From contig JAWWOW010000005.1 of NCBI GenBank assembly GCA_033851265.1, positions 302,972 through 366,971 of the forward strand: a stretch of DNA of 64,000 nucleotides, in the 5' to 3' direction. The position numbers and the translations under genes were made by a program. The notes under the pieces are model-generated. The model was not told the DNA's origin. It saw nothing but the letters and a program-made list of their open reading frames with translations, and made no database searches. The DNA is from Frankiales bacterium. Lineage in GTDB: Bacteria; Actinomycetota; Actinomycetes; JAWWOW01. Positions within the stretch are counted from its first letter, which is position 1. Each line of letters starts with the position of its first letter. Shown in pieces: positions 1 to 64,000 of the stretch.

Positions 1-342
1 CTCGAACAGCAGCGCGCCCTGTGGTCCGGCCCGCAACGGCCCGAAGGCAGCGCCGTGGGGGAGCTCGACATGGGTGCCCGCCGGGCAATGCCGTTGACCG
101 ATCTGCAACTCACCGTCGAGGACAAAGAGCACGTGGGGGCTGTGATGTCCGTGCCGTCGCACAATCATCCCCGGGTCGTAGCGGGCGTACAGGGAGAGGT
201 ACGGCGGATCGGCGGAGAATGCCAGCCACTTTTCCCAGACCGACGACGTAGTGCCATCGGCGTTGCGTTGTGCCTTGACCTGCTGCCAGGGCACATCGGC
301 ATCGTCGAGGTGACGAAACACCGGTTCGCTAGCGGATGACAT
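1..342 (-). CDS. Cupin-domain protein (ChrR/anti-sigma-like cupin fold), C-terminus beyond window edge
   Basis: Reverse-strand frame open from ATG (complement of 340-342) to position 1. GGAGAGG RBS lies 5 nt upstream. Translation MSSASEPVFRHLDDADVPWQQV...RRHGHHSPHVLFVLDGELQIGQRHCPAGTHVELPHGAAFGP has G-x5-HxH...E...G...P-x-G-x2-H cupin-like spacing. Not in the ORF track because no stop falls in the window. Confidence 0.5.
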   Translation of the reverse strand, partial: MSSASEPVFRHLDDADVPWQQVKAQRNADGTTSSVWEKWLAFSADPPYLSLYARYDPGMIVRRHGHHSPHVLFVLDGELQIGQRHCPAGTHVELPHGAAFGPLRAGPQGALLFE

Positions 343-387
343 GGCTGCACCTCTCCGAATCCGTCCCTGTCACGGCATCATCGGCCC

Positions 388-1227
388 ATGGACGTCGACC
401 GCGCCATTGATGAGCTCTACGCACTGCCACCCGACGACTTCACGGCAGCGCGCGATGAGCAGGCCGCCCTGGCCCGCGTGAGTGGTGACGCGACGTCGGC
501 CGCCGCGTTGCGGAAACTACGGCGGCCGAGCCGGAGTGCGTGGTTGGTCAACCAACTGGTGCGCCATCGTGGTGACGCGGTTGACCAGCTGCTCGACCTC
601 GGATCGGCGCTTCGCGATGCACAGAAGTCGTTGGCGGGAGACGACTTGCGTCGGTTGTCAGCACAACGCAGCGCCGTGGTCTCTGCTCTCGCACGCGATG
701 CGCGTCAGCTGGCCGAGGAGCTCGGTCAACCGGTCAACGACGCTATTGCACGCGAGGTTGAGACGACACTCGACGCTGCCCTTGCTGATCCGGCGGCTGC
801 GGAGCAGGTGCGCAGTGGTCGACTGACGACGTCGCTGCAACACAGCGGCTTTGGCACTGGCGCTGACGAGATCGCGTCTCGTCGACCGGCGAAGAAGCCG
901 GTAGGCAAGTCCGACGCGCCCGCCGACGACGGAGCCGAGGCGAAAAAGGCGCTAAGCGTGGCGCGTGCTGAGACGCAGGAGGCGGAGAAGCGCGAACGCG
1001 CGGAAGAGGCGAACCTCGCTGCTGCGTCGGCACGGCGGGAAAAAACGGTACGCCGCGTTGCGGGACTCGAAGAGGATCTCGCGCACGCGCGTCAGGAAGA
1101 TGCAGCGGCGGCTGACGACGTCAGGTCGGCGCACCGCCGGCGCGACGCAGCGACCAAATCGTTGGACGCCGCGCGCCAGAAAGAGGCGCGCGCAAAGGAG
1201 AGGCTGGACAAGGGGGTGAAACGCTAA
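388..1227 (+). CDS. Conserved hypothetical protein, Ala/Arg/Glu-rich coiled-coil C-terminus
   Basis: 279-aa ORF with protein-like N-terminal half (MDVDRAIDELYALPPDDFTAARDEQ...). C-terminal half is low complexity. Divergent from the cupin gene with a 45-bp spacer. Its 3' end overlaps the TetR stop by 4 nt. Confidence 0.55.
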   Translation: MDVDRAIDELYALPPDDFTAARDEQAALARVSGDATSAAALRKLRRPSRSAWLVNQLVRHRGDAVDQLLDLGSALRDAQKSLAGDDLRRLSAQRSAVVSALARDARQLAEELGQPVNDAIAREVETTLDAALADPAAAEQVRSGRLTTSLQHSGFGTGADEIASRRPAKKPVGKSDAPADDGAEAKKALSVARAETQEAEKRERAEEANLAAASARREKTVRRVAGLEEDLAHARQEDAAAADDVRSAHRRRDAATKSLDAARQKEARAKERLDKGVKR

Positions 1228-1820
1228 ACCGCTCTCGGCGTGAGTACCCGTCGCTCCAAAGTCACGCCCGCGACAAGGATCGCCAGCATCTGCCGGAAGC
1301 TTTCCTCGGCATCTTTGTTGCGGAAGGACCCGGCCGCTTCGAGAAGCACGAAGCCGTGGATACCCGAGCGCACCGCCCTGCCGAAGTGTTTGGCGGTCAC
1401 CGGATCAAGGCCCCAGGACGCCACGATCGCATTGAAGGGCTCGAGGGCTCGGAGGTACACCTTGCGCAGCTCGCTGTGGACCGGCAGCGGTGGCTGCATC
1501 GTCAGCTCGTAGCGCCCCGGGTACCTGCGGGCGTAGCCCCGATAGGCCTCCGCAAATGCGACCAGGGCGTCCTCGCCGCTGCGACCCATGACGGAGCCGC
1601 GCAGCACCTCACCAAGGTCGGCGACTGCGAACAAGCAGAGCGCACGGCGCAGGTCGGCCATGCCATCGACGTGGACGTAGAGCGATGGCGCACGAACGCC
1701 GACCTCTTTCGCGACCCGCGCAAGACTCAGGGCAGGGACGCCTTCGTAATCGATGATCGCCACTGCAGCGGCCACGACCGCTTCGCGATCGAGCCCTACC
1801 CGCGGCGCCATGACATTCAT
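1224..1820 (-). CDS. TetR/AcrR family transcriptional regulator
   Basis: 198 aa. N-terminal HTH LSLARVAKEVGVRAPSLYVHV is typical of TetR_N. Divergently oriented to the ABC transporter operon. Confidence 0.85.
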   Translation of the reverse strand: MNVMAPRVGLDREAVVAAAVAIIDYEGVPALSLARVAKEVGVRAPSLYVHVDGMADLRRALCLFAVADLGEVLRGSVMGRSGEDALVAFAEAYRGYARRYPGRYELTMQPPLPVHSELRKVYLRALEPFNAIVASWGLDPVTAKHFGRAVRSGIHGFVLLEAAGSFRNKDAEESFRQMLAILVAGVTLERRVLTPRAV

Positions 1821-1955
1821 ATGTATCAGTGCGCGTCGGCACTTGTCTAAGGACGTTAGGCACCTGCCTTGTGCGGCTCGGTGTCTGGATCTAACGTCTC
1901 GTCAGATTTCGAGGGTGAGCACGGTCATCCAGTGGGACGCGTTGTGGAGGCCAGC
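1821..1955. promoter_or_regulatory. Divergent TetR/ABC-operon control region with inverted repeat
   Basis: gacgttag (1852-1859) and ctaacgtc (1891-1898) form an 8-bp inverted repeat with a 31-nt spacer. GGAGG RBS at 1945-1949. An ~85%-identical copy of this region recurs at 3448-3604 upstream of the second SBP gene. Confidence 0.3.
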
Positions 1956-3422
1956 ATGCGGGTCCGCAGCACACCTCTTGTTGGCGCGTTGATGGTCCTC
2001 GTGGTGCTCGTCGGTGCCTGCGGCAACCGCGCCCCCGACACACTCAAGTCGCAAGCTCGAGCGGGCGCTATCAACGGCAGTGACGGCAACGGCAGCGGGA
2101 CAGGAAATGGCACCGGAGCAGGGACGGGAAGCGGAGCCGGGACGGGCACCGCTGCCGGGACCGGGACGGGTGCCGGAACCGGAATGGGAACGGGCAACGG
2201 GACTGGGACTGGGACTGGAACCGCAACGGGCACCCGCTCCGGTGGCGGGACCAGCAAATGCAGCAGCAGTGGTGACAAGGGCCAGTCCGGCAACACGATG
2301 ACGGTTGGCTTGGTCGCCGACACCACGGGGCCCGTGTCCGGGGTATTCCAGGGTGCGGTGCAAGGTGCGCAGGCGTACGCGGCGTACGTCAACTCCACGT
2401 TCGGTGGCATCTGCGGCATGCAGGTCGTCGTCAAAGCGGCCGACAGCAAGACCAACTGCCAGGGCAACCAGGCGGCAACACAGGACCTGGTCGGGAAGGT
2501 ATTCGCCTTCGTCGGCTCGTTCTCGGTCTATGACAACTGCGGAGCCAAGATCCTGAAGAACTACCCGGATGTCGCCGACGTCCATCGAGCGCTCGACCCC
2601 GCGGCGCAGATCCCAACGAACTTCAGCATTGAGGCGGGCCGGCTGGGCTACGCCAGCGGAATGTTCGAGTACTACGCGAAGAAGTTCCCCGGCCAGATCA
2701 AGGCCGTCGGCACGCTCTCGACCGATGTCCCCGCAGCGGCCGCTTCCCAACGGGCGTTTGTCAACGTGGCGAAGAAGTCGGGTTGGAACTTCGTCTACCA
2801 ACGGGGTGTGGCGGCGACCGAGACCGACTTCACCAGCGACTTCGTCAAGATGTGCAAGCAGAAGGGCGTAAAGGTCTTCTACACATCCGCAACCACCGCG
2901 TCGAACGCCGCTGCAATGGTCAACAACGAGAAGGCCGCCGGCTGCCCAGACAGCCTGATCAACATCATCTCGATCGCCTATGACCAAGCGTTTATCAAGG
3001 CGATGGGGAGCAACGTCAGAGCGGCTGACGGCATGCTCGGTTGGAACGAGTTCGCGCTGTTCTTCAACCAAGAGGAGGCGCGCAACAGCGCGGAGGTCGC
3101 GCTCTTCCAGCAGTGGATGGCGCGGGTCTATCCCGGCCGAACACTCGACCTGTTCGCACTGTTCTCCTGGGAGAGCATGCGGCTGTTCCAGGACGGGATG
3201 GAAAAGACCGCCCCGCAGGCGAAACGCCAGGATCTCGTGGCGGCACTGCGAACGATCACGAAGTTCAACGGTCGCGGGTCGCTCGCGCCCATCAATCCGA
3301 GCTCCAGAACCGTTGGGCCGACGTGTTACGTCCTCTGGGAGCTGCAGAACGGCGTCTACCGACGCGTCGACACGCCGGCAAAGGGCTACCGCTGCGATGG
3401 CCACTACGAGTACGCGTCCTGA
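1956..3422 (+). CDS. ABC transporter substrate-binding lipoprotein, branched-chain amino acid (Leu/Ile/Val)-binding family (periplasmic binding protein type I)
   Basis: ATG at 1956 is in frame with track ORF 1869..3422. Signal peptide plus lipobox [22 protein letters not shown]. About 60-aa G/T/A/S/N linker, then a PBP1-like domain ([15 protein letters not shown]...). About 80% identical to the downstream paralog. Confidence 0.85.
2077..2256 (+). repeat. Coding low-complexity Gly/Thr/Ala/Ser tract (degenerate GGNACN-type repeats)
   Basis: Encodes [60 protein letters not shown], directly after the lipobox Cys. Confidence 0.8.
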
Positions 3423-3604
3423 GGACGACCCGTAGGACCGTGTCTAAGGGCGTTAGGCACCTGCCTTGTGCGGTTCGATGTGTCGTTCTAACGTCTCGTC
3501 AGGTTTTGATGTTGGGGTCGCTTGAACGGGCAGGACCGGCGGCTCACGACGTCGAAGTTGGGGTGAACACGCCCCACCCAGCGGGACGCGTTGTGGAGGC
3601 CAGC

Positions 3605-5074
3605 ATGCGGGTCCGGGTCATCCCTCTTGTCTGTGCGTTGATGGGCCTAGTGGTGATGATCGGGGCCTGCGGCAACCGCGCTCCCGACACCCTCAAGGCA
3701 CAAGCCCGCGAGGGCGCCATCAATGGTGGCGGTGGTACGGGCAGCGGCACCGGTACGGGTACCGGGACCGGGACCGGTACGGGCACCGGCACTGGTACCG
3801 GCACTGGGACGGGGACCGGGACGGGGACGGGCACCGGGACGGGGACTGGCACTGGAACCGGCACAGGAACCGGGACGGGTCCTAATGGTGGCCCGGGCGG
3901 TGCTAACAAGTGCAGCAGCAGCGGTGACAAAGGTCAGTCCGGCACGAGCATGACCGTGGGGCTGGTCGCCGACCTGACCGGCCCCGTCTCCGGCTTGTTC
4001 CAAGGCGCGGTTGAAGGCGCGCAAGCATTTGCGGCGTACGCCAACTCCACCCTCGGTGGGATCTGCGGGATGCAGGTCAACGTCAAGGCAACCGACAGTC
4101 GCACGAACTGCCAGGGCAACCAGACCGCTACGCAGGACCTTGTCAACAAGGTGTTCGCCTTTGCCGGCTCGTTCTCGCTGTATGACAACTGCGGCGCGAA
4201 GATCCTGAAGAACTACCCCGACATAGCCGATGTGCATCGCGCTCTGGACCCAGCCGCTCGGATCTCGACCAACTTCAGCATCCAAGCGGGCAAGCTCGGC
4301 TACGCGACCGGCATGTTCGCGTACTACGCGAAGAAGTTCCCGGAACAGGTCAAGCATGTCGGCACGATCTACGGCGACATCCCGGCATCGGCCGCATCCC
4401 AGCGCGCGTTCGTCAAGGCGACGGAGTCGGTGGGGTGGAAGTACGTGTACAGCCGCGGCGCGGCTGCCACCGAGACTGACTTCACGAGCGACTTCGTCAA
4501 AATGTGCAAGCAGAAGGGGGTCCAGCTCTTCTTCTCGTCGACGACGACGGCGTCGAATGCTGCGGCCATGATCAACAATGAGAAGGCAGCCGGCTGCCCA
4601 CCGTCGCTGATCAACATCATCCCCATCGCGTACGACCAGAGCTTCCTCAAGGCGCTGGGAGGCAACGTCGCGGCTGCCAATGGTCTGCTCGGATCGAACG
4701 AGTTCGCACTCTTCTTCAATCCGGAAGAGGCACGGAACAACGCCGAGGTCGCGCTCTTCCAGCAGTGGATGGCTCGCGTGTACCCCGGCAAGCCGCTCGA
4801 TCTCTTCGCGCTGTTCTCGTGGGCGGATATGCGCCTCTTCCAACAGGGGATGGAGAAGACGGCTCCGAAGGCGAAACGCAAGGATCTCGTGGCTGCACTG
4901 CGAACAATCACGAAATTCGACGATCACGGCGCAATGGCACCGATCAACCCCAACTCTCAATCCGTCGGCCCGACGTGTTACGTGCTCTGGGAGTTGCAGA
5001 ACGGCGTGTACCGCCGCGTCGACACTCCGGCCAAGGGCTATCGCTGCGACGGCACCTACGTGTACGCGGACTGA
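3605..5074 (+). CDS. ABC transporter substrate-binding lipoprotein, paralog of 1956..3422
   Basis: ATG at 3605 is in frame with track ORF 3041..5074. [22 protein letters not shown] signal/lipobox, a (GT)~25 linker, then a PBP1-like domain with long identical blocks to the upstream paralog ([56 protein letters not shown]). Confidence 0.85.
3724..3906 (+). repeat. Near-perfect hexanucleotide (GGN ACN)n tract encoding (Gly-Thr)n tether
   Basis: ggcaccggtacgggtaccgggaccgggaccggtacgggc... encodes [60 protein letters not shown]. Confidence 0.8.
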
Positions 5075-5089
5075 GGCCGAGGCTGAGCC

Positions 5090-7039
5090 ATGGAGATCTT
5101 TCTCGTCTACACCATCCTGGGGATTGTCACGGGCTGCGTGTATGCGATCACGGCGACTGGCCTGGTGGTCACCTACACCACGACCGGCATCTTCAACTTC
5201 GGCCATGGCGCGATCAGCATGTTCGCTGCTTATACGTACTGGCAGCTGACCCAAGCCTGGAACATCCCGCAGCCAATCGCCCTGATCCTGGTGCTGTTCA
5301 TCCTTGCTCCCGCGTTCGGCGTCGTCATCGAACGCGTGCTCATGCGACCGATGTACGGCGCACCTGTCGACCTGACCCTGGTCGTGACCCTTGGGCTGCT
5401 GCTGACATTGCTCGGTTTGGCTTTTTGGGCCTGGGACCCGCAGGTCACGCGGCTACCTGTTGACTTCTTCAACCGCCGCGAGTTTCACGTCGGCTTTCTT
5501 GCGGTGTCCTACACGAAGGTCGTCACGGTCATCGTGGCCATCGCGATCGCGATCGGCCTGAAGGTGTTCTTCTCGCGCACGCGCACAGGTATCGCGATGC
5601 GTGCGGTCGTTGACAACCCGGACCTGGTGGCGATGGCCGGCGGTCGCCCGTACCGGATCCAGCAACTGTCCTGGGCTCTCGGATGTTCGCTGGCGGCAAT
5701 CGCCGGCATTCTCATCGCCCCGCTCACTCAAAACGTGCTGGACATCAACACCCTCACCCTGAACGTCATCAACGGATACGCCGCAGCAATGATCGGCCGG
5801 CTGCGAAACCTGCCCGCAACCGTTGCTGGTGCCATCGGAATTGGGTTGCTAACGCAGTACACAGTCGAGTTTGCGCCCTCAGGACAGTTCTGGAACAAGG
5901 CGTACCAGATCATTCCGATGGTCGTGTTGTTCATCGCACTGATTCTGTTGCCGCAAGACCGACTCCGCTCCGGATCGCTCGCCGCACCAGTTGCCCCGAA
6001 GCCGGCGGGACTGCGCTCGTCCGTGGTGTGGGCCGTCATCCTCGTCGTCGCGACAATCGTGATCTCCGGCCACTTGTCGCTGTCAAACCTGCAATCCGGC
6101 AGCCAAGGCTTTGCTCTGGCTTTTGTACTGCTCTCGTTAGTCGTGCTCACCGGGTATAGCGGCTTGCCGTCTCTCTGCGCGATGACGTTCGTGGGTCTAG
6201 GTGCCTACGCCGTCGGTCACTACACCGCACATGGATCACTCCTGGGCGGACTGCTCGGAGTCTTGCTCGCGATGGCCGTGGGCGTCCTGGTGGCGTTGCC
6301 GACATTGCGGCTCCGTGGGCTCTATCTTGCGCTCGCCACACTCGCCTTCGGTCAGGCGATGTACACCGTGTTCTTCGTCGGGTATCTCAGCAAGGGAACT
6401 GGCACCGGCGTCGGCTTGGACATCGAACGACCGAGTGTGTTCGGAATCTCGACCAGTTCCAACCGCGCATTCCTCATCTTCACTGCGGCCGTCTTCGCAA
6501 TTGCGTCGATCGGCGTCCTCGCCTTGCGGCGGGGTCCGTACGGCCGCCGCATGGCCGCGTTGAATGACTCGCCCGCTGCGTGCGCGACGCTAGGCGTCAA
6601 CATCAACTGGACGAAGCTGTCAATCTTCGCGCTCTCAGCCGGTCTAGCCGGCTTTGGCGGGTTGTTGTTCGGCGGTGTCACACAACTTGTCACGGACACT
6701 GACTTCTATCTATTCCAGAGCCTCATCATCTTGCTACTTGTGCGCATCGGTGGCATCAATACCGTGAGCGGGGCGTTTCTCGGTGCGATGTTCTTTGCTG
6801 CGTTCCCGATCATTCAGACGCATGTCGCCGGGGTCGCAAACCTGCAGTACATCCTGACCGGCGTGGGTGCCATCGCGTTGGCGCGCGACCCCAACGGACT
6901 GGGTCGACGGGTTGCAGAACTCTGCGAATGGGCGCGCAACCTCGTGTCGCGAGAGCGGTCGAAGCCAAAACCGGTGTCGAGCGACAGAGTTCTCGACTAT
7001 CTGCCGGAGGAGGAGAGCCTTGCCACCGCCGGCCACTGA
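5090..7039 (+). CDS. Fused branched-chain amino acid-type ABC permease (LivH-like plus LivM-like domains)
   Basis: 649 aa with two successive polytopic permease modules and the characteristic motifs (GLVVTYTTTGIFNFGHGA...; GYSGLPSLCAMTFVGLGAY). Follows the second SBP with a 15-nt gap. Confidence 0.9.
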   Translation: MEIFLVYTILGIVTGCVYAITATGLVVTYTTTGIFNFGHGAISMFAAYTYWQLTQAWNIPQPIALILVLFILAPAFGVVIERVLMRPMYGAPVDLTLVVTLGLLLTLLGLAFWAWDPQVTRLPVDFFNRREFHVGFLAVSYTKVVTVIVAIAIAIGLKVFFSRTRTGIAMRAVVDNPDLVAMAGGRPYRIQQLSWALGCSLAAIAGILIAPLTQNVLDINTLTLNVINGYAAAMIGRLRNLPATVAGAIGIGLLTQYTVEFAPSGQFWNKAYQIIPMVVLFIALILLPQDRLRSGSLAAPVAPKPAGLRSSVVWAVILVVATIVISGHLSLSNLQSGSQGFALAFVLLSLVVLTGYSGLPSLCAMTFVGLGAYAVGHYTAHGSLLGGLLGVLLAMAVGVLVALPTLRLRGLYLALATLAFGQAMYTVFFVGYLSKGTGTGVGLDIERPSVFGISTSSNRAFLIFTAAVFAIASIGVLALRRGPYGRRMAALNDSPAACATLGVNINWTKLSIFALSAGLAGFGGLLFGGVTQLVTDTDFYLFQSLIILLLVRIGGINTVSGAFLGAMFFAAFPIIQTHVAGVANLQYILTGVGAIALARDPNGLGRRVAELCEWARNLVSRERSKPKPVSSDRVLDYLPEEESLATAGH

Positions 7040-7808
7040 AACGTTCGCTAGCACCGAGCCCGTTCTCGAGGTGATCGGCGTCTCCGTGCGTTTCGGTGGG
7101 CTGCAGGCGCTCGACCTGGTCGACCTGACTGCCCTACCCGCCCAGATCACCGGTCTGATCGGCCCGAACGGTGCCGGTAAGACGACTCTCTTCAATGTCA
7201 TCACGGGGCTCGAGCGGCCGACAGCGGGACGCGTCGTGATTGCTGCCAAAGACGTCGGACGGATGTCGCCGTTCCGCCGGGCGCGACTCGGAATCGGTCG
7301 GACCTTCCAGCGGCTCGAGGTTTTCGGCTCGCTGTCCGTGCACGACAACATCCTGGCGGCAGCGGAGTTTCGAAAGGGTTGGGCCCGCGACGGTTCCAAG
7401 CCGAGAGACGTTGCTCGGGAAGTGATCGAGCGCATCGGTCTAGGCGACGTGAGCGACTCGCGTGTGGAGTCGCTGCCGACGGGCCATGCCCGCCTGGTCG
7501 AGCTAGGACGCGCTCTGGCGACGCGTCCGCGACTACTCCTGCTGGACGAGCCCGGCTCCGGTCTGAACTCGGAGGAAACGGAGTCTTTAGGCCACCTGCT
7601 GACCGAGTTGGCCGACGAAGGCACGGCAATCCTGCTCGTCGAGCACGACATGGAACTCGTGATGCGGGTGTGCCACCGCATCTACGTGCTCGACTTCGGC
7701 AAGATCATCTCGACGGGCACTGCTGCCGACGTGCAAGCAGACCCGGCCGTACAAGCGGCGTACCTTGGCACCGATACCTCCCTTACCCCGGAGGGGGAGG
7801 TGGCCTAG
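7020..7808 (+). CDS. livG: ABC transporter ATP-binding protein, LivG-like
   Basis: Walker A GPNGAGKTT, LSGG-like signature and Walker B LLLDEP. Proposed TTG start at 7020 sits after a GGAGG (7007-7011) and overlaps the permease stop by 20 nt. The track ORF 6867..7808 has no internal ATG before the NBD. Confidence 0.8.
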   Translation: MPPPATETFASTEPVLEVIGVSVRFGGLQALDLVDLTALPAQITGLIGPNGAGKTTLFNVITGLERPTAGRVVIAAKDVGRMSPFRRARLGIGRTFQRLEVFGSLSVHDNILAAAEFRKGWARDGSKPRDVAREVIERIGLGDVSDSRVESLPTGHARLVELGRALATRPRLLLLDEPGSGLNSEETESLGHLLTELADEGTAILLVEHDMELVMRVCHRIYVLDFGKIISTGTAADVQADPAVQAAYLGTDTSLTPEGEVA

Positions 7809-8519
7809 GTGACGACAGCAGCGCTAGAGCTCATCGACGTGCGCGCGGGCTACGGCCGTATCGAGGTGCTGCACGGCGTCTCGTTCGCAGTGCCCACCGG
7901 CACGGTGTTCGCTCTTCTCGGACCCAACGGGGGCGGCAAGTCCACGACGATGCAGGTGATCTCCGGCAAGATCCGGCCGACGGCCGGATGTGTGCACATC
8001 GCCGGAACGCACGTCAACGGCGCCAGCCCCGATGGGTTGACGCGTGCCGGGGTGTGCCGGATCCCCGAGGGTCGCGGCATCTTCCCGAACCTCACCGTGA
8101 CCGAGAACCTGCGGATGTGGACGTACGCCGCTGAGCTGTCGTTGCGGGATGTCGAAGAGCGCACGTACGCGCGGTTCCCACGACTTGGTGAACGCCGCCG
8201 GCAGCGGGCGGGCACGTTGTCGGGTGGCGAGCAGCAGATGCTGGCGATGTCACGCGCATTGGTGTCCGAACCCGCATTGCTGTTGCTCGACGAGATTTCG
8301 ATGGGCCTCGCGCCCCTGATCGTTGCCGAGCTCTTTGAGCTCGTCGGTCAGCTTGCACAAGAAGGCATCACCATCTTGTTGGTGGAGCAGTTCGCACATA
8401 CGGCGTTGGCCGTCGCTGACTACGCGGCTGTCATGACGCAGGGCCAGATTGCGGCCGTCGGTGAACCCGGCGATGTCGAGAGCATGGTTTCCGAGGCGTA
8501 CCTGGGAGGTGTCGCATGA
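7809..8519 (+). CDS. livF: ABC transporter ATP-binding protein, LivF-like
   Basis: GTG start immediately after the livG stop. Walker A GPNGGGKST, signature LSGGEQQML and Walker B LLLDE. Confidence 0.9.
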   Translation: MTTAALELIDVRAGYGRIEVLHGVSFAVPTGTVFALLGPNGGGKSTTMQVISGKIRPTAGCVHIAGTHVNGASPDGLTRAGVCRIPEGRGIFPNLTVTENLRMWTYAAELSLRDVEERTYARFPRLGERRRQRAGTLSGGEQQMLAMSRALVSEPALLLLDEISMGLAPLIVAELFELVGQLAQEGITILLVEQFAHTALAVADYAAVMTQGQIAAVGEPGDVESMVSEAYLGGVA

Positions 8520-9871
8520 AGCGACGCATAGCGATGGCGAGCCTTGCTACCGGAGGGGCGCTGTTCGTCACAGGCGGCCTGGGCATGGGTGGTGTGTGGG
8601 CAGCCGACGGGGCCGGCTCGGGCTTTGGCTCGCTCGGTCTGGTTGGTCTCGCGCACTCGGTACGCCTCGTCGGCCTCAACGCCGACGGCAAAGAGGGTGA
8701 AGGCCAGGTGCCCTATAGCGCTGCCACTCTCGCCACCGGCCCATTCGGTCATGCGTTGTCATCGATCGTCTGGCCCGGTGGCACCGCGGGCAACGCTGGA
8801 TCAACGCTTGGGTTGTTGGGCAACCCGGCCTGCGCCGCCGCGTCCAACGTGCATCCGATCCCAGGGTGCCCGCCGCTTCCGGTCGCGCTTTCAGAGAAGT
8901 ACCCAGCTCTCAACGACGATCTGAAGGTCGAGTCGCAGACCAACAGCGGCGACGCCAGTGACAGCATCAACCAGGGTGATGGCGCAGTAGTCATGTCCGC
9001 CACGGCCCTCGAGGACGATGTTCGAGCGGAGTCCTCGGTCGCCGGCACTCGAATCACTGGCGTTGGCGTCTTTGGCCCGAGCAGCGCTGCGGCGCGGACC
9101 CAGCTCACCGGGGCCAAGTCGGCGGTCAGTGACGCGTCGAGCCAGGTCCGTGACGTCGACCTGGCGGCCGGCGTCTTCAAGATCGGTTCGGTGAAATCAG
9201 TGGCGCACGCAGTCACGAATGGGGTGACTTCAAGCGGCACCGGCAGCTCGGTCGTGACGGGCTTCACCATCGCGAAGGTGCCGGTGACGGTCGATGACAA
9301 GGGGATCCACGTCAACGCGACTGGTGGCTCTGCCAAGGCAGCGAATGACGCGGTTAACAAGGCCGTCAAGAACTTCAGCTTCCAGGCCTATTTGACTCAG
9401 CCGACGTCGACCACCAAGGGCGGCGATACGACCTACAACTCGGGCAGCCTCGTCATCGTGATCCTCGATCCGTCGTACCAGTCCGGAGCCAACAACGACG
9501 GGCACGTGCTAGAGATCGGTGGGGCGTCGGTCACTGCTTCGGCGCTACCAGGCTTCGGCGGGCCGCTCCCGCCGTTCGTCTCGATTCCGCCAGTGGGGAC
9601 TACGCCCACCACCACGCTTCCGGGCTTGGGAGCAAGCACGGGCACGGGCACCACCGGCGGATTCGCGCCGGCCCCGAATACGAGCGGACCTAATGGGTCG
9701 GTCCCGCCAGTGCAACTGGCCGGAAAGCCGCTCGGTGAAGTGTTCGGCGGGTTGTCACCGGCGTGGGCCGTCGCAGTGCTGTTCGGGGTGGGCTTCATGG
9801 CGGCCGGCTTCCGCCGCTTACCGGACCGGCTGTTGGAAGACACCGGCGCTAGTTGTCCCTTGGAGGATTGA
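8516..9871 (+). CDS. Exported protein of unknown function with N-terminal signal peptide and C-terminal transmembrane anchor
   Basis: ATGA overlap with livF stop. N-terminal MKRRIAMASLATGGALFVTGGLGMGGVWAADG. C-terminal hydrophobic AWAVAVLFGVGFMAAGF followed by RRLPDRL. Thr/Ser/Gly-rich. Confidence 0.65.
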   Translation: MKRRIAMASLATGGALFVTGGLGMGGVWAADGAGSGFGSLGLVGLAHSVRLVGLNADGKEGEGQVPYSAATLATGPFGHALSSIVWPGGTAGNAGSTLGLLGNPACAAASNVHPIPGCPPLPVALSEKYPALNDDLKVESQTNSGDASDSINQGDGAVVMSATALEDDVRAESSVAGTRITGVGVFGPSSAAARTQLTGAKSAVSDASSQVRDVDLAAGVFKIGSVKSVAHAVTNGVTSSGTGSSVVTGFTIAKVPVTVDDKGIHVNATGGSAKAANDAVNKAVKNFSFQAYLTQPTSTTKGGDTTYNSGSLVIVILDPSYQSGANNDGHVLEIGGASVTASALPGFGGPLPPFVSIPPVGTTPTTTLPGLGASTGTGTTGGFAPAPNTSGPNGSVPPVQLAGKPLGEVFGGLSPAWAVAVLFGVGFMAAGFRRLPDRLLEDTGASCPLED

Positions 9872-10464
9872 TGGCCAGCGAGACACTTGTGACCGGGGGT
9901 ACGGCGGTCAGTCGCCAGCATCGGCTGGCCGACCGCGTCGCGTCGCTTCGCACGCGCGCGAGCACAGGCTCACTCGACCGTTGGCTGCTGTGGATCGGCG
10001 GGGTCCTCCTGCCGCTCGGTGTGATGCTCGTGTTCCTCGGTTGGTGGGGAACGTCGCACACCGTCTTCGTATTCGAGCAGCTGCCTTACGTCGTCTCCGG
10101 GGGCCTGCTCGGGCTGGCGTTCGTCTTTGCCGGCGGGTTCGTGTACTTCGCCTACTGGCAGACGGTCATCGTCCGTGAGCTGCGTACCGAGCGCCACGAA
10201 GTTGTGTCCGCACTCCGCCGTATTCAGTCGACGCTTGAAGGCCAGAGTGGGCTCGCGGGGACCGCCACGCAAGGCGCCACGGCCTCGGCTTCGACGGGAA
10301 CGTTTGTGGCGACACCCACCGGCACGATGTTCCATCGACCCGAATGCCCGGTCGTCGCCCGACGTGAGGACACCACTGAAGTCGACGCGAATAGCACCGA
10401 GCTGTTGCCCTGCGGGATCTGCGATCCGCTGGGAGAAGCGACCGCCGAGGTGCTCGAGCACTAG
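9871..10464 (+). CDS. Small membrane protein (2 TM) with C-terminal Cys cluster
   Basis: ATG at 9871 overlaps the previous stop (TGATG). GGAGG at 9862-9866. Two hydrophobic helices. C-terminal HRPECPVV...LLPCGICD is a possible metal-binding motif. Confidence 0.55.
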   Translation: MASETLVTGGTAVSRQHRLADRVASLRTRASTGSLDRWLLWIGGVLLPLGVMLVFLGWWGTSHTVFVFEQLPYVVSGGLLGLAFVFAGGFVYFAYWQTVIVRELRTERHEVVSALRRIQSTLEGQSGLAGTATQGATASASTGTFVATPTGTMFHRPECPVVARREDTTEVDANSTELLPCGICDPLGEATAEVLEH

Positions 10465-10574
10465 CCAGCGCAGCAGGAGTGCGACCACCCTGCCGCGAAT
10501 ACAACAGCCAACAGTGGCGCCTTCTTTCCTGCGCCGAGATCGCCCGCCCAACCGCGGAAGGCAAGGGCACCCCT

Positions 10575-12152
10575 ATGTACCGCTACGCGCGCCTCGTCCT
10601 GGCTATCGGGACACTCACGACGATCGCCGTGTTGACCCCGATGGCGCGCGGCTCCGGCGGGCCGCAGCTCTCCACCCCGATGGCTTGGGGGACCGTCGAC
10701 TTCGGCGATCGGGTGCAGTACCGGCTGGACGGCGCGGCTTGCGCAGGCACTCCGGTGCACGTGCACATCGGCGGGTCGAGCCGGGTTGACGCTGTCGGTC
10801 CGCTCTCCGGCGCAGTGCGCGACCCACTCGCTCCAGGTTCCTGCATCGGCATCGCGCGGGTCCCGACCGAAGCGGCCGTGCGGGCGAAGGGATGGGCTCC
10901 TGGCGACCGCGTGACCGTGCGCCTGGTCTCGCCGGGCGACGAGGTCGCATTGCGCTATCAACGGGTGGAGGTGGACCAGGGGCGCGGCGCTAAGGGCAAG
11001 CCGAAGGCGGTGACGCCGGCGGTGCGTGACCCCCGCGGCGGTTCACGGGATCAAGCGATGTCGATGTCGACCGGCGACGTGGTCTCGATCGGCCAGGTCG
11101 ACCTGACGAAGATCTACTCGATCTCGTTGCGGGTCTGTCTGACCGAGCCCAAGCCGCACATCACGCCTACTCGGCTCGAGCTGCGCGCAGGTGCGCGCAA
11201 CGCACCGTCGATCATCGGTGTCGTCGACGTAGCCGACGACCTCAACAACGCTCACAAGTCGAACTTCGGCTGGCCGAACTGCTGGCAGACCCAGCCGTGG
11301 CCGATCATCAACAAGGTTCCTGGTCGAGCGCCGGAACTCTTCGTCGCTGTCGACCTCACTGCGATGCCGGTCGAGATCAGCTGGATCGACTTCAACGGCA
11401 CCGGCGCAAAGGTGCCGGACGCACCGGCTACCGATCCTGTGGGTACGCAGCGAATCTTCGACGGGAAGTCGTTCACGGGGTGGACTGCGTCCAGTTGCGC
11501 CATCGACGACGACGGCAGTGTTCGACAGACGCACACGAAGTCGCCGGCCAACTACGCGCCGCTCGTGACAGAGGGCTTTGTCGGCGAGCAAGGCTGCTCG
11601 ATGACCTACACCGCGCGAAAGCTGCACAACGTCGTCATCCGGTTTGCATACCGACTGCAATCCTTCGAGGACAATGGTGCGGTCTACGTCGGTGGGCGTG
11701 AGATCCAGATGCGCGAGGCTGGAGAGTTCCTTACGGGGGGTATCCAGGGCAACACCGTTCCCGACGCCCTGACCGGGTGGGCGATCGACAATCCCCCCAG
11801 CGGCTACCCGGCGCAGCGCATCAAGTCGAACTCGTATCCGGATTGGAATCAGATCGAGGTCGTGCAGATCGGCTCGCGTCACATCGTGCGGATCAATGGC
11901 CGAACCGTCACCGACTGCTCCGACTGTCTGCCCGATCCGGCGCCGTACAACTTCGAGGTGCAAGCACAGCCGAACTTTTCCTATACCTACGGCGTCGGTT
12001 ATCGCATGGACACGGGGCCGACCAATCCCGTCACCGACGATCCTTCGAACTGGGGCAATCTCTCGTTCAAGAACTTCCGCGTCTATGACTGCAAGTCCGC
12101 CACCGATCCAGTCTGCGTCGGTGGCCCGAGTGTGAATGGCCTGCCCCAGTGA
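10575..12152 (+). CDS. Secreted protein with C-terminal DUF1080/concanavalin-like (3-keto-disaccharide hydrolase family) domain, tentative
   Basis: Signal peptide MYRYARLVLAIGTLTTIAVLTPMARG. C-terminal YPDWNQIEVVQIGSRHIVRINGRTVTDC resembles the DUF1080 W-N-x-E-I...G-x-I-x-x-x-L-N-G motif. Start set at the first ATG after an in-frame stretch lacking an RBS. Confidence 0.7.
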   Translation: MYRYARLVLAIGTLTTIAVLTPMARGSGGPQLSTPMAWGTVDFGDRVQYRLDGAACAGTPVHVHIGGSSRVDAVGPLSGAVRDPLAPGSCIGIARVPTEAAVRAKGWAPGDRVTVRLVSPGDEVALRYQRVEVDQGRGAKGKPKAVTPAVRDPRGGSRDQAMSMSTGDVVSIGQVDLTKIYSISLRVCLTEPKPHITPTRLELRAGARNAPSIIGVVDVADDLNNAHKSNFGWPNCWQTQPWPIINKVPGRAPELFVAVDLTAMPVEISWIDFNGTGAKVPDAPATDPVGTQRIFDGKSFTGWTASSCAIDDDGSVRQTHTKSPANYAPLVTEGFVGEQGCSMTYTARKLHNVVIRFAYRLQSFEDNGAVYVGGREIQMREAGEFLTGGIQGNTVPDALTGWAIDNPPSGYPAQRIKSNSYPDWNQIEVVQIGSRHIVRINGRTVTDCSDCLPDPAPYNFEVQAQPNFSYTYGVGYRMDTGPTNPVTDDPSNWGNLSFKNFRVYDCKSATDPVCVGGPSVNGLPQ

Positions 12153-13606
12153 CCGTGGGGGGATTGCGGCGGCGTACCTGGGCGGGCGTCGTCGTGAGCG
12201 GATTGCTCCTGGTCGGCCTTCCAACGGTCGCTCGAAGTGCGGCCACCGCACCGTGCACGCAGTCGATGAACGCCGGTAGTTGGGCGACGTACGGCGAAGA
12301 TCTGCACGGCAGTCAGTACCAGCGCGCGGAGCACACGATCGGGATCACGAACGTCGCAGCACTGAAACGCACCTGGATGACTGGCGATACGGGCTACCAG
12401 TCCCCGCCGCCGATCGTGTCGGGTGGCTGTGTCTTCATCAACACGGGCGGTCACATCGAAGCCCTGTCCCTCGGCACGGGGAGACTCGTCTGGACGTCCC
12501 AAGGCGCGGATACGAGTGGGACCTTTGCCGTCACCGTCGTGGACGGGCGAGTGCATGTCGGGCTCAACAACAACGGCCGCCCGAAAGCCGCGGCCTTCGA
12601 CGTACGCAACGGGCATCTGCTGTGGACGAGCGAGGAGATCTACTTCGGATACACGACGTCGCAGCAGTCCAGCGCGATCGTCTACAACGGCATCCAAGTG
12701 TTGTTCACGACCGGACCAGACTTCGATCCCAAGGCTCGAGAGGGATACGGGCTGATTGACGCGGCGACGGGCTCGGTGATCTACAAGTCCACGACTGTCC
12801 CGGAGGCACAGCTCGCGAAGGGATACGCCGGCGGTGGCGTCTGGGGGACACCGACGGTCGACCCGCGGACGAACTACCTGTACGTCGGCACGTCGAACCC
12901 AGAATCCAAGACTAGAGAGAGCGCGTACGACGACTCCATCATCAAGTTGGATCTTGACCGCAACCGTTCGACCTTCGGGAAGGTCGTCGCGACGTACAAG
13001 GGGTCGCCAGACACTGTCACCGGCTACGACAATCCGGTCTGCCAGAACCTCGGGGATAAGGCGTGGGTCAACGCCGGCATCTACGGCTCGTCACCCACGT
13101 GCGGTCAGCTCGACGTCGACTTCGGTGTCGGTCCGACGCTGTGGCGCAATGCTGCTGGCCGGTTGCTCGGCGCGGCTACCCAGAAGTCTGGATGGCTGCA
13201 TGTGTTCGACGCCACCACGATGCGGCCGGTCTGGAAGAAGCGGCTGTTCGTCAGCATGTCCTTCCTCGGCGGAAACCTTGCTCGCATCGGCACGGACGGC
13301 AAGACGCTCTACGTCGCCGCCAACCCTGGCGTGTTGCACGCTTTCGATGCGAACACGTTCGCGGAGAAGTGGCGTGCGCCACTCACCGGTGTGCCGATGA
13401 AAGGCGGGAACGTCGCCGTGGCCAACGGCGTCGTCTACTACGTGGACGAGCCCGGTCTCAAGGCGTTTGACGCTGCGACGGGGCGGCTGCTGTGGATGTC
13501 CGCACTCACGCCCGGAGCAACGATCGGTAGCGGAGTCGCAATCGCCGGTCACCACGTGGTCGCGAACCATTACGGCACGATCGCGGCGTACCAACTATCC
13601 GGCTGA
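12149..13606 (+). CDS. Secreted PQQ-like repeat beta-propeller protein
   Basis: GTG start overlapping the previous stop (GTGA). Signal peptide. Repeated G-x-hydrophobic...D-x-x-T-G-x-x-x-W blocks (GRLVWTS, GHLLWTS, GRLLWMS) typical of PQQ/BamB-like propellers. Confidence 0.75.
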   Translation: MTVGGLRRRTWAGVVVSGLLLVGLPTVARSAATAPCTQSMNAGSWATYGEDLHGSQYQRAEHTIGITNVAALKRTWMTGDTGYQSPPPIVSGGCVFINTGGHIEALSLGTGRLVWTSQGADTSGTFAVTVVDGRVHVGLNNNGRPKAAAFDVRNGHLLWTSEEIYFGYTTSQQSSAIVYNGIQVLFTTGPDFDPKAREGYGLIDAATGSVIYKSTTVPEAQLAKGYAGGGVWGTPTVDPRTNYLYVGTSNPESKTRESAYDDSIIKLDLDRNRSTFGKVVATYKGSPDTVTGYDNPVCQNLGDKAWVNAGIYGSSPTCGQLDVDFGVGPTLWRNAAGRLLGAATQKSGWLHVFDATTMRPVWKKRLFVSMSFLGGNLARIGTDGKTLYVAANPGVLHAFDANTFAEKWRAPLTGVPMKGGNVAVANGVVYYVDEPGLKAFDAATGRLLWMSALTPGATIGSGVAIAGHHVVANHYGTIAAYQLSG

Positions 13607-14122
13607 GCTCGATACCGCAGGGGATGAAACACCGACACCGCCGCGGGTGTCTGCGCCGTACTGCTCCTTTGCACGGGCGATGTCGAGCGGTCGGATGCTC
13701 TTGGCGGCCGCGATCGTGGCGTCATCGATGAGCGACTTCGGCACCAGCCAGGAGACCTCGAACTCGATGCCGTCCGGGTCCTTGGCGTAGAGCGCCTTCG
13801 TCGTGCCGTGATCGGACGCTCCGACGAGTGCGCCGACGTCGCTAAGGACGCCTTCGATCCGCTCGAGCTCGTTGAGCGTGTCGACCTCCCACGCGAGGTG
13901 ATAGAGCCCGACCGTGCTGCGTCCGGCCGGCGAGTCACCGGCCTGGGCGCCGATCTCGAACAAGACGAGGTCGTGGTCGTTGGTGCTCGCCTCGGCCTGC
14001 AGGAATGCAGCGCCGGGCAAGCTCATGACGGTGCGGAAGCCGAGGGCGTCGCGGTAGAACGCGACGCTGCGCTCGACGTTGCGGACGTAGAGGACGGCGT
14101 GGTTGAGACGGGTGACCGGCAT
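13595..14122 (-). CDS. VOC/glyoxalase-bleomycin resistance family protein
   Basis: Start moved to internal ATG MPVTRLNHAVLYVRNVERSVAFYRDALGF, a canonical VOC N-terminus. The upstream part of the track ORF is Arg/Pro-rich junk. Confidence 0.8.
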   Translation of the reverse strand: MPVTRLNHAVLYVRNVERSVAFYRDALGFRTVMSLPGAAFLQAEASTNDHDLVLFEIGAQAGDSPAGRSTVGLYHLAWEVDTLNELERIEGVLSDVGALVGASDHGTTKALYAKDPDGIEFEVSWLVPKSLIDDATIAAAKSIRPLDIARAKEQYGADTRGGVGVSSPAVSSSAG

Positions 14123-14124
14123 GC

Positions 14125-15237
14125 CTAGACGGTAACCGGTTCGTCCGCGAGGAGGCGACCGAGCTTCGCCAGCTGCCGGGTGCCGCTGCCGAGCGTTAGC
14201 TCGAGTTGCTTTGCCCAGATGTAGTAGCGGTGCAGGGGGTACTCGCGGGAGACCCCCATCCCGCCATGCAGATGAGCCGCAGCGCGCACGATTCGCTGAC
14301 CTGCATCGGAGGCGTAGAACTTCGCGACCGCGACTTCCTTGTCCGCTGGCAGCCCGGCGTCGAGCAGCCACACGGCCTGCAGCGTCGTCAGCCGGATGGT
14401 CTGCGCGTCGATGAAGGCGTCGGCCGCGCGTTGCCCGACCGCCTGGAACAACGCGATCGGCCGCTCGAACTGCTCCCGCGTCTTCGTGTATTCGGCGGTC
14501 AGTTTGACCGCCGCCGCCGCCACGCCGGTGAGGACCGAGCTCACGGCCGCAGTGGCGAACTGCACTGCCGTTGACACGGCAGAGCCGTCGAGGGGGCCGA
14601 CGGCCTCCCCGCGCGCCGCAGCGAACGTCACCAATGCATCGGGTGCATAGACGATCGTGTCTTGTCGTTGCCGCTCGACGCCCGCACCGTTGGCGTCGAC
14701 GAGGAAGAGCCCGGCACCGTCGTCGGTCGAGGCAGAGACCAGCAGCTGGTCGGCGTACAGCCCGCCGGGCACGGTGGTTTTCTCGCCATCGATCACCCAG
14801 CTGTCGCCGTCACGGCGCGCGGTCGTCGTCGGTGCCTGCGGATCGCCGAGTGCTTCGACGTACGCGCCCGACAGGACCGTGGCGCCGCTCGCGACACCGG
14901 GGAGGATGGCGGCCTGCTGCTCCGGCGAGCCGAAGCGGGCAATCGGCATCGCGCCGTAGGCGAGTGTCGGCAGGAGCGGCACCGGCGCCACCGCGCGTCC
15001 GGCTTCCTCTAGCAACAGTGCGAGCTCGAGGAAGCCGAGGCCGAGACCACCGTGCTCTTCGGGGATGCACACGCCGAGCAGACCGGCGTTGGCGAGCTTG
15101 CCCCAGAGCGCACGGTCAAAGCCGGGGGTCTCGGAGTCTTCGACCGCGCGCAGCGACTCCTGCGTGACCTGGTCGTCGAACAACTCCGCGGCGAGACTGC
15201 GGATCGCTTCTTGCTCTTCGCTCAGTGAGAAGTCCAT
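14125..15237 (-). CDS. Acyl-CoA dehydrogenase family protein (possible beta-type partner subunit)
   Basis: Start at MDFSLSEEQEAIR. ACAD N, middle and C-terminal domain features. Immediately downstream of a second ACAD with a 16-nt gap. Confidence 0.9.
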   Translation of the reverse strand: MDFSLSEEQEAIRSLAAELFDDQVTQESLRAVEDSETPGFDRALWGKLANAGLLGVCIPEEHGGLGLGFLELALLLEEAGRAVAPVPLLPTLAYGAMPIARFGSPEQQAAILPGVASGATVLSGAYVEALGDPQAPTTTARRDGDSWVIDGEKTTVPGGLYADQLLVSASTDDGAGLFLVDANGAGVERQRQDTIVYAPDALVTFAAARGEAVGPLDGSAVSTAVQFATAAVSSVLTGVAAAAVKLTAEYTKTREQFERPIALFQAVGQRAADAFIDAQTIRLTTLQAVWLLDAGLPADKEVAVAKFYASDAGQRIVRAAAHLHGGMGVSREYPLHRYYIWAKQLELTLGSGTRQLAKLGRLLADEPVTV

Positions 15238-15253
15238 GAGTTGTCTCCGCCCC

Positions 15254-16429
15254 TCAGCGCTTCGCCATCGGCATACCAAGACCGAACACCGTGATCAGGT
15301 CACGTTGCACTTCGTTGACGCCGCCACCAAACGTGAGGATCACCAGCGAGCGGTAGAGCTGTTCAAGCCGCGAGGCGAGAACGCCACCCGGGGATCCCTT
15401 CTTGACGTACGCCGATTCGCCAACCACTTCCATGAGCAGGCGGATTGCATCGAGGTAGTGCTCGGTGCCAAAAACCTTGGTCGTGCTCGCATCAGCGACG
15501 TCGAGAACGCCCCGCTCGGCGTCCCACGCGACCTTCCAGTTCTGCAGCCGCAGGAACTCGAACCCCGCATGCACGCGCGCGAGGTTGAGCTGCACCCATT
15601 CCTGGTCGATGACGCGACGCCCGTCCGGCAGCTTCGTTTCTTGTGCCCATTGCCGGACCTCGGCCAGAGCGCGGTCGACCATGCCCGGGCTGCACAACGT
15701 GACGCGTTCGTGGTTGAGCTGCCCGGTGATCAGTGACCAGCCGTTGTTCTCGCCACCGATGAGGTTGGCGGCAGGAACCCGGACGTCTTCGTAGTGCACC
15801 TCGCAGATCGGGTGCTCGCCGACGAGTTCTAGCGGGCGCGGGGTGATGCCCGGCGTGTCCATCGGCACGACGATCATCGACAAGCCGCGGTGCTTTTTGA
15901 CGTTCGGGTCGGTGCGTACAGCGAGCCAGCAGTAGTCAGCGGTCATGCCGAAACTCGTCCAGAGCTTCGTGCCGTTGATGACGTACTCGTCGCCGTCCCG
16001 GACAGCGCGGGTCGTGAGCGATGCGAGGTCGGTGCCCGCGCCGGGCTCGCTGTAGCCGATGCAGAAGTGGATTTCGCCGCGCAGGATCTGTGGCAGGAAT
16101 CGTTGCCGCTGCTCGTCATTGCCGTGCAACATCAGCGTCGGTCCGACGGTGTTGATCGTCAGCATCGGCACCGGCGCACCGGCACGCATCGACTCGTTGA
16201 AGAAGATCCACTGGTCGATGTGCCCGCGACCCTGCCCGCCGTACTCCTTGGGCCAGCCGATGCCGAGCCATCCGTCCGCGGCCATTTGCTTGACCACGGT
16301 CCGCATGGTGGCGTCGTAGGTCTCGTGGTCGTGCAGCTTGGCCATCGTGTCGGGGTCGAGCAGCTTGTCGTAGTACTCCCGCAGTTCGCGGCGCAGTTGT
16401 TCCTGCTCTTCGGTGTAGGCGAGATACAT
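15254..16429 (-). CDS. Acyl-CoA dehydrogenase
   Basis: Start at MYLAYTEEQEQLRRELREYY. Conserved ACAD blocks (GWLGIGWPKEYGGQG; EYVINGTKLWTS; FGGGVNEVQRDLI). Confidence 0.9.
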   Translation of the reverse strand: MYLAYTEEQEQLRRELREYYDKLLDPDTMAKLHDHETYDATMRTVVKQMAADGWLGIGWPKEYGGQGRGHIDQWIFFNESMRAGAPVPMLTINTVGPTLMLHGNDEQRQRFLPQILRGEIHFCIGYSEPGAGTDLASLTTRAVRDGDEYVINGTKLWTSFGMTADYCWLAVRTDPNVKKHRGLSMIVVPMDTPGITPRPLELVGEHPICEVHYEDVRVPAANLIGGENNGWSLITGQLNHERVTLCSPGMVDRALAEVRQWAQETKLPDGRRVIDQEWVQLNLARVHAGFEFLRLQNWKVAWDAERGVLDVADASTTKVFGTEHYLDAIRLLMEVVGESAYVKKGSPGGVLASRLEQLYRSLVILTFGGGVNEVQRDLITVFGLGMPMAKR

Positions 16430-16433
16430 GCGC

Positions 16434-17591
16434 TTAGTCTCCTGGCGTCTGCGAGGCGGTGCTGATGACTCCGGCTGCGGCAAGTGCGGTGATGCGGTTG
16501 CTGTCGATGCCCCACGAGCTGAGCGCGTCGGCCGTTTCTGCGGTGGTGCGCATCGGTTGCGGATCGTCGAGCGGCGTGCCGTCGAATCGGGGGGAGGGCC
16601 GAGGCTGTACGACGCCGCCGACCGTCGTGAAAGTGCCGCGAGCCTTGTTGTGCGGGTGCTCCGACGCCTCGGTCGGCTCCAGGACCGGGGCGACGCACGC
16701 GTCGGTGCCGTCGTAGATGCCCGCCCACTCATCGCGGGTCTTGGACTTGAACGCGGCCGCGATCTGCTTGCGCGCGGCCGGCCAACGGCTGCGGTCCCAT
16801 TGCTCGGCGAGGTCGGGATCCTCGGTCAGGCCGATGCGCTCAACGAACGCCGCATAGAACTGTTTCTCGATCGCCCCAACGGCGATCCACTTGTGGTCGG
16901 CGGTCTCGTAGACGTCGTACCACGGTGCACCGGTGTCGATGTAGTTGGTGCCCCGCGGTCCCCACGTGCCCTTTGCGCGACCGGCATAGAACGGCGCCAT
17001 CACCATTGCCGCGCCGTCGATCATCGCCGCGTCGACAACCTGGCCGCGACCGGAACGGCTCACGTCGACAAGCGCGGCGCAGATGCCCAGCGCCAGCAGC
17101 AGACCGCCACCTGCGAAGTCACCGAGAACATTGATCGGGGGAGTAGGCGGTCCGTCGGCGCGGCCCAACGGCTCTAACGCACCGGCTATCGCGATGTAGT
17201 CGATGTCGTGTCCCGCGGTCTTCGCGAGCGGCCCTTCTTGCCCCCAGCCGGTGAGCCGGCCGTAGATCAGCCGCGGGTTGCGGGCGAGGCAGTCCGCAGG
17301 ACCGAAGCCGAGCCGTTCGGTGACACCAGGCCGGAAAACGTCGATGAGCACATCCGCCTGTTCGACGAGGTCGAGAAACACAGCGACGCCATCCGCGCTC
17401 TTCAGGTCGATCGCGGCCGACCGCTTACTCCGCTCGAGGGTGCCGCCCGAGTCGAGGCTGATCGTCGGCGTCAGCCGGTCGATGCGCAGGACGTCGGCGC
17501 CGAGGTCAGCGAGCACCATGCCGCACATCGGCCCCGGGCCGAGGCCGACGAGTTCCAGCACCCGGATCCCCGCGAGCGGCCCCGACCCCAA
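16434..17591 (-). CDS. CoA-transferase family III (CaiB/BaiF; possible alpha-methylacyl-CoA racemase)
   Basis: N-terminal GIRVLELVGLGPGPMCGMVLADLGADVLRIDR and overall family III architecture. Confidence 0.9.
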   Translation of the reverse strand: MGSGPLAGIRVLELVGLGPGPMCGMVLADLGADVLRIDRLTPTISLDSGGTLERSKRSAAIDLKSADGVAVFLDLVEQADVLIDVFRPGVTERLGFGPADCLARNPRLIYGRLTGWGQEGPLAKTAGHDIDYIAIAGALEPLGRADGPPTPPINVLGDFAGGGLLLALGICAALVDVSRSGRGQVVDAAMIDGAAMVMAPFYAGRAKGTWGPRGTNYIDTGAPWYDVYETADHKWIAVGAIEKQFYAAFVERIGLTEDPDLAEQWDRSRWPAARKQIAAAFKSKTRDEWAGIYDGTDACVAPVLEPTEASEHPHNKARGTFTTVGGVVQPRPSPRFDGTPLDDPQPMRTTAETADALSSWGIDSNRITALAAAGVISTASQTPGD

Positions 17592-17618
17592 TGCACCCTC
17601 CCTGGGAAGCTCATCATT

Positions 17619-17639
17619 GATCTGACAGGGTGTCAGATC
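17619..17639. promoter_or_regulatory. Perfect 21-bp palindrome GATCTGACAgggTGTCAGATC (candidate operator)
   Basis: 9-bp perfect arms with a 3-nt spacer. Sits 2 nt upstream of the fadD ATG in the divergent CoA-transferase/fadD intergenic region. Confidence 0.4.
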
Positions 17640-17640
17640 G

Positions 17641-19239
17641 ATGAGCGGGGTCGCAATCGAGCCGGATCTCGTCGAGGAGGAAGTCCTCGGCGAGCGGATG
17701 CTCGTGTTCCGGAACCGGTTGCCATCGCTGCGCGCGGTGCTCGACGCGTCGGCGGCGTACGCCGACCGCGACTACCTCGTCGAGGGTGACCGACGGCTGA
17801 CGTACGCCGGGCATCACGCCGCCGCTGCCTCCATCGCCCGGTTCCTGCAGGAGCAGCACGACGTGACCAACGGCTCGCGCGTCGCGATCCTCGGCGGGAA
17901 CTGCCTGGAGTGGGTCGCGACGTTCTGGGCGGTCGTCGGGATCGGTGGCGTCGCCGTCGCGCTCAGCTCCTGGTGGTCTGGTCCGGAGCTGGCACAGGGA
18001 CTGGCCGATGCCGAGCCTGCACTCTTGGTGGCAGACGAGGAGTCGCTCGCGAAGCTGACAGCGCGACCGTCATGTCCGGTACTCCTGATGGAACGCGACA
18101 TCCGACCGTTGCTCGATGCCCCCGACGGGCTGCAGCTGCCACCGGCCAACATCAGCGAGGACGAGCCCGCGGTCATCTTGTTCACCAGTGGTACGACGGG
18201 TCGGGCCAAAGGCGCCGTACACACCCATCGCAACATCGTCGGACTGGTCCAGATCCAGAAATACATCAGCGACAGCCGGGTCCCGCCGGGGATCACGATG
18301 CCGCCCGGTCGCGTGTTCACGACGAGTCCGCTCTTCCACGTCTCCGGGTTGCACAGCGGTGTGGTTGCCAACTTGGCGCAGGGATGGACCACGGTGTGGC
18401 AGCTCGGCCGGTTCGACCCCGTTGCCGTGATGGCGACCATTGAGCGCGAGAAATGCACGTCGTGGTCGACCGTGCCGACCGCGATCTGGCGGGTCATCAA
18501 TCATCCCGAGCGGTCGCGGTTCGATCTGTCGTCGCTGTTCCACATCGGCGGGGGAGGGGCGGCGTTCTCACCGTCGTTACAGACGCAGATGCGCGAGTCA
18601 ATCGGCGCGCAGCTGTCGTCGGGGCTGGGGTATGGGTTGACCGAGGGCACCAGTCTCGCGACGGTTGCGTCCAACGACGACCTGCGTGCGCATCCGACCA
18701 CCTCCGGTCGGCCCGTGCCGACCGTGCAGATCGAGATTCGTGACGAGAGCGGCGTGCCGCTGCCGGACAGTGAGGAGGGCGAGATCTGCCTGCGCGGTCC
18801 ACTCGTGATGCTGGGCTACTGGCGCAACAAGGATGCGACCGATGCCATCATCGGGCCCTGCCGGTGGCTGCGGACCGGCGACATCGGCTATCTGCAGGAC
18901 GGCCTGCTGTTCTTGTCGACGCGTCGCTACGACCTGATCCTTCGTGGCGGCGAGAACGTCTATCCGGTCGAGATCGAGAACTGCCTCGAAGGCCATCCCG
19001 CAGTCGAGGAGTGCGTTGTGCTCGGTCTGCCGCACGACGAGCTCGGTCAAGAGGTGACCGCTGTCGTCGTACCGAAGCCGGACGCCGTCCTCGATATCGA
19101 CGAGCTGACGCGTTATGTGCGTGAGCGGCTCGCCTACTTCAAGGTGCCGAGCCGCTGGATACTGCGCACCACGGAGTTGCCGCGCACTGCCAGTGGCAAA
19201 GTTGTGCGACCCGAGGTGATGGCGGAGCTGACCGGATGA
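17641..19239 (+). CDS. Acyl-CoA synthetase / AMP-dependent ligase (FadD-like)
   Basis: AMP-binding motifs FTSGTTGRAKG, YGLTE, GDIGY and C-terminal PRTASGKVVR. Confidence 0.9.
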   Translation: MSGVAIEPDLVEEEVLGERMLVFRNRLPSLRAVLDASAAYADRDYLVEGDRRLTYAGHHAAAASIARFLQEQHDVTNGSRVAILGGNCLEWVATFWAVVGIGGVAVALSSWWSGPELAQGLADAEPALLVADEESLAKLTARPSCPVLLMERDIRPLLDAPDGLQLPPANISEDEPAVILFTSGTTGRAKGAVHTHRNIVGLVQIQKYISDSRVPPGITMPPGRVFTTSPLFHVSGLHSGVVANLAQGWTTVWQLGRFDPVAVMATIEREKCTSWSTVPTAIWRVINHPERSRFDLSSLFHIGGGGAAFSPSLQTQMRESIGAQLSSGLGYGLTEGTSLATVASNDDLRAHPTTSGRPVPTVQIEIRDESGVPLPDSEEGEICLRGPLVMLGYWRNKDATDAIIGPCRWLRTGDIGYLQDGLLFLSTRRYDLILRGGENVYPVEIENCLEGHPAVEECVVLGLPHDELGQEVTAVVVPKPDAVLDIDELTRYVRERLAYFKVPSRWILRTTELPRTASGKVVRPEVMAELTG

Positions 19240-20435
19240 GCGTCGACTTCTACAGTCCGGAGGCGTACGCCGACGGGCCGCCGCATGAGCTGTTTGCGGA
19301 GCTACGCCGCACCGAACCCGTGTGTTGGCAGGACATCCCCGGCCAGCCCGGCTACTGGTCGGTGCTCAAGCACGCGGATGTCGACCATGTGGCGCGACAT
19401 CCCACGCTGTTCTCTGCCGAGCAGGGCGGTGTGGTGTTGGAGGATCTGGACGAGGTGCGCCTCGAACAGATGCGCAACATGCTGCTGGCGATGGATCCGC
19501 CTCGTCACCGCGACTACCGCCAGCCGTTGGTGAAACGGTTCATGCCGAAGATCATGGCCGAGCTCGAGGGTCGGATCCGCACGATCACCAAGGAGATCCT
19601 GGCGGACGCTGCGGAGCAGGGTGATGTCGAGTTCGTTCATGACGTCACGTCGCATCTCCCATCGAAGGTGATTGGCGAACTGGTCGGCCTGCCGCGCGAG
19701 GACTGGGACCGCGTTCACCACCTCGCCGAGCTCATCACTCACTCGCAGGACCCTGACTACGTCACCTCCGAGGACACGGCGGGGGACGGCACGACGCAGA
19801 TGGCGATGTACGCGATCGAGTTCGCTGCACGCCGCCGTGGCGAGGAACAACGCGACGACCTCACGGATCTGCTGCTGACCCAAGAGTTCGGCGGCAAGCG
19901 CATGACCGACATCGACTACGGAATTTTCTTCGTCCAGTTGGTGACCGCCGGCAACGACACGACGCAGACCATGCTGTCGTCCGGGCTGCTTGCCCTCCTG
20001 CAACATCCCGGTCAGTTGACCCAGCTTCGCGCGGACCCCGAACTGCTTCCTCAGGCGATCGAAGAGATCCTTCGCTGGGCCAACCCACTGCATTACTTCC
20101 GTCGGACGGCCTCCGAAGACACCGAGCTCCGCGACGTACCCATCAAGGCCGGTGACAAGGTCGCGATGTACTACACGTCTGCCAACCGCGACGACGACGT
20201 CTTTGGTAACGCGCAGTCGTTCGACATCCACCGCAACCCCAACCATCACCTGAGCTTCGGGACAGCCGAGCACTTCTGTCTCGGTGCGCACCTCGCCCGG
20301 CTGGAGGGTCGTGTCTTCTTCGAGGAGTTGCTCGCGATGTTCCCGACGATTGAGCAGACCGGCGAACCGCAGCGGTTACGGTCGAACCTCAACAACGCTT
20401 TCAAGTCACTGCCGGTGAGATTGGTGTCGCGATGA
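19236..20435 (+). CDS. Cytochrome P450
   Basis: Haem-thiolate loop FGTAEHFCLGAHLAR. EILRW K-helix ExxR. AGNDTT I-helix. ATGA overlap with the fadD stop. Confidence 0.92.
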   Translation: MSVDFYSPEAYADGPPHELFAELRRTEPVCWQDIPGQPGYWSVLKHADVDHVARHPTLFSAEQGGVVLEDLDEVRLEQMRNMLLAMDPPRHRDYRQPLVKRFMPKIMAELEGRIRTITKEILADAAEQGDVEFVHDVTSHLPSKVIGELVGLPREDWDRVHHLAELITHSQDPDYVTSEDTAGDGTTQMAMYAIEFAARRRGEEQRDDLTDLLLTQEFGGKRMTDIDYGIFFVQLVTAGNDTTQTMLSSGLLALLQHPGQLTQLRADPELLPQAIEEILRWANPLHYFRRTASEDTELRDVPIKAGDKVAMYYTSANRDDDVFGNAQSFDIHRNPNHHLSFGTAEHFCLGAHLARLEGRVFFEELLAMFPTIEQTGEPQRLRSNLNNAFKSLPVRLVSR

Positions 20436-21232
20436 CGATCGTGGTGACGGGTTCGGCGTCCGGGATCGGCGCGGCAACCGCCGCGCGGTTGACTGCCGAC
20501 GGCCAGCGCGTCATCGGTGTCGATATTCACGATGCGGATGTCGTCGCTGATCTGGGCACGGCGGAGGGTCGGCGTACTGCGGTCGAGAAGGTGACTGCCG
20601 AATGCGGCGGCACCCTGAGCGGTGTCGTTGCCTGCGCTGGTCTCGGCGGCACGACCGAACGTGCTGGCTCGTTGCTCGCGTCGGTCAACTACTTCGGCGC
20701 CGTGGCGACCCTCGATGGTTTGCGCCCCTTGCTCGCCGCCAACGGCGGCGGCGCAGCGGTGGCGATCAGCTCAAACTCCACGACAATTCTGCCTAACTGG
20801 TCGACCGATCTGGCCGATGCATGTCTCGCCGGCGACGAGCCGTTGGCACGCGAACGTGCGGACGCGGTCGGAGCCAATGAGACCTACGCAGCCACGAAGG
20901 CTGCGCTTGCCCGTTGGGTGCGCCGGCAGGCGACGACCCCGGAGTGGATAGGCGCAGAAATCCGGCTGAACGCGATCGCGCCGGGACTCGTGACGACGCC
21001 GCTCAGCGACGAGATCCGCCGCGACCCAGTGCTTGGATCGGCGATCGATTCGTTTCCGATTCCGGCGGGTCGGCCCGGTCGGCCGGAGGAGATCGCGGCC
21101 TTCATCGCCTACCTGCTCAGTGACGAGGCGTCGTTCTTCGTCGGCTCGCTGTTGTTCATCGATGGCGGATCTGATGCGATGCTCCGCCCGGACGACGTGC
21201 CGCAACGGTGGGTTCTAGGGGGTCTGGACTAG
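20432..21232 (+). CDS. SDR family oxidoreductase
   Basis: TGSASGIGAATAARL Rossmann motif. YAATK catalytic Y-x3-K. Overlaps the P450 stop. Confidence 0.85.
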   Translation: MTIVVTGSASGIGAATAARLTADGQRVIGVDIHDADVVADLGTAEGRRTAVEKVTAECGGTLSGVVACAGLGGTTERAGSLLASVNYFGAVATLDGLRPLLAANGGGAAVAISSNSTTILPNWSTDLADACLAGDEPLARERADAVGANETYAATKAALARWVRRQATTPEWIGAEIRLNAIAPGLVTTPLSDEIRRDPVLGSAIDSFPIPAGRPGRPEEIAAFIAYLLSDEASFFVGSLLFIDGGSDAMLRPDDVPQRWVLGGLD

Positions 21233-22093
21233 ATGGTCGACATCAGCAGCATCGGCGTCATCGATCTGATGATCGGTTTTCCGAGCGCCGATGCGCGCAG
21301 GCATTACGACTTCATGAAGCCGCAGTTCCGTGACAAGGAATCCGGCGAGATGGAGTTCCCGGCCGAGTACATGTTCAAGGACGTGCCCAACCGGCTCGAC
21401 GACGAGGCGGATTCCATCGAGGTCACGTTGGCCGAGATGGACAAGTACGGCGTCGCCAAGGGGCTCGTCGGGTTGGGCCCAGGCATCGCCGTACGCGCAA
21501 TCAAAGAACACCCTGAGCGGTTCATTGCGGCGTTGGAGGTTGACCCCAACAAGATCACCGACACAGTGCGCAAGATTCGCGAGGCGTATGACGAGCACGG
21601 CATCAAGGCGGTTACGACGTTCCCCGCCGGGTGCAACCCGCAAGTGCCGGTCAGCGATCGGCGCTACTACCCGATCTACCAGACCTGCGTCGACCTCGAC
21701 ATACCGATCGTGTCCAACGCGGGGATCGCCGGGCCGCGGCTGCCATCCGCATGCCAGGACGTCATGCATTTCGATCAGGTCTGCTACGACTTCCCCGAGC
21801 TGCGGATCGTCATGCGGCACGGTGCAGAGCCGTGGGAGGAGCTCGCGGTCAAGCTCATGCTGAAGTGGCCGGGGCTCTACTACATGACGAGCGCATTCGC
21901 GCCCAAGTACTACCCGAAGGCTGTCATCGACTACGCGAACACCCGTGGTGCCGACAAGGTGATGTACGCCGGGTACTACCCGATGGGGCTGTCGCTCGAG
22001 CGCATCTTCGACGAGCTGCCCAATGTGCCGTTCCGCGACCACGTGTGGCCGAAGTTCCTGCGCGAGAACGCAGAGCGCGTCTTCAAGCTCTAG
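21233..22093 (+). CDS. Amidohydrolase-2 family metal-dependent hydrolase (TIM barrel)
   Basis: 286 aa. Conserved His/Asp-containing blocks (VIDLMIGFP; MRHGAEPW; HD residues). Confidence 0.8.
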   Translation: MVDISSIGVIDLMIGFPSADARRHYDFMKPQFRDKESGEMEFPAEYMFKDVPNRLDDEADSIEVTLAEMDKYGVAKGLVGLGPGIAVRAIKEHPERFIAALEVDPNKITDTVRKIREAYDEHGIKAVTTFPAGCNPQVPVSDRRYYPIYQTCVDLDIPIVSNAGIAGPRLPSACQDVMHFDQVCYDFPELRIVMRHGAEPWEELAVKLMLKWPGLYYMTSAFAPKYYPKAVIDYANTRGADKVMYAGYYPMGLSLERIFDELPNVPFRDHVWPKFLRENAERVFKL

Positions 22094-22108
22094 TCCGCAC
22101 GGGCTCGC

Positions 22109-23035
22109 TTAGCCGGCGAAGTCAGGGCTGCTGGCGCGGCGGAACGTGAACGGGTCCTGCCAGCTGAAGTCGGCCTCGAGCGTCGTGGCTTGGTTGCCGA
22201 TGATCGTGGGCAGATCCGCCGGCTGCCAGCCGTCGATCAGTCGGTCACCGTGCAGGTCGCGCACCGGTCGTTCGAGTTCGACGAGCAGTTGCAAGCTGTA
22301 GGCAATGCGACCGGTCAGTGTGTTCGGGTCGGCTGTCGCCAGTGCCAGCACCGCTTCCGCCATGGTCTCGAGCGGCTCGAACAGCGCCCCTTTGATCCAG
22401 CCGCCCTCGACGAGGTCCGGCGTGGCGATTGCTGCTTGCGGGCTGAGCGCGTTGACGGCAACGCCGGTGCCTTCGCATTCGGAGGCAACGCTCAACGTCA
22501 GTCTGTTCAGGGCGGCCTTCGATGCGCCGTACGCCGCCCCCGCCTTCGATGGCTTGTTGGTCGGGTAGGGCGGCCCGGGCGGATTCTCAGCGCAGAACGT
22601 CGTCAGGTTGACGACCCATCCCCGACCGCGCGCACGCATGCCCGGCACGACCTGCTGCATGAGTAACCACGGTGCGATGAGGTTGAGCTCGAGACGGTGC
22701 TGGATGTCGGCGTAGCTCCACTCGTCGAACGGCTGGAAGCCGTTGACAGCGGCATTGTTGACGAGGATGTCGATCGGCCCGAGCTCACCCTCGACCTGGG
22801 CGACGAGTTGGTCGCGGCCGCCGGCCGGGTCGCTCAAGTCGCACGGGGGCAACACCAGCACGGTGCCGCCGAAGCCCTCGATCTCCTCAGCCGACCGTTG
22901 CAACCCGTCGATCGAACGCGCGACGATCGCGACGCGAGCCCCTTCCGCGGCAAGCCGAATGGCGGAGACGGTGCCCGTGCCGCCACGGCTCGCACCGGTG
23001 ATGAGCGCAACTCGGTCCGTGCAGGTGTTGCCCAT
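22109..23035 (-). CDS. SDR family oxidoreductase
   Basis: LITGASRGGTG... nucleotide-binding motif. NNAAV. YGASKAALNRL (Y-x3-K). Confidence 0.85.
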   Translation of the reverse strand: MGNTCTDRVALITGASRGGTGTVSAIRLAAEGARVAIVARSIDGLQRSAEEIEGFGGTVLVLPPCDLSDPAGGRDQLVAQVEGELGPIDILVNNAAVNGFQPFDEWSYADIQHRLELNLIAPWLLMQQVVPGMRARGRGWVVNLTTFCAENPPGPPYPTNKPSKAGAAYGASKAALNRLTLSVASECEGTGVAVNALSPQAAIATPDLVEGGWIKGALFEPLETMAEAVLALATADPNTLTGRIAYSLQLLVELERPVRDLHGDRLIDGWQPADLPTIIGNQATTLEADFSWQDPFTFRRASSPDFAG

Positions 23036-23093
23036 TCATGCCCCCCTGGTCGCGCCGGGCATGATGTCAGATCGCATCGCAGGGGAGGGGTTC

Positions 23094-24296
23094 ATGCGCA
23101 GGATCGAGTACGCCGGCAGCGTGCACGACGAGGCCGAGGTCGCCGCGGTTGTCGAAGTTCTGCAAGGCCCCCCGACTGCAATGCGCATCGGCAAGAACGT
23201 GCGCGCCTTCGAGCAGGGAATCGCCGAGCTGTTCGGCAAGACGCACGGCATCATGTGCAACTCCGGGTCTTCCGCGCTCTACCTGGCGGTCGAAGCCCTC
23301 GATCTGTCTCCCGGTGACGAGGTCATCACCTCGGTCGTGACCTTCTCGACCGACGTCGCGCCTCTTGTCCGGGCCGGCTTGATCCCGGTGTTCGTTGACG
23401 TGGAGCGCGACACGTTCAACATCGACGTGGACGCGATCGAACGGATCATCTCGTCGCACACGCGCGCCGTACTGATCCCGAACCTCGTCGGTAACGCCCC
23501 GGACTGGGACCGCATCCGCGACATCGCGGACCGGCACGAGCTCGCCGTCATCGAGGACTCATGCGACGCACTCGGCTCGACGTTGCGCGGCACTCCGACC
23601 GGGACGCGCTCGGACATCAGTGTCACGAGCTTCGCGCTATCCCACATCATCACGGCGGCGGGCACCGGTGGCATGGTCTGCCTCGACGACGACGAGCTGA
23701 CGGACCGGATCCTGCTACTGCGGCGATGGGGCCGGCGGTCCGAGCCGCAGCTCTTCGGGTCACGCAAGGGCGTCGACAAGCGCTTCTTCAGCGACGTTGA
23801 CGGTCTGGAGTACGACAACTTGTTCATCTTCGATGAGGTCGGCTGGAACTTCGAACCGTCCGAGCTGTCCGCGGCGTTCGGGCTGGTGCAATTGTCCAAG
23901 CTTCCCGCGAATCTCGCTCGCCGCAAGCGGAACTTCGCAGCGCTACGCGAGCATCTCGCGGGCTACCCAGACTTCTTCGAGTTGCCGCGAACCACGGCGG
24001 AACTCAACACGGCGTGGCACATGTTCCCGTTCCTGATCCGCCCCGAGTCGGGCATCCGCCGCGGTGAGCTGCAAGAGCACATGGAACGGCACGGTGTCGA
24101 CACGCGGATGGTCTGGACCGGCAACGTCTTGCGCCAGCCGGCGTTCGCCAAGATCGAGCACCGCGCCGACCCCGCGGGTTATCCCAACGCCGATCGGGTC
24201 ATGGAGCAGGGACTCGTGCTCCCCTCGAACCACGGCATGAACGACGACGACGTCGCGTACGTGTGCGAAACCCTCGACGCGTTCCTGAACCGTTAG
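23094..24296 (+). CDS. DegT/DnrJ/EryC1/StrS family PLP-dependent aminotransferase
   Basis: ATG at 23094 after AGGGGAGGGG. N-terminal EAEVAAVVEVLQG. TSFALSHIITAAGTGGM with Lys-containing PLP region. Family-typical C-terminus. Confidence 0.85.
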   Translation: MRRIEYAGSVHDEAEVAAVVEVLQGPPTAMRIGKNVRAFEQGIAELFGKTHGIMCNSGSSALYLAVEALDLSPGDEVITSVVTFSTDVAPLVRAGLIPVFVDVERDTFNIDVDAIERIISSHTRAVLIPNLVGNAPDWDRIRDIADRHELAVIEDSCDALGSTLRGTPTGTRSDISVTSFALSHIITAAGTGGMVCLDDDELTDRILLLRRWGRRSEPQLFGSRKGVDKRFFSDVDGLEYDNLFIFDEVGWNFEPSELSAAFGLVQLSKLPANLARRKRNFAALREHLAGYPDFFELPRTTAELNTAWHMFPFLIRPESGIRRGELQEHMERHGVDTRMVWTGNVLRQPAFAKIEHRADPAGYPNADRVMEQGLVLPSNHGMNDDDVAYVCETLDAFLNR

Positions 24297-25816
24297 CGCG
24301 GTCTACGGATCCCAATACCTGTACGGCGTGATCGGATAGCGACGTCCGAGTGGGTTGATGAGTGTTGCTGTGCCGTTAGGCCCGGGAATCGTCGTCCAGC
24401 CATTGTTCTTCGTGGTGCGGTTGTGGTGGGCGCAGCCGGATCCCATGGTGTCGACGTTGGTTTACCACCGTCGGTCCATCCGTCGCGATGGTCGACGTCG
24501 TTGTCTTCGGCGGGTCTGCCGCAGCTGGGCACGAAGCATTCGCGGTCGCGGTCGACGACGTATCCGCGTTGCCGTTTCGACGCGGTCCGTCGGTCTCGGT
24601 GGAGGTCGAGCCGGTCGTCGTCGGGGCGAGTGAGCCAGCCGGTTGCCGGGTCGACGGGCAGAAGCTTGAACCGCAGATCGGCACCCGGCACGACACTGGC
24701 CCCGCCTGGTTGCGGCTCGCTCGAACCACGCTCGGTCGGACGGAGCCCGCTGTCCCAGCGACCGTCAGCGTCCTCGGGGTCGTGGTAGCGGAACGGGTCG
24801 TCATCGACGGTGTCATCGGCGTCGCGGTCGGGTTGCCCAGCGATGACCCGTCGGGCAACGGATGCGGAGATTGGGCCGTATCCCGGGATGTCTGCCGGGT
24901 CGTCGTCCTGACCCGCGGCGGTGCTCGCCTTGACGACCAGGCCCACCGTTGCCGGCACGGGACCGACCTCGGGCGGCAACGACGTTTCGCCGATGTGGGC
25001 TTTAGCGATGAGATTGCCGGCCGCCATGGCGAACACCAGCCCGACCAACGCGTCGAACCGGCCGGCGCCGATCGTGTCGACCTGGCCGCTCCTCTTCATC
25101 TGCTTGGCCCACGCGGTGAGGATGAGGAAGACCGCGACGACAGCCTCGGTCGGCCCTTCGACCCACATGCCTGACTGGCCGTCACCGACCGGGCGGGGCC
25201 GTTCGACGCGGCGCTCTCGACGGCGTTGCCGCCGGCGTTCTTCGGCGGCTTCGGGGTCGACTGCGAGGACGGCCTTTTCCACCGCGCGTCGGGTCTCGGC
25301 CCGGGTCTGCTCGGGGGCCCGGCGCAATACCGTCGCTTCGACCGTGCGCGCATTGTCGTCGGTGAGCATCCAGGTGCCGTCGGCGATTTCGAAGGCCTGC
25401 TGGTAGGAGATCCGCCCGTCTTCGAGCAGGTCCAACGTGTCGTGCAATCGCCTGCTCAGGTCGGTCGCCGCACTGATGCGGCTGTGCGCTGCAGTGTCAC
25501 CGATCCGTAGCGCGGAACCTACCTCCCAAGCGCACCACCTGTCGTCGCCGAATCTCGGAGTCGCTGCCAGCGAAGCCAGGGTCGTTTGCTGTTGGGCGTC
25601 GAGCCAGTGCCGGCATTCGTCCCACTGCTCCGCCACCCCGAGCTTCTGCTCGGGGGTGAGGAGATCCAGATCGATCTGGCTCAGGGCGGCGATGCGCGCT
25701 GGCCCCGGCCAACTCAACCCAGCCTTCAGTAGCAGTTCGCCTGCATGGGCGATCCGCTCATCAGTGGCGATGCGCCGGGCGCCGTGGTACTCGAACATAC
25801 GTTCGATTATACCCAC
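24293..25816 (-). CDS. DUF222 (REP13E12-type) protein with C-terminal HNH region that appears degenerate
   Basis: N-terminus MFEYHGARRIATDERIAHAGELLLKAGL is typical of DUF222. C-terminal CFVPSCGRPAEDNDVDHRDGWTDGGKPT matches the first half of the HNH motif. The expected N...LCRRHH continuation is only partly visible (NQRRHH) in the +1 frame. Confidence 0.75.
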   Translation of the reverse strand: MGIIERMFEYHGARRIATDERIAHAGELLLKAGLSWPGPARIAALSQIDLDLLTPEQKLGVAEQWDECRHWLDAQQQTTLASLAATPRFGDDRWCAWEVGSALRIGDTAAHSRISAATDLSRRLHDTLDLLEDGRISYQQAFEIADGTWMLTDDNARTVEATVLRRAPEQTRAETRRAVEKAVLAVDPEAAEERRRQRRRERRVERPRPVGDGQSGMWVEGPTEAVVAVFLILTAWAKQMKRSGQVDTIGAGRFDALVGLVFAMAAGNLIAKAHIGETSLPPEVGPVPATVGLVVKASTAAGQDDDPADIPGYGPISASVARRVIAGQPDRDADDTVDDDPFRYHDPEDADGRWDSGLRPTERGSSEPQPGGASVVPGADLRFKLLPVDPATGWLTRPDDDRLDLHRDRRTASKRQRGYVVDRDRECFVPSCGRPAEDNDVDHRDGWTDGGKPTSTPWDPAAPTTTAPRRTMAGRRFPGLTAQQHSSTHSDVAIRSRRTGIGIRRPR

Positions 25817-25948
25817 GACACCGACAAAAACGAGGCCCTGTAAGGAAATTTCTTGAACGAATTTCGCTTGGTGAGAACGACCAGGGCCGCTGTGTCAACT
25901 AGTCAGCCGCAACCTGTGGGCAGTTGTCTGTCGTGAAAGCCTGGCTTC

Positions 25949-26419
25949 GTGACGCCCAGCTTGGTCGCTCTTCCGTTGTTCGGCCTCGGGCTTGGCGTTG
26001 TCGGCGTCTGGCTCGTCCGAGCGCGGCCGATAGGCCGGACGGTCGTGCTCGTCGCGGCGTGCCTGCTGGCATTCCTCAGCATGGCCAGCGTTGCCGCAGC
26101 ATTTGAGGCCGCCGGAGCCCGGGGTTTGGACCCGGCAAACACCGTCTGCGACGAGCACGCGCCAGCCGGCTGGTTCGAGGCCACCCGCTCTGAGGCGCAT
26201 TTTTCTTGGCTTCCACCCAGGACGCGTTGCCACATGGTGAACGTCCGGACCGGTCAAACCGCGGCATGGGATTCAGGATTCGCGTCGATACCCGCGTTGA
26301 CCGGAGGGGCGCTTGCCGGTGGTGCTTCCCTCGCACTCGTGGCGTGGGCGTTCAGTGCGACCATTCGCTCGGCTAGGCAGCGCTTGCAGCGGGGAGGACT
26401 TGCTCCACGAACAGGTTGA
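25949..26419 (+). CDS. Hypothetical small membrane protein
   Basis: GTG-start ORF with three hydrophobic segments. Overlaps the 3' end of the convergent LLM gene by 47 nt. Coding status uncertain. Confidence 0.3.
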   Translation: MTPSLVALPLFGLGLGVVGVWLVRARPIGRTVVLVAACLLAFLSMASVAAAFEAAGARGLDPANTVCDEHAPAGWFEATRSEAHFSWLPPRTRCHMVNVRTGQTAAWDSGFASIPALTGGALAGGASLALVAWAFSATIRSARQRLQRGGLAPRTG

Positions 26420-27341
26420 GGCTCTCCCAACCTTTCTCGATCGAGATGCCGTTGCACAACGGGTGGAAGCTGAACATCCCCTTGCCGTCCTTGATGCGCT
26501 TGATGCACTCCTCCGGCGTGAGGATGTTGTAGATACCGGTCGCACGCAGTTCATCGATCGTGGATGCCTTGGTGTGCACGGCGGATGACACCTTGCCGGT
26601 CTGCCAGCCGGCGTACGTCGTCGCCTCGTCGAGGAAGCACGGGCCGATCTCGGCCCAGTCGCGCTCCGGGTCCTCCGAGACATGCACCTGCCCGTAGTCG
26701 GGTGCCGGCATGATGCAGACCGGATTGGTGCCGTGTTCCTTGCACTGTTCCTCGTAATAGGCCTGCAGCTCGGGCAGATGTGCCACGGGTTGGAACGGCA
26801 GCCCGAACCGCGCCGCGCGCCGCGCTGCAATCTTGCTCTCGCCACCGACGAACACCGGCGGATGCGGTTTCGTGTACGGCGCCGGCGTCACCGTGCCGTC
26901 GCGCCATGCGGCGAGCATCGTCTCCAAGACGTGATCCATGATCTTGCCGCGTTCGGCGAAGTCCTTGCCAAGCAGCGCGTACTCCGACGGGCGATACCCG
27001 AGCCCGGCGACCGTCATGACGCGACCGCGCGAGGCGAGGTCGACCACCGCCAGATCCTCGGCCAGCCGGAGCGGGTCATACAGCGGCGCGAGGGCTGCCG
27101 AGAGGCTGATGACGACGTTCTTCGTGCGTGCGGCGACCATGCCGGCGAGCAGGATCGGCGATGGCGTCCAGTTGTTCTCGGCGCCGTGGTGCTCGCTGAG
27201 TACGACGGACATGAAGCCGTTGTTGTCGGCGTACTCGCACATCTCGAGCATCGCGGCGTGCATGGAGGCCTGCTCCTCCGGCGAGGAGCCGGGATTGGCC
27301 ATCGTGAAGCGGATCATCGACATCAGCATGGGTTGAACCAT
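26373..27341 (-). CDS. LLM-class flavin-dependent oxidoreductase (luciferase-like monooxygenase, possibly F420-dependent)
   Basis: 322 aa with luciferase-like TIM-barrel blocks (VVLSEHHGAENNW, GLGYRPSEYALLGKDFAERG). Confidence 0.85.
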   Translation of the reverse strand: MVQPMLMSMIRFTMANPGSSPEEQASMHAAMLEMCEYADNNGFMSVVLSEHHGAENNWTPSPILLAGMVAARTKNVVISLSAALAPLYDPLRLAEDLAVVDLASRGRVMTVAGLGYRPSEYALLGKDFAERGKIMDHVLETMLAAWRDGTVTPAPYTKPHPPVFVGGESKIAARRAARFGLPFQPVAHLPELQAYYEEQCKEHGTNPVCIMPAPDYGQVHVSEDPERDWAEIGPCFLDEATTYAGWQTGKVSSAVHTKASTIDELRATGIYNILTPEECIKRIKDGKGMFSFHPLCNGISIEKGWESLNLFVEQVLPAASAA

Positions 27342-27424
27342 AGTCCTGACGCCCCGTCAGGTCTGCACCGAGTAGCCGATCTCGGGCGTTAGGGTGTCCC
27401 ACGCGACAAGCCGGGGGTGGCGTT

Positions 27425-27979
27425 TTGGTTGCCTGGATCGTGATCGCCGTCGTGGCGGCGGTTCTCATCATCGCCATCGTCGTTGGGTTCAATGCGTTGG
27501 TACGCCGCCGCAATCGGTGCGACGCCTCATGGGCCCAGGTCGACGTGCAACTCGTCAAACGCCACGACCTGATACCCAACGTCGTCGAAGCGGTGAAGGG
27601 ATACGCCGCTCACGAGCGGCAGAGCTTGCAGGCGGTGACCGAGGCTCGAAGCAGTGCGATGAGTGCTCAAGGACCCGCCGCGCGGGCCGGTGCGGAAGAC
27701 CACCTGACCGCTGCCCTTGGCGGCTTATTCGTCGTCGCCGAGAACTATCCGGCTCTCAAGGCCAGCGACAACTTCTTGGATCTGCAAGGGCAACTCGCAT
27801 CCGTTGAAGCGGGCATCGCGTACGCGCGGCAGTACTACAACGACGCTGTGCTCAGCTACCTGAATACTCGGTCGACGTTCCCGTTGCTCCTCGTCGCACA
27901 CGCGCTGCGATTCGGCCCGCGTGAGTACTTCAGAGCCGGTGCTGGTACGACGGAGCCAGTTGAGGTCTCGCTCAGTTGA
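27425..27979 (+). CDS. LemA family protein
   Basis: TTG start. N-terminal TM then the conserved LemA core (NALVRRRNRCDASWAQVDVQLVKRHDLIPNVVEAVKGYAAHE...YYNDAV). Confidence 0.8.
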   Translation: MVAWIVIAVVAAVLIIAIVVGFNALVRRRNRCDASWAQVDVQLVKRHDLIPNVVEAVKGYAAHERQSLQAVTEARSSAMSAQGPAARAGAEDHLTAALGGLFVVAENYPALKASDNFLDLQGQLASVEAGIAYARQYYNDAVLSYLNTRSTFPLLLVAHALRFGPREYFRAGAGTTEPVEVSLS

Positions 27980-29463
27980 TCGACGTCCTCGTCTTATTGC
28001 CCGGCGTCAGCAGCTCGGACCACAGCAAGGACGTTCTGTTCCAGTTGTACGTCGGCGTGACCGCGCTGGTCTTCGCGCTGGTCATCGGAGTGCTGCTGCT
28101 CGCTGTCGTCTTCTTCCGCCGGGAACGGCAACCGGAGGAGGGCAGGCGCACTCTCGAGACCAGGGACGACTCGCCTGCTGTTGCCGCGCTGCTCGTGCAC
28201 ACGCGCGAGGTGCCGGGTGAGGCCGCCGCAGCAACGCTGGTCGACCTAGCCGCGCGCGGAACGGTCGAGATCCTCGACATGGGCGGCGGGACTCCCGCCG
28301 TACGGCTGCTGGAAACGGCTCCACTTGGACTCAGGGCTTACGAGCAACGTGTGTTCGAGCTGGTCCGAAGGCATGCGGACGGTGACGGGGTCGCTCCGGC
28401 GGACGCGCTGACCTTGTCAGACGACGAAGCATCGGAGAAGTGGCTCGAAGAATTCCGTAGTGAAGTCCGCGACGAAGCGCGGAGCAACGGATGGGTGCGC
28501 AAGCGGTACGGCACCGAGGTCTCGATTGTGGCTGTGCTGCTGCTCATTGGTGCCGTGGTCATCGCCATCTGGGGTTACGCAACCGCGACGAAGTTTCCAG
28601 CCGATGTAGCGCACCCTCCTACACCGCACTCCGACTTGCGCGCCGGCTTGGTCTGGGCGGCGGTGCTGCTTGGCGGGGCAGAGTTCGTAGCGATCAGCGC
28701 GCTCTGGCGCAGCGCAGCGCAACGGCTAACTCGTTCGGGTAGACCCGTTGCCGCATCCTGGCTCGGCGTTGCAGCACATCTCCGTGACGACGAACAGCTA
28801 GCTGAAGCACCACCCACGGCGGTCGCGATCTGGCACCGGTTGCTTGCGTACGCGACCGGCTTCGGCGTTGCGCACGCCGTGCAAGAGCGGATCCCGCTAG
28901 GCCCGGAGTCCCGTAGCAGGGCGTGGAGCGCCGAAAGCGGTCGTTGGCGGCAAGTGCGGGTGCGCTATCCCGAACGCTGGCCTCCCGGGTGGGGGAGTCG
29001 GCCCGGCGAACTCGTGAAGTACGGCGCGGGTCGGCTGCTGATGGTGGGTGTTCCCGTTGTCGTGATCCTCACCGTGGGCGTGCAACTGATACGCGCTGGC
29101 GTGCTGGACTCCGCGCCGTGGTGGAGCGTCGCGTTTGCCGGTCTCGTCGCCGGCCCGTTCCTGCTCCTTGCCGCCGCGGGGATCGTCAACCTCCTCTTCG
29201 GGTTGGTCATGCTTGCGTCGTTGTTCGGCCCGCCGCGTGAGGTCACCGGTCTGGCTGTTCGGGTGCGTCCGATCCCGGGGCAAACCGCGGGAATGTGGGT
29301 CGCCATCGACGACGGCACGAGGGACGAGGTCGTCGCCTACAAGGTCCGGGTATCGAACTCGATCCAGCAGGGCGACCACGTGCGGCTGCTGGTACGCCCG
29401 CTGAGCGGACAAGTGTTGGCCGCGGCCGATAGCACCGAGCCGGTCGGCGCGGCTACTCGATGA
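27976..29463 (+). CDS. DUF2207-like polytopic membrane protein, the usual LemA partner
   Basis: TTGA overlap with the lemA stop. N-terminal TM, large middle domain, C-terminal multi-TM region. Confidence 0.7.
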   Translation: MIDVLVLLPGVSSSDHSKDVLFQLYVGVTALVFALVIGVLLLAVVFFRRERQPEEGRRTLETRDDSPAVAALLVHTREVPGEAAAATLVDLAARGTVEILDMGGGTPAVRLLETAPLGLRAYEQRVFELVRRHADGDGVAPADALTLSDDEASEKWLEEFRSEVRDEARSNGWVRKRYGTEVSIVAVLLLIGAVVIAIWGYATATKFPADVAHPPTPHSDLRAGLVWAAVLLGGAEFVAISALWRSAAQRLTRSGRPVAASWLGVAAHLRDDEQLAEAPPTAVAIWHRLLAYATGFGVAHAVQERIPLGPESRSRAWSAESGRWRQVRVRYPERWPPGWGSRPGELVKYGAGRLLMVGVPVVVILTVGVQLIRAGVLDSAPWWSVAFAGLVAGPFLLLAAAGIVNLLFGLVMLASLFGPPREVTGLAVRVRPIPGQTAGMWVAIDDGTRDEVVAYKVRVSNSIQQGDHVRLLVRPLSGQVLAAADSTEPVGAATR

Positions 29464-30112
29464 CGTAGGCCATTGCGAAGCCGTCGTACCCCTTGCTGCC
29501 GACCGTCTGAATCACGGTGGCGCTGACGCGCGGTTCTGACTCGACGAGGGTGAAGAGCTCTCGCGTGCCAAGCACATTGGGGTCCGAACTGTTCTCCTCG
29601 AGGATCGCTCCGTTGCGTACGACGTTGTCGACGATGATGACGCTGCCGGGCCGCGACAACTTCAACGCCCAGGCGAAGTACGCCGGGTTGTTCACCTTGT
29701 CGGCATCGATGAACGCGAGATCAAAAGGTGGCAGATCAGCGAGCGCCGGCAGCGACTCGAGCGCGGGCCCAACGCGCACCTCCACGATCGCGCCGAAGCC
29801 TGCGGCTTCAATGTGGCGCCGCGCCAGCTCGGCGTAGTCCGGATTCGCTTCCAACGTCACTAGCCGGCCGTCAGCGGGCAGCGCGGATGCGATCCAGATG
29901 GTGCTGTAGCCGCCCAGGGTCCCGATCTCGAGCACATGACGCGCGTTGATCGAACGCGCCAAGAGATGCAGGAACTTGCCCTGCGGCGGCGACACATTGA
30001 TTGCAGGCAATCCAGCGTTGCGGCTGTTTTCCAGCGCTGCCGCCGCTGGATGGTCGCCCACGAGTACCTCGGTGAGGTACTCGTCGACCGCGGCCCACCG
30101 CTCGTCCGTCAT
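29453..30112 (-). CDS. Class I SAM-dependent O-methyltransferase (caffeoyl-CoA OMT-like)
   Basis: VLEIGTLGGYSTIWIA SAM motif I. DLAFIDADK. 219 aa. Confidence 0.9.
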   Translation of the reverse strand: MTDERWAAVDEYLTEVLVGDHPAAAALENSRNAGLPAINVSPPQGKFLHLLARSINARHVLEIGTLGGYSTIWIASALPADGRLVTLEANPDYAELARRHIEAAGFGAIVEVRVGPALESLPALADLPPFDLAFIDADKVNNPAYFAWALKLSRPGSVIIVDNVVRNGAILEENSSDPNVLGTRELFTLVESEPRVSATVIQTVGSKGYDGFAMAYVIE

Positions 30113-30124
30113 GTCAGCACGGCT

Positions 30125-30601
30125 TTACGCGTAGACCATTCGCGTGACCCAGTCAGCGACCAAAGCTGGCTTGTCTTCGCCTTCGATCTCCACTGTCACG
30201 GTTCGCACGGACTGCAACGTGTTCGGGTCTTTCAGGTCCACGCTCGAAAGCACGCTGGATGCCCGAATGCGTGAGCCGACCTTGACCGGAGCGATGAAGC
30301 GCACCTTCTCGAAGCCGTAGTTGACCCCCATGACGATGCCGTCCAAGCGCTCGGGCGGCTGCGGGATCGACGAACACAGATGACTGAGCATGGACAGCGT
30401 CAGGAATCCGTGCGCGATCGTTACTCCCCACGGCGACATCTCGGCGGAGAGTTTCGGGTCGACGTGGATGAACTGATGGTCCTCCGTCACATCAGCGAAC
30501 GCGTTGATCCGGTCCTGGTCGACCATGAACCAATCGCCAGTGCCCTCAGCCTCACCGATCGCAGCCTTGAACAGCTCGTATGCGTTCTCGCCCTTGCTCA
30601 T
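30125..30601 (-). CDS. MaoC-like (R)-specific enoyl-CoA hydratase, hot-dog fold
   Basis: Start at the second ATG, preceded by GAGGAG. FADVTEDHQFIHVDP hot-dog hydratase motif. Confidence 0.85.
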   Translation of the reverse strand: MSKGENAYELFKAAIGEAEGTGDWFMVDQDRINAFADVTEDHQFIHVDPKLSAEMSPWGVTIAHGFLTLSMLSHLCSSIPQPPERLDGIVMGVNYGFEKVRFIAPVKVGSRIRASSVLSSVDLKDPNTLQSVRTVTVEIEGEDKPALVADWVTRMVYA

Positions 30602-30659
30602 CGCACTCCTCATGTATGGCGTTGCGCGTCAGGATAGATTCACAGAGATTCGCATGCGC

Positions 30660-31832
30660 TCACGGGGGAGACGTGGCTGTGTGCGCGAGGAAAACGCGCA
30701 ACGCAGCGCCACCGCCGTTGCGGTCCTCGACCCAGGCCCGACCGTCATGGCGGGCCGCGAAGTGGCCGACGAGGGCCAAACCGATGCCCATGCCCGGGGC
30801 ATGCGTGCGCAAGACCGAACCGTGTTCGAAGGCGCCAAAGATCCTGCTGCGAACGTGCTCGGGGATACCCGGCCCGTTGTCATCAACGCAGATGAGGATG
30901 CCGTCCGGTTGGGCCCGAACGGCGACCCAGATCTGAGCGGTATCTGGTGTGTGGGTGACGGCGTTCGAGACCAGGTTTTCGATGATGCGCTCGACCATCC
31001 CAGGGTCGACGTTCGCTTGCAGGTCCGGGGCTTCAACGTGAATCGGGCGTGGTGAGTGCAACGCATCGACTACCCAGCGCACGAATGAGCCGACATCGAT
31101 CTCCTGACGGCGGGCTTCGAGGACTCCTCGACCGAGACGATCAACGTCGAGCAGGTCGGCGATGAGCCGGTCGAGTTTCTCTGCGCTCCCCGCGATGCGT
31201 TCGACACAGTCGCGACGCAATTCGGTGGATAGCTCCGCATCGTGATCTTTGAGTGTCCGGGCGAAGCCAAGTAGCGCAGTCAATGGCGTTCGGAGTTCGT
31301 GGGAAACGGTCGTGATGAATATCGACTTGGCTGCCTCTAACGCTTTTCTTGACGTGATGTCCTGCGCGAGCACCAAGACTGCATCGCGGTCGGCAAATCT
31401 CTGTGCGTGCGAAACGATCTCGACATCGATGACACGGCCGTCCTTCAGTCTGTGCTTCCAGGCACCTGAATGATGCACCGGGGACCGTCCGAGAGACGGG
31501 TCTCCGTGCACGAGCTGGACGTCCTCCGGAGGTCGGATGTCCTCGATGGTCAGGGTGAGGAACTCATCACGCGAGTACCCATAGTTCGCGGTTGCGGCTG
31601 AGTTGACTTCGAGGATGCGCAGTGTCTCGACGTCGTAGACCCACATCGGGTAGGGGTTATCGGCGAAGAGTGCGCGGAAGCTCTGCTCGCGTTCGTAGAG
31701 CTCGCGCGTGGTTCGTTCGGCGATGCTCTCCGCTTCTTGTCGCGCACGCTGTTCCCGGACCAGCCGTCGCCTGAGCCGCGCGAGCTCGGAGTCGTCGCTG
31801 GGATCCGCCGGTGTCGGGCTAAGCCGCGACAC
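30660..31832 (-). CDS. PAS-domain sensor histidine kinase
   Basis: Coiled-coil N-terminus, PAS block (FRALFADNPYPMWVYDVETLRILEVNSAATANYGYSRDEF), HisKA H-box SHELRTPL, HATPase N/G boxes. Confidence 0.9.
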   Translation of the reverse strand: MSRLSPTPADPSDDSELARLRRRLVREQRARQEAESIAERTTRELYEREQSFRALFADNPYPMWVYDVETLRILEVNSAATANYGYSRDEFLTLTIEDIRPPEDVQLVHGDPSLGRSPVHHSGAWKHRLKDGRVIDVEIVSHAQRFADRDAVLVLAQDITSRKALEAAKSIFITTVSHELRTPLTALLGFARTLKDHDAELSTELRRDCVERIAGSAEKLDRLIADLLDVDRLGRGVLEARRQEIDVGSFVRWVVDALHSPRPIHVEAPDLQANVDPGMVERIIENLVSNAVTHTPDTAQIWVAVRAQPDGILICVDDNGPGIPEHVRSRIFGAFEHGSVLRTHAPGMGIGLALVGHFAARHDGRAWVEDRNGGGAALRVFLAHTATSPP

Positions 31833-32622
31833 GTTTTCGCAGCCTCACGCCGAAACAAGACCCAGTGGGCTGGTTCTGCTCGTACCACGTCTCGCCGCCG
31901 TTGGCATGGGCGAGTCCGCGCACGATCGATAAGCCGAGACCGGTGCCACCTTTCTCGTGGCTGCTCGCACCGCGAACGAACTTGCCGAACAGTCGTGGAA
32001 CCAACTCCTCTGGAACTCCTTCGCCACAGTCTCGAACCTCGATCTGAACCCAGGATCCGGCGTCACGCGTCAGTACTTCGATGGGGGGCGAGCCGTAGGT
32101 GAGTGCATTGCGCACATAGTTGGTCAGGATTCGCTGTAGGTGATCCCGGTCGACAACGGCGTCAACATCGTCGGCGACGCAGCGGATCTCTTCGCTCCGA
32201 TCGTTGAAGCCGGACATCAGCTCGGCCATCGCATCCCGGATCGGAACGACGTCGGCGACGGTTTCCAACGCACCGGCTTCGATCGTGGATGCGGTGAGCA
32301 GGTCGTCGATCAGGCGAGCCAGTCGCTTTCCCTGTCGCTCGATAGTCGAGAGGAATTGCGCACGAGTCTCCGTTGGTAGGTCTGGCCAGCGCTTCGACAG
32401 CGTTGATGCCATGCCGAGGATGGCAGTCAGTGGCCCACGAAGGTCGTGTGCCGTTACCGCGATGAATTCTTTCAGCGATTCGTTAAGGGACTCGAGCTCC
32501 GCGTTGACCCGGTAGAAGTCCGCCGTTACCCGCTCGGCAATATTCTCAGCTTCGTGGCGGGCAGTTCGCTCGCGGTCGAGCCGGCGTTGGATGCCCTCGA
32601 CAGGGTCAGGGGAAGAGGTCAT
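31819..32622 (-). CDS. Histidine kinase without sensor domain (HnoK-like)
   Basis: 267 aa. N-terminal coiled coil paralogous to the PAS-HK. H-box AHDLRGPLTA. HATPase_c motifs. Starts 6 nt after the H-NOX stop. Overlaps the next HK start by 14 nt. Confidence 0.9.
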   Translation of the reverse strand: MTSSPDPVEGIQRRLDRERTARHEAENIAERVTADFYRVNAELESLNESLKEFIAVTAHDLRGPLTAILGMASTLSKRWPDLPTETRAQFLSTIERQGKRLARLIDDLLTASTIEAGALETVADVVPIRDAMAELMSGFNDRSEEIRCVADDVDAVVDRDHLQRILTNYVRNALTYGSPPIEVLTRDAGSWVQIEVRDCGEGVPEELVPRLFGKFVRGASSHEKGGTGLGLSIVRGLAHANGGETWYEQNQPTGSCFGVRLRKRVAA

Positions 32623-32628
32623 CGCACG

Positions 32629-33171
32629 TTAACCGACGGGAAGTTTCGCGCGCAGTAAGCAGCGCGCGTCGCCTCGTTTGACGCACTCCGGCTGGTCGAC
32701 AAGCGTGGTTTCACCGAAGTGGTCTGCAGCGCCCTCGATAAGCCCTTCGGCGAACAGGCACAGCCCGCGGTGAGACTCGTAGGAGAGCGAAACCGCGTGC
32801 GGGTCGTTGGAGTCGACTTCGAACGTCGGCGCATAGGCACCGGGGAAGAGCTTGCGCACCTCCGGATGAATCACGTCGTTGAGGGTCAGCAGGAAGGACC
32901 GCGTGTTCTGGTGAGTGTCGAAGAAGGCGGGATAGCGGTTGTACAGCAACGGCAATGCCTGGCGACCAAACCATCGCACGAGATCATCGACCGGTCGGCC
33001 GGTGGCTTCCGACGCCAAGACGACGAGAGCAACCAACTCTTCGTGCGGGTAGCTGCCCACCGACGTGTACGCACCCGAGAGATTCGCTTGCGAGAGGAGG
33101 GTGTCCCATGTCTCCTCACCGAACTCATCGCCCACAACTTGCTCGAGCAGGTTGAAGATGACGCCTTTCAC
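32629..33171 (-). CDS. hnoX: H-NOX (haem nitric oxide/oxygen-binding, HNOB) domain protein
   Basis: MKGVIFNLLEQVV N-terminus. Single His in DVIHPEV at the expected proximal-haem-ligand position. Y-x-S-x-R haem-propionate motif (YESHRGL). LCLFAEGLIEGAADHF block. 180 aa stand-alone domain, closely alignable to Shewanella-type H-NOX. Confidence 0.85.
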   Translation of the reverse strand: MKGVIFNLLEQVVGDEFGEETWDTLLSQANLSGAYTSVGSYPHEELVALVVLASEATGRPVDDLVRWFGRQALPLLYNRYPAFFDTHQNTRSFLLTLNDVIHPEVRKLFPGAYAPTFEVDSNDPHAVSLSYESHRGLCLFAEGLIEGAADHFGETTLVDQPECVKRGDARCLLRAKLPVG

Positions 33172-33245
33172 GTTGCCCCCTGGGGTTTCGCCCGAAGATC
33201 AAACGGTACGCGCACTGAGACCATGCAGCGGCGCGCCAGGCCGGG

Positions 33246-34370
33246 TTAGGCCTTGCGTTGCCATCTCGGCAGCGCTTCCACGCCCAAACGCAACGGCGGG
33301 ACAGTCTCCGGCGTTGACGAGGGATGCCGCTTGTAGAGCAGCGGGTGACTCATCGCAGTCCGGTCATCCGGCGCTCGGCGTACGACGCCCCGCGCGGTCA
33401 GGTGCGCATCGTCGACCAGCTCGGTTTGCCCAAGCACCGGCGAGACCGGCACGCCGGCAGCAGCGAGCAGGGACACCGTGTCATCGCGCGACAGCTTCGC
33501 GATCGCCGTGGCCAACTGCGCATTGAGCGCTTCTTGCTCAGCAGAGCGTTCGACGAAGGTCAGCTCAGCGAGGTCGGACAGACCAAGTGCTGTCACCAGG
33601 GCCAGCCACAACGGTTGTTCCGCCAGTACGCCGAGCGTGATCCAGCCGTCATCGGCGGTTCGAAATGCGCCGTAGCCCGCGGCACCGCCGCGCATGACGT
33701 CGCCGTTGTCCAGGCGCAGTTTGGGCAGCGGCCCGGTCCACGTCGCGAGCACGTCGGCCATCGCGACGTCGATGTACTCGCCCTCACCAGTGCGGCCAGC
33801 GCGCACGAGAGCCGCGCAGATTGCCATCGCGGCGTAGACCCCACCGGCGAGGTCGGCAATCGGTGGACGGCCGACCACTGGCTCAGCTCCGGTGGCGCGT
33901 GGCTCCACGATGCCGGCGAGCGCCTGGTAGTTGAGGTCATGGCCCGGCACGTCACGCATCGGTCCGGTCTGGCCGTATCCGGACACCGAGCAGTAGACGA
34001 CCGTCGGGTTCACCGCGCTCACATCGTCGTAGCCGAGGCCGAGCCGGTTGACGACGCCGGGCCGGAAACCTTCGGTGACCACGTCGGCATCGCGGGCGAG
34101 CTCGAGCACTGCGCCGCGTTGGGTCGAGTCCTTGAGGTCGATGGCAACCGCGCGCTTGCCCGCATTGAGAATCGCAAACAGATCAGGAAACACCCGCATC
34201 GGGTCGCCACCGGGTGGCTCGATCTTGATGACGTCCGCGCCCATCTCGACGAGCAGTTGTGTTGCGTAGGGGACCGGTCGCCAGATGCCGAGGTCAAGAA
34301 CACGTACGCCGGACAACAGCCCCGATCCGCTGCTCACGTCGCTGCGCGTTCCAGGACGTGCACGCAGCAC
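33246..34370 (-). CDS. CoA-transferase family III (CaiB/BaiF)
   Basis: GVRVLDLGIWRPVPYATQLLVEMGADVIKIEPPGGDP N-terminus diagnostic of family III. Confidence 0.9.
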   Translation of the reverse strand: MLRARPGTRSDVSSGSGLLSGVRVLDLGIWRPVPYATQLLVEMGADVIKIEPPGGDPMRVFPDLFAILNAGKRAVAIDLKDSTQRGAVLELARDADVVTEGFRPGVVNRLGLGYDDVSAVNPTVVYCSVSGYGQTGPMRDVPGHDLNYQALAGIVEPRATGAEPVVGRPPIADLAGGVYAAMAICAALVRAGRTGEGEYIDVAMADVLATWTGPLPKLRLDNGDVMRGGAAGYGAFRTADDGWITLGVLAEQPLWLALVTALGLSDLAELTFVERSAEQEALNAQLATAIAKLSRDDTVSLLAAAGVPVSPVLGQTELVDDAHLTARGVVRRAPDDRTAMSHPLLYKRHPSSTPETVPPLRLGVEALPRWQRKA

Positions 34371-35530
34371 GCCGAGCCGAGTCCGATGACGTGCGTGAGC
34401 CCGACCTTCGCGTCTGGCAGCTGGCGGTCACCCGCCTCGCCGCGAAGCTGGGTCGTGACTTCATACACATTGGCGATACCGGTGGCACCGATCGGATGCC
34501 CCTTCGACAGCAGCCCGCCTGACACGTTGACCGGTGTGCGGCCGTCGCGCCACGGCGCTCCTGAGTCGATGAAGTCACCGGCACCGCCCGGCTCGCACAA
34601 CCGCAGGTTGTCGTAGTGCACCAGCTCGGCCGTCGCGAAGCAGTCATGCAGCTCGACGAGATCGAGATCCTCGGGTCCGACGCCGGCAACTTCGTAGGCG
34701 CGGTCCGCGGCGTTGCGCGTCAACGTGTTGACGTCCGGCAGCACTTCGGTTTCGGGTGTGTAGGGATCGGTAGTCATCACCGATGCGGCGATGCGGACTG
34801 CGCGCCGTCGTACATCCGGATCCATCGTGCGCAGGCGCTTTTCCGAGACGACAACGGTCGCTGCTGCGCCGTCACCGATCGGGCATGCCATGAGCAGCGT
34901 GTTCGGATAGCTGAGCATCTCGGCCGTCATGATCTGCTCGAGCGAGTAGCGATCGCGGTACTGCGCGAGAGGGTTCAGCACCGCGTGCGCGTGGTTCTTC
35001 TCCGCCACCTTGGCGAACTGCTCGAAGTCGACGCCGCCGTGTGCGCGCGCGTAGTCGAGGCCGACCTCGGCGAAGACGCCGAACATCTGCCCGGTGCCGA
35101 GCATCCCTTCGGTCGGGAGTACGGCGCCCGCGCGTCCCGTGGGGGTGAACGTCTCGGCGTTGTGCCGTGGCATCGCAAACGGCGTACCCGGGTTGGTCAT
35201 CTGTTCGGCGCCGAGCGCAAGCCCGATGTCTGCCTCGCCGGCGCGAATCTCCATGATGACGCTACGCAGTGCCGTCGCGCCGGTGGCGCAGGCGTTGTGC
35301 ACGTTGTAGAGCGGGATGCCGGTCTGTCCGACTTGTTGAAGGACCCGTTGGCCGAAGGTGATGGTCTCGAACTGGCTGCCGACGGCCATCACTTGAACGT
35401 CGTGCATCGATAGCGCTGCGTCGTCGAGTGCACCGAACACAGCTTCACTGGCGAGGTCGAGAACATCGCGATCGCGGAACTTGCCGAACGGCGTCATCGC
35501 CGTGCCGACGATCCACACTGAGTCCGACAA
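34334..35530 (-). CDS. Thiolase-like lipid-transfer protein (SCP-x/Ltp-type, non-canonical thiolase)
   Basis: VWIVGTAMTPFGKF N-terminus. CATGATAL active-site Cys region. C-terminal GHPIGATG. Confidence 0.9.
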   Translation of the reverse strand: MSDSVWIVGTAMTPFGKFRDRDVLDLASEAVFGALDDAALSMHDVQVMAVGSQFETITFGQRVLQQVGQTGIPLYNVHNACATGATALRSVIMEIRAGEADIGLALGAEQMTNPGTPFAMPRHNAETFTPTGRAGAVLPTEGMLGTGQMFGVFAEVGLDYARAHGGVDFEQFAKVAEKNHAHAVLNPLAQYRDRYSLEQIMTAEMLSYPNTLLMACPIGDGAAATVVVSEKRLRTMDPDVRRRAVRIAASVMTTDPYTPETEVLPDVNTLTRNAADRAYEVAGVGPEDLDLVELHDCFATAELVHYDNLRLCEPGGAGDFIDSGAPWRDGRTPVNVSGGLLSKGHPIGATGIANVYEVTTQLRGEAGDRQLPDAKVGLTHVIGLGSACCVHVLERAAT

Positions 35531-35541
35531 CGTGCTCCTCC

Positions 35542-35928
35542 TCAGACCGGTCGAAAGCCGAAGGCGATGGCCTCGGTGCCATGCGTATCGGTCGCAACCG
35601 GATACGTCACCAGCTCGACGCGGCCGCCGAGCGGGATGGATTCAGGAGTTGGCGGCACGTCTACGAGGTTCGACTTCACGATCGTCCCGTCGTCCAGCTC
35701 GACAACCGCCGAAACGAACGGATCGCCGCGTTTGCCCCGGTGCACGATCGTGAAGGTCCGCAGCATGCCAGTGGGAGGCAGGTCGATCTGCTCGAACGTG
35801 CGCCCGCTGCAACTCGCGCACCCGTTGTGGCGCTGGAGGAACACCGCGCTGCAGGTGAGGCAACGATTTCCTCGCAGCCGCGGCGGATCCGCCAACGAGA
35901 GATAGTCGACTACCGGAAGGCTCGGCAC
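35542..35928 (-). CDS. DUF35 OB-fold/zinc-ribbon protein (thiolase partner)
   Basis: CxxC...CxxC ribbon (CLTCSAVFLQRHNGCASCSG) followed by an OB-fold segment. Immediately upstream of the Ltp-like thiolase. Confidence 0.85.
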   Translation of the reverse strand: MPSLPVVDYLSLADPPRLRGNRCLTCSAVFLQRHNGCASCSGRTFEQIDLPPTGMLRTFTIVHRGKRGDPFVSAVVELDDGTIVKSNLVDVPPTPESIPLGGRVELVTYPVATDTHGTEAIAFGFRPV

Positions 35929-35947
35929 CGCTGCAGCCTACGGATCG

Positions 35948-35977
35948 TTGACACGTCACGTTCCCTGCACCTAGTTT
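35948..35977 (+). promoter_or_regulatory. Candidate sigma-A-type promoter for frdA
   Basis: TTGACA (35948-35953), 18-nt spacer, TAGTTT (35972-35977). About 80 nt upstream of the frdA start. Confidence 0.3.
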
Positions 35978-36058
35978 CGCGAACCTGGATGCACGAGTGA
36001 CGAGGTTCGGCGCGGACAGTTGGACTAGCTGGACGCCCTTCAGCCGGGAGTAGGCCGC

Positions 36059-37825
36059 TTGTCCGACAGCCTCGAGCACGACCTCCTTATTGTCGGTGGA
36101 GGCGGCGCCGGCCTGCGGGCGGCGATCGCCGCTGCGGAGGCGTTTCCGGACCTCGACATCGCGGTGGTGTCCAAGGTCTACCCGATGCGCAGCCACACGG
36201 TGTCCGCGGAGGGCGGCGCGGCCGCAGTCATCAAACCCAATGACTCTCTCGACGATCACTTCCGTGACACGGTGTCCGGTTCCGACTGGCTGGCCGACCA
36301 GGACGCCGTCGATGCCCTCGTGACCGAGGCACCCCGGGAGCTCCTGCAGCTCGAGCACTGGGGTTGTCCCTGGAGCCGCGAACCGGACGGCACTGTGGCG
36401 GTCCGGCCGTTCGGTGGGATGAGCATCGAGCGCACGTGGTTCGCCGCCGACAAGACCGGCTTCCACATGCTGCACACGCTGTTCCAGACCTCGTTGAAAT
36501 ACCCGGCGAACACCAGGTACGACGAGTGGTTCGCGACACGCCTGCTCGTCGAGGATGGCCGTTGCCAAGGTGTGACCGCGATCGAGCTACGCACCGGACA
36601 GGTGCGCGCAATCCTCGCGAAGGCCGTCGTCATGTGCACCGGTGGCTTCGGCCGGATCTTCCCGTTCACGACCAACGCCGCGATCAGCACCGGCGATGGA
36701 CTCGGGCTCGCTTATCGCGCGGGAGTGCCGCTCAAGGACCTGGAGTTCGTGCAGTACCACCCGACGGGGCTGCCCGGCACCGGCATCCTCATCACCGAGG
36801 CAGCACGCGGTGAGGGCGGCATCCTGATCAACAAGGACGGGGAGCGCTACCTCCAGGACTACGACCTCGGGCAGCCGCTCGACGTCCACGACGAGCACCA
36901 CCCGCAGCTGCGCACGATGGAGCTCGGGCCGCGTGACCGGCTCTCGCAGGCGTTCATGAAGGAGCAGGACAAAGGCAAGGTGTTCGAGGGGGAGTACGGC
37001 ACCTACGTGCACCTCGACGTTCGCCATCTCGGCGAGAAGAAGATCGACAAGAAGATCCCGTTCGTCCGGGAGCTGACGAAGAACTACGTCGGGATCGACC
37101 CGGTGCACGAGCCGATCCCGGTGCGCCCGGTCGTTCACTACATGATGGGCGGGATCGACACCAACGTTGACGCAGCGACGCTGATGCCCGGGCTGTTTGC
37201 TGCCGGCGAGTGCGCCTGCGTGAGCATCAACGGTGCCAACCGGCTTGGTTCCAACTCACTCGTGGAGATCCTGGTGTTCGGTGCTCGGGCCGGGAAGAAC
37301 GCCGGACAGTGGGCTCGCGAGCATTCCAAAATCAATCACGCCGCGGTCGAGGCGCAGGCGGCTGATGAGCAGAAGCGCATCTCCCGGGACTTCATCAACA
37401 AGCACGATGGGTCCATTCGTCCCGCGACGATCCGCACCGAGTTGCAGCGCACCATGGAAGCGGGCTGCGGCATCTACCGCACCGAGGCGTCGTTGCGGGC
37501 AACCGCCGAAAAAGTCGCGGAGCTGAAAGAGCAGTTCACGCGCGTCAAACTCGACGACCACAGCCTCAGCTTCAATACTGAGCTCATTACCGCGCTAGAG
37601 CTCGAGTGCATGCTCGACATTTCCGAAGCACTCGTGCACTCGGCGCTTCGGCGTACCGAATCCCGCGGCTCGCATCAGCGCACTGACTACCCACAGCGCG
37701 ACGACGGGAAGTTCCTCAAACACTCCCTTGCTTACCGCAGTGACGGTACGCCGCGCATCGAGTACCGAGACGTGGTCATCACCAAGTGGCCGCCAGAAGA
37801 ACGCGTGTACGGCAGGGCTCACTAG
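36059..37825 (+). CDS. frdA: Fumarate reductase/succinate dehydrogenase flavoprotein subunit
   Basis: TTG start. [17 protein letters not shown] motif. Covalent-FAD His region [24 protein letters not shown]. Confidence 0.92.
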
Positions 37826-37840
37826 ACCTAACGGCTCAGG

Positions 37841-38677
37841 ATGGGGACGCAGATGACGGTCGAAGCCACGGACGGAATCACTGTCGGGCCGTCGGCACGT
37901 CCCTCCCAAGACACGATCTCGCTCGAGATCGCGCGCTACCGGCCGGGGCACGACGAGCATCCGACGTTCGAGAGTTACGACGTTCCGTACCGCCCCGAGT
38001 GGGTCGTGCTCGACGCGCTCAACTACTTGAAGGACCAGGTCGACGGCACGCTGTCCTACCGGTGGTCGTGCCGCATGGGTGTGTGCGGCTCGTGCGGGAT
38101 GATGGTCAACGGCGTACCGAAGCTGACGTGCGCAACGTTCCTTCGCGACTATCTGCCCGGCCCGATCCGGGTCGAGGCGCTCGCTAACTTTCCGATCGAG
38201 CGCGACCTCGTCATCGTGCTCGACGACTTCATCGAAAAGCTTCCGAAGATCAAGCCGTGGCTCGTCCGTGAGGTCGAGCAACCGCTCGAGGAAGGCGAGT
38301 ACCTCCAGACACCGAAGGAGCTCGCTGACTACAAGCAATACAGCATGTGCATCAACTGCATGCTGTGTTACTCGGCCTGTCCCGTGTATCAGAACGACGA
38401 ACACTTCCTCGGTCCGGCCTTGCTCGCATTGGGTCAGCGCTACAACCACGACTCCCGTGACCAGGGCGCAGCCGAACGGCACGACGTGATGTGGACGAGC
38501 GAGGGTGTCTGGGACTGCACTTTCGTGGGCGAGTGCAGCGTCGTCTGTCCGAAGCATGTAGATCCGGCCGGGGCCATCCAGCAGGCCAAGGTGGAGAGCA
38601 CCATCGGCTGGCAGCTGTCGTTCGCGCCCCCCGTTCCGCCGCTGCCGTTCGGCCGCAAGCAGGCGGAGGAGACCTGA
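37841..38677 (+). CDS. frdB: Fumarate reductase iron-sulfur subunit
   Basis: Cys clusters [27 protein letters not shown] and [12 protein letters not shown]. Confidence 0.9.
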
Positions 38678-38679
38678 CG

Positions 38680-39057
38680 ATGGTCTATCCGCGGCAGCAG
38701 TCCAACTTCTGGTACCTCAAGCGGTGGCCCTACCGCATCTTCATCTTGCGCGAGTTCTCGGCCGTGTTTCTCGCTGCCTACATGGTTGTGCTGCTCATCC
38801 TTGTCATGAAGGTGCACGACGGACCGGCCGCGTTCCATGACTTCGCGGACACGCTGCAGTCGCCGGCGCTCATCGTGTTCAACACCATCGCGCTCTTGTT
38901 TGCGCTGCTGCATACGGTCACGTGGTTCATGGCGGTGCCATCAGCCATGCAGCTGCGGCGGGGCGAAGAAAAGGTGCCGCCGCAATTGCTGATTGGAGCG
39001 GCGTACGTACTCATGCTCGGCGCCTCGGTCGTCGTTCTGCTCCTGGTGTTGGTGTGA
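38680..39057 (+). CDS. frdC: Fumarate reductase membrane anchor subunit C
   Basis: ATG 2 nt after the frdB stop. Three TM helices. Frame-checked against track ORF 38491..39057. Confidence 0.8.
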   Translation: MVYPRQQSNFWYLKRWPYRIFILREFSAVFLAAYMVVLLILVMKVHDGPAAFHDFADTLQSPALIVFNTIALLFALLHTVTWFMAVPSAMQLRRGEEKVPPQLLIGAAYVLMLGASVVVLLLVLV

Positions 39058-39389
39058 TGCGCAGATCATCCGAGCCACTGTTCTGGTCGCTGTTCTCCGG
39101 CGGCGGGATGATCATGGCCATCCTCGCGCCAGTGCTGATCGTGGTTACGGCGTACCTCGTGCCTGCCGACCAGGTGGAGTTCGGTCGGCTGCACGCGATC
39201 TTCACGAACTTCTTCGCACGGCTCGGGCTGATCGTGCTCGCCTTCTTCACGTTCATGCACGCTGCGCATCGGTTGCGCCACACGCTCATTGAGATCGGGT
39301 TCAAACGGTTCGCTCAGCCGATCGCGGCGGGAAGCTACCTCGCTGCGTTGGCAGGGACCGTCTGGGCCGCCGTCGTGGCGTTCTCTTAG
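39057..39389 (+). CDS. frdD: Fumarate reductase membrane anchor subunit D
   Basis: ATG overlapping the frdC stop (TGATG). SLFSGGGMIMA motif typical of FrdD. Three TM helices. Confidence 0.8.
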   Translation: MRRSSEPLFWSLFSGGGMIMAILAPVLIVVTAYLVPADQVEFGRLHAIFTNFFARLGLIVLAFFTFMHAAHRLRHTLIEIGFKRFAQPIAAGSYLAALAGTVWAAVVAFS

Positions 39390-39405
39390 TTGGAGGTGGA
39401 TGGGA

Positions 39406-39828
39406 ATGTCGCGGTACCTGATCGTCACCCATCAGACGGCGCGCAGTCCTGAGCTGCAGCAGAAGATCTCCGAGCTGATCGCGAAGGACGCCGCGGCGGA
39501 GTTCTCGATCCTGATGCCGGAACAGGAGCGCACCGACTCCTGGGAAGGCGGCGACACTCTCGACGTCGCACAGCAGCGCCTTGAGTTGGCGCAAGAAGAA
39601 CTGCAAAAGAACACCGGGGCAAGCGTCGTGCGCACTGCAGTCGGATCCTCAGACCCGTTGAAGGCAATCGAGCAGGAACTGGTTGGACACAAGGACTACT
39701 CGACGATTCTCATCTGCACGCTTCCGCGCGGCGCGTCGCGCTGGCTCAAGCGAGACCTCATCGGAAATGCTCAGAAGAAGTTTGGCCTCCCCGTCATCCA
39801 TGTTGTGGCTGAAGGCGCGAGTCGGTAG
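39406..39828 (+). CDS. Hypothetical protein (possible alpha/beta USP-like fold)
   Basis: ATG 9 nt after GGAGG (39392-39396). 140 aa. Follows frdD by 16 nt. Confidence 0.5.
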   Translation: MSRYLIVTHQTARSPELQQKISELIAKDAAAEFSILMPEQERTDSWEGGDTLDVAQQRLELAQEELQKNTGASVVRTAVGSSDPLKAIEQELVGHKDYSTILICTLPRGASRWLKRDLIGNAQKKFGLPVIHVVAEGASR

Positions 39829-39837
39829 GGGTCGGAC

Positions 39838-40482
39838 TCAACTCAGGCCGGCGCGGGCCTGCCCCTCTGTGTTGGCGGTGTCACGTCGGCGACGTGAGCG
39901 CACGATCCAGATGGCGATCAGCGCGATGGCGACCACGAGGACGGCTGCACTAACCGCGCTGAGTTGTCGCTCCAACGAGTGGTAGCCGGCGCCGGCCAAA
40001 TATCCGAGCGTCGCCACGACCGCGGCCCACATTGATCCGCCAGCGATGTTCGCCACCGTGAATCGCCCGGCGGGTATGCCGCTCATCCCTGCGATGCCGG
40101 GGACTAGCGCCCGCAATGCAGCCGCCCATCGACCGAGGACAACAGCGATGGCGCCGCGACGTCGTACCAGAGCCAGCGCCCGCTCGACTTCTCCCGATCC
40201 CTTGATGCGTTGAGGTAGGCGCGCGAGCAGGGTGCGGCCGTAGCGTCGGCCTACTCGGTAACCGATCTGGTCGCCGACCACGGCGCCGGCAATGGCCGCG
40301 GCGATGACCGCCCACAGCGGGAGCGCACCTCCGTTTGCGACGACGCCGCCGACGATGACGGCGATCTCGCCGGGAATCACCAGCCCGATGAACACAGAGG
40401 CTTCCAGGGCGGGAAGGAGAAAAACGACGCTCAGTACGAGCCACGGTGGGAGCCCGACCAAGGAGTTGATGACCGACGTCAT
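39838..40482 (-). CDS. DedA/VTT-domain family membrane protein
   Basis: LVLSVVFLLPALEASVFIGLVIPGEIAVIVGGV... core with the conserved G-x3-G/E...R-x-G-R motif (IGYRVGRRYGR). Confidence 0.85.
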   Translation of the reverse strand: MTSVINSLVGLPPWLVLSVVFLLPALEASVFIGLVIPGEIAVIVGGVVANGGALPLWAVIAAAIAGAVVGDQIGYRVGRRYGRTLLARLPQRIKGSGEVERALALVRRRGAIAVVLGRWAAALRALVPGIAGMSGIPAGRFTVANIAGGSMWAAVVATLGYLAGAGYHSLERQLSAVSAAVLVVAIALIAIWIVRSRRRRDTANTEGQARAGLS

Positions 40483-40583
40483 TCTCGAACAATGACCGAG
40501 GACTCCTGACAAATTCCTGAACGATGCTGCCGGGAGGGCGACAGCTCAGCCCTCCCGGCAGTGGTTCGTTACACCGGCGCGAG

Positions 40584-40877
40584 TTACTCGACGCCGTTGT
40601 ACTGGTGATCGACATTGCCCGCAGGATCAGCGTGGCCGCCCGGACCGTCCGGGGAACCGGTCTCCGTGCCGGTCTCCGGGTTTTCGGTGCCTGGCGCTTC
40701 CGCGTCCTGCTGGGGGGATGCCGGGGTGCTCGTTGTCGGGGTCTGCGTAGCAGTCGAGACCACCGGCTTGGCGGTGGAGCTGGACGGACTGGACGCCGCC
40801 ATGGCGACACCAGTGCCCAATCCCGTGGCGAGGACCAGCCCGGCCAAGATGGCTACTGGTCTACGTGTCTTCGTCAT
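40584..40877 (-). CDS. Small secreted protein, paralog A, with C-terminal DGPGGHxDPAGNVDHQ motif
   Basis: ATG with GGAGG 9 nt upstream. Signal peptide MTKTRRPVAILAGLVLATGLGTGVAMA. Ser/Thr/Pro-rich middle. Conserved tail PETGTETGSPDGPGGHADPAGNVDHQYNGVE. Confidence 0.6.
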   Translation of the reverse strand: MTKTRRPVAILAGLVLATGLGTGVAMAASSPSSSTAKPVVSTATQTPTTSTPASPQQDAEAPGTENPETGTETGSPDGPGGHADPAGNVDHQYNGVE

Positions 40878-41047
40878 GACAACCAACCTCCTGTTTCAGG
40901 TTCGGTGGCGTTTCCACCGGTGCAACAAGGTGCATCCCGCCCGCTGACGCACGCATGACGCGAGGTGACGCGTTGGTGAAGGCATGTCCAGCAACTCTTA
41001 GGGTTCCGTTCAGCAAATCGTCAGGATTGGAGTGATGAACTCCATTC

Positions 41048-42103
41048 GTGGACCTGACCACTGCTCCTGCGGTGCACGGGACGGGCATCGATCGTCGCCG
41101 GGCGATGAGCTTGGGTGCAGCCCTCGCGACAGTCAGCGCGCTCTGGCTCTACTTCTCCGACACCGATCGGCTCGTCGCACTGAGTGGGGCAGCCGACCAG
41201 CTCGGTGCATCCATCGCGCAAGTGCCATGGGTTGTCGTTGCGGCTAGCGCATTGGCGCTGGCGCTTGCCACCATCCACTACGTCCTTGCTGCGGTCGCGA
41301 TTCGTGCGTCCAGTGGAGCGCCGCTCCCGCTCGGTGAGGCGACGTTGAGCCAGCTTGCATCCTCGGTCCTGAATCGGGTCGCGCCCGGCGGCGTCGGGGG
41401 AATGGTGGTCAACACGCGTTATCTCTCGCGTCATGGCTTGCCGATGGGCGGGGCGCTCACGGCTGTCGGAGCGCTCGGCGTTCTCGGGGGAGTCGCAGAT
41501 CTGCTCGGGACTGGACTGCTGCTTTTCGGCGGCCACTGGATCGGTCTCGGCGGCGGCACGCGCGAACTACATGTGCTCGCGGGCGCTGGGATGCATTGGG
41601 CGCCAACCAAACACCTGGTCACCATGGGCGTAGCGGCAGCGGTGCTCGCCGGTTTGGCCACCGCGGCGTACGTCGTGATCCGGAGGCATCGACGCGCACG
41701 CGGTAAGGACACCGAAGTCGGCGCCCACGCATGGCGGCACATCGCTGCCCTGGCGCGGCGGCCGCGTCGTGCGTCGACGTTGCTGCTCGCGTCCGCCGGG
41801 ACAACCTTTGTGCTCGCGTTCGCCTTCGCGATCGTCGTACAAGCCCTCGTCGGCACCGCCGCGCCGTCGCTTGCCGCACTCATGGTCGTCTACCTCGTCG
41901 GAGCAGCTGCTGCTTCGGCGGTACACATCCCAGCAATCGCGGGACCAACAGAAATCGCATTGACCGCGGCGCTCGTCGCCAGTGGTGTTGCGGCCGGCCC
42001 GGCCCTTGTGTCGGTGCTGTTGTTCCGCGGGCTCACCTTCTGGGCACCGGTCCCCGTCGGGCTTTTCGCGGTGCGAGCGCTGCGCCGCCGTGGTGCGCTA
42101 TGA
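41048..42103 (+). CDS. Polytopic membrane protein (possibly UPF0104/flippase-like family)
   Basis: 351 aa, about 8 hydrophobic segments, Gly/Ala-rich helices, basic loops (RRHRRARGK). Family assignment tentative. Confidence 0.65.
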   Translation: MDLTTAPAVHGTGIDRRRAMSLGAALATVSALWLYFSDTDRLVALSGAADQLGASIAQVPWVVVAASALALALATIHYVLAAVAIRASSGAPLPLGEATLSQLASSVLNRVAPGGVGGMVVNTRYLSRHGLPMGGALTAVGALGVLGGVADLLGTGLLLFGGHWIGLGGGTRELHVLAGAGMHWAPTKHLVTMGVAAAVLAGLATAAYVVIRRHRRARGKDTEVGAHAWRHIAALARRPRRASTLLLASAGTTFVLAFAFAIVVQALVGTAAPSLAALMVVYLVGAAAASAVHIPAIAGPTEIALTAALVASGVAAGPALVSVLLFRGLTFWAPVPVGLFAVRALRRRGAL

Positions 42104-42169
42104 GAAAAGCCAGCTACCGGGAGGCAGGGGGCGCACTCCCGGTAGCTGGTCTTGTTGGGCCGAGAAGAG

Positions 42170-42550
42170 TTACTCGGTGCCCTCGAACTGGTGGTCTACG
42201 TTGCCCGCGGGGTCTTCGTGCCCGCCGGGACCGTCCGAGGGGCTCTCCGTCTCGGTACCGGTCTCAGGTGCCTCGGTCCCGGGCGCCTCTGCAGCTTCCG
42301 ACCCCGTGTCCGGGGTCGTCTGGTCACCTTCCTGAACATTGTCCGCGTCCGTCGGTGCGGCCGGCTTGGCCTTCGCCGGGGCGGCGGGAGCGGCAACCGC
42401 GGCTGGCGCTTTGGTCACCACCGTGGACACAACTGCAGGCTTAGTCGGCGCATTCGAGCCCGTTGCCGCGAACGCGACGCCGGTGCCCAGGCCTCCGGCA
42501 GCCAGCGCTAGTCCAGCTGCGATCGCAAGCGGTCGGTGGATCTTTGGCAT
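42170..42550 (-). CDS. Small secreted protein, paralog B, with C-terminal DGPGGHxDPAGNVDHQ motif
   Basis: Start at MPKIHRPLAIAAGLALAAGGLGTGVAFA. Tail PETGTETESPSDGPGGHEDPAGNVDHQFEGTE is nearly identical to paralog A. Confidence 0.6.
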   Translation of the reverse strand: MPKIHRPLAIAAGLALAAGGLGTGVAFAATGSNAPTKPAVVSTVVTKAPAAVAAPAAPAKAKPAAPTDADNVQEGDQTTPDTGSEAAEAPGTEAPETGTETESPSDGPGGHEDPAGNVDHQFEGTE

Positions 42551-42717
42551 GGTGCAAGCCTTCCCGTTCGTCCGGTGGCGGTTCCACCGGCTTGGGCACA
42601 CGCTGCACGGGCGGGCCTGACGGGACGGTGAACGTTCCTGACAACGCTGGCTGCGCGGCGCCGTTCAGAATCTGTTCAGATTGGCTTAGCCACTATGGCC
42701 CGGCTGGAAGGGGAACC

Positions 42718-43398
42718 GTGCCGAGAGTGCTAGTGGTTGAGGACGAGGCGGGTATCGCCACGGCGGTACGCCGCGGCCTGATCGCCGAGGGCTTCACCGT
42801 GGACATCGCCGACAACGGCGTCGACGGCTTATGGCGAGTAACCGAGAACGAGTACGACGCCGTCGTACTCGACATCATGTTGCCGCAGCTGTCTGGCTAC
42901 GAAGTCTTGCGCCAGATGCGCGCCGCCAACGTCTGGGCCCCGGTGCTCATGCTGACCGCGAAGGACGGGGAGTACGACGTCGCCGACGCACTCGATCTAG
43001 GCGCTGATGACTACCTGACCAAGCCGTTCTCCTTCGTCGTACTCATGGCGCGGCTGCGGGCGATGATGCGCCGAGTTCAGCGCGAGCGCCCCGCGGTACT
43101 GATGGCCGGTGATCTCGAGTTGGACCCAGCTCGTCGGCAGTGCGTTCGCGGCACGGTCGAGATCAAACTGACCGCGCGGGAGTTCGCCGTCCTCGAATAC
43201 CTGATGCGCTACCACGACGAAGTTGTGTCGAGGAGCGAGATCCTCGCGCACGTGTGGGACGAGAACTTCGAGGGTGACCCGAACATCGTTGATGTGTACG
43301 TCGGACGTCTCCGGCGCAAGGTAGATACACCGTTCAAGCGGCAGGCCATCGAAACCGTGCGTGGTGTGGGCTACCGGCTGCACGGCACCGGTGGCTGA
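42718..43398 (+). CDS. OmpR-family response regulator
   Basis: GTG start (residue-counted from the track ORF). Receiver LVVEDE...D...LMLTAKD. Winged-helix C-terminus (RGVGYRL). Confidence 0.9.
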   Translation: MPRVLVVEDEAGIATAVRRGLIAEGFTVDIADNGVDGLWRVTENEYDAVVLDIMLPQLSGYEVLRQMRAANVWAPVLMLTAKDGEYDVADALDLGADDYLTKPFSFVVLMARLRAMMRRVQRERPAVLMAGDLELDPARRQCVRGTVEIKLTAREFAVLEYLMRYHDEVVSRSEILAHVWDENFEGDPNIVDVYVGRLRRKVDTPFKRQAIETVRGVGYRLHGTGG

Positions 43399-43402
43399 CT
43401 TG

Positions 43403-44749
43403 ATGAGCGGTTGGTGGCGGCGGCGCTCGCTGCGCGCCCGCCTCACCGTTGCAGCGACCGCGGCTATCACCGTGGTGATCGCTGCCGCGGCAGCATTGCT
43501 GCTGTGGCGGGTGCACGCGTCTCTCGTCTCTCAACTCGACGCGACGATCACGCGAGAGGCGCTCAGCGTCGGTGCGGTCGTCCGCAACGCTGACCAACCA
43601 GTCGTGCCCGGCAAACTCGCTGGGGACATCGTCGTGCAGGTCGTCGACAACAACGGTCGCGTTGTTGCCAGCTCAGAGAACATCAACGGCGAGAGCCGAC
43701 TGTTCAGTTTCCGGGCACCCACGCCGCTTGCCAACGTGAGCATCCGCACGATGCCTAACGTCCCGGTGGGGGAGCAGGGTGAATATCGAGTGGCGGCCAC
43801 CGCGGTCGGCGGGGCCATTCCGTACACGGTGTACGTGGGCCGACCACTGGAGCCGACGAACCGGAGCGTGACCGAGTTCACGGTCGGGCTCGCGGTCGGC
43901 GTACCCGTGCTCGCCGCCGTCCTCGGCGGCATCACGTGGCTGCTCGTGGGGCTTGCCTTGCGACCGGTCGAAGTGCTCCGCAGGCAGGCGGCAGAAATAA
44001 CGGTCACAGATTTGCACCGCCGGGTCGACGTGCCACCGGCTCGGGACGAGTTGGCACGGCTGGCTGCCACTCTCAATGAGTTGCTCGATCGGTTGGACAG
44101 ATCACTGACCCAACAACAGCAATTCATCGCCGACGCAGCCCATGAGTTACGCAGTCCTATTACGTCGTTGCTTGCACAGCTTGAGGTAGCCGAACGCGGC
44201 GGCGGGGGCGCGACACCGGCCGAGCTCGCCCCTGAGGTCTGGCGGTTGTCCAAGCTCACCGATGACCTGCTGACGCTCGCGAGCCTCGACGCGGCTCCGT
44301 CAGGGCATCGGGACGAGGTGGACCTCGATGACCTCGTCTTCGCAGAGGTACAACGGCCGCGGCAGCGCACCGACGTGACCGTCGATGTCAGCGGTGTTTC
44401 CGCAGCTAGCGTTCATGGCGACGTAACGATGCTGACCCGCGTCGTACGCAACCTTCTGGATAACGCGATTCGTCACGCCCGCAGCCGAGTCGTCGTACAA
44501 CTGACTAGTGGGGGGAGCGATGCGACTCTGGTCGTCGCTGACGACGGTCCCGGCATTCCGGAGGAGAAGCGCGTTGAGGTGTTCGAGCGGTTCTCCCGGC
44601 TCGACGATGCCCGTGACCGCGATGCTGGTGGACGGGGGCTCGGTCTCGCCATCGTTCGTGATGTTGTGAACGCGCATGATGGTGTGGTGACCATCGAGGA
44701 CAATGACCCAGGCGCACGCTTTGTGGTGCGACTGCCGGCTGATCAATAG
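43403..44749 (+). CDS. Sensor histidine kinase (2 TM, HAMP, HisKA, HATPase_c)
   Basis: ATG 5 nt after the RR stop. H-box AAHELRSPIT. N box LLDNAIRHA. G boxes. Confidence 0.9.
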   Translation: MSGWWRRRSLRARLTVAATAAITVVIAAAAALLLWRVHASLVSQLDATITREALSVGAVVRNADQPVVPGKLAGDIVVQVVDNNGRVVASSENINGESRLFSFRAPTPLANVSIRTMPNVPVGEQGEYRVAATAVGGAIPYTVYVGRPLEPTNRSVTEFTVGLAVGVPVLAAVLGGITWLLVGLALRPVEVLRRQAAEITVTDLHRRVDVPPARDELARLAATLNELLDRLDRSLTQQQQFIADAAHELRSPITSLLAQLEVAERGGGGATPAELAPEVWRLSKLTDDLLTLASLDAAPSGHRDEVDLDDLVFAEVQRPRQRTDVTVDVSGVSAASVHGDVTMLTRVVRNLLDNAIRHARSRVVVQLTSGGSDATLVVADDGPGIPEEKRVEVFERFSRLDDARDRDAGGRGLGLAIVRDVVNAHDGVVTIEDNDPGARFVVRLPADQ

Positions 44750-44757
44750 CCAATGAG

Positions 44758-44830
44758 TGCGCCGCCAGGGACTCGAACCCCGAACCCGCTGGTTAAGAGC
44801 CAGCTGCTCTGCCAATTGAGCTAGCGGCGC
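44758..44830 (-). tRNA. tRNA-Lys (anticodon CUU)
   Basis: Reverse-strand cloverleaf. Acceptor GCGCCGC/GCGGCGC. D-arm GCTC-AATTGGCA-GAGC. Anticodon arm GCTGG-CTCTTAA-CCAGC. T-arm CGGGG-TTCGAGT-CCCTG. Discriminator A. Confidence 0.85.
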
Positions 44831-45266
44831 CAGCTGCGCTCGATGTTATCAGCGGAGTCTCCGCCGACCCGAGGTGTTATGCGGTCTCGGTTACCGGCTC
44901 AACGAGTGGTGCAGGAAGCGGCATGACGCGCGGGTGCGGGACGGAGTTCGACGGTCCGGCGACCGCGAGTTGGACGGTTTCAGCAACGTCGCGTGGCTCG
45001 TCGAGCATGCGCTCGTACCGCTCGAGTAGCCGGAGCATGACGAGGAGTACTGCCGGCAGGAGCAGCGAGAGCAGTAACAAGTCGAATTCCTTACCAGGAC
45101 AACGGTTCTGAGCCCGGACACCTTATCCACAACCCTGGCCTAGATCGCCGCAGGACCCGCCCGGGACGCGCCCGCACCCAGCCGGTACGCGGCGTTTGCG
45201 CTCACCTCCTGGTTGACCCGAGATCCGACGGGGCGAAGGATCCTCCCGCCAAGCGAAGGAGGAGGG

Positions 45267-45710
45267 ATGTCCACCATTCATTTGCACCAGTCGACGACCG
45301 CGACCCCCGAGCAGTTCGTCGCCGGGCTTACTGACTTCGGCCCGGGGCGCTCGAAGCTCTTCGGCAACAGTGCCGATGAGTACCTCAAGGTGCATGACCA
45401 AGGCCCGACCCACGCCGACGTTACGGAGGGCTCGGCCGGCATCTGGGAACGCCTGCACTACGACTGGTCCGATCCAAACCGCGTCGTCATGACGACCACC
45501 GACTCCAACCTGTGGGGAGGCGCGTCAGGCCACACCTACACGTTCACGCGACAGCCCGACGGGACGACCGACGTGGACGCCGTCGTCGTACGCGAGGGCA
45601 AGAACATCAAAGGACGGGTGCTCGGGGTCGTGGTCGCGACCATCGGCAAGCGCGTCTTGACAAAGGCGTTCGCCAACACTGTCAAGGCCATCGAAGCCCG
45701 GAACAGTTGA
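45267..45710 (+). CDS. SRPBCC (polyketide cyclase/dehydrase-like) family protein
   Basis: ATG after GAAGGAGGAGGG. 147 aa with SRPBCC-like composition. Confidence 0.75.
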   Translation: MSTIHLHQSTTATPEQFVAGLTDFGPGRSKLFGNSADEYLKVHDQGPTHADVTEGSAGIWERLHYDWSDPNRVVMTTTDSNLWGGASGHTYTFTRQPDGTTDVDAVVVREGKNIKGRVLGVVVATIGKRVLTKAFANTVKAIEARNS

Positions 45711-45723
45711 GCGAAAGAAAACA

Positions 45724-45800
45724 TGGGGTGAGTGACGGGGCTCGAACCCGCGACAACCGGGACCACAACCCGGTGCTCTACCAGCTGAGCTACACCCACC
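45724..45800 (-). tRNA. tRNA-His (anticodon GUG), CCA encoded
   Basis: Reverse-strand. Extra 5' G(-1) pairing with discriminator C. Acceptor GTGGGTG/CACTCAC. Anticodon arm CCGGG-TTGTGGT-CCCGG. T-arm GCGGG-TTCGAGC-CCCGT. 3' CCA present. Confidence 0.85.
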
Positions 45801-45837
45801 ATGGAGTCCGCAGCCGCGGCTACGAACAGGCTCAAGT

Positions 45838-46494
45838 CTAGTGGCTCGCCGGGACCGCTCCTGATCCGTCGTCGTTCTTAGCCGGTGCTGGCGGCGGCGT
45901 ACCGGAGATCGATGCAGCGATCGCTGTTGCGCGTTCGGCATCGGGACCAGGTGGCTGCACGAGCACCGTCGCCCGGTAGTAACGCAACTCGTCGATGCTC
46001 TCCTTGATATCCGCCAGCGCGCGATGACCGCCGGCCTTCGCGGGGGCGTTGTAGTAAACGCGCGGATACCACCGGCGCGCGAGCTCCTTGATGCTCGATA
46101 CGTCGATCATCCGATAGTGCATGTGCGACTCGAGCTTCGGCATGTCCCGCGCCAGGAACGCCCGGTCGGTCGCGACTGAGTTGCCACACAGCGGCGCCTT
46201 GCCGGCGTCGGGCACGAACTGACGGATGTAGTCGAGCAGCTGCTCCTCGGCGTCCGCCATCGACAGCGTGGCGACCTTGATCTCCTCGAGCAGGCCTGAC
46301 GACGTGTGCATCTCGCGTACGACGTCGGGCATCCCGTCGAGCGCTTCCTCCGTCGTAGCAATGACGAGGTCGAGGCCGTCGTCGAGCAGCGCAAGCTCGG
46401 AATCTGTGATGACGACGGCGACCTCGACGAGCGCATCACGGCTCAGGTCGAGGCCGGTCATCTCACAGTCGATCCACACCAGCCGGTCAAGCAC
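45838..46494 (-). CDS. orn: Oligoribonuclease
   Basis: LVWIDCEMTGLD DEDD exonuclease motif I. HYRMIDVSSIKEL motif III. Confidence 0.9.
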   Translation of the reverse strand: MLDRLVWIDCEMTGLDLSRDALVEVAVVITDSELALLDDGLDLVIATTEEALDGMPDVVREMHTSSGLLEEIKVATLSMADAEEQLLDYIRQFVPDAGKAPLCGNSVATDRAFLARDMPKLESHMHYRMIDVSSIKELARRWYPRVYYNAPAKAGGHRALADIKESIDELRYYRATVLVQPPGPDAERATAIAASISGTPPPAPAKNDDGSGAVPASH

Positions 46495-46533
46495 CCGCGC
46501 AGCCTACGACGGAATCGGACATCGGCCGCGCAA

Positions 46534-46983
46534 CTACGCACCCGGCGCGGGCGTGCCCCACGGCCGGACGGCCCGGAGAGCGGCCACCAGGTTGATGACT
46601 CCGATGGCGGCCGGGCAGTACAGGTCGGCGCCCTCGTCGAGCGCTTCCGACTCGTCCTGCGGGCTGCCGGTGCCGTTGATGACGACGAGAGCCGCGGTCG
46701 GCGCTGCCATCCGGAGGGCGCGTAGCAGCAATCGCTCGTTGAGGGCATGCATGGCAAGGTCGACGATCATGAGGTCGGGCTGCAGGTCCTGGGCTCGGTG
46801 GACCGCGACGGCGTAGGTGGCGGCGGTGCCGACGACAGTGAAGTCGGGTTCACCGTCGAGAATCCCCTGCAGCGCAGCGGAGTGAATCGACCGGTCCGTC
46901 ACCAGCAGGACCCGCCGGCTCGCGGTTACTCGGGACGGCAGCGCTGTGACGGACTGCCGACTCATCGTGCGACGTTGCTCCAT
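46534..46983 (-). CDS. Stand-alone response-regulator receiver domain protein
   Basis: VLLVTDR...DLMIVDLAMH receiver-like pattern. No output domain. Start chosen at the internal Met. Confidence 0.55.
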   Translation of the reverse strand: MEQRRTMSRQSVTALPSRVTASRRVLLVTDRSIHSAALQGILDGEPDFTVVGTAATYAVAVHRAQDLQPDLMIVDLAMHALNERLLLRALRMAAPTAALVVINGTGSPQDESEALDEGADLYCPAAIGVINLVAALRAVRPWGTPAPGA

Positions 46984-47196
46984 GAGACTGGCCTTGCCCT
47001 TCGACCGGAGTTGCTGGGATGTGTCGGTCTTGAGCCCCCCATTTGGACCTGCGTGCATTGGTCTATTCGGCCCAGCAAGAGTCAGTCTTGAGCCCAATGT
47101 CGGATTTCGCAGGCAGTTGTCACCCAAACGGCACATTCCGCTCATGGGCCGGCGCAGGGCTCGTCCCGGTAGCCGGTGCAGTTCGTGAGCCCGAGG

Positions 47197-47592
47197 TCAG
47201 GTGTAGAGAGTGCCGTCCTCGCAGAAACACAGGTCGGTGCCCCACGGGTCGACGACGTAGAACGAGCGCTCACCCCAGGGCCTTTCGAGAACGTCGCCGG
47301 CAGGTAATCCGTGCACCTGGTACGGCGCGAGGATGCCGAGACGCGCCGCTCGCTCGTGTACGGCGTGGATGTCGTCGACCGCGAAGTACAGCGACTTTGG
47401 TCCTGGCGTCGGCACCATTCCCCCGCGCGAGACGTCGAGGACCGCGAGGGTGACACCGCCACAGTCAAAGTAGTGGCGGGCGCCCGGATGCTGCTGCCCC
47501 TCGACGCCAAGGAGCTCGCGGTACAGCGCCGTCGCTCGGTCGATGTCATCGACTTCAATGGTGACGCGAAACAATTGCGGGGATTTGCTCAT
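47197..47592 (-). CDS. VOC/glyoxalase family protein
   Basis: 131 aa. FRVTIEVDDIDRATALYRELLG VOC N-terminal signature. Confidence 0.85.
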   Translation of the reverse strand: MSKSPQLFRVTIEVDDIDRATALYRELLGVEGQQHPGARHYFDCGGVTLAVLDVSRGGMVPTPGPKSLYFAVDDIHAVHERAARLGILAPYQVHGLPAGDVLERPWGERSFYVVDPWGTDLCFCEDGTLYT

Positions 47593-47689
47593 CGCGATTC
47601 CTTCCGGCCAGGTACCTGCCGACCCATCGCGACGTCGACGGGTCAGCCCACGCTCAAAGGTTCGCCAGGTATGGCTTGGCTCCGCGTTG

Positions 47690-47763
47690 CGCGCCCGGCA
47701 GGGGTCGAACCTGCGACCTGCCGCTTAGAAGGCGGCTGCTCTGTCCAGCTGAGCTACGGGCGC
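47690..47763 (-). tRNA. tRNA-Arg (anticodon UCU)
   Basis: Reverse-strand. Acceptor GCGCCCG/CGGGCGC. Anticodon arm GCCGC-CTTCTAA-GCGGC. T-arm GCAGG-TTCGACC-CCTGC. Discriminator G. No encoded CCA. Confidence 0.8.
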
Positions 47764-47807
47764 CCGAGGATCAGTGAGCACCGATCACTGTAGGGCGAGG
47801 CGCTGGA

Positions 47808-48293
47808 TCAGCGTCTGGCGCGACGGGCGGTCAGCGAGGCTGCACCGAGCAGCACGAGCGCGGCAATCGGTACGCCGATCGGCAACCCGGTGTTCGGCAT
47901 CTGCGGCGTACCGGCCGTGGTCCCGCCGCCGCTGCCACCTGACCCACCGGAGCCGCCCGATCCACCGCTGCCGCTGCCAGAGCCGGAACCACCAGAGCTA
48001 CCCGACCCGCCGGGAGTGCTCGGCGGGCTGGTCGGGGTCTTCGGGCCCTGCGTGACCGTTGGCTCCGGGCTCGGCGACTCCGTCTCGGACGGCGACGGGG
48101 AGGCCGTCGCGTTGGGCGCGGCCGACGATTTCTTGTTGTCGTCGTGCTTGACGATCGCGGTCGCGACGCCACCGATCATGAGCAGCACAAGAAGAGCAGC
48201 GAGCATGCCAACAAATTGCCGCTCCGGACGGGCCACGCGCCCAAGTCCACCATTCATGGCCCCTCTATGCCCAAACGGCGCGCCGTATCCCAA
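47808..48293 (-). CDS. Gly/Ser/Pro-rich surface protein with N-terminal TM/signal and C-terminal sorting-signal-like tail
   Basis: N-terminal hydrophobic FVGMLAALLVLLMIGGVATAIV. (GSG)n low-complexity middle. C-terminal MPNTG + hydrophobic stretch + RRARR, an LPXTG-like tripartite signal. Confidence 0.55.
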   Translation of the reverse strand: MGYGAPFGHRGAMNGGLGRVARPERQFVGMLAALLVLLMIGGVATAIVKHDDNKKSSAAPNATASPSPSETESPSPEPTVTQGPKTPTSPPSTPGGSGSSGGSGSGSGSGGSGGSGGSGGSGGGTTAGTPQMPNTGLPIGVPIAALVLLGAASLTARRARR

Positions 48294-48337
48294 CGGGGTA
48301 AGTGGTGGACATCACGCCTGACGCGCGGGGAGTAGAC

Positions 48338-50794
48338 CTACTCGGCCACCTGCGGGAGCACCGCGAGCCTGGCCCGACGCGGTTGGGGGACCCCGCGGGA
48401 CCGATTGCCGACCGGATCGCCCGTCGCCAATGCCGTTCGAACCGTCGCCGCCGGGGCCGGCATCCCGAGATGGAAGCCCTGCGCCAGATCACAGCCCAGG
48501 TCAGCGAGGCGATCCCGCAGCGGGCCCGACTCGACGCCTTCGGCGACGACCCGCAGTCCCAGCCCGTGCGCCAGCTCGATCGTGGCCCGAACGATGGCGA
48601 AGTCGCCGGCGGATCCCAACATGCCGGAGACGAACGAGCGATCGATCTTGACCTCGTTCACCGAGATGCGTTGGAGGAGCGCAAGCGACGAGTAGCCCGT
48701 GCCGAAGTCGTCGACGCTGAGCTCGACACCTAACCGGCGAAGCGAGGCGAGCACATCTTCGACAACATCAAGCTCGCTCATCATCGTCGTCTCGGTGATC
48801 TCGAGGACGAGATTCTCGGCGGGCAGACCGTGCCGCGCGAGCACGCGGTGCACGTCGTCGGGGAGCTGGCGATCGAGCAGGTTCCGCGCCGACAGATTGA
48901 CTGCAACTGAGAGCGGTGACCCGGTGCGATGCCACTGCGCGCATTCCGCGACGGCTCGGTCAAGCACCCGCATTGCGAACTGACGGACCAGACCGGACTG
49001 CTCAGCGACCGCGACGAACTCCGACGGGGCCAGCAGCCCCCGGGTCGGGTGCTGCCAACGGACGAGCGCCTCGTAGCCCACGACGGTGTCAGTCAGGAGA
49101 TCGATCTGCGGTTGGAAGTACGTAACGAGTTCGTCGCGCTCGATCGCGGCGTGCAGCTCAGCCACGAGCGCCAATCGGTCGAGGTTGGAAGCGTCACGGT
49201 TGGGGTCGTAACGCCGCCAATGGCCACGCTCGTCCTTGGCCTGATACATCGCGATGTCTGCGCGTTGCAGCAGTTCCTCGACGCTCCCGCCGTCTTCCGG
49301 GTAGCACGCGACCCCCATGCTGCCTTCGATCGACAGTCGCATGCCTTCGAACGTCACGGGGTCCGTGAGCGCCGAGAGCAGGTTTTCGGCTGCGATCGAC
49401 GCGGCGATTCCGCCGGACAGGCCCGGCAGCAGTACGCCGAACTCATCACCACCGAGTCGCGCGATGGTCGCACCGGCCGGTACCGCGTTACGTAGTCGGT
49501 TTGCCAAGTTGCGCAGGAGCTCATCACCGGCGGCGTGCCCGAGCGTGTCGTTGATCTCTTTGAAGTGGTCGAGATCGAGCAACAACAGAGCAACGGTTGT
49601 CCCACTCAGCTGCGCATCATCGAGCGCAGCTGCGGTTTTGGTCAGCAGCAGACCACGACTGGACAAACCCGTGAGCGCGTCATGCGCCGCCTCGTGCGCA
49701 GCGCGCGCGGCCTGCCGCTGCACCGCCGAGTGCAGCCGCGCGTTGACGAGCGTTGTGCTGACCGTCCCGGCGTACGTCGTCAGCACCTGAATCTCGCGCT
49801 TTGACAACTTGCCGGTATCACCGAGCCCGACGCGCAGCGCACCGAGGACGCCGTCGGGGCTGGTGAGATGTGCCATCGCGCACGTCTCAGCCATCATCGG
49901 CTCTCCTGCGGACGGCTGCTCACCCAGGCGATGCGTCACCGAACGACCGGCGTCAGTCAGCACCAACTCGACCCACGCGGCCTGAAACAACGCTTTCGCA
50001 TGCCGGAGTGCGGCCTGGGCAACGGCTTCCTCGTCGAGTTGGTTGAGGTCCTTCGTCGCCGTCTCGAGCTGACGCCAGTAGTTCACATCGCGCGATGCGC
50101 CGAGGTAGCCGCGGTACACGGCGTACAGCAGAGCGAGGATCGGTGGGAGTACGGCGAGCGCCGGTGGCGCCCAGCGCGCCATCACCACGATCGCGACTCC
50201 TGCGGCGATGTTCGCCGCCCCCACCGATGTGCGGAAGACGACACCCGCTGCGTAGACGTCGCGGATCCGTCGACCTGCTGCCAGTGCCACGACGGTTGCG
50301 GTGGCGGCGCCGTTCCACGCCCAGAAGACAACGAGCGCTGCGGCGATCGACGCAACGTCGGACGGCGAAATCGTACTGACGGTCGTTGGACCGCTGGTTT
50401 GCATGACCAGTGCGGCTAAGGCGCTACCAATCACGAAGGACGACGCGTTGAACACGGTCTTGAGCCACGATCGGCCACGCAGGACGTGCGCCACGATCAC
50501 CGCGAGCCCCGCTAGCGGGAGCACGTATGACCACGGAAGTAGCAGCAGCGCGACGGCAAGCATTGCCTCGGCGAACGTCACTGACTCGGCCTCCGCGCCG
50601 GTCCGAATGTCCACGAGGGCGGAGTCGGCCAACAGCAGAGCTAGCAGCGCGATGACGAGATGTGACGTGCGCGGGCTGGTCACGGACGACGCATGTACGA
50701 CCGCGACGCTGACGAGGGTCACGGCGACGACAGCGACGCCAGCCACCGTTAGCAGCAGGTGTTGCCGCGTCCAGGACGAACCCGGTGGCGTCAC
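48338..50794 (-). CDS. Membrane-anchored GGDEF-EAL protein (diguanylate cyclase/phosphodiesterase) with multi-TM and GAF-like sensor region
   Basis: About 8 N-terminal TM helices. RLGGDEFGV GGDEF motif. EALVRW EAL motif plus DDFGTGYSSL. Start overlaps the S8 protease stop. Confidence 0.9.
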   Translation of the reverse strand: MTPPGSSWTRQHLLLTVAGVAVVAVTLVSVAVVHASSVTSPRTSHLVIALLALLLADSALVDIRTGAEAESVTFAEAMLAVALLLLPWSYVLPLAGLAVIVAHVLRGRSWLKTVFNASSFVIGSALAALVMQTSGPTTVSTISPSDVASIAAALVVFWAWNGAATATVVALAAGRRIRDVYAAGVVFRTSVGAANIAAGVAIVVMARWAPPALAVLPPILALLYAVYRGYLGASRDVNYWRQLETATKDLNQLDEEAVAQAALRHAKALFQAAWVELVLTDAGRSVTHRLGEQPSAGEPMMAETCAMAHLTSPDGVLGALRVGLGDTGKLSKREIQVLTTYAGTVSTTLVNARLHSAVQRQAARAAHEAAHDALTGLSSRGLLLTKTAAALDDAQLSGTTVALLLLDLDHFKEINDTLGHAAGDELLRNLANRLRNAVPAGATIARLGGDEFGVLLPGLSGGIAASIAAENLLSALTDPVTFEGMRLSIEGSMGVACYPEDGGSVEELLQRADIAMYQAKDERGHWRRYDPNRDASNLDRLALVAELHAAIERDELVTYFQPQIDLLTDTVVGYEALVRWQHPTRGLLAPSEFVAVAEQSGLVRQFAMRVLDRAVAECAQWHRTGSPLSVAVNLSARNLLDRQLPDDVHRVLARHGLPAENLVLEITETTMMSELDVVEDVLASLRRLGVELSVDDFGTGYSSLALLQRISVNEVKIDRSFVSGMLGSAGDFAIVRATIELAHGLGLRVVAEGVESGPLRDRLADLGCDLAQGFHLGMPAPAATVRTALATGDPVGNRSRGVPQPRRARLAVLPQVAE

Positions 50795-52731
50795 GGCACA
50801 GCGCTCGTGATCGTGCCTACGTCGGCGGTCGCTTCACCGAGGACCGGCTTCCACCATGGCGGTGCATCGCCCCAGAACGCGGTGAGGAACTGCGCCTCAC
50901 CGACACCGAAGAACAACGTGCTCGTCCACGTCGTGCCCGTCCAGGTGGTACCCGTCCAGGTGGTACCTGTCCACGTCGTCCCCGTCCAGGCGGTGCCGCC
51001 CTGCCACGCCCCACCGAGCCACTCGCCGCCTGTCCACGTCGTGCCTGTCCACGTTGCGGGCGTCCAGGCTTGCGACGTCCACGTCGTGCCGGTCCAGCTG
51101 TCGCCCGTCCAGGTCGTGCCGACCCACGCGCTGCTGTCCCAAGGTTCGCAGCGGACGTCGATCTCGCCAGTCACGACCGTCGTGGTGCCGCTGCATTGCG
51201 CCAGCACGTGAACGCCACCGCGGCTGCCTTCGATCGAGCCGGTGCCGGAGGACGCCGGTTGCTGGCGCGGTGCTGCGGCGGCGCTGGCCGTGAGGGCTCG
51301 CGTGAGATGCAGGCGGCCGGTCCCGACCTGGTTCGCTGAGAAGTTGTCCAGTGGGTGGGCGGCGGCTCGCAGCAGGTACTTCACTTCGTCGGGCGTTAGG
51401 TCGGGGCGCTGGGCGAGCAGCAGCGCGGCAACACCCGACGCGACAGCGGTGGCTTCCGACGTACCGGACCCGCGGATGTAACTCGGCCCAATGAGCGCAC
51501 TCGGGTTCGCTTGCTCGACTGTCGAGCCGAAAGACCGCGCGGCGATCAAGCGGCGACCTGGTGAAACGAGGTCGGGCTTGGTCACACCATCCGCTGTGGG
51601 GCCTCGCGACGACCAGACCGGCAGGACGTCGTCGGTGTCGTCCTCGTCGTTGCGGTCGTTGTAGGCGCCGACTGTCAGCACCATCGGGTCGTCGGCCGGT
51701 TTCACGATGCTGCCGGCGAACGGTCCGGAGTTACCAGCGGCAGCGACGACGACGATGCCGAGGCGCCACAGCCGTTCGACCGCGTGATTGACCGGATCGA
51801 CCGACGGGCTTTGCGTTGACGGCACGCCCCACGAGAGGTTGAGCACACGGATGTTGAACTGCGTGCGGTACGCCGCCACCCAGTGCATGGCTTGCAGCAC
51901 TGTCGTCACGTCGACCGAGCCATCACGCCCGGCGACCTTGACTGCCACGACGTTCGCGCGCGGTGCGACTCCGGTGTAGGGCCGTTGCGCCCCGCTGTCC
52001 GCGCCATTCCCAGCAATGAGCCCGGCCATCACGGTGCCGTGTCCGTACGTGTCGACACTCGTGCCCTCGCCGGACAGATCCGGACCGTGGACGATCCGAC
52101 CCGCTAGGTCATTGACGTCGGACACACCGGTATCGATCAGGGCGACGCCCACGCCGGCGCCTTGATTGCCATTGGCCCAAGCGGTCCTGGCACCGGTGCT
52201 CCCGACAAATGATGACGCCGATCGCTCCTTGTCACCCCGGTCGGCGGAGTCGCTGCTCTTCTTGTCGGGCTTGCCCTTGTCCTTTTCCTTGTCGTTGTTC
52301 CGGTCGCCTTTGTCGTTGTTGCGATCGCCGTTGTCGCGACGGTCGTCGATAGGCCAACTTGTCAGCTGCACTTTGCGGTCGGCCGTCACCGCGAGTACGG
52401 CGGAATCCATCGCCAAGGGACGCAGTGCGTTCGCGCGTACGGTGGCTGCGACACCATCGACGATGGCGAGATGCGCGCGGACGACACCGCCCGCACGGCG
52501 TACCGCGTCTGCCGCAGACTCGGTCGTCCCGTCCGTGGCCGTCACGATGACGCGACTCAGACCTGCTCCACTCGTCGCTAGCCCCGGGTCGAGGTGCGTG
52601 ACGTGCTCGCGGGACGCGGTTTGTGCAGCAGCAGTTGCAACACCTGTTGTTGGGCCAATGACGAGCAGCGCTGTGGCGAGGACGAACCCACATACACGCC
52701 GTCGTGTCAGCCCCACCATGTGTTGGGTCAT
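50791..52731 (-). CDS. Subtilisin-like serine protease (S8) with I9-like propeptide, Lys/Asp-rich insert and C-terminal (TTWTG)n repeat domain
   Basis: Signal peptide. Catalytic D (ALIDTGVSD), H (HGTVMAG), S (GTSEATAVASG). Insert DRRDNGDRNNDKGDRNNDKEKDKGKPDKK. C-terminal WTGTTWTGTTWTGTTWTGTTWT. Confidence 0.9.
   Translation of the reverse strand: MTQHMVGLTRRRVCGFVLATALLVIGPTTGVATAAAQTASREHVTHLDPGLATSGAGLSRVIVTATDGTTESAADAVRRAGGVVRAHLAIVDGVAATVRANALRPLAMDSAVLAVTADRKVQLTSWPIDDRRDNGDRNNDKGDRNNDKEKDKGKPDKKSSDSADRGDKERSASSFVGSTGARTAWANGNQGAGVGVALIDTGVSDVNDLAGRIVHGPDLSGEGTSVDTYGHGTVMAGLIAGNGADSGAQRPYTGVAPRANVVAVKVAGRDGSVDVTTVLQAMHWVAAYRTQFNIRVLNLSWGVPSTQSPSVDPVNHAVERLWRLGIVVVAAAGNSGPFAGSIVKPADDPMVLTVGAYNDRNDEDDTDDVLPVWSSRGPTADGVTKPDLVSPGRRLIAARSFGSTVEQANPSALIGPSYIRGSGTSEATAVASGVAALLLAQRPDLTPDEVKYLLRAAAHPLDNFSANQVGTGRLHLTRALTASAAAAPRQQPASSGTGSIEGSRGGVHVLAQCSGTTTVVTGEIDVRCEPWDSSAWVGTTWTGDSWTGTTWTSQAWTPATWTGTTWTGGEWLGGAWQGGTAWTGTTWTGTTWTGTTWTGTTWTSTLFFGVGEAQFLTAFWGDAPPWWKPVLGEATADVGTITSAVP
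50915..51140 (-). repeat. Tandem ~15-nt coding repeats encoding (T-T-W-T-G)n pentapeptide units
   Basis: Plus strand shows reiterated gtccaggtggtaccc / gtccacgtcgtgccc units. About 13 pentapeptide copies in the protein. Confidence 0.7.
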
Positions 52732-53024
52732 GGCCGGTCCTCCGGAAAAGGGTCACTTTCCGTGCGGGTCTGAATGCTCTGTGTACGACACTCGCTGAAC
52801 AATGGCCCGCAGGTAGTCCGTTCGGGCCATTTCTGACAGCGATGTGTCCGGTTGCGACCAGTCACATCACCACTCGTTCGGGCTGCCCCATTGGGGTGAC
52901 ACATGGCCGATCTGGACTACTCCTCACCATCCACAGATCCACAATTCGTCTCCGCTGAGGCAATTGCGTGGCCTCACCCTGTACGACGGCGGCGCAGTGC
53001 CGCCCTCACTCGTCGGAGGTCTTG

Positions 53025-53510
53025 ATGAACTACGCGATCGTCACGTTCACCGGTTACGTCGCAACCAACCCAGAGCTTCGTACGACGACGACAGGCAAGA
53101 CGGTCGCGAGTTTTCGCGTCGCAACGACCGAACGCCGTTTCGATCGGCCGAGCGGCAAGTACATCGAAGGGGCCACCACGTTCTACACCGTCACTTGCTG
53201 GGCCTGGGTCGCCGAACGCGCGGTGAAGTGCCTCAAGACCGGCGACGGCGTCATCGTTTCCGGGCGACTGGCCGAGAAGAGCTACACACGACGGGATGGC
53301 AGTGGCGTGACTACCTACCTCGAGGTCGAAGTCGACGCGATCGGACCGGACCTCTTCAAGACCGACGTCGAAGTGCAACGTCGGCCTCGCCCGGACGAGG
53401 CGGCTTCGGCAGATGCGGCGCCGGCAGAGTCGACCGAGGTGCCTGCGCCCGCTGTCGCGCGCGACCCGTGGGCGAGGCCCCTCGGCCAGCGGGAGGAGCC
53501 CGCGGCCTGA
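53025..53510 (+). CDS. ssb: Single-stranded DNA-binding protein paralog
   Basis: ATG after CGGAGG. OB-fold N-terminus MNYAIVTFTGYVATNPELRTTTTGKTVASFRVATTER. Acidic and Pro-rich C-terminal tail. Confidence 0.85.
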   Translation: MNYAIVTFTGYVATNPELRTTTTGKTVASFRVATTERRFDRPSGKYIEGATTFYTVTCWAWVAERAVKCLKTGDGVIVSGRLAEKSYTRRDGSGVTTYLEVEVDAIGPDLFKTDVEVQRRPRPDEAASADAAPAESTEVPAPAVARDPWARPLGQREEPAA

Positions 53511-53542
53511 GGTGGCGGCCGGTTGCGCCGTAGTCTGGATGT

Positions 53543-55227
<1,685 letters not shown>

Positions 55228-55228
<1 letters not shown>

Positions 55229-55638
55229 TGCCGTTCACGTGGGACGTACACGTCCGCTTCAACGACTGCGACGGCATGCGGCACGTCAATAACGCGGTCT
55301 ATCTGACCTACCTCGAGGACGCGCGGATCGCATTCTTCCAGGCGCTCGACACCAAGGATGGCAAGGGATTCTTCGGTCGCGGCATCATCGTTGCTCGGAT
55401 GGAGGTCGACTACGTCAAGCCGGCACTGTTCGGGCACGGCTCGATCCAGGTGACTGTTGACATCCAATCGATCGGGCGCAGGTCATGGCGCATGGGCTAC
55501 GTCCTCCGCCAAGGAAACGACGAGGTCGCCCGCGCCGTTGGCGTGATGGTTGCGTATGACTACAAGCAGCAGGTCTCGCGCCCACTGGACGACGTGGAGC
55601 GCGCCGCCCTCGAGGAGCACCTGAGCCCGGTCGCATGA
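55228..55638 (+). CDS. Acyl-CoA thioesterase, 4HBT/YbgC-like hot-dog fold
   Basis: GTG overlapping the ettA stop. WDVHVRFNDCDGMRHVNNAVYLTYLEDAR is a typical 4HBT N-terminus. Confidence 0.85.
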
Positions 55639-55672
55639 CGCATACTGAAGCCAACGGCGAGAGGACATCGTC

Positions 55673-55849
55673 ATGACCGAGCCGACGCAGGACACTGTGG
55701 CTGAGGAGCGACGCAAGAAATACGGCGCGCTGCCCGCTCGGGTCGAGCCGAAGGACATGATCGAGACCAAGCAAACCGAACCCCCGAACGCACCGGAGAT
55801 CGGCGACCCCTCGCAGCGCGAATTCATGCGCACCGCGGGAATCGGCTGA
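55673..55849 (+). CDS. Small hypothetical protein (58 aa), absent from the ORF track
   Basis: ATG 8 nt after GAGAGGA. MTEPTQDTVAEERRKKYGALPARVEPKDMIETKQTEPPNAPEIGDPSQREFMRTAGIG. Stop abuts the convergent glbO stop. Confidence 0.4.
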   Translation: MTEPTQDTVAEERRKKYGALPARVEPKDMIETKQTEPPNAPEIGDPSQREFMRTAGIG

Positions 55850-56254
55850 CTAAGACTCCTGGTCGAACGTGTTGACCATCGAGTGTGCGGCCATCGTCAG
55901 GTAGTCCCAGAGAATCGCTTCGTGTTCGGGTGGCAGGGCGACCTCATCGAGCGCCTCGCGCATTCGCGCTAGCCACGCGTCACGTTCGCGCAGACCGATC
56001 GCGAACGGCGCATGGCGCATCCGCAGGCGAGGGTGGCCGCGTTGCTCGCTGTAGGTCCGCGGGCCACCCCAGTACTGCTCCAAGAACATCCGCAGCCGCT
56101 CCGGCGCCTCCGCCCAGTCCTCGTCGGGGTAGAGCGGCCGGAGCACGGGGTCCTCTGCAACGCCTGCATAGAAGCGGTCGATCAGCCGGCGAAACGTCTC
56201 CGCTCCACCGACCGCCTCGTAGAACGTGTCTTCGCTCACCGTGTCATCAGCCAC
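55850..56254 (-). CDS. glbO: Group II truncated haemoglobin (trHbO)
   Basis: [33 protein letters not shown]...[25 protein letters not shown] is a textbook trHbO signature. Confidence 0.9.
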
Positions 56255-57398
56255 GTTTTGCCGGTGTGCGCGTGCGAGCGGTCGCCTTCTTGGCTGCGGG
56301 CCGTTTGGCCGGCATGCGCTTAGTCGTGCGCTTGCGTGCCGCAGCCTTCTTGGCTGTGCTCACCGGCTCAGACGGCTCCGTTGCATTCTGCGAGTTGTCG
56401 GTGCGCATCCAGATCGTGTGTTGCTTGTAGGGGATCTCGATGCCGTGCTCATCGAAGGCCGCCTTGATGCGCTGTCGCAGCTCGCGCGCTACTTCCCACT
56501 GCGCGAGCGGCGCCGTCTTCACGACAAGACGAATCTGTACGCCGTCAACACCGAGGTCCTCGACGCCCCACACCTCAGGCTCCTGGAGCACCTTCCCGGC
56601 CCACATGGGGTCGCGCCACACGCTGTCGGCGACCTCCTTGATGACCTGCCGCGCCTCAGCGACGTCCGCGCCGTAGGCGATCGGTACGTCGAGCAACGCG
56701 CGAGACCAGCCCTGGCTCTTGTTGCCGACGCGGTTGATCTCGCCGTTGCGCGCGTACCAAACGGTGCCGTTGACGTCACGCAACCGTGTGGTGCGCAGCC
56801 CAACTGCCTCCACCGTGCCGGTCGCCTCACCGACGTCGATGACATCACCGACGCCGTACTGGTCCTCCAGGATCATGAAGATGCCGGAGAGGAAATCCTT
56901 GACGAGGTTCTGCGCGCCGAACCCGACCGCGACACCGACGATGCCGGCGCTCGCCACGATCGGTCCGAGGTTGATGCCGAGCTTGCCCAGGATCTCGATG
57001 AACGCGATCGTGAAAACGGTGATGGTGACGGTGTTGCGCAGCACCGACCCGATCGTCTCGGCCCGTTGGTGCCGTCGTTCCGGTGTCTCGACGACCACGT
57101 CGAGGTCGGCGGCTGCTTTGGCCTGGCGGCGTCCGCGCGGACGGATGGGCAGCCGTGGCGCGTCGATCGTGCGATCGATGACTCTGCTGATCGCGCGATT
57201 CAGCAACGCGCGCACGATGATCGCGACGATGATGATCAGCAAGATTTCGGAACCGACACCGATGACCGACTTGAGGATGCTCGCGGTATCCGGGTTGTCG
57301 GTCAGGTGCCGGACGATGCCGCACACGGCACCGCCTTGATCGTCACAAGGATTCTTCGTGTCGAATGGCAAGGTCGGGAGGGCGACGACCGTACTCAC
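56247..57398 (-). CDS. Mechanosensitive ion channel, MscS family
   Basis: TM region then the conserved MscS beta-domain ([38 protein letters not shown]). Basic Lys/Arg/Ala-rich C-terminus. 8-nt overlap with the glbO start. Confidence 0.9.
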
Positions 57399-57410
57399 GG
57401 CGGGTCCTCC

Positions 57411-59531
57411 TTAGTTGTTGTCGGACCGATGAGCTTCTTCGGGCAGAACTAGACCCGTGTGTGCTGCCGTGAACGACAGCACGTCGACCGAGAGGTCGAC
57501 CGACCGGCTCACGGCGCGGGCACCGTGACCGACATCCCGCTCGTTTCGCAGGAGAATCGGCCGGGAGCTGATCGTGGCGTGCTGGAGTGCGGCGCACATC
57601 TTCCGCGCATGCAACGGGTCGACCCGTGTGTCTGAATCGAACACCGTGAACAACACGGCTGGGTAGTCAACTCCGTCGACAACCCGATGATACGGGGAGT
57701 AGCTGAACAACCAACCGAACTCGGTCGGGTCAGCAGCCTTGCCGTACTCGTCGTTCCATGTCTCACCCAGCCCGAACCGTTCATAGCGAACCATGTCCAG
57801 CAATGGTGCGGAGCACGCAACCGCGGCGTACAACTCTGGCCGTTGCGTGAGAGCTGCACCAACGAGCAGACCGCCATTACTGCCGCCTGAGATGGATAGT
57901 TGAGCGGATGTCGTCCAATCGTGTGCGATCAACCACTCGGCGGCAGCGTGGAAGTCGTCGAATGTGTTCTGCTTTCGCTCCCGCATGCCCGCGCGGTGCC
58001 AGTCCTCGCCCTCCTCGGAGCCGCCGCGGATGTGAGCAATTGCATAGACACCGCCGGCCTCCACCCAGGCGAGTGCCGTCGCGGCGTACGCCGGTGTCAT
58101 CGACGCGCCGAACCCGCCGTACCCATAGAGAATTGTTGGTTGCGGCGCGGCAGGTTCGGACTCACGGGAGAGCAAGGTGAGTCGGACGGGCGTGTCGTCG
58201 GCGCTGCGGTAGACCACCTGCCGAGCGACGATCGACGGCACCTCCACCGTGCCGGGCGGGCGTGCCCACACCGTGGTCGCACCCGTGCGGCCGTCGTAGT
58301 GCATGGCGGTTGGCGGTGTCACGAAATCTGTGTAGGTGAACCAACACTCGTGGCCGCCCTCGGGTCGTTCACCGAGCCCACCGATCGTGCCGAGTCCAGG
58401 AAGCTCGACATATCCGCGCTTCGCGCCGTCGGCGAGGTCGTGCACGGTTACTTCGCTGATCGCGTGACGAGTCCACGACACAAGCAGTAGCGGCGTCTCC
58501 AACTCGGGTCCGTCGAGGATCGCGAAGTTCTCGAGGACGGCTTCCGGGTCTTCGGGGATGAGGTCGACCCAGCTCTCGTAAGCCGATGCGAGCGGAGCGG
58601 CGACACACAACCGGCCGCGGGGAGCGTCGCGGTCAGTCAGCAAGTAGAGACGCCCATCTCGGCCGACGTGTGCTGCTGTCTGCGCGTCGACACCTTCCTG
58701 CACGGTGATGAACTCCGGCTTTTCCGGTGAGGTCGCGGATAGGTCGGCAATCCAAAGGTCGTCGCGTGGCGCAGTGCCGGCTGCAGCCGCAACGATCAAC
58801 CAGCGGCCGTCCATGCTGACGGTCACGCCGTAGTAGTTGGTCTTGTCCAGCCCGGAGCCGAAGACCTCGACGTCGGTTGCGGGATCGGCACCGACCTCGT
58901 GCAGCCAGATCCGGCGGTGGAACTGCTCGTCGCCCTCCGGCACATCCTCTGGTGGCAGCCGGCGTACGTAATAGAAGTGCCGGCCACCGGGCATCCACGC
59001 GATCGGGGAGTAGCGCGCCCGGTCAATCGGTGTCTCGATCTCGGTGAGTGTGTCGAGCTCGAGGACGTGGACGTTGGATTCCTCGGTGCCACCGCTGGAG
59101 ACCTGGTAGGCGAGCAGCCGGCCTTCCTTGTCCACCTGCCAGGCGTCGAGCGTGGTCGTCCCGGCCGGGTCGATCGCCATCGGATCGATGACGGTTCGCT
59201 CCGTGCCGTCGGGGTCGAGCGTGATAACGACGGCGTGCTCTTGGTCGGCGGTCCGGCGCATGAACAGCGCGCGCTCGCCGCGATAGATGGGTGCGGTCAC
59301 CAGCCCCGCGTCCAAAAGAGCGGTCAAGCGCTGGCGCAGATGCTCTCGACCCGGGAGCCCACTGACCTGGCCTCGGAAGAGCCGGTCCTGCTCCTCGACC
59401 CACGCCCCGGTATCCGCTGATTCGGGCTCTTCCAGCCACCGGTAGGGGTCGGCGACGCGGTGTCCGTGCAGCTCGTCGACGACATCCAGACGTGGTGCGT
59501 CCGGGTAGTCCGGATGGCTCATGACGCTCAA
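57411..59531 (-). CDS. Prolyl oligopeptidase family (S9A) serine peptidase
   Basis: N-terminal DPYRWLE motif. Beta-propeller. C-terminal GGSNGGLLVG nucleophile elbow. Asp/His region. Confidence 0.9.
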   Translation of the reverse strand: MSVMSHPDYPDAPRLDVVDELHGHRVADPYRWLEEPESADTGAWVEEQDRLFRGQVSGLPGREHLRQRLTALLDAGLVTAPIYRGERALFMRRTADQEHAVVITLDPDGTERTVIDPMAIDPAGTTTLDAWQVDKEGRLLAYQVSSGGTEESNVHVLELDTLTEIETPIDRARYSPIAWMPGGRHFYYVRRLPPEDVPEGDEQFHRRIWLHEVGADPATDVEVFGSGLDKTNYYGVTVSMDGRWLIVAAAAGTAPRDDLWIADLSATSPEKPEFITVQEGVDAQTAAHVGRDGRLYLLTDRDAPRGRLCVAAPLASAYESWVDLIPEDPEAVLENFAILDGPELETPLLLVSWTRHAISEVTVHDLADGAKRGYVELPGLGTIGGLGERPEGGHECWFTYTDFVTPPTAMHYDGRTGATTVWARPPGTVEVPSIVARQVVYRSADDTPVRLTLLSRESEPAAPQPTILYGYGGFGASMTPAYAATALAWVEAGGVYAIAHIRGGSEEGEDWHRAGMRERKQNTFDDFHAAAEWLIAHDWTTSAQLSISGGSNGGLLVGAALTQRPELYAAVACSAPLLDMVRYERFGLGETWNDEYGKAADPTEFGWLFSYSPYHRVVDGVDYPAVLFTVFDSDTRVDPLHARKMCAALQHATISSRPILLRNERDVGHGARAVSRSVDLSVDVLSFTAAHTGLVLPEEAHRSDNN

Positions 59532-59618
59532 CTTACCGACGCGGAGTACGCCGCTTGGGGGTAGTCACGTGCGAACAGCGCGGTCTTTCGGGTTCACTTA
59601 GGCCTAAGAGGAGGGACC

Positions 59619-60137
59619 GTGCGCCAGTCACTAGTGCTGAACGCAACGTACGAGCCGCTCGGCGTCGTATCGTCGCGGCGCGCGGTCGTGCTGGTCCTCA
59701 CCGAGAAAGCAGTGTCTGTGGAGGACGCCGATGACGTCCTCCACGGCGTGACGAGGAGCATCTACGTGCCTGCAGTGGTCCGGCTGACTCGCTTCGTGCG
59801 GGTGCCCTACCGAGCCGGCGTGCCGCTCACCCGGCGCGCTGTTTTTGCTCGCGACGGGGGCCGCTGTGTCTATTGCGGCGCGGCCGCGACGAGCCTCGAT
59901 CACGTCATCCCGCGAAGTCGGGGTGGCGAGCACAACTGGGAGAACGTCGTCGCATCCTGTAGCCGGTGCAACCACCTGAAGGCGGACCGCGATATCAAGA
60001 CGCTTGGCTGGCGACTGCGCCGGACACCGCGCGAGCCAACTGGCACGGCGTGGCGCGTGCTCGGCACCGGCCGGTGCGATCCGACGTGGACGCGTTGGCT
60101 GTCGGGTCCGGTCCCTGACGCTGCGACGGCCTCGTGA
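59619..60137 (+). CDS. HNH endonuclease (small, conserved actinobacterial type)
   Basis: GTG after AAGAGGAGGGA. CVYCG...LDHVIPRSRGGEHNWENVVASCSRCNHLK HNH motif. Confidence 0.85.
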   Translation: MRQSLVLNATYEPLGVVSSRRAVVLVLTEKAVSVEDADDVLHGVTRSIYVPAVVRLTRFVRVPYRAGVPLTRRAVFARDGGRCVYCGAAATSLDHVIPRSRGGEHNWENVVASCSRCNHLKADRDIKTLGWRLRRTPREPTGTAWRVLGTGRCDPTWTRWLSGPVPDAATAS

Positions 60138-61051
60138 CCGCACGCGAGCGAGCCGAGGGATTGTTCACGCGAGTCACGAAGCGCCTGATCACGCAGGTCG
60201 AGAGCCGCAACGAGCCGCGTAAGTCTGCCGACCTGCTGGTTGCAGCGATCCTCGCGGAGCAGGACATCACGTCGCTGCGCGATCCGGGGGCCTACGTCGA
60301 CGTGTTGCGTCGGTCGTTTCTTCCTGCGCAGTTCATGGTGGACGAGATTCGGCCCGGCACGGGGGAGTGGGCCGAGCGGCCGGTGCAGTTCGGCAACCTC
60401 TTGCGAGAGCTCGAGTCCGGCGTACCGGCGCTGTCGATGTCGGACGCACTGCTCATCGCAAATGTCGCCGATGAATTGGGCGCGTCGCGCGAGCCGGTCG
60501 GTTGGGTCGACGTTGGGTCGCACTTCCGGCGGGCGTCGTCGTTTGCGCGTAAGGGACGGCTGTTGCAGGCAGCAGTCCGTCACGTGCGCGCGCGCAACGT
60601 TCTCGAGCTCGGTACGGCGTACGGCATGTCAGCGCTGTTCTTCGCATCCGCCGTCGGCAAGGAAGGCCTCGTCGCGACGGTGGAGGTGGCGCAGCCGCAG
60701 GCCCGCATCGCGGGCGAGGTCTTTGCGGAGCACTTCCCGGACCGGGTGCGCCCATTTGTCGGCCACAGCCCAGAAATCTTGACGGAGGTCGCCGGCATCG
60801 TGCCGTCGTTCGACGTGCTCTTCCACGACGCCGAGCACTCGCGCGCGGCGTACGTCGCCGACTTCGCCGCCTGCGAGCCGATGCTCGGCCCGGGTTCTCT
60901 GGTCATCTACGACGACATTCGTTGGCGAGGTGCCAGCCGGTTCGGCATGAAGGCCGACACCTACGAAGGGTGGCGCGAGGTCGCCGACCATCCGCGGGTG
61001 GAGCATGCGGTCGAGATCGACGGTGAGTACGGCATCCTGCTGCTCGGCTGA
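60134..61051 (+). CDS. Class I SAM-dependent methyltransferase (O-methyltransferase family 3-like) with N-terminal extension
   Basis: GTGA overlap with the HNH stop. VLELGTAYGMSALFFA SAM motif I. VLFHDAEHS. 305 aa. Confidence 0.7.
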   Translation: MTARERAEGLFTRVTKRLITQVESRNEPRKSADLLVAAILAEQDITSLRDPGAYVDVLRRSFLPAQFMVDEIRPGTGEWAERPVQFGNLLRELESGVPALSMSDALLIANVADELGASREPVGWVDVGSHFRRASSFARKGRLLQAAVRHVRARNVLELGTAYGMSALFFASAVGKEGLVATVEVAQPQARIAGEVFAEHFPDRVRPFVGHSPEILTEVAGIVPSFDVLFHDAEHSRAAYVADFAACEPMLGPGSLVIYDDIRWRGASRFGMKADTYEGWREVADHPRVEHAVEIDGEYGILLLG

Positions 61052-61211
61052 AAGCGCACTTTTGCCTCGAAGATCAAAAGCGGCAGCTACGAGGGACAGG
61101 CGTCGCGTTGCCATCTACCGCGTCGTTCTGCTTGCGGATACCGACGCCGCAGGTGGCAACGTGCGGGCACAACCGCCCCGCCGCCTGGCCGGGGTGGTCC
61201 ACCCAAACCTC

Positions 61212-61246
61212 CTCTGCTCTGCTTCTCAGGCGGAAGCAGAGCAGAG
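61212..61246. terminator. Perfect hairpin (14-bp stem, 7-nt loop) between convergent genes; likely bidirectional intrinsic terminator
   Basis: ctctgctctgcttc-tcaggcg-gaagcagagcagag. No flanking U tract, as is common in high-GC actinobacteria. Confidence 0.5.
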
Positions 61247-61296
61247 CAGAGCGCCGGTCCTGCGTCGAACAACACCACTTCACGCGCGTGGACGGA

Positions 61297-61818
61297 TCAG
61301 TTCTTCCGACCGCGACGTAGATCAAGGAGCACCAGGCTGCCGATAGCCACAGCAATCGCCGTCAGGGACATCAACGCGTAGCCGATGCGACCGTCTGCCA
61401 CGACATTCCAGGTCGAGGGATAGGCGGCTGACGGCTCACGATTTGCCAGATGGTTGCCCCAGAACTGGCCGGCTACGCCGAGGACTACCAGGGCGGCATA
61501 CGTGCTCGCGCGGAGAAATCGGCGTGAGCCGCCGCTCGTGATGGCGGCAAGACCCAACCCGATGGCTGGAAGCACCAAGTTGAGCGTGAGCACTATCCAC
61601 ACAAACGCGATGCCCGCACCGAGTTCAAGCGAGAACGGGTTATCCCAGCCAAGGTTGGCCGGGTCGGCCTGAGCGCGCGCCTCAGCGGTCCTCTCGATGA
61701 AGCCGTACAGGCCAAACACGAGCGCGCCAGCGCACCAAACCCCCACGCAGGCAGCCGCTGCCCAGCGCATCCCCTTGGACGCATCCGGCTGTGCGCCCAA
61801 CGCCATCGTCACGAACAA
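61297..61818 (-). CDS. Hypothetical membrane protein (4 TM)
   Basis: 173 aa with four hydrophobic helices. Confidence 0.55.
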   Translation of the reverse strand: MFVTMALGAQPDASKGMRWAAAACVGVWCAGALVFGLYGFIERTAEARAQADPANLGWDNPFSLELGAGIAFVWIVLTLNLVLPAIGLGLAAITSGGSRRFLRASTYAALVVLGVAGQFWGNHLANREPSAAYPSTWNVVADGRIGYALMSLTAIAVAIGSLVLLDLRRGRKN

Positions 61819-61941
61819 AGTATCGGCGAGTCACGGGTAGGTACACCACGTAGGTCCGCACCGGCTCTACGGTCCCAATCAGCCGGAACGCCCGGTGACG
61901 CCCGTGAGGTTGCACTGCTGTGACCCCGTTAGCGTGCTGGT

Positions 61942-63357
61942 GTGGCGGCACTGCACGATCTCTCTGCGCTTGAGCAAGCCGCTGCGATCCGTGCCGGCGA
62001 GATATCACCGGTTGAGCTGACGACGCACTACCTCGAACGCATCGAGCGACTCTCCAATGACGTCGGCGCCTTCGTGACCGTGACCGCAGAGTCTGCGCTG
62101 GCATCGGCGCGGTCCGCCGAGGCCGAGCTGGCACGCCGGACCGCACCCGTGTCGGCGTTGTACGGCGTGCCCACGGCTATCAAAGACCTGACGGCTGTCG
62201 CGGGCGTCGAGATGCGGATGGGCACCGCGGCGTTCGACCCGCTGGTGCCCGACACCGACGATCACGTGGTCACCCGATTGAAAGCAGCGGGAATGCCTCT
62301 GCTCGGCAAGACGAGCACGCCGGAGTTCGGCCTTCCGCTCTACACCGAACCGGACGGACAACGACCAGCGCGTTCACCGTGGGATCTGGCGATCTCCGCG
62401 GGCGGCTCGAGCGGAGGCGCGGCCGCCGCGGTCGCGAGTGGTCTTGTGCCGGTCGCGCACGGCAGCGACGGTGGAGGATCGGTCCGCACGCCCGCTGCCA
62501 TCTGCGGGCTCGTCGGCGTGAAGAGCAGCCGGGATCGGATCAGTCTCGGCCCGCGCCCGCGAAGTGGTCCGGGACTCGGGGTCCACGGGTTCCTCACGCG
62601 GACCGTCGCCGATGCTGCCGCGCTCCTCGACGCGACCTCTGGCCCCATGCCCGGTGATGCGACCTGGCTGCCACTGACGTCAGGCCGGTTCGTCGACGCA
62701 ACGCGGCGGGATCCAGGACGCCTCCGCGTCGGACGTCATCTGGTGCCGACGCTCGCCGACGTTGAGCCGCACCCCGATGTCATCGCGGCCTATGAGGCGG
62801 TCTCGAGCCAGCTGACCGAACTCGGCCACGAGGTGGTCGACGTCGCGCCGCCATTCGGCCGAGAGGTGATCGCCGACTTCGAGACCGTGTGGGCCAAGTG
62901 GGCCGCCTCGATACCGATACCTGCTGACCGCGAGCACCGGCTGACCGCACTGACCCGGTGGCTGCAGGAACGTGGCGCGAAAGTGAGCGCAGCCGACTAT
63001 GTGCGCGCACTTGGACGCTTGCAGTTGGCGTCGCGGGCGGCGATCAGCGCGGCGGCGGCGTACGACGTGGTGCTGGTGCCGACCCTTGCCGATCTGCCCA
63101 AGCGGGTCGGGGAGCTACGCGATGACGACGACCCAGCCGCCGACTTCGCTGCCCAAGAACGATTCAACCCGTACTCCGCGGCGTACAACATGACCGGACA
63201 ACCGGCGATCACCGTGCCGCTTCACTGGACGGCGGCGGGCGTTCCGGTCGGTGTTCAACTGGTTGGGGCGCCGGCAGGAGAGGCTGTGCTGCTAACGCTC
63301 GCCGCTCAACTGGAGGAGGCTCGGCCGTGGCGCGATCGGACACCACCGTCCTGGTGA
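61942..63357 (+). CDS. Amidase signature family enzyme
   Basis: GVPTAIKDL. GGSSGGAAAAVA. GSDGGGSVRTPAA (Ser-cisSer-Lys triad region). Confidence 0.9.
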   Translation: MAALHDLSALEQAAAIRAGEISPVELTTHYLERIERLSNDVGAFVTVTAESALASARSAEAELARRTAPVSALYGVPTAIKDLTAVAGVEMRMGTAAFDPLVPDTDDHVVTRLKAAGMPLLGKTSTPEFGLPLYTEPDGQRPARSPWDLAISAGGSSGGAAAAVASGLVPVAHGSDGGGSVRTPAAICGLVGVKSSRDRISLGPRPRSGPGLGVHGFLTRTVADAAALLDATSGPMPGDATWLPLTSGRFVDATRRDPGRLRVGRHLVPTLADVEPHPDVIAAYEAVSSQLTELGHEVVDVAPPFGREVIADFETVWAKWAASIPIPADREHRLTALTRWLQERGAKVSAADYVRALGRLQLASRAAISAAAAYDVVLVPTLADLPKRVGELRDDDDPAADFAAQERFNPYSAAYNMTGQPAITVPLHWTAAGVPVGVQLVGAPAGEAVLLTLAAQLEEARPWRDRTPPSW

Positions 63358-63364
63358 TGGCCGC

Positions 63365-64000
63365 GTGACCGATTCGCTGCTCGTTGCCTTGGCAGAGGCC
63401 TACGACGTCGCTACCGAGTTCACCGATTGGCGCGGCCGACCCGTGCAGGTGCCAGACAGCACGGTGGTCGCGGTTCTAGCGGCGCTCGACGTCGACGCCG
63501 CCACACCCGACGCGCGTACGCGGGCACTCGAGCAGGCGCGGCTGCAGCACTGGCGACGCGTTCTGCCACCGACCGTGGTGCAGCTGGTCGGATCTGGTGC
63601 CGTCGTTGCGGTGCACTGCCGACACGGTGACCCGATCGAGCTGCGCATCAAACTCGAAGACGGCACCGAGCGCGCTGTTGATGAGCAACTCATGGTCTGG
63701 GTCGAGCCGATCGACGTCGATGGCGAGTTGCGTGGTGAAGCGACGTACAAGATGCCGATGGATCTGCCGTTGGGATGGCACCGGCTCACAGCAGTGACGG
63801 GTTCGGAGACGGCGACCGCAACGCTCATCGTCGCGCCGGACATTGTCGGTCTCGGCGCATTGGGCGACCGCCGAGCGTGGGGGATCGCGACCCAGCTCTA
63901 CTCCGCGCGGTCGAGTCGGTCCTGGGGGATGGGTGACTTCGGCGACCTGAACACGATCACATCGTGGGCGGCTGAGCGCGGTGCCGGCTTCGTTCTCATC
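63365..64000 (+). CDS. malQ: 4-alpha-glucanotransferase (amylomaltase), N-terminal part; continues past window end
   Basis: GTG 8 nt after the amidase stop. The sequence WGIATQLYSARSSRSWGMGDFGDL is the hallmark MalQ motif. Not in the ORF track because no stop falls in the window. Confidence 0.8.
   Translation, partial: MTDSLLVALAEAYDVATEFTDWRGRPVQVPDSTVVAVLAALDVDAATPDARTRALEQARLQHWRRVLPPTVVQLVGSGAVVAVHCRHGDPIELRIKLEDGTERAVDEQLMVWVEPIDVDGELRGEATYKMPMDLPLGWHRLTAVTGSETATATLIVAPDIVGLGALGDRRAWGIATQLYSARSSRSWGMGDFGDLNTITSWAAERGAGFVLI

Follow-up and report, generated by a model that had tools for sequence, protein, structure and literature searches.

Tandem duplication of a substrate-binding lipoprotein gene together with its control region at an importer locus of an uncultured Frankiales lineage

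How two neighbouring genes for substrate-binding proteins (SBPs) came to resemble each other not only in their coding sequences but also in the DNA in front of them, and what has kept both in place, is the question raised by a locus in the 64-kb window studied here (the window being the whole stretch of DNA that was analysed, from a Frankiales bacterium). The features on which the argument turns are as follows, in window coordinates.

1224-1811, minus strand: TetR-family regulator gene (TetR_N + TetR_C_33 by Pfam matches), divergent from SBP1
1844-1862, strand not applicable: operator-like dyad O1, TGTCTAAGGACGTTAGGCA, flanked by the core promoters of the divergent genes tetR and SBP1
1869-1897, plus strand: putative promoter P1 (-35 TTGTGC at 1869-1874, 17-nt spacer, -10 TAACGT at 1892-1897; predicted start ~1904)
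1904-1955, plus strand: short SBP1 leader, without the 52-nt segment of copy 2 and the orthologues; RBS GGAGG at 1946-1950
1956-3422, plus strand: SBP1, lipoprotein SBP and diverged paralogue (signal peptide, lipobox VGAC, degenerate Gly-Thr linker, Peripla_BP_6)
3441-3459, strand not applicable: operator-like dyad O2, TGTCTAAGGGCGTTAGGCA, lying 18 nt beyond the stop codon of SBP1
3466-3494, plus strand: putative promoter P2 (-35 TTGTGC at 3466-3471, 17-nt spacer, -10 TAACGT at 3489-3494; predicted start ~3501)
3501-3604, plus strand: long SBP2 leader of ancestral type (predicted stem-loop 3504-3557, 52-nt segment 3523-3574, RBS GGAGG at 3595-3599)
3605-5074, plus strand: SBP2, orthologue-like SBP lipoprotein with a near-perfect (Gly-Thr)n linker, the first gene of the ancestral operon
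5090-8519, plus strand: single, putatively shared transporter core (fused LivH-LivM permease 5090-7039, LivG-like ATPase ~7071-7808, LivF-like ATPase 7809-8519)
8516-9871, plus strand: hyp451, last operon gene, a secreted all-beta protein with signal peptide and C-terminal TM anchor

The duplicated unit and its importer

SBP1 and SBP2 are identical at 385 of 488 protein positions (79%), in line with the figure of about 80% given in an earlier note on this DNA, and the roughly 85% identity claimed there for the upstream regions came out at 83.3% over 120 aligned nucleotides (1836-1955 against 3433-3604), with a single gap of 52 nt in copy 1, opposite bases 3523-3574 of copy 2. Pairwise alignment bears out that the similarity reaches beyond the coding N-terminus, into two non-coding blocks: 1844-1906, where 56 of 63 positions are identical between the copies (P = 6e-14 against 43% at four-fold sites), and 1926-1955, where 28 of 30 are (P = 1e-8 against the same baseline), the two being separated by a diverged stretch (12/19 identical) and the indel. 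The GGAGG RBS is, as described earlier, the same in both copies and lies 5 nt before each ATG. A 33-mer, the 19-mer dyad and an RBS-proximal 22-mer each occur twice in the 64-kb window and about zero times in shuffles. That the tandem arrangement is an assembly artefact is ruled out by a contig from another sample, assembled separately (L002, JGI 3300044703), which matches window positions 381-4035 with three mismatches and crosses the junction between SBP1 and copy 2. The tandem duplication is real, control region included, and the duplicated unit of ~1.6 kb comprises the operator dyad, the candidate promoter, the leader with its RBS and the SBP gene.

Both SBPs match PF13458 (117.4 bits for SBP1 and 117.6 for SBP2; cut-off 31.7), an AF2 model (pLDDT 95.1) has the two-lobed alpha/beta type-I PBP fold and is LivJ-like, and the top Foldseek matches in the PDB are LivJ/LivK-type SBPs (TM-score ~0.7). 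They are Peripla_BP_6/LivJ-LivK-like cluster B SBPs of a HAAT ABC importer. No solved SBP is more than 19% identical to them (best E = 0.0013 in the PDB sequence search), and the nearest solved structures bind ligands as varied as amino acids, pyroglutamate, aromatic acids, fatty acids and urea. The permease carries BPD_transp_2 twice in one 649-aa protein and the ATPases match BCA_ABC_TP_C and ABC_tran (Pfam, NCBIfam), in a gene order conserved in most of 80 loci. There are thus two close SBP genes but one permease/ATPase set at the locus, and no second permease set of LivHM type was found in the 64-kb window. hyp451, which follows LivF in most related loci, had no Pfam or NCBIfam match; its AF2 model has a pLDDT of 65, and the porins returned for it by Foldseek (TM-score 0.12-0.18) are meaningless matches. 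JGI's gene calling cut SBP2 down to 374 aa, which is an annotation choice, the SBP2 N-terminus being conserved with the single-copy relatives L093 and L095.

Age of the copies and constraint on their control regions

The earlier note had read the duplication as recent. Silent sites contradict this: dS between SBP1 and SBP2 is 1.08 overall and 0.97 in the domain, four-fold degenerate sites are only 43-45% identical, and the silent-site divergence of the paralogues is as large as that between orthologues of neighbouring species. Since silent sites are saturated, the duplication is old. The codon-level alignment is gapless across the 380-codon domain, and dN/dS is ~0.12. Neither ORF is broken, and signal peptide, lipobox, cysteines and RBS are conserved in the two, with mature proteins that would begin at Cys22; both copies have been retained by purifying selection. 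Set against saturated silent sites in an old pair, the upstream similarity reflects purifying selection on discrete elements, namely the dyad, the -35/-10 promoter and the RBS-proximal block.

The first of these elements is a 19-bp dyad, TGTCTAAGGNCGTTAGGCA, and O2 is identical to O1 at 18 of 19 positions, the central base being the sole difference. All seven mismatches between the copies in block 1844-1906 fall at the dyad centre (1853), at five sites in the promoter spacer and at 1906; they avoid the dyad arms and the -35 and -10 hexamers, and lie at sites that vary in orthologues too. Across eight sequences the dyad arms pair in 89% of cells, and pair 7/13 displays a symmetrical G:C to A:T change that is present in both window copies. 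Six bases separate the end of each dyad from the -35 of the SBP promoter that follows it. The dyad-promoter block is identical in L093 and L095, and in more distant orthologues conservation still covers the dyad arms and both hexamers; no further operator copies were found in the 64-kb window at up to three mismatches.

The putative promoters follow the pattern TTGTGC-N17-TA(A/C/G)(C/G)GT, whose hexamers and 17-nt spacing show little or no variation among eight aligned sequences; elsewhere the layout was recognized in L083 (direct reading), L087-L091 (profile matches) and L093/L095 (alignment). Because a scan for E. coli-consensus promoters found nothing at P1 or P2, the call is based on comparative conservation together with the actinobacterial -10 rule, TANNNT. 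Relative to L095 the spacer differs at 3/17 positions in P2 and at 6/17 in P1 (counted by eye on the alignment), and conservation of the upstream block ends at the predicted +1. On these grounds each SBP gene would have its own promoter, of sigma-70 type.

A gacgttag/ctaacgtc inverted repeat, slightly degenerate in copy 2, had also been reported upstream of both genes. It is indeed there, perfect in copy 1, where GACGTTAG (1853-1860) faces CTAACGTC (1891-1898), and matching at 7/8 positions in copy 2 (GGCGTTAG), and the 8 bp are kept in the window and its two closest relatives; conservation does not, however, extend to more distant orthologues, and three of the pairs are unpaired in 5-6 of eight sequences. 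The repeat is made up of the operator dyad's right arm together with the -10 hexamer. As a conserved long-range hairpin it was rejected (unpaired in distant orthologues, weak folding z-scores).

The divergent regulator gene matches PF00440 with 24.7 bits (cut-off 24) and PF13305 with 73.2 bits. Its ORF extends to 1820, and the second ATG lies at 1809-1811; TetR orthologues all begin MA(S/T/P)R(V/L/M)GLDR in alignment with this second ATG, which is probably the true start. The dyad-promoter layout is present in 14/14 TetR-bearing related loci and in none of ~78 without a detected TetR, the TetR-bearing loci being also the closest relatives, so that co-occurrence is confounded with phylogeny and the confounding is partly broken only by L089, where TetR has been lost, the promoter is kept and the dyad is only a remnant. 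An nhmmer dyad-promoter profile matched 6/6 training and 5/5 independent TetR-bearing loci (E <= 2e-12); the other three of the 14, the closest relatives, were assessed by direct alignment. Co-occurrence with TetR supports the earlier proposal; it is likely that the divergent TetR regulates both SBP copies.

Unequal copies and unequal leaders

Each of the ~90 related loci has just one SBP; they comprise 80 from genomes, 8 more from metagenomes and the 3 syntenic ones of the closest relatives. A metagenome scan with SBP2 as query had returned three loci only, at 46-55% identity, and the useful close relatives were found through homologues of the last operon gene. Against the single SBP of L093/L095 the domain of SBP2 is 82-85% identical and that of SBP1 74-75%, and SBP1 carries 45 unique substitutions as against 9 in SBP2. 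By these comparisons SBP2 is the orthologue-like copy, with the ancestral leader kept, and SBP1 the derived, fast-diverged paralogue, its leader marked by a deletion. On the timing of the duplication relative to the split from L093/L095, neighbour-joining (NJ) and parsimony lean weakly towards a basal SBP1 (bootstrap 78% vs 22%; 7 vs 4 informative sites), a placement to which long-branch attraction may contribute; a duplication later than the split would imply that SBP1 sped up about five-fold. Dating by dS was uninformative, all pairs being saturated at 0.87-1.07. The SBP1-specific substitutions, among them L130V, L191V, Y255S, F309Y and P339S, are weakly enriched near cleft-facing strand ends, at 13/45 against a 19% background (P = 0.07, strand ends serving as a proxy), and Val130 of SBP1, a Leu in SBP2, aligns to Tyr18 of LivJ at an hhalign match probability of 31%; with the uneven divergence of the copies, these are no more than hints of a difference in specificity.

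The leaders differ too. That of SBP2 aligns to the L093/L095 leaders and, more weakly, to those of distant orthologues, and RNAalifold, run on three sequences only, predicts for this leader type a 9-bp basal stem with one compensatory pair. The 52-nt deletion in copy 1 removes the 3' arm of the predicted stem-loop and, with its leader partly lost, SBP1 may be controlled differently at the level of translation or mRNA stability. The earlier expectation that both copies are similarly regulated consequently holds for the dyad and promoter, present in both, but not for the leader, where copy 1 is without 52 nt of the ancestral sequence.

Control of the pair, rival readings and known systems

We consider it probable (about 0.78) that the locus arose by an old tandem duplication of an operator-promoter-leader-SBP unit under TetR control, with both copies kept by selection and serving one importer core. 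According to this model the ~1.6 kb unit would have been duplicated in the ancestor of an uncultured Frankiales lineage, giving the layout TetR <- O1/P1 -> SBP1, then O2/P2 -> SBP2-LivHM-LivG-LivF-hyp451. A TetR dimer would sit on both dyads, O1 also overlapping the tetR promoter region, so that one ligand would derepress both promoters together. Transcripts from P1 probably read into the operon, since no terminator-like site is present on the plus strand between SBP1 and SBP2. By analogy with LivJ/LivK, SBP1 most likely feeds a related, somewhat different substrate to the same permease.

More tentatively, SBP1 could have been neofunctionalised to receive a new ligand, its leader stem-loop lost, in an uncharacterised importer subfamily confined to uncultured Actinomycetota whose substrate class lies outside that of LivK-type systems. 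Such a pair might combine common transcriptional control (one TetR, two operators) with a post-transcriptional difference, and the subfamily could conceivably be recognized by (Gly-Thr)n-tethered SBPs, fused LivHM, a conserved all-beta accessory protein anchored at the surface, and additional SBP paralogues that recur. Extra SBP paralogues are dispersed in other lineages and in tandem here.

Two alternatives to the old, selected duplication would account for the upstream identity without constraint on an operator and promoter in both copies. A recent duplication for dosage, with young and functionally redundant copies whose upstream identity has not yet decayed, draws on the fact that the copies, upstream DNA included, are so alike overall; it is the least probable of the readings considered, given a dS of ~1.0, four-fold sites no more alike (43%) than in orthologues of other species, mismatches that are non-random in sparing the dyad arms, -35 and -10, the 52-nt leader indel, and the 45 unique substitutions in SBP1 against 9 in SBP2. 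Gene conversion between the 5' regions, which would maintain the identity and might leave one promoter/operator non-functional, we judge unlikely. pS is 0.42 in the first 40 codons against 0.57 for the whole gene, and conversion tracts might explain the two short blocks of high identity, but these blocks are equally conserved in L093/L095, single-copy loci in which conversion is impossible, the dyad arms and hexamers persist in more distant orthologues, the blocks are interrupted by the 12/19 stretch and the indel, and the mismatches coincide exactly with orthologue-variable sites.

The nature of the upstream block and the state of the genes invite two further alternatives. Were the block an RNA element (a riboswitch, an attenuator or a GACGTTAG/CTAACGTC hairpin) instead of operator plus promoter, the somewhat better folding of copy 1 relative to shuffles (z = -2.3) and the 8-bp repeat kept in the two closest relatives would find an explanation; yet copy 2 shows no such advantage over shuffles (z = -0.65), nothing stands out in the z-scores of the true leaders (-0.3 and -1.05), an Rfam scan of window positions 1-12000 on both strands returned no family at E <= 1, the three helix pairs fail in most of the eight sequences, conservation stops at the predicted +1, and the hexamers at a fixed 17-nt spacing are promoter-like, all of which makes this reading very unlikely. 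It is less probable again that one copy is decaying or silent, SBP1 for instance being relaxed, redundant and on its way to a pseudogene: SBP1 does evolve faster and has lost part of its leader, and SBP2 was called at a truncated length, but both ORFs and their conserved features are intact, the dN/dS of the pair is 0.12, and the truncation reflects annotation, the N-terminus being shared with L093/L095.

The closest analogue of the locus is E. coli livJ/livKHMGF (LIV-I, LS; HAAT, TC 3.A.1.4), whose SBPs, type-I and of cluster B as here, are 77% identical to each other as compared with 79% in the present pair. The E. coli genes, too, lie near each other on one strand, each with its own promoter, as is predicted here, and it is the promoter-distal copy that opens the permease operon. 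In E. coli, however, the regulator is Lrp and not an adjacent TetR, panZ sits between livJ and livK, and the two upstream regions can be aligned only around the RBS, whereas here operator and promoter are recognisably duplicated. LivJ and LivK feed a single LivHMGF core (PMC5807212). Unlike them, the SBPs of this locus are lipoproteins with a Gly-Thr linker, and LivH and LivM are fused.

A second parallel is Salmonella argT/hisJQMP, in which argT and hisJ each have their own promoter. The SBPs concerned are of type II and take polar amino acids, and a TetR-type operator duplication is not part of that system. They are tandem paralogues with overlapping specificities that serve one HisQMP complex (PMC10846223). 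With TetR/TetA-type cassettes the locus shares a TetR-family gene divergent from its target and a palindromic operator at the promoters, but here an importer operon takes the place of the efflux pump as target, and 1.6 kb downstream there is another candidate operator/promoter.

Duplicated SBPs on one ABC core are textbook (LivJ/LivK, ArgT/HisJ), and the mechanism as such is not new. Two annotations are corrected, the truncated SBP2 call and the probably misplaced TetR start. For a lineage without cultured members the comparison yields precise predictions of a TetR operator and a promoter, and the locus displays the residues and leader features that separate a derived copy from an orthologue. 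Finally, the locus is a clear natural case in which a whole regulatory module of candidate operator and promoter, leader and gene has been duplicated and long kept, with coding and non-coding constraint alike readable against saturated silent sites.

Extent and age of the duplication

The tandem duplication proposed in the earlier note, upstream control region included, is upheld: the substrate-binding lipoproteins SBP1 and SBP2 are 79% identical, and the similarity extends into non-coding DNA, with 83% identity over 120 aligned nt, a single 52-nt gap in copy 1 (copy-2 bases 3523–3574) and, as had been stated, the same GGAGG RBS five nt ahead of each ATG. Diagnostic words of 19, 22 and 33 nt are each found at exactly two places in the 64 kb, and shuffled sequence contains practically none of them. 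The window is part of a contig of 1.04 Mb in the MAG of an uncultured Frankiales bacterium (JGI 3300044720), and since a contig from another sample (L002), assembled independently, spans 381–4035 including the junction with three mismatches, mis-assembly as the source of the tandem copies is excluded.

Features of the duplicated locus (window coordinates)
within 1224–9871, minus strand: TetR-family gene (TetR_N and TetR_C_33 domain matches)
1844–1862 and 3441–3459: dyad-symmetric candidate operators O1 and O2 (layout conserved in TetR-bearing loci)
1869–1874 and 3466–3471: inferred -35 hexamers of promoters P1 and P2 (layout likewise conserved)
1892–1897 and 3489–3494: inferred -10 hexamers, actinobacterial TANNNT (layout likewise conserved)
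1956–3422, plus strand: SBP1, binding protein (Peripla_BP_6 domain match)
3504–3557: predicted ancestral-leader stem-loop (about 4955–5010 in L093, about 1853–1910 in L095)
3605–5074, plus strand: SBP2, binding protein (Peripla_BP_6 domain match)
5090–7039: fused LivH-LivM permease
within 1224–9871: LivG-like and LivF-like ATPases
8516–9871: hyp451, 451-aa protein, last operon gene, no known-family match

Silent sites contradict the view that the duplication was recent. By the Nei–Gojobori method SBP1 and SBP2 differ by a dS of 1.08 over the full gene length, or 0.97 when only the domain is counted, with dN at 0.13 (dN/dS ~0.12); four-fold degenerate sites are 43% identical, near the composition-only expectation at GC3 0.82; and the silent divergence of the paralogues equals that of neighbouring species' orthologues (dS 0.87–1.07). 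To judge from these values, the duplication is ancient. Against the neutral 43%, 56/63 positions are identical in the upstream block 1844–1906 (P = 6e-14) and 28/30 in the block 1926–1955 (P = 1e-8). The seven mismatches of the first block lie at the dyad centre (1853), in the 17-nt spacer (1877, 1881, 1885, 1887 and 1889) and at 1906, and between the blocks identity is only 12/19, plus an indel. Such a distribution points to discrete elements kept under purifying selection, and neither similarity left over from the duplication nor a conversion tract fits it.

Putative operator and promoters, and probable TetR control

Among the related loci collected (80 from GTDB genomes, 3 from metagenome contigs and 9 via exact-protein look-ups), the operon SBP-LivHM-LivG-LivF-hyp451 is common in uncultured Mycobacteriales, Frankiales and Acidimicrobiia, and the divergent TetR is confined to the clade closest to the window. 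TetR-bearing loci have a fixed intergenic layout, TGTCTAG-N5-CTAGAGACGTCCC, TTGTGC, 17 nt and TA(A/C/G)(C/G)GT, the last of which is read as the -10 element under the actinobacterial TANNNT rule. Because a scan of this region with the E. coli consensus found no promoter, the promoter call is a comparative one. The paralogues cease to be conserved where transcription is predicted to start, around 1904 and 3501. When the window copies and orthologues are aligned, 89% of cells in the dyad arms are paired, and the single variable pair, G:C in distant orthologues, is A:T in both copies of the window, a symmetrical change.

An nhmmer profile of dyad plus promoter, built from six training loci, matches 6/6 of these and 5/5 independent TetR-bearing loci (E <= 2e-12), with 0 matches in the ~78 related loci where TetR was not found. 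TetR is also present in the closest relatives L093, L094 and L095, and the dyad is visible by direct alignment in L093 and L095. At L089, a related locus where a TetR gene is not detectable upstream of the SBP, a TTGTGG...TACGGT promoter-like sequence is kept (2876–2929), with the left dyad arm TGTCTA retained and the right arm gone; this single case fits operator decay after repressor loss. Taken together, the co-occurrence of profile and TetR, L089 and the L093/L095 dyads support the TetR, already named as the candidate, as the probable regulator of both SBP copies, with the caveat that TetR presence tracks phylogeny.

The 8-bp inverted repeat reported earlier (GACGTTAG/CTAACGTC) is present as described, without mismatch in copy 1 and with 7/8 matches in copy 2; it does not stand as a distinct element, its sequence being that of the right dyad arm plus the putative -10 box. 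In more distant orthologues the helix is not kept, with three pairs left open in 5–6 of 8 sequences, the copy 2 upstream element folds no better than shuffles, and an Rfam search of bases 1–12000 on both strands (E <= 1) gave no match.

The longest TetR ORF begins at 1820, and 11/11 orthologues begin MA(S/T/P)R(V/L/M)GLDR, corresponding to the ATG at 1809–1811. An AT-rich TGNTAYAYM -10-like motif 8 nt upstream of this ATG suggests that the tetR mRNA has little or no leader; the reverse complement of the left dyad arm (TAGACA) lies at a -35-like distance.

Ancestral and derived copies

L093/L094 and L095, reached via homologues of the last operon gene and from the same sample series, are syntenic with the window from the Rrf2 gene through the acyl-CoA dehydrogenases and carry a single SBP; their TetR is 84–86% identical to that of the window. 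Their SBP is 82–85% identical to the SBP2 domain vs 74–75% to SBP1, and in a four-sequence comparison unshared substitutions number 45 in SBP1, 9 in SBP2 and 13–15 in the relatives, with 10 departures from outgroup-conserved positions in SBP1 vs 5 in SBP2. The copy 2 leader is of the long type found in L093 and L095 (common segments GGCAGGAC, GTCGAAGTTG and CACGCCCCACCCAGCGG), faintly alignable even to distant orthologues; the 52 nt missing from copy 1 include the 3' arm of the predicted stem-loop, whose basal stem of 9 bp shows one compensatory pair and several G-U-compatible changes (three sequences only). Since protein identities, substitution counts and leader comparison agree, SBP2 with O2/P2 represents the original head of the operon, and the derived paralogue beside tetR is SBP1 with its O1/P1. 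Of the suggestion that the copies are similarly regulated, the shared TetR is likely to hold; equivalence does not, SBP1 being derived and its leader shortened. A C-rich leader stretch (CACGCCCCACC) is able to pair with the GGAGG RBS.

The duplication may have preceded the split from L093/L095, with subsequent loss in those lineages, or may have followed it, SBP1 then having accelerated about five-fold. A neighbour-joining tree places SBP1 basally (78% bootstrap) and parsimony does so by 7 sites vs 4; long-branch attraction could yield either result.

Binding proteins and the probably shared transporter

In both SBPs a signal peptide, whose lipobox cysteine is Cys22, is followed by a linker rich in Gly and Thr and then by a 380-aa domain, for which AlphaFold (pLDDT 95) predicts the fold of a type-I binding protein resembling LivJ. 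The JGI gene call for SBP2 (374 aa from an internal ATG at 3950) lacks signal peptide, lipobox and linker; the full ORF from 3605 (extra part 3605–3949) has an RBS, and its N-terminus is also conserved in SBP1 and L093/L095. The tether is a Gly-Thr dipeptide repeat (2085–2234 in SBP1, 3737–3879 in SBP2), also noted in L093, L095 and two further loci (L009, L034). The repeat is degenerate in SBP1, but SBP2 and the single-copy relatives have it in near-perfect form, (GT)x~24. Codons vary within it and pS is ~0.77; selection thus seems to act on the peptide repeat, which would not be a mere product of slippage. The independently assembled contig L002 differs from the window at two positions within the SBP2 repeat (3826 and 3865). 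Seven mature-domain cysteines (C153, C168, C195, C300, C330, C457 and C480, SBP1 numbering), invariant or nearly so family-wide, suggest several disulfide bonds, which are unusual for LivJ-type binding proteins.

Solved structures are <=19% identical to the SBP domain, and the nearest of them bind very different ligands. A ligand difference between the copies is plausible: SBP1-specific L130V lies in the GPVSG(V/L)F loop (aligned with LivJ Tyr18 by hhalign, at only 31% probability), and L191V, Y255S, F309Y and P339S lie near strand ends, where enrichment of SBP1-specific changes was not significant (13/45 vs 19% background, P = 0.07).

The window holds the sole tandem SBP pair seen among the related loci. 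An unlinked second SBP paralogue without adjacent permease occurs beside the operon-linked copy in several Mycobacteriales/Frankiales MAGs (GTDB loci L011–L013, L015–L017, L019, L024, L043, L061 and L071; same-genome operon and unlinked pairs include L004+L015, L010+L017, L018+L019, L020+L071 and L022+L061), so that additional binding proteins are a recurring feature of the transporter family. The protein hyp451, kept as final operon gene in most related loci across Actinomycetota, combines a signal peptide and a predicted all-beta core with a stalk rich in Pro, Thr and Gly and a membrane anchor at the C-terminus. Neither Pfam nor NCBIfam gave a match, and no credible fold match was found for its AF2 model (pLDDT 65).

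We suggest that one TetR dimer species would bind both O1, which separates the core promoters of tetR and SBP1, and O2, 18 nt past the SBP1 stop codon, and that ligand would free TetR so that both promoters fire. Because no terminator-like site was found between SBP1 and SBP2, P1 transcripts probably run on into SBP2 and the permease genes, and the single LivHM-G-F core would be the docking partner of both lipoproteins. E. coli livJ/livKHMGF likewise pairs paralogous binding proteins (77% identical, computed here) with one core, LivJ and LivK having different specificities (PMC5807212), and the window pair also matches the arrangement of ArgT/HisJ with HisQMP (PMC10846223). The upstream regions of livJ and livK are not alignable beyond the RBS, whereas the putative operator and promoter in the window are still visibly duplicated. 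The locus would be a well-preserved further case of a known arrangement, in which duplicated binding proteins serve one ABC core.

Follow-up and report, generated by a model that had tools for sequence, protein, structure and literature searches.

H-NOX proteins are bacterial relatives of the human NO receptor. In the 64,000-nucleotide stretch of DNA analysed here (the window), which belongs to an uncultured Frankiales actinobacterium, a single H-NOX gene precedes two histidine kinase genes, here called HK1 and HK2. This arrangement raises the question of whether one haem sensor can serve two kinases, and in response to which signal. The answer that we favour, with somewhat better than even confidence, is that H-NOX is a detachable haem sensor for two soluble histidine kinases. 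H-NOX would bind the N-terminal helix of HK1 and HK2, probably as a dimeric coiled coil. H-NOX would be switched either by oxidation of its zinc-site cysteines or by NO, which gives rise to a five-coordinate Fe(II)-NO haem, and the ensuing rotation of H-NOX subdomains would be passed down the helix to lower the autophosphorylation of both kinases. HK2 would add a further signal through its PAS domain, and the output would reach response regulators encoded elsewhere.

The three ORFs are found on the minus strand exactly where the first-pass annotation had placed them (Table 1), and JGI gene calls, made independently for this contig, give identical boundaries. According to the ORF coordinates, the stop codon of H-NOX is 6 nt away from the ATG of HK1, and HK1 overlaps HK2 by 14 nt. 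Orthologous cassettes with unchanged spacing are present in two other loci, L082 and L083, amid different flanks. Because of the narrow gap, the overlap and the retention of the cassette among different neighbours, we consider that H-NOX, HK1 and HK2 make up, on balance, a three-gene, operon-like signalling cassette. HK2 is missing from L001, a 75%-identical locus; the two-kinase arrangement is therefore confined to a narrow lineage.

The region immediately upstream of H-NOX contains blocks that are conserved in an alignment with the L082 cassette, whose upstream gene differs, and may be the promoter region of the cassette itself. This assignment is only suggestive because a consensus scan of positions 29300-36200 detected no promoter; terminators in the same scan were not above chance. 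A search for inverted repeats upstream of H-NOX gave nothing meaningful. The absence of an adjacent response regulator, which had been pointed out as unusual, is real but typical of the system: HnoB of V. cholerae (VC1086) is encoded away from hnoX/hnoK (PMC8738867), and Caulobacter HnoK, whose targets are still to be identified, has no adjacent cognate regulator either (PMC10746521). A candidate for a downstream partner is an orphan single-domain receiver encoded at a distance of 13 kb.

Table 1. Features of the H-NOX cassette and related elements (positions in the window).
Feature	Positions	Strand	Details
H-NOX gene	32629-33171	minus	180 aa, GTG start, Pfam HNOB
HK1 gene	31819-32622	minus	267 aa, ATG start, HisKA + HATPase_c
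HK2 gene	30660-31832	minus	390 aa, PAS + HisKA + HATPase_c
Upstream region of H-NOX	33172-33245	minus	74 nt; candidate -10 TACCGT; GGGGG ribosome-binding site
Partner motif of HK1	32485-32592	minus	about aa 11-46, IQRRLDRERTARHEAENIAERVTADFY...; motif HMM 54.4 bits
Partner motif of HK2	31671-31781	minus	about aa 18-54, ARLRRRLVREQRARQEAESIAERTTRELY...; motif HMM 41.1 bits, E 5.5e-11
PAS domain of HK2	31353-31679	minus	aa 52-160; PAS_9 29.8 bits, PAS 27.4 bits
Orphan single-domain receiver protein	46534-47145	minus	Pfam Response_reg 39.6 bits

The identity of the sensor was examined by profile searches and alignment. The protein matches Pfam HNOB (PF07700) with 141.8 bits, well above the cut-off of 25.5, and residues 2-156 span profile positions 1-159 of 163; no NCBIfam model matches it. 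Among solved H-NOX structures, phmmer retrieved 6ocv from S. woodyi (111.9 bits) and 4u99 from S. oneidensis (89.6 bits), the latter in a full-length alignment. The proximal His102 corresponds to So His103 and Tt His102, and the haem-distorting Pro115 to Tt Pro115 (Tt residue numbers were verified on the 1u4h sequence); both residues are kept in 75/75 relatives. In the haem-propionate motif YESHR, Tyr131, Ser133 and Arg135 are kept in 74, 75 and 72 of the 75 relatives, respectively, and all three are invariant among 60 clade members. The H-NOX assignment and the conserved His and YxSxR residues proposed at first sight are thus intact. Judged from its sequence, the protein is a genuine stand-alone H-NOX with all haem-binding signature residues, and haem binding is predicted.

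The distal pocket is apolar, with Leu9, Ala72 and Phe140 in place of Tt Trp9/Asn74/Tyr140, and clade members have Leu, Ala and Phe/Leu at these positions. Because the hydrogen-bond network of the Tt protein is replaced in this manner, the pocket is predicted to be of the NO-type, non-O2-binding subclass. A putative Cys3His zinc site is formed by Cys138, His151, Cys163 and Cys171, which align with So Cys/His/Cys/Cys; the three cysteines are invariant in the 60 clade members and are found in 67-68 of the 75 relatives. By these residues, H-NOX is classified as predicted zinc-site type (groups 2/3 of PMC7108781), and specifically as Caulobacter-like 'group 3'.

The existence of both a haem pocket and a cysteine site bears on the nature of the signal. 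The HnoX/HnoK arrangement of Shewanella and Vibrio, invoked in the first-pass annotation, is indeed found here as far as gene order is concerned. However, inhibition of the kinase by NO-bound H-NOX, as described in those bacteria (PMC8738867, PMC8846402), may not transfer to the window because Caulobacter H-NOX, the nearest relative to have been characterised (44% identical over 178 residues without gaps), is switched by cysteine oxidation and not by NO: Caulobacter HnoK is not inhibited by Fe(II)-NO H-NOX but is inhibited by Cys-oxidised H-NOX (PMC12329717). Hence, a serious contender, to which we grant only a little less than an even chance, is that the physiological signal is oxidative stress. 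Oxidation of Cys138/Cys163/Cys171 (/His151) would then produce the kinase-inhibiting form of H-NOX and NO would be functionally silent, with unchanged wiring. Aside from the Caulobacter precedent, the invariance of the three cysteines is consistent with this view, and the window, which comes from a lipid-degrading actinobacterium of soil type, reveals no evident source of NO. Against it, the haem pocket residues are conserved as strictly as the cysteines and the distal pocket is classic NO-type; furthermore, V. cholerae responds to both NO and oxidation (PMC7108781), and the same behaviour is not guaranteed at 44% identity.

Whichever the signal, a sensor that serves two kinases would act on the proteins described below. 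HK1 matches Pfam HisKA (66.9 bits) and HATPase_c (84.1 bits) and no other domain, and its catalytic motifs are complete (H-box His59 in HDLRGP, N-box, G1, F and G2). As in HnoK-type genes, it adjoins hnox in the same direction and encodes a cytoplasmic HisKA + HATPase_c protein without transmembrane or periplasmic sensor. In an AlphaFold2 model (mean pLDDT 90.7), residues 7-81 form one continuous helix through His59, and no extra domain is present. HK1 is thus predicted to be a soluble, sensor-less class I histidine kinase, HnoK-like, and its tight coupling to H-NOX stands as originally described. HK2, in turn, harbors PAS_9/PAS, HisKA and HATPase_c domains (Pfam), with H-box His178 (HELRTP) and complete catalytic motifs, and is predicted to be a soluble PAS histidine kinase. 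Its PAS domain matches generic PAS models only and has no sequence relative among solved structures. In both kinases, HNOBA (PF07701) gave no match at E <= 0.01, and NCBIfam yielded nothing beyond generic kinase models, with scores well short of the respective cut-offs.

The kinase cores of HK1 and HK2 are only 32% identical, and the pair is therefore not the product of a recent duplication. The presence of a second, overlapping kinase with a PAS domain and the same kind of N-terminal helix was confirmed; however, the description of the N-terminal coils as near-identical was an overstatement, as 17/41 residues are identical (about 16/26 in the core) and the likeness is that of a conserved motif.

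This motif is a helix of roughly 30 residues with the consensus RRLxRERxARxEAExIAE..T..LY. A nearly invariant N-terminus is common to 79 proteins encoded downstream of H-NOX, in loci picked by similarity to the window H-NOX (Shewanella/Vibrio 'group 2' partners lie outside the sample). By Pfam counts, their output classes include about 50 kinases, 20 GGDEF proteins (17 with EAL), 2 HD-type proteins and 1 sigma-54 activator. In the AlphaFold2 model of HK1, the motif helix has a pLDDT above 90 and is predicted as a helical extension of DHp helix alpha-1, which bears the phospho-acceptor His59. In HK1 numbering, conservation reaches 100% at R17 and E26, 98% at E30, 97% at E18, and 95% at R22 and A25. 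Core and flanking positions are conserved and the outer face is variable, a pattern that is also expected for a self-associating coiled coil.

The motif is similar in flavour to the S-helix, a coiled coil of roughly 40 residues located between sensor and output domains and endowed with a central 'ERT' signature (PMC1592074). Membership in that family was discarded: the motif reads E30-R31-x-T33, with R31 at 42% and T33 at 61%, and its location is extreme N-terminal, not interdomain.

The association of the motif with H-NOX genes was examined using an HMM. As the HMM was trained on those same H-NOX neighbours, its sensitivity is circular, and what counts is specificity and hits out of training; HK2 is one of the proteins outside the training set. 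When 893 kb were searched in six frames, hits of at least 12 bits were all located 2-189 nt after an H-NOX stop, with the sole exception of HK2 and its orthologues; an apparent exception in L056 follows a second H-NOX gene present there. The motif was detected in 118/120 HK1 homologues and also in Caulobacter HnoK (29.9 bits; sequence from the supplement of PMC12329717). Among 1.84 billion representative proteins, only 385 motif hits were obtained, and nearly all of them lie at the very N-terminus of a signalling enzyme. One candidate, P0390, was left out: it has its motif at residue 215 and resembles an assembly artefact due to a frameshift.

A natural single-chain fusion, H-NOX-linker-motif-SpoIIE, was found in P0460. 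In its structure model, H-NOX domain and helix are well predicted one by one, but the overall pTM of 0.53 is too low to define their packing, and Foldseek matched the H-NOX part only. A MAFFT alignment of an artificial H-NOX-linker-HK1 fusion, in which kinase rows showed 12-20% identity, was set aside. Mirror-tree comparison of H-NOX and motif divergence gave a Spearman coefficient of 0.45 (0/300 permutations), a correlation to which we attach little weight because co-inheritance confounds it.

Because, in the DNA examined, the helix was confined to the products of genes that neighbour H-NOX, it probably marks its carriers as H-NOX clients across many phyla, whatever the output domain. A bolder interpretation, which we hold tentatively and at clearly less than even confidence, is that the helix might be a portable, previously undescribed H-NOX docking tag, and that one H-NOX can drive several tagged clients. 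Held with the same reserve, the corollary is that carriers under H-NOX control would include kinases, hybrid kinases, GGDEF-EAL proteins, HD-type phosphodiesterases, sigma-54 activators and PP2C phosphatases. The helix may already stand described, or contradicted, in kinase-side HDX-MS work (Rao 2017, Guo 2018).

In the case of HK2, the distribution of the motif is informative. Only 4 of the 120 best HK2 homologues carry it, and these 4 are the cassette orthologues; the remaining 116 are related PAS kinases without the motif. Since HK2 possesses the helix and these relatives do not, one H-NOX probably controls both HK1 and HK2. An unlikely alternative, albeit one with arguments of its own, is that only HK1 is an H-NOX client: HK2 would be an independent PAS-sensing kinase and its helix would serve homo-dimerisation, or hetero-dimerisation with HK1, instead of H-NOX binding. 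Indeed, HK1 separates HK2 from H-NOX in the window, HK2 possesses a sensor domain of its own and is missing from L001, and the conservation pattern of the motif fits a coiled coil. However, the motif is also present in loci with a single partner and no second kinase, whatever the output class, and is absent from the 116 PAS kinases. In L084, moreover, H-NOX is directly followed by the HK2 orthologue. The HK2 orthologues P0242-P0244 (59-73% identity) are always within H-NOX cassettes.

With control of both kinases by H-NOX as the preferred reading, the genomic setting can be considered. The neighbours of the cassette encode a thiolase-like protein, a ChsH2-like OB protein, a CoA-transferase and MaoC (Pfam, gene calls), all co-directional with the cassette and with gaps of 74 nt and 46 nt. 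Co-direction and short gaps might indicate that the cassette is dedicated to regulating the lipid/steroid-type catabolic genes around it, but this is very improbable: the L082 cassette is flanked by TetR and paa genes and the L083 cassette by short-chain dehydrogenases, and the upstream 60 nt travel with the cassette in the L082 alignment. The lipid-catabolic setting emphasized in the first-pass annotation is therefore real as to the neighbours but incidental, as orthologous cassettes recur with other flanks. Hardly credible at all is the reading that the protein senses O2, or that it is of V4R type, free of haem and binding hydrocarbons: H-NOX has a marginal V4R match (32.1 bits vs a cut-off of 31) and two JGI homologues are labelled 'predicted hydrocarbon binding protein', but the V4R match covers only C-terminal residues 132-176 and falls inside a much stronger HNOB match, and V4R and HNOB are related families. 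The 60 clade members keep the haem ligands without exception, and the O2-stabilising Trp9/Asn74/Tyr140 network is changed to Leu/Ala/Phe.

The alleged rarity of H-NOX in Actinobacteria is weakened by our survey. Actinomycetota account for about 39 of the 80 closest species-representative genomes, and cultured actinobacterial carriers include Mycobacterium sp. M26, Nocardioides jiangsuensis and Paraconexibacter antarcticus. To our knowledge, none of the actinobacterial homologues has been characterised experimentally. Their existence was noted in the literature of 2020-2022, and 'group 3' of the H-NOX similarity network already included homologues from Mycobacteriaceae, Nocardioidaceae, Acidimicrobiaceae and Micrococcaceae (PMC7108781, PMC8738867).

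As an H-NOX/kinase pair, the locus is thus an ordinary member of a known system. What is new in this analysis is the N-terminal helix common to nearly all H-NOX-adjacent proteins, Caulobacter HnoK included. A single H-NOX followed by two kinases with one type of helix is among the few lineage-specific cases, and can be viewed as a natural experiment in branched signalling. The helix appears to define H-NOX clients across phyla, thus offering a hypothesis on the missing interface that can be tested, as well as a route to unlinked clients; a structure of an H-NOX-partner complex is still lacking in the field (PMC8738867). If the docking tag proves true, H-NOX clients would be predictable from sequence alone, and a minimal peptide would be available for the first such structure. 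The locus also adds weight to the idea that Caulobacter-like zinc-site H-NOX proteins, including many from Actinomycetota, may sense oxidants besides or instead of NO.

The cassette can be compared with three known systems. Soluble guanylate cyclase is an analogy for the way in which a stand-alone H-NOX might act on an N-terminal helix that prolongs the DHp: there, H-NOX signals to a catalytic module via a dimeric helical segment, and activation brings the beta H-NOX into contact with the coiled coil (PMC6839917). However, its domains are joined covalently and a PAS domain lies between them, and no HNOBA was detected in HK1 and HK2 (Pfam); unlike its coiled coil, the motif in the window is located at the extreme N-terminus and not between two domains, and contains E-R-x-T instead of the canonical S-helix 'ERT' (PMC1592074). 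The HnoX-HnoK systems of Shewanella oneidensis and Vibrio cholerae (group 2) are like the window in having a stand-alone, NO-type, zinc-site H-NOX beside a cytoplasmic kinase, with response regulators encoded elsewhere. They are, however, more distant than Caulobacter and have one kinase per H-NOX.

The H-NOX/HnoK pair of Caulobacter crescentus (CC2992/CC2993, 'group 3') differs in that HnoK is a single hybrid kinase of roughly 620 aa with a long motif-DHp region and a receiver domain, whereas the window has a minimal 267-aa kinase, in which the motif runs straight into the DHp, plus a separate PAS kinase. The fourth zinc ligand is His151 in the window, as in Shewanella, while Caulobacter has Gln at that column and His160 nearby; besides, the window host is a Gram-positive-type actinobacterium. 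Yet the Caulobacter protein shares with the window H-NOX the haem residues, the apolar pocket and the three zinc-site cysteines, and hnox is found immediately upstream of the kinase, also without an adjacent cognate regulator (PMC10746521). Furthermore, Caulobacter HnoK begins with the N-terminal motif (29.9 bits, versus 54.4 and 41.1 in HK1 and HK2), a HnoK feature that is proposed here and is not an established criterion.

The three reading frames proposed for the cassette in the first-pass annotation were borne out on the minus strand, together with the 6-nt gap between the H-NOX stop codon and the start of the sensor-less kinase (HK1) and the 14-nt overlap between HK1 and the PAS kinase (HK2). 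Gene calls made separately by JGI and Logan on this DNA put the boundaries at the same places, and the H-NOX assignment is upheld by an HNOB score far above the cut-off. The DNA is part of a 1.04-Mb metagenomic contig from an uncultured 'Frankiales bacterium' MAG, in which QOG53_1309/1308 are 100% matches. None of the three proteins has a dedicated model in NCBIfam. Complete H, N, G1, F and G2 catalytic boxes are present in both kinases.

Genes of the H-NOX cassette and other loci discussed in the text (window positions)
Feature	Position	Strand	Description
H-NOX	32629-33171	minus	180 aa; Pfam HNOB, 141.8 bits (cut-off 25.5)
HK1	31819-32622	minus	267 aa; Pfam HisKA + HATPase_c, nothing else
HK2	30660-31832	minus	390 aa; Pfam PAS + HisKA + HATPase_c
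DUF222-family gene	24293-25816	minus	
Fumarate-reductase/succinate-dehydrogenase-type operon	36059-38677	plus	flavoprotein, Fe-S subunit, two membrane subunits
OmpR/HAMP-kinase pair	42463-44749		classical
Receiver	46534-47145	minus	orphan, single-domain; candidate downstream gene
Glyoxalase-fold protein	47197-47592	minus	
GGDEF-EAL protein	48338-50794	minus	818 aa; 360-aa N-terminus without domain assignment; candidate downstream gene

The TAA of H-NOX, two codons and the ATG of HK1 lie in a single frame (window 32620-32631; ...KLPVG*RAMTSS...), and read-through at the TAA would yield a fused H-NOX/HK1 protein. All three genes recur in the closest relative, locus L082 (84% identity), where the gap is again 6 nt and the overlap 14 nt. 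Because spacing varies in other loci, the same-frame arrangement probably reflects translational coupling only. The H-box of HK1, HDLRGP, has Gly63 (window 32446-32448) at His+4, and Gly occupies this position in 8 of 16 minimal partner kinases. The H-box of HK2, HELRTP, contains Thr182 (window 31297-31299) and conforms to the canonical E/DxxT/N motif, which is associated with phosphatase activity. HK1 might be kinase-only and HK2 bifunctional.

Residue-level alignment of the window H-NOX with proteins of S. woodyi (6ocv), S. oneidensis (4u99/2kii) and K. algicida (6bdd) and with 75 relatives confirmed the proximal His and the Tyr-x-Ser-x-Arg motif previously read from the sequence: His102, Tyr131-x-Ser133-x-Arg135 and also Pro115 are present and essentially invariant in structures and relatives, and the protein is predicted to be haem-competent. 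O2 is held in Tt H-NOX by Trp9, Asn74 and Tyr140 (numbering checked against the 1u4h sequence). The same columns contain Leu9, Ala72 and Phe140 in the window protein and Leu, Ala and Phe/Leu across the clade; judged by these substitutions, the distal pocket is apolar and of the NO type. Cys138, His151, Cys163 and Cys171 occupy the alignment columns of the zinc ligands in S. oneidensis H-NOX, and the three cysteines of this putative site are invariant in 60 clade members. A match to V4R was marginal, confined to the C-terminal part of the HNOB domain, and adds nothing.

The gene directly downstream of H-NOX was taken from 78 loci picked by similarity to the window H-NOX, a selection that leaves out partners of the Shewanella/Vibrio type. 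Their outputs comprise approximately 50 histidine kinases, 20 GGDEF proteins (17 with EAL), 2 HD-type proteins and 1 sigma-54 activator. GAF or PAS domains are frequent among them, and receivers are present in 10. Across these diverse proteins the N-terminus is nearly invariant (L-x-RRLERER-x-AR-x-EAE-x-IAE-x-x-T-R-x-LY), with conservation of 100% at R17 and E26, 98% at E30, 97% at E18, and 95% at R22 and A25. When an HMM built from 70 H-NOX-downstream segments was searched on six-frame reading frames of the window and 82 loci (893 kb), matches were confined to 2-189 nt after an H-NOX stop, save HK2 and its orthologues. The window HK2, which was outside the training set, scored 41.1 bits. An apparent exception in locus L056 comes after a second H-NOX gene. 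This locus (6001-9525) harbors tandem pairs in the order H-NOX, kinase, second H-NOX (7589-8119), second kinase, each kinase with its own motif: another route to multiplying H-NOX outputs.

Among the best 120 HK1 homologues listed, 118 carry the motif. Among the 120 best HK2 homologues it is found in 4, exactly the cassette orthologues, and is absent from the remaining 116, which are related PAS kinases. In another relative, L084, the HK2 orthologue lies directly after H-NOX with no HK1 between. A two-sequence motif profile matched only 385 of 1.84 billion representative proteins, almost always with the motif at the very start of a signalling enzyme. One of these matches is a natural single chain: P0460 (359 aa) consists of HNOB (2-161), a linker of ~45 residues, the motif (210-249) and the start of a SpoIIE/PP2C phosphatase, and its H-NOX lacks the zinc-site cysteines. 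This fusion shows that H-NOX can have a phosphatase as output, too. Altogether, these comparisons suggest that the N-terminal helix already perceived as common to both kinases is a tag specific to H-NOX neighbours. The motif is not mentioned in the accessible literature, a scope that does not include HDX-MS studies mapping the kinase side of the interface; specialists may already know the tag.

AlphaFold2 gives a confident model of HK1 (mean pLDDT 90.7) in which a single unbroken helix spans residues 7-81; the motif (residues 11-37) would therefore lengthen DHp helix alpha-1, the bearer of His59, directly at its N-terminal end. Conserved positions form i/i+4 stripes, with variability at 12, 16, 20, 23, 27, 31, 34 and 38, consistent with a dimeric coiled coil in which core and flanking positions are conserved. 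Docking of H-NOX on this coiled coil would be compatible with such an arrangement, and a likeness is provided by soluble guanylate cyclase (sGC), where the beta H-NOX contacts its coiled coil in activation (PMC6839917). The same conservation would also be expected of a purely self-associating helix. A canonical S-helix was discarded, as the motif has E-R-x-T where that family has ERT and sits elsewhere in the protein.

A tentative scheme is that H-NOX would bind the tag on both HK1 and HK2 and would be switched by five-coordinate Fe(II)-NO formation or by Cys oxidation; the switch would pass through the helix and lower autophosphorylation. HK2 would receive a second input via its PAS domain, and output would reach unlinked regulators. 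The orphan receiver that the first-pass annotation had put forward at 46534-46983 does exist (see table for its extent), and neither this gene nor the GGDEF-EAL gene shows signs of coupling to the cassette within the window. Both lie beside the glyoxalase-fold gene 13-18 kb from the cassette, and the three are candidate downstream c-di-GMP components. The motif HMM matched none of the three proteins, nor anything else in the window besides the cassette kinases. The OmpR/HAMP-kinase pair is probably unrelated.

In L082, the cassette is preceded by a TetR gene and followed by acetyltransferase and paa genes, while L083 shows (H-NOX end)-HK1-HK2 and then dehydrogenases. Around 60 nt upstream of H-NOX are kept between the window and L082 despite different upstream genes. 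Given these divergent flanks and the conserved upstream segment, the lipid-catabolic setting, correctly described before, is incidental and loses the significance attached to it. In both the window and the otherwise non-syntenic L082 (15104-16360), a DUF222-family gene is found on the downstream side of the cassette, ~5 kb away; this may be a coincidence or a hint of mobility. The fumarate-reductase/succinate-dehydrogenase-type operon, also seen at L085 2444-5774, is transcribed divergently from the ChsH2-like/thiolase/CoA-transferase genes preceding the cassette.

A survey with one genome for each species detected 117 genomes with a relative. Of the best 80 retained, ~39 are, to judge by their titles, Actinomycetota (Frankiaceae, Mycobacterium/Mycolicibacterium, Nocardioides, Solirubrobacterales/Thermoleophilia, Nitriliruptorales and Acidimicrobiales), including the cultured strains Mycobacterium sp. 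M26, Nocardioides jiangsuensis and Paraconexibacter antarcticus, and the supposed rarity of H-NOX in Actinobacteria is weakened. The protein database holds >2,600 homologues of the window H-NOX (the best 120 at 59-84% identity) and at least 120 of HK1, with 265-290 aa and identical minimal architecture; many of the latter are on contigs whose lengths match those of H-NOX hits. By these figures, H-NOX/minimal-kinase pairs are common in uncultured Actinomycetota, though uncharacterised. H-NOX genes whose products share 44-54% identity with the window H-NOX are also found on Thermoplasmatota/Thermoplasmatales MAG contigs (L021, L029, L036 and L066), followed in the first three by a motif-bearing kinase; horizontal transfer into archaea or mis-binning could explain them. 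L050 ('MAG: Bifidobacterium breve') has H-NOX and a GGDEF-type partner and resembles Mycobacterium loci L037 and L044-L047, with which it shares the partner N-terminus ...NRRLERERRIRYQAEEIAERGLRDLYQ; the assignment to B. breve is probably mistaken.

The observation holds and its identification was correct. Taken only as a pairing of H-NOX and kinase, it ranks among the ordinary members of a known system, in a phylum where genes of this type abound but have yet to be studied. It is raised somewhat above this by the two-kinase arrangement, which is lineage-specific, and by the putative H-NOX-client tag. The closest characterised system is that of Caulobacter (hnox-hnoK sequences taken from a plasmid file in the supplement of PMC12329717): its H-NOX and the window protein share 44% identity across 178 ungapped residues, and the HnoK N-terminus, ARLERRLSRELLARREAEAIAEAATHRLY, scores 29.9 bits with the motif HMM. 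In a similarity network of ~600 sequences, 'group 3', with a Cys3-His/Gln site, takes in Caulobacter, a Mycobacterium sp. and other Actinobacteria, and no Gram-positive H-NOX had been characterised (PMC7108781, PMC8738867). A review of 2022 states that no structure of an H-NOX/partner complex exists (PMC8738867). That no response regulator is encoded next door, once considered unusual, is normal for such systems: V. cholerae HnoB (VC1086) is encoded apart from hnoX/hnoK (PMC8738867), and no targets of Caulobacter HnoK have been identified so far (PMC10746521). The HnoX/HnoK arrangement of Shewanella and Vibrio is recognisable in the window; however, the rule that NO-bound H-NOX inhibits the kinase may not transfer, as Caulobacter HnoK is inhibited by H-NOX with oxidised zinc-site cysteines and not by the Fe(II)-NO form (PMC12329717).

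Follow-up and report, generated by a model that had tools for sequence, protein, structure and literature searches.

The window, the whole stretch of 64,000 nucleotides of Frankiales DNA that was analysed, contains two small paralogous genes beside a two-component system. GeneA (40584-40877, minus strand), identified from its open reading frame, alignment and codon comparison, encodes a 97-aa protein that is predicted to be secreted and disordered and that has only the C-terminal tail motif of its family. GeneB (42170-42550, minus strand; P0001 of the Frankiales MAG) encodes a 126-aa protein of the same predicted kind with both family motifs. In the public JGI gene call geneA is truncated to 72 aa, and on the near-identical Logan contig L082 it is called at 97 aa. 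Between the two genes, on the plus strand, is a gene for a 351-aa MprF-flippase-like membrane protein (41048-42103), assigned to PF03706 (LPG_synthase_TM) by Pfam/NCBIfam. GeneB is divergent from the gene for an OmpR-family response regulator (42718-43398, plus strand; Pfam Response_reg and Trans_reg_C), and this is followed by a gene for a HAMP/HisKA/HATPase sensor kinase with a periplasmic PDC-like domain (43403-44749, plus strand). An earlier note on this DNA had described the polytopic membrane protein bracketed by the paralogues and the divergent regulator/kinase pair, and both features are present. A gene for a 214-aa DedA/VTT-family membrane protein (39838-40482, minus strand; Pfam/NCBIfam) is a putative member of the same regulon. 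Two further hairpins can be read from the sequence. One with 13-bp arms directly 3' of geneA (40527-40561, minus strand) is a likely terminator, so geneA would be monocistronic. The other, with 14-bp arms, lies between the convergent membrane-protein gene and geneB (42110-42149); it is a likely bidirectional terminator and was picked up in part by a terminator scan.

Comparison of geneA and geneB indicates that selection has acted on the proteins. Both start with a Sec-type signal peptide, consisting of a K/R n-region, a hydrophobic core and an AxA site (VAMA/AS and VAFA/AT), and continue with a Ser/Thr/Pro/Ala-rich linker. The earlier note had called them paralogous small secreted proteins with a near-identical C-terminus, and the alignment agrees, with the similarity extending over about 40 residues. 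Within the last 41 codons 15 are identical, 17 differ synonymously and 9 non-synonymously; the excess of synonymous changes indicates purifying selection. The invariant tail, defined by family alignments, is PDGPGGHADPAGNVDHQYNGVE in geneA (40587-40652, minus strand) and SDGPGGHEDPAGNVDHQFEGTE in geneB (42173-42238, minus strand), in each case with the stop codon directly after it. GeneB also has the mid-protein family motif DADNVQEGDQTTPD (42308-42349, minus strand), which occurs in zero to three copies across the family and is missing from geneA. An AlphaFold2 model of geneB based on a 99-sequence alignment has a mean pLDDT of 58 and a pTM of 0.13, and only the signal-peptide helix is formed. 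Spurious reading frames are common in GC-rich DNA and geneA is shortened in one public gene call, but the chance that these are accidental ORFs sharing a non-coding repeat is practically nil, as the comparative data already refute it: synonymous changes exceed non-synonymous ones, hundreds of homologues have a common signal peptide, invariant motif and stop-codon position, and a Shine-Dalgarno sequence stands at the right spacing before both genes.

To judge by their sequences, geneA and geneB are members of an undescribed family of small secreted, acidic proteins that are predicted to be disordered. A profile search with the two sequences gave 446 database matches. The C-terminal motif, which the earlier note had proposed to look for in other genomes, was found in about 940 clusters at 50% identity, and 154 relatives are in species-representative genomes. 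Among the 150 representatives listed of the 940 clusters, the length is 94-194 aa and there are no domain fusions that hint at function. The family architecture is a Sec signal peptide, a low-complexity acidic linker, zero to three repeats of DTDNVQxGDQTTPD (DxDNVQxGDQTTPD), and the tail DGPGGHxDPxGNVDHQFxGxE, whose C-terminal Glu is free. In 40 aligned sequences the tail residues P, G, G, H, D, G, D, H, G and E are invariant, and there are also invariant Phe, Gln and Gly residues beside the charged ones. All 79 gene models have a signal peptide and end in GxE and a stop codon. The median pI is about 4, and Cys is found in one of the 79 members. The tail has two invariant His and invariant Asp and Glu residues, with neither Met nor Cys, and its C-terminal 22 residues are nearly invariant across phyla, including Frankiales, Chloroflexota and Ammonifex.

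The view that the proteins have no described counterpart is borne out. There was no match in Pfam or NCBIfam for geneA and geneB, in Pfam for 40 members, or in a PDB profile search. A literature search for the motif strings found irrelevant matches only, and the literature on small secreted partners of actinobacterial two-component systems gave only non-homologous precedents. The family was not found on plasmids by tblastn. The window regulator has relatives of 60-67% identity on actinobacterial (mega)plasmids, and one of these is preceded by a relative with the mid-protein motif only. Relatives carrying this motif alone also adjoin the same type of two-component system.

Gene order across genomes indicates that the family is the conserved genomic partner of one clade of OmpR-type regulator/HAMP kinase pairs. 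Of 79 loci, which come from Actinomycetota, Chloroflexota and a few further phyla, 69 have a regulator or kinase gene no more than 1 kb from the small gene, and the proposed tie to the neighbouring two-component system is thereby supported. The adjoining regulators are 43-74% identical to the window regulator. The small gene takes four different orientations relative to the pair, and in 30 of the 79 loci, geneB included, it is divergent from the regulator-kinase operon. The same arrangement is found in cultured Streptomyces glebosus, Amycolatopsis, Kribbella and Actinocrinis. Clustering of the neighbours at 80 loci showed that the kinase and regulator are the only conserved partners; no metal efflux pump, oxidase or chaperone genes are conserved near the module. 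FtsX/ABC genes and a lipoprotein are near the small gene in a minority of these loci, and a DedA gene is within about 6 kb in 6 of 80 related loci. No RiPP modifying enzymes occur in the neighbourhoods examined, and the leader is instead a Sec-type signal peptide. The 351-aa membrane protein had been proposed as a member of the module, but tblastn found no homologue of it in 80 related loci. It would thus belong to the local regulon and is not a conserved partner.

The regulator and kinase are nearest to heavy-metal subfamilies, although they score below the cut-offs. The best-scoring NCBIfam family for the regulator is TIGR01387 (cztR_silR_copR; 236.5 bits against a cut-off of 279.2), and that for the kinase is TIGR01386 (cztS_silS_copS; 218.3 bits against 292.55). 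Homologues of the kinase carry only generic names in their source records. According to an AlphaFold2 model (pLDDT 87, pTM 0.84), the sensor domain of the kinase has a CusS-like, PDC-like fold. The best Foldseek match to this model in the PDB is the CusS sensor domain (5KU5; E 5.9e-4, TM 0.64), and the extracellular domain of WalK gives TM 0.65-0.72, which is similar or higher. The cognate kinases lack the conserved His, Met and Cys ligands of the CusS type: in the periplasmic region, compared in 48 of them, His, Cys and Met each stay below 25% in every column. The sensor domain is poorly conserved, in contrast to the small-protein tail, which hardly varies between phyla.

The likely common regulatory signal of these genes is a series of TCA direct repeats with an 11-bp period and a -10-like hexamer at a fixed offset, and not a palindrome. 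In the window such repeats precede five genes or operons. Upstream of geneA there are four, TTCAC, GTCAC, GTCAT and GTCAG, spaced 11, 10 and 11 nt apart (40944-40980, minus strand), which are putative regulator boxes; the predicted -10 hexamer CACCTT (40927-40932, minus strand) is 15 nt past the T of the last TCA. GeneB has three, GTCAG, TTCAC and GTCAG, with spacings of 10 and 11 nt (42617-42642, minus strand) and the predicted -10 hexamer CAGCGT (42600-42605, minus strand). A TTCAG-N6-TTCAG box upstream of the regulator gene (42664-42679, plus strand), with CACTAT at the family offset (42691-42696, plus strand), suggests autoregulation of that operon. A TTCAG-N6-GTCAG box is found 23 nt 5' of the start codon of the membrane-protein gene (41009-41024, plus strand; offset rule applied by hand) and also 23 nt 5' of the DedA ATG at 40482 (40506-40521, minus strand), where the hexamer is CATTGT (40489-40494, minus strand). 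Promoter geometry predicts that the membrane-protein and DedA transcripts are leaderless. All transcription starts given here are predictions from the geometry of box and -10 hexamer only. A loose box pattern has ten matches in the window, of which six fall within 2.2 kb, each 5' of a gene. The idea of a co-regulated envelope module is therefore retained in part: the local genes look co-regulated, but by the TCA repeats at five promoters and not by the palindrome that had been taken as the common element.

The repeats recur across the family. Of 80 regions upstream of small genes, 47 have the pattern TCA-N8-TCA on the sense strand between -60 and -90, compared to 2.8% of control windows; of 68 cognate regulator genes, 41 are preceded by it, again on the sense strand, between -34 and -60. 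When family promoters are anchored on the last TCA, 43 of 46 have an NAnnnT hexamer at +14/+15, and the hexamer hardly ever stands at another offset. In the intergenic region of S. glebosus the whole promoter layout is repeated for both divergent genes. The same boxes precede FtsX-type ABC transporters at other loci. Direct repeats are the characteristic sites of OmpR-family dimers, and the TCA repeats are what one would expect as the sites of an OmpR-type regulator. The small gene is most probably a direct transcriptional target of the adjoining pair. However, 11-bp TCA/GTTCA repeats are a generic box type of actinobacterial PhoB/OmpR regulators, as in the Streptomyces PHO box, so the binder could be another regulator of this family. 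Similar boxes with an 11-bp period at divergent promoters are known from Corynebacterium glutamicum, where CopR binds the direct repeat TGAAGATTTnnTGAAGATTT, which contains CTTCA and serves two divergent promoters (PMC3140484). An unannotated hypothetical 9-kDa ORF is divergent from copR (PMC3140484). This ORF was considered as a family member and is unrelated (2218-2424 of L087, a metagenome contig recovered via the CopR box).

The palindrome upstream of both small genes is more likely a stem-loop at the predicted 5' end of the mRNA, added in certain lineages. The earlier note had reported this element correctly. It is CCGGTGGAAACGCCACCGAAC with 6-bp arms, 22 nt before the geneA ATG (40900-40920, minus strand), and CCGGTGGAACCGCCACCGGAC with 7-bp arms, 19 nt before the geneB ATG (42570-42590, minus strand). 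The first begins at the predicted first base of the mRNA and the second about 3 nt after the predicted transcription start. An 18-mer of the palindrome has exactly two copies in the 64 kb, and allowing up to three mismatches adds no further match. No other block of the two upstream regions is as well conserved. A search for the element at other loci found it almost identical in a Blastococcus MAG (L002) with diverged flanks; outside the closest relatives there are unrelated hairpins at this position or none. It is also absent from the regulator, DedA and membrane-protein promoters of the window, and the proposal that it is the shared regulatory element fails on both counts. The occurrence of unrelated hairpins at the same position in other lineages makes an RNA stem-loop likelier than a regulator operator.

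Folding of the 5' leaders, which the earlier note had advised, gave a divided result. Strong hairpins are most frequent at the predicted transcription start, and a stable stem-loop begins 18 of 22 predicted leaders of at least 37 nt but only 1 of 24 shorter ones, with sequences that differ by lineage. Over 80 loci, on the other hand, the leaders exceed controls in structure only slightly (mean z -0.70 and -0.05, respectively), and the hairpin is missing in about half of the family. A universal leader structure was rejected on these values and on the equal folding energies of sense and antisense; the hairpin is thus a feature of some lineages only. The equal energies also mean that action at the RNA level is putative. 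Rfam has no match at E<=1 in 40400-42800. A generic scan found no sigma-70 promoter and two terminator-like matches, neither of them at the palindromes, and provides no sign of an intrinsic attenuator or terminator there. The stem-loop would probably stabilise the small-gene mRNA or tune ribosome access. It may be a 5' mRNA stabiliser of the ompA/aprE type, for which a stem-loop within a few nt of the 5' end and a structure kept despite variation in sequence would be expected.

Two readings of the palindrome as a DNA site were considered. It is unlikely, if conceivable, that a different, dimeric repressor binds it and blocks RNA polymerase at the start of the small genes. The palindrome overlaps the predicted +1, both strands fold equally well, and the exact sequence is kept in three promoters (geneA, geneB and Blastococcus L002), which would also fit a sequence-specific DNA-binding protein. 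However, no candidate repressor was found conserved nearby, and related lineages keep a hairpin in place with very different arm sequences, which fits selection for structure and not for one recognition sequence. That the adjacent response regulator co-regulates the small genes through the palindrome is very improbable. The identity in both paralogues, and near-identity in Blastococcus despite diverged flanks, would suit an operator, but the element is missing from three promoters that have TCA repeats (regulator, DedA and membrane protein), the hairpins of other lineages, where there are any, are unrelated to it, its place is past the conserved -10 hexamer within the stretch predicted to be transcribed, and OmpR-family dimers typically bind direct repeats.

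Since the small gene adjoins the kinase pair and has promoter signals in common with it, the family may be an unrecognised third part of this signalling system. In the proposed mechanism, the sites of the phosphorylated regulator would be two to four TCA direct repeats, 11 bp apart, that stand in for a -35 element and are placed 15 nt upstream of a CAnnnT -10 hexamer. Such boxes would drive both the small gene and the operon of the regulator itself. In this genome the small gene and its promoter region have been duplicated, and boxes at the DedA and MprF-flippase-like genes would extend the circuit to an envelope regulon of five promoters. Outside the cell, the two invariant His, the flanking Asp and Glu and the terminal carboxylate would act as ligands for a cation, with a transition metal the likeliest. 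That the tail binds metal is a plausible prediction. The protein could then buffer the cation, present it to the partner kinase, or dampen that kinase, whose CusS-like sensor domain would have lost its own conserved metal ligands. It would be a third component in the style of ZraP, CpxP or SilE. The chances are about even that the small proteins are a duplicated secreted partner and target of the kinase pair, under TCA control, with a cation-binding tail that buffers or feeds back on the kinase. Against the role of a metal, the module has no conserved neighbours that are metal efflux pumps, oxidases or chaperones, the regulator and kinase are below the heavy-metal family cut-offs, and the tail, which lacks Cys and Met and has no more than two His, might just as well serve for docking to a protein.

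Known systems offer precedents for such a circuit. ZraP-ZraSR and CpxP-CpxAR of E. coli each have a small periplasmic protein that is encoded divergently from its own two-component system, is induced by it and feeds back on it, and ZraP binds metal. The layout is the same here where the gene for the small exported protein and the regulator-kinase operon are divergent (30 of 79 loci, among them that of geneB), and the adjacency (69 of 79 loci) and common putative regulator boxes (47 of 80 and 41 of 68) are as in a circuit of this type. However, there is no sequence or fold relationship and no match to the LTXXQ/CpxP Pfam family. CpxP, ZraP and Spy are helical hairpins and the family here is predicted to be disordered; ZraR is of the sigma-54 type and the regulator here is OmpR-type. 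SilE and PcoE are small disordered proteins that act as metal sponges in the periplasm; their genes lie next to those of SilRS and PcoRS, respectively, and are under the control of these systems. The family resembles them in being small, secreted and predicted disordered with conserved His-containing motifs, and its two-component system is nearest to the heavy-metal subfamily. It is not homologous to them, as shown by the absence of Pfam/NCBIfam matches for the paralogues and of Pfam matches for 40 members. SilE and PcoE have many His/Met motifs, whereas the family has two His and no Met, is highly acidic, has its conserved element at the extreme C-terminus and is not accompanied by efflux pump or oxidase genes. 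For the kinase, the closest likeness is that of the modelled sensor domain to CusS. Three-component systems with a secreted ligand-binding accessory protein include HbpS-SenS-SenR of Streptomyces and MSMEG_0243/0244/0246 of Mycobacterium smegmatis (PMC4991794, PMC7516205). These too have a secreted accessory beside an actinobacterial two-component system, with proposed extracellular ligand binding and kinase modulation. They are folded haem-binding domains, each confined to its own system, in contrast to the predicted disordered partner with short linear motifs described here, which is spread over at least two phyla.

Other functions were weighed against the metal-buffer and feedback model. 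It is possible, at clearly less than even odds, that the protein acts without metal, either as an accessory or feedback ligand whose tail docks on the PDC-like sensor domain, for which CpxP with CpxA and YycH/I with WalK are models, or as a polyanion that serves as a decoy to cationic antimicrobials. Close synteny with the kinase, the lack of conserved metal genes nearby, the WalK-like aspect of the sensor fold, and a motif that is always at the extreme C-terminus with invariant Phe, Gln and Gly beside charged residues all fit this reading. So does the company of the DedA and MprF-flippase-like genes in the local regulon and of boxed FtsX-type ABC genes at other loci; genes of these classes usually have a link to cationic-peptide and envelope stress. 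However, a poorly conserved sensor domain facing a nearly invariant tail is unexpected for a co-evolving interface, and the invariant His, Asp and Glu are classic metal ligands. A more tentative and rather doubtful extension is that of a split sensor. The GGH...DH...E tail would be an obligatory extracellular co-sensor that supplies the ligand-binding, probably metal-binding, residues that the kinase lacks, making a hitherto unrecognised three-component system, widespread in Actinomycetota and Chloroflexota, that here would control genes for membrane-lipid and carrier-lipid remodelling (DedA and the MprF-like flippase). Very unlikely is a quorum-sensing-like system in which the protein is the precursor of a secreted C-terminal signalling peptide sensed by the adjacent kinase. 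A small Sec-exported protein beside a receptor kinase in an autoregulated circuit, the C-terminal position of the conserved part, and a PGGH junction that could be a processing site are in its favour. Known pheromones diversify for specificity, however, and the supposed mature peptide hardly changes between Frankiales, Chloroflexota and Ammonifex, so that the lineage-specific diversification of Phr/CSP-type peptides is not seen in the family tail; a processing protease or exporter is not conserved nearby either.

To our knowledge, few extracytoplasmic accessory families of two-component systems have been described, and almost all are folded and each is restricted to one system. The family described here comprises some 1000 sequence clusters without any annotation. 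In abundant soil phyla it appears to be the fixed partner of a single kinase/regulator clade and also its target. The carriers include tractable genera such as Streptomyces and Amycolatopsis. The promoter grammar (11-bp TCA repeats, 15 nt, CAnnnT) offers a means of predicting the regulon of any genome that carries the family, and the small genes provide an example of a predicted 5'-terminal mRNA hairpin that some lineages have gained and others lack. Should the tail prove to bind a cation or the kinase, it would be a new short linear motif for extracellular sensing and would help to explain what this orphan kinase clade detects.

GeneA and geneB belong to a family of small secreted proteins that is found in many genomes. 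The earlier note's observation is confirmed as a whole: geneA (40584-40877, minus strand, 97 aa) and geneB (42170-42550, minus strand, 126 aa) encode proteins with a Sec-type signal peptide at the N-terminus followed by a Ser/Thr/Pro/Ala-rich linker, and alignment shows near-identity over about 40 residues at the C-terminus. The last 41 codons include 15 identical, 17 synonymous, and 9 non-synonymous positions, indicating that conservation between the tails acts on the protein. With the signal peptide removed, both products are acidic, with a pI of about 4.1; they contain two His but lack Cys, Met, and Trp. In the public JGI annotation (locus L081, 11749-11967) geneA is only 72 aa long; the 97-aa model with its signal peptide is supported by a near-identical Logan contig (L082) and by the family alignment.

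A profile made from the two proteins had 446 protein matches, all unnamed or annotated as hypothetical. When 1.84 billion cluster representatives were searched exhaustively by HMM, 940 matched at E<=1e-3 and 424 at E<=1e-10, and the 150 matches listed range from 94 to 194 aa and include no fusions. A scan of one genome per species gave 154 relatives, and 80 loci were kept. Actinomycetota predominate among these (Frankiales, Mycobacteriales, Amycolatopsis, Kribbella, Actinocrinis, Phycicoccus, Acidimicrobiia, Thermoleophilia, and Gaiellales), Chloroflexota are also well represented, and a few loci come from Ammonifex, Thermodesulfovibrionia, Isosphaeraceae, and MAGs labelled Gammaproteobacteria. 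Searches of Pfam, NCBIfam, and PDB with the family gave no match, and the strings of its two motifs are absent from the searchable literature.

The family plan was drawn from alignments and 79 gene models. A signal peptide ending in AxA is followed by a variable low-complexity linker, the mid-protein motif DTDNVQxGDQTTPD in zero to three copies (one in geneB, none in geneA), and the tail DGPGGHxDPxG(x)NVDHQFxGxE at the extreme C-terminus, with the stop codon directly after it. Across 40 sequences the invariant residues are P, G, G, H, D, G, D, H, G, and E. From an alignment of 99 sequences, AlphaFold2 predicted only the signal-peptide helix (mean pLDDT 58, pTM 0.13). In three Intrasporangiaceae loci (Phycicoccus and Lapillicoccus; L048, L053, and L066) the GPGGHAD unit is duplicated within the protein and runs directly into VDVQQGDQ, so that an internal copy, GPGGHADxxGVDVQQGDQ, joins both motifs. 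This suggests that the tail and the mid-protein motif are diverged copies of one repeated unit. Two plasmids also carry diverged relatives. Plasmid pMYCSM01 of Mycobacterium sp. JS623 encodes an 85-aa secreted protein that keeps just the mid-protein motif (L084 6624-6881; DTDNLQDGDQNGPE), and plasmid 1 of Arthrobacter sp. FB24 encodes a small secreted protein with a degenerate mid-protein motif (L085 3733-4071; PNVEQTGEHTDPGD). Both adjoin regulators 60-66% identical to the window's. With the mid-protein motif alone or degenerate in these relatives, the superfamily is wider than the C-terminal motif.

The small genes are linked to a two-component system in most of the loci. In the window geneB is divergent from the OmpR-type regulator (42718-43398) and HAMP kinase (43403-44749), as noted before. 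When the window's proteins were compared with the 80 loci by tblastn, 69 of 79 loci had a regulator or kinase no more than 1 kb from the small gene, and contig ends or pseudogenes account for several exceptions. The regulator is upstream and divergent in 30 loci, the order is regulator-kinase-small gene in 12, small gene-regulator-kinase in 12, and kinase-regulator-small gene in four, and the small gene is convergent with kinase-regulator in 11. That the genes stay linked despite so many rearrangements speaks for a functional tie more than for an inherited order. The adjoining regulators are 43-74% identical to the window's regulator (median 55%), and kinase homologues at 50-55% identity, with generic names only, are common in Streptomyces. 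The member from Streptomyces glebosus, a 116-aa protein (...PDRDNIQQGDQTASD...SDGPGGHSDPSSTADHQFTGKE), is likewise divergent from a regulator-kinase pair. A second OmpR-type two-component system directly adjoins the module in S. glebosus (L206 1333-3477) and on a 320-kb metagenome contig (L083 8495-10167), where its short kinase is followed by ABC/FtsX genes.

Other neighbors are less constant. The gene for the 351-aa MprF-flippase-like LPG_synthase_TM protein does lie between geneA and geneB, but it cannot be counted as a conserved member of the module, since tblastn found no homologue in any of the 80 loci. A DedA/VTT protein gene is downstream of geneA and a DedA gene is present in six of the 80 loci; in Kribbella alba (L025) it lies between the regulator and the small gene. 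The only other recurrent neighbors are a lipoprotein-ABC-FtsX cluster, found in a minority of loci. Genes for an ABC ATPase and an FtsX permease often come after that of the lipoprotein, which is about 210 aa long and has no Pfam match (L034 8357-9082, L038 8217-8981, L052, L061, and L064). A TCA-N8-TCA box precedes the lipoprotein gene in several of these loci, and it is probably a further regulon member in those lineages.

The promoters of the module share a direct repeat at a fixed distance from a predicted -10 element. Upstream of the small gene, 47 of 80 loci have TCA-N8-TCA on the sense strand, compared to 2.8% of control windows, with positions clustered at -60 to -90 and often with three repeats. 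Among 68 cognate regulator genes, 41 have this sense-strand box at -34 to -60. Of 46 promoters anchored on the last TCA, 43 carry an NAnnnT hexamer (mostly CAnnnT) 14 or 15 nt past its T; no other offset from 8 to 22 has the hexamer in more than two promoters. A box that replaces the -35 element at such spacing is the geometry of PhoB/OmpR-type activators. The fixed offset makes transcription starts predictable, and S. glebosus has the same layout for both divergent genes.

The loose box pattern has ten matches in the window (9.7 expected by chance), and six of these fall within 2.2 kb, each 5' of a gene. The family offset rule was applied to the window by hand. For geneA it gives a box at 40944-40980, a -10 of CACCTT, and a predicted start at about 40920; for geneB, 42617-42642, CAGCGT, and about 42593; and for the regulator, 42664-42679, CACTAT, and a predicted 15-nt leader. 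TTCAG-N6-GTCAG boxes end exactly 23 nt before the DedA ATG at 40482 (box 40506-40521, -10 CATTGT) and the LPG_synthase_TM GTG at 41048 (box 41009-41024, -10 TGAACT). With this spacing and the family offset, both predicted starts fall on the start codons themselves, and judging from sequence the two transcripts look leaderless and regulator-dependent. Boxes of this type are, however, generic for actinobacterial OmpR/PhoB regulators; it is by co-occurrence that they are assigned to the adjacent regulator, their putative binder. The earlier interpretation is thus supported in part: the boxes common to the local promoters argue for a co-regulated envelope module, but the shared cis-element is the TCA repeat and not the palindrome. 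The experimentally defined CopR box of Corynebacterium glutamicum is likewise a direct repeat with an 11-bp period containing CTTCA, and it serves two divergent promoters (PMC3140484). A metagenome contig with a C. glutamicum-type cop region (L087 2218-2424) has the hypothetical 9-kDa ORF of that study between copR and a cg3286 homologue; it was rejected as a family member, as it lacks a signal peptide and does not resemble the family. In Kribbella alba (L025 5550-5600) a pair of 11-bp direct repeats, CACAGGTGTGC, stands where the TCA boxes would be.

The palindrome itself is real, with exactly two occurrences in the 64 kb, 22 and 19 nt before the ATG of geneA and geneB. It is the best-conserved block of their upstream regions and begins at the predicted +1 of geneA and about +4 of geneB. 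Leader folding, which the earlier note had proposed to check, gave a hairpin at the 5' ends of predicted long leaders and mostly none in short ones: of the 22 predicted leaders with 37 nt or more, 18 start with a stable hairpin (MFE <= -8 kcal/mol), compared to one of 24 shorter leaders. Strong folding peaks at the predicted start, where 30-37% of 26-nt windows fold strongly, compared to 0-28% upstream, increasing toward the start, and 0-2% further downstream. The z-scores of individual leaders are modest (-1.3 to -2.7). Hairpin arms differ by lineage: Blastococcus has nearly the same element as the window, Chloroflexota have TCGGGC...GCCCGA and similar arms, and Streptomyces has CCGGGGACA...TGTCCC. 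The palindrome has no Rfam match and no U-tract. The Shine-Dalgarno sequence may be contacted by another, weak helix. The preferred reading is a 5'-terminal mRNA stem-loop, optional between lineages, that would stabilize the transcript or tune its translation. The palindrome may instead be the DNA operator of a different repressor; folding energies of the sense and antisense strands are the same, and the element's sequence is kept exactly or nearly so in three promoters. Two long perfect hairpins are also present, with 13-bp arms at 40527-40561 downstream of geneA and 14-bp arms at 42110-42149 between geneB and the convergent membrane-protein gene. Neither has a strong U-tract; both are probably terminators, the second bidirectional.

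The tail of the small protein is proposed to bind a cation. The regulator and kinase score best against heavy-metal subfamilies, yet below their cut-offs. The periplasmic domain of the kinase has a confident PDC-like model (pLDDT 87). In the PDB this model matches the silver-bound CusS sensor domain best, and WalK, PhoQ, and CitA nearly as well. Sensor-domain conservation is low overall, and no His, Cys, or Met column reaches 25% among 48 cognate kinases. Among the extracytoplasmic parts of the module, the tail alone has an invariant cluster of metal-type ligands: two His and two Asp, together with a terminal Glu whose carboxylate is free. Gly-Gly-His, whether internal or N-terminal, is a classic Cu(II)/Ni(II)-binding sequence, relevant to the tail only if processing exposes it. 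Given a ligand-poor sensor and invariant tail ligands, the secreted tail would bind the cation and buffer it, report to the kinase, or both.

The main rival is that the small protein is a metal-independent accessory or decoy, because no metal-resistance genes linked to the module were found in the family neighborhoods and the local regulon (DedA and the MprF-flippase-like gene, with FtsX transporters elsewhere) looks more like a response to envelope or cationic-peptide stress. A pheromone role is unlikely, since the tail is nearly invariant across phyla. If cation binding and feedback are true, the small protein would be functionally analogous to ZraP, CpxP, or SilE/PcoE. The analysis itself establishes who belongs to the family, the synteny, the promoter grammar, the disorder prediction, and the fold of the sensor; binding by the regulator, the transcription starts, the role of the hairpin, cation binding, and kinase feedback are inferences. 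Overall, the geneA/geneB family is a new protein family within a known kind of circuit, a two-component system with a small exported target or accessory protein.
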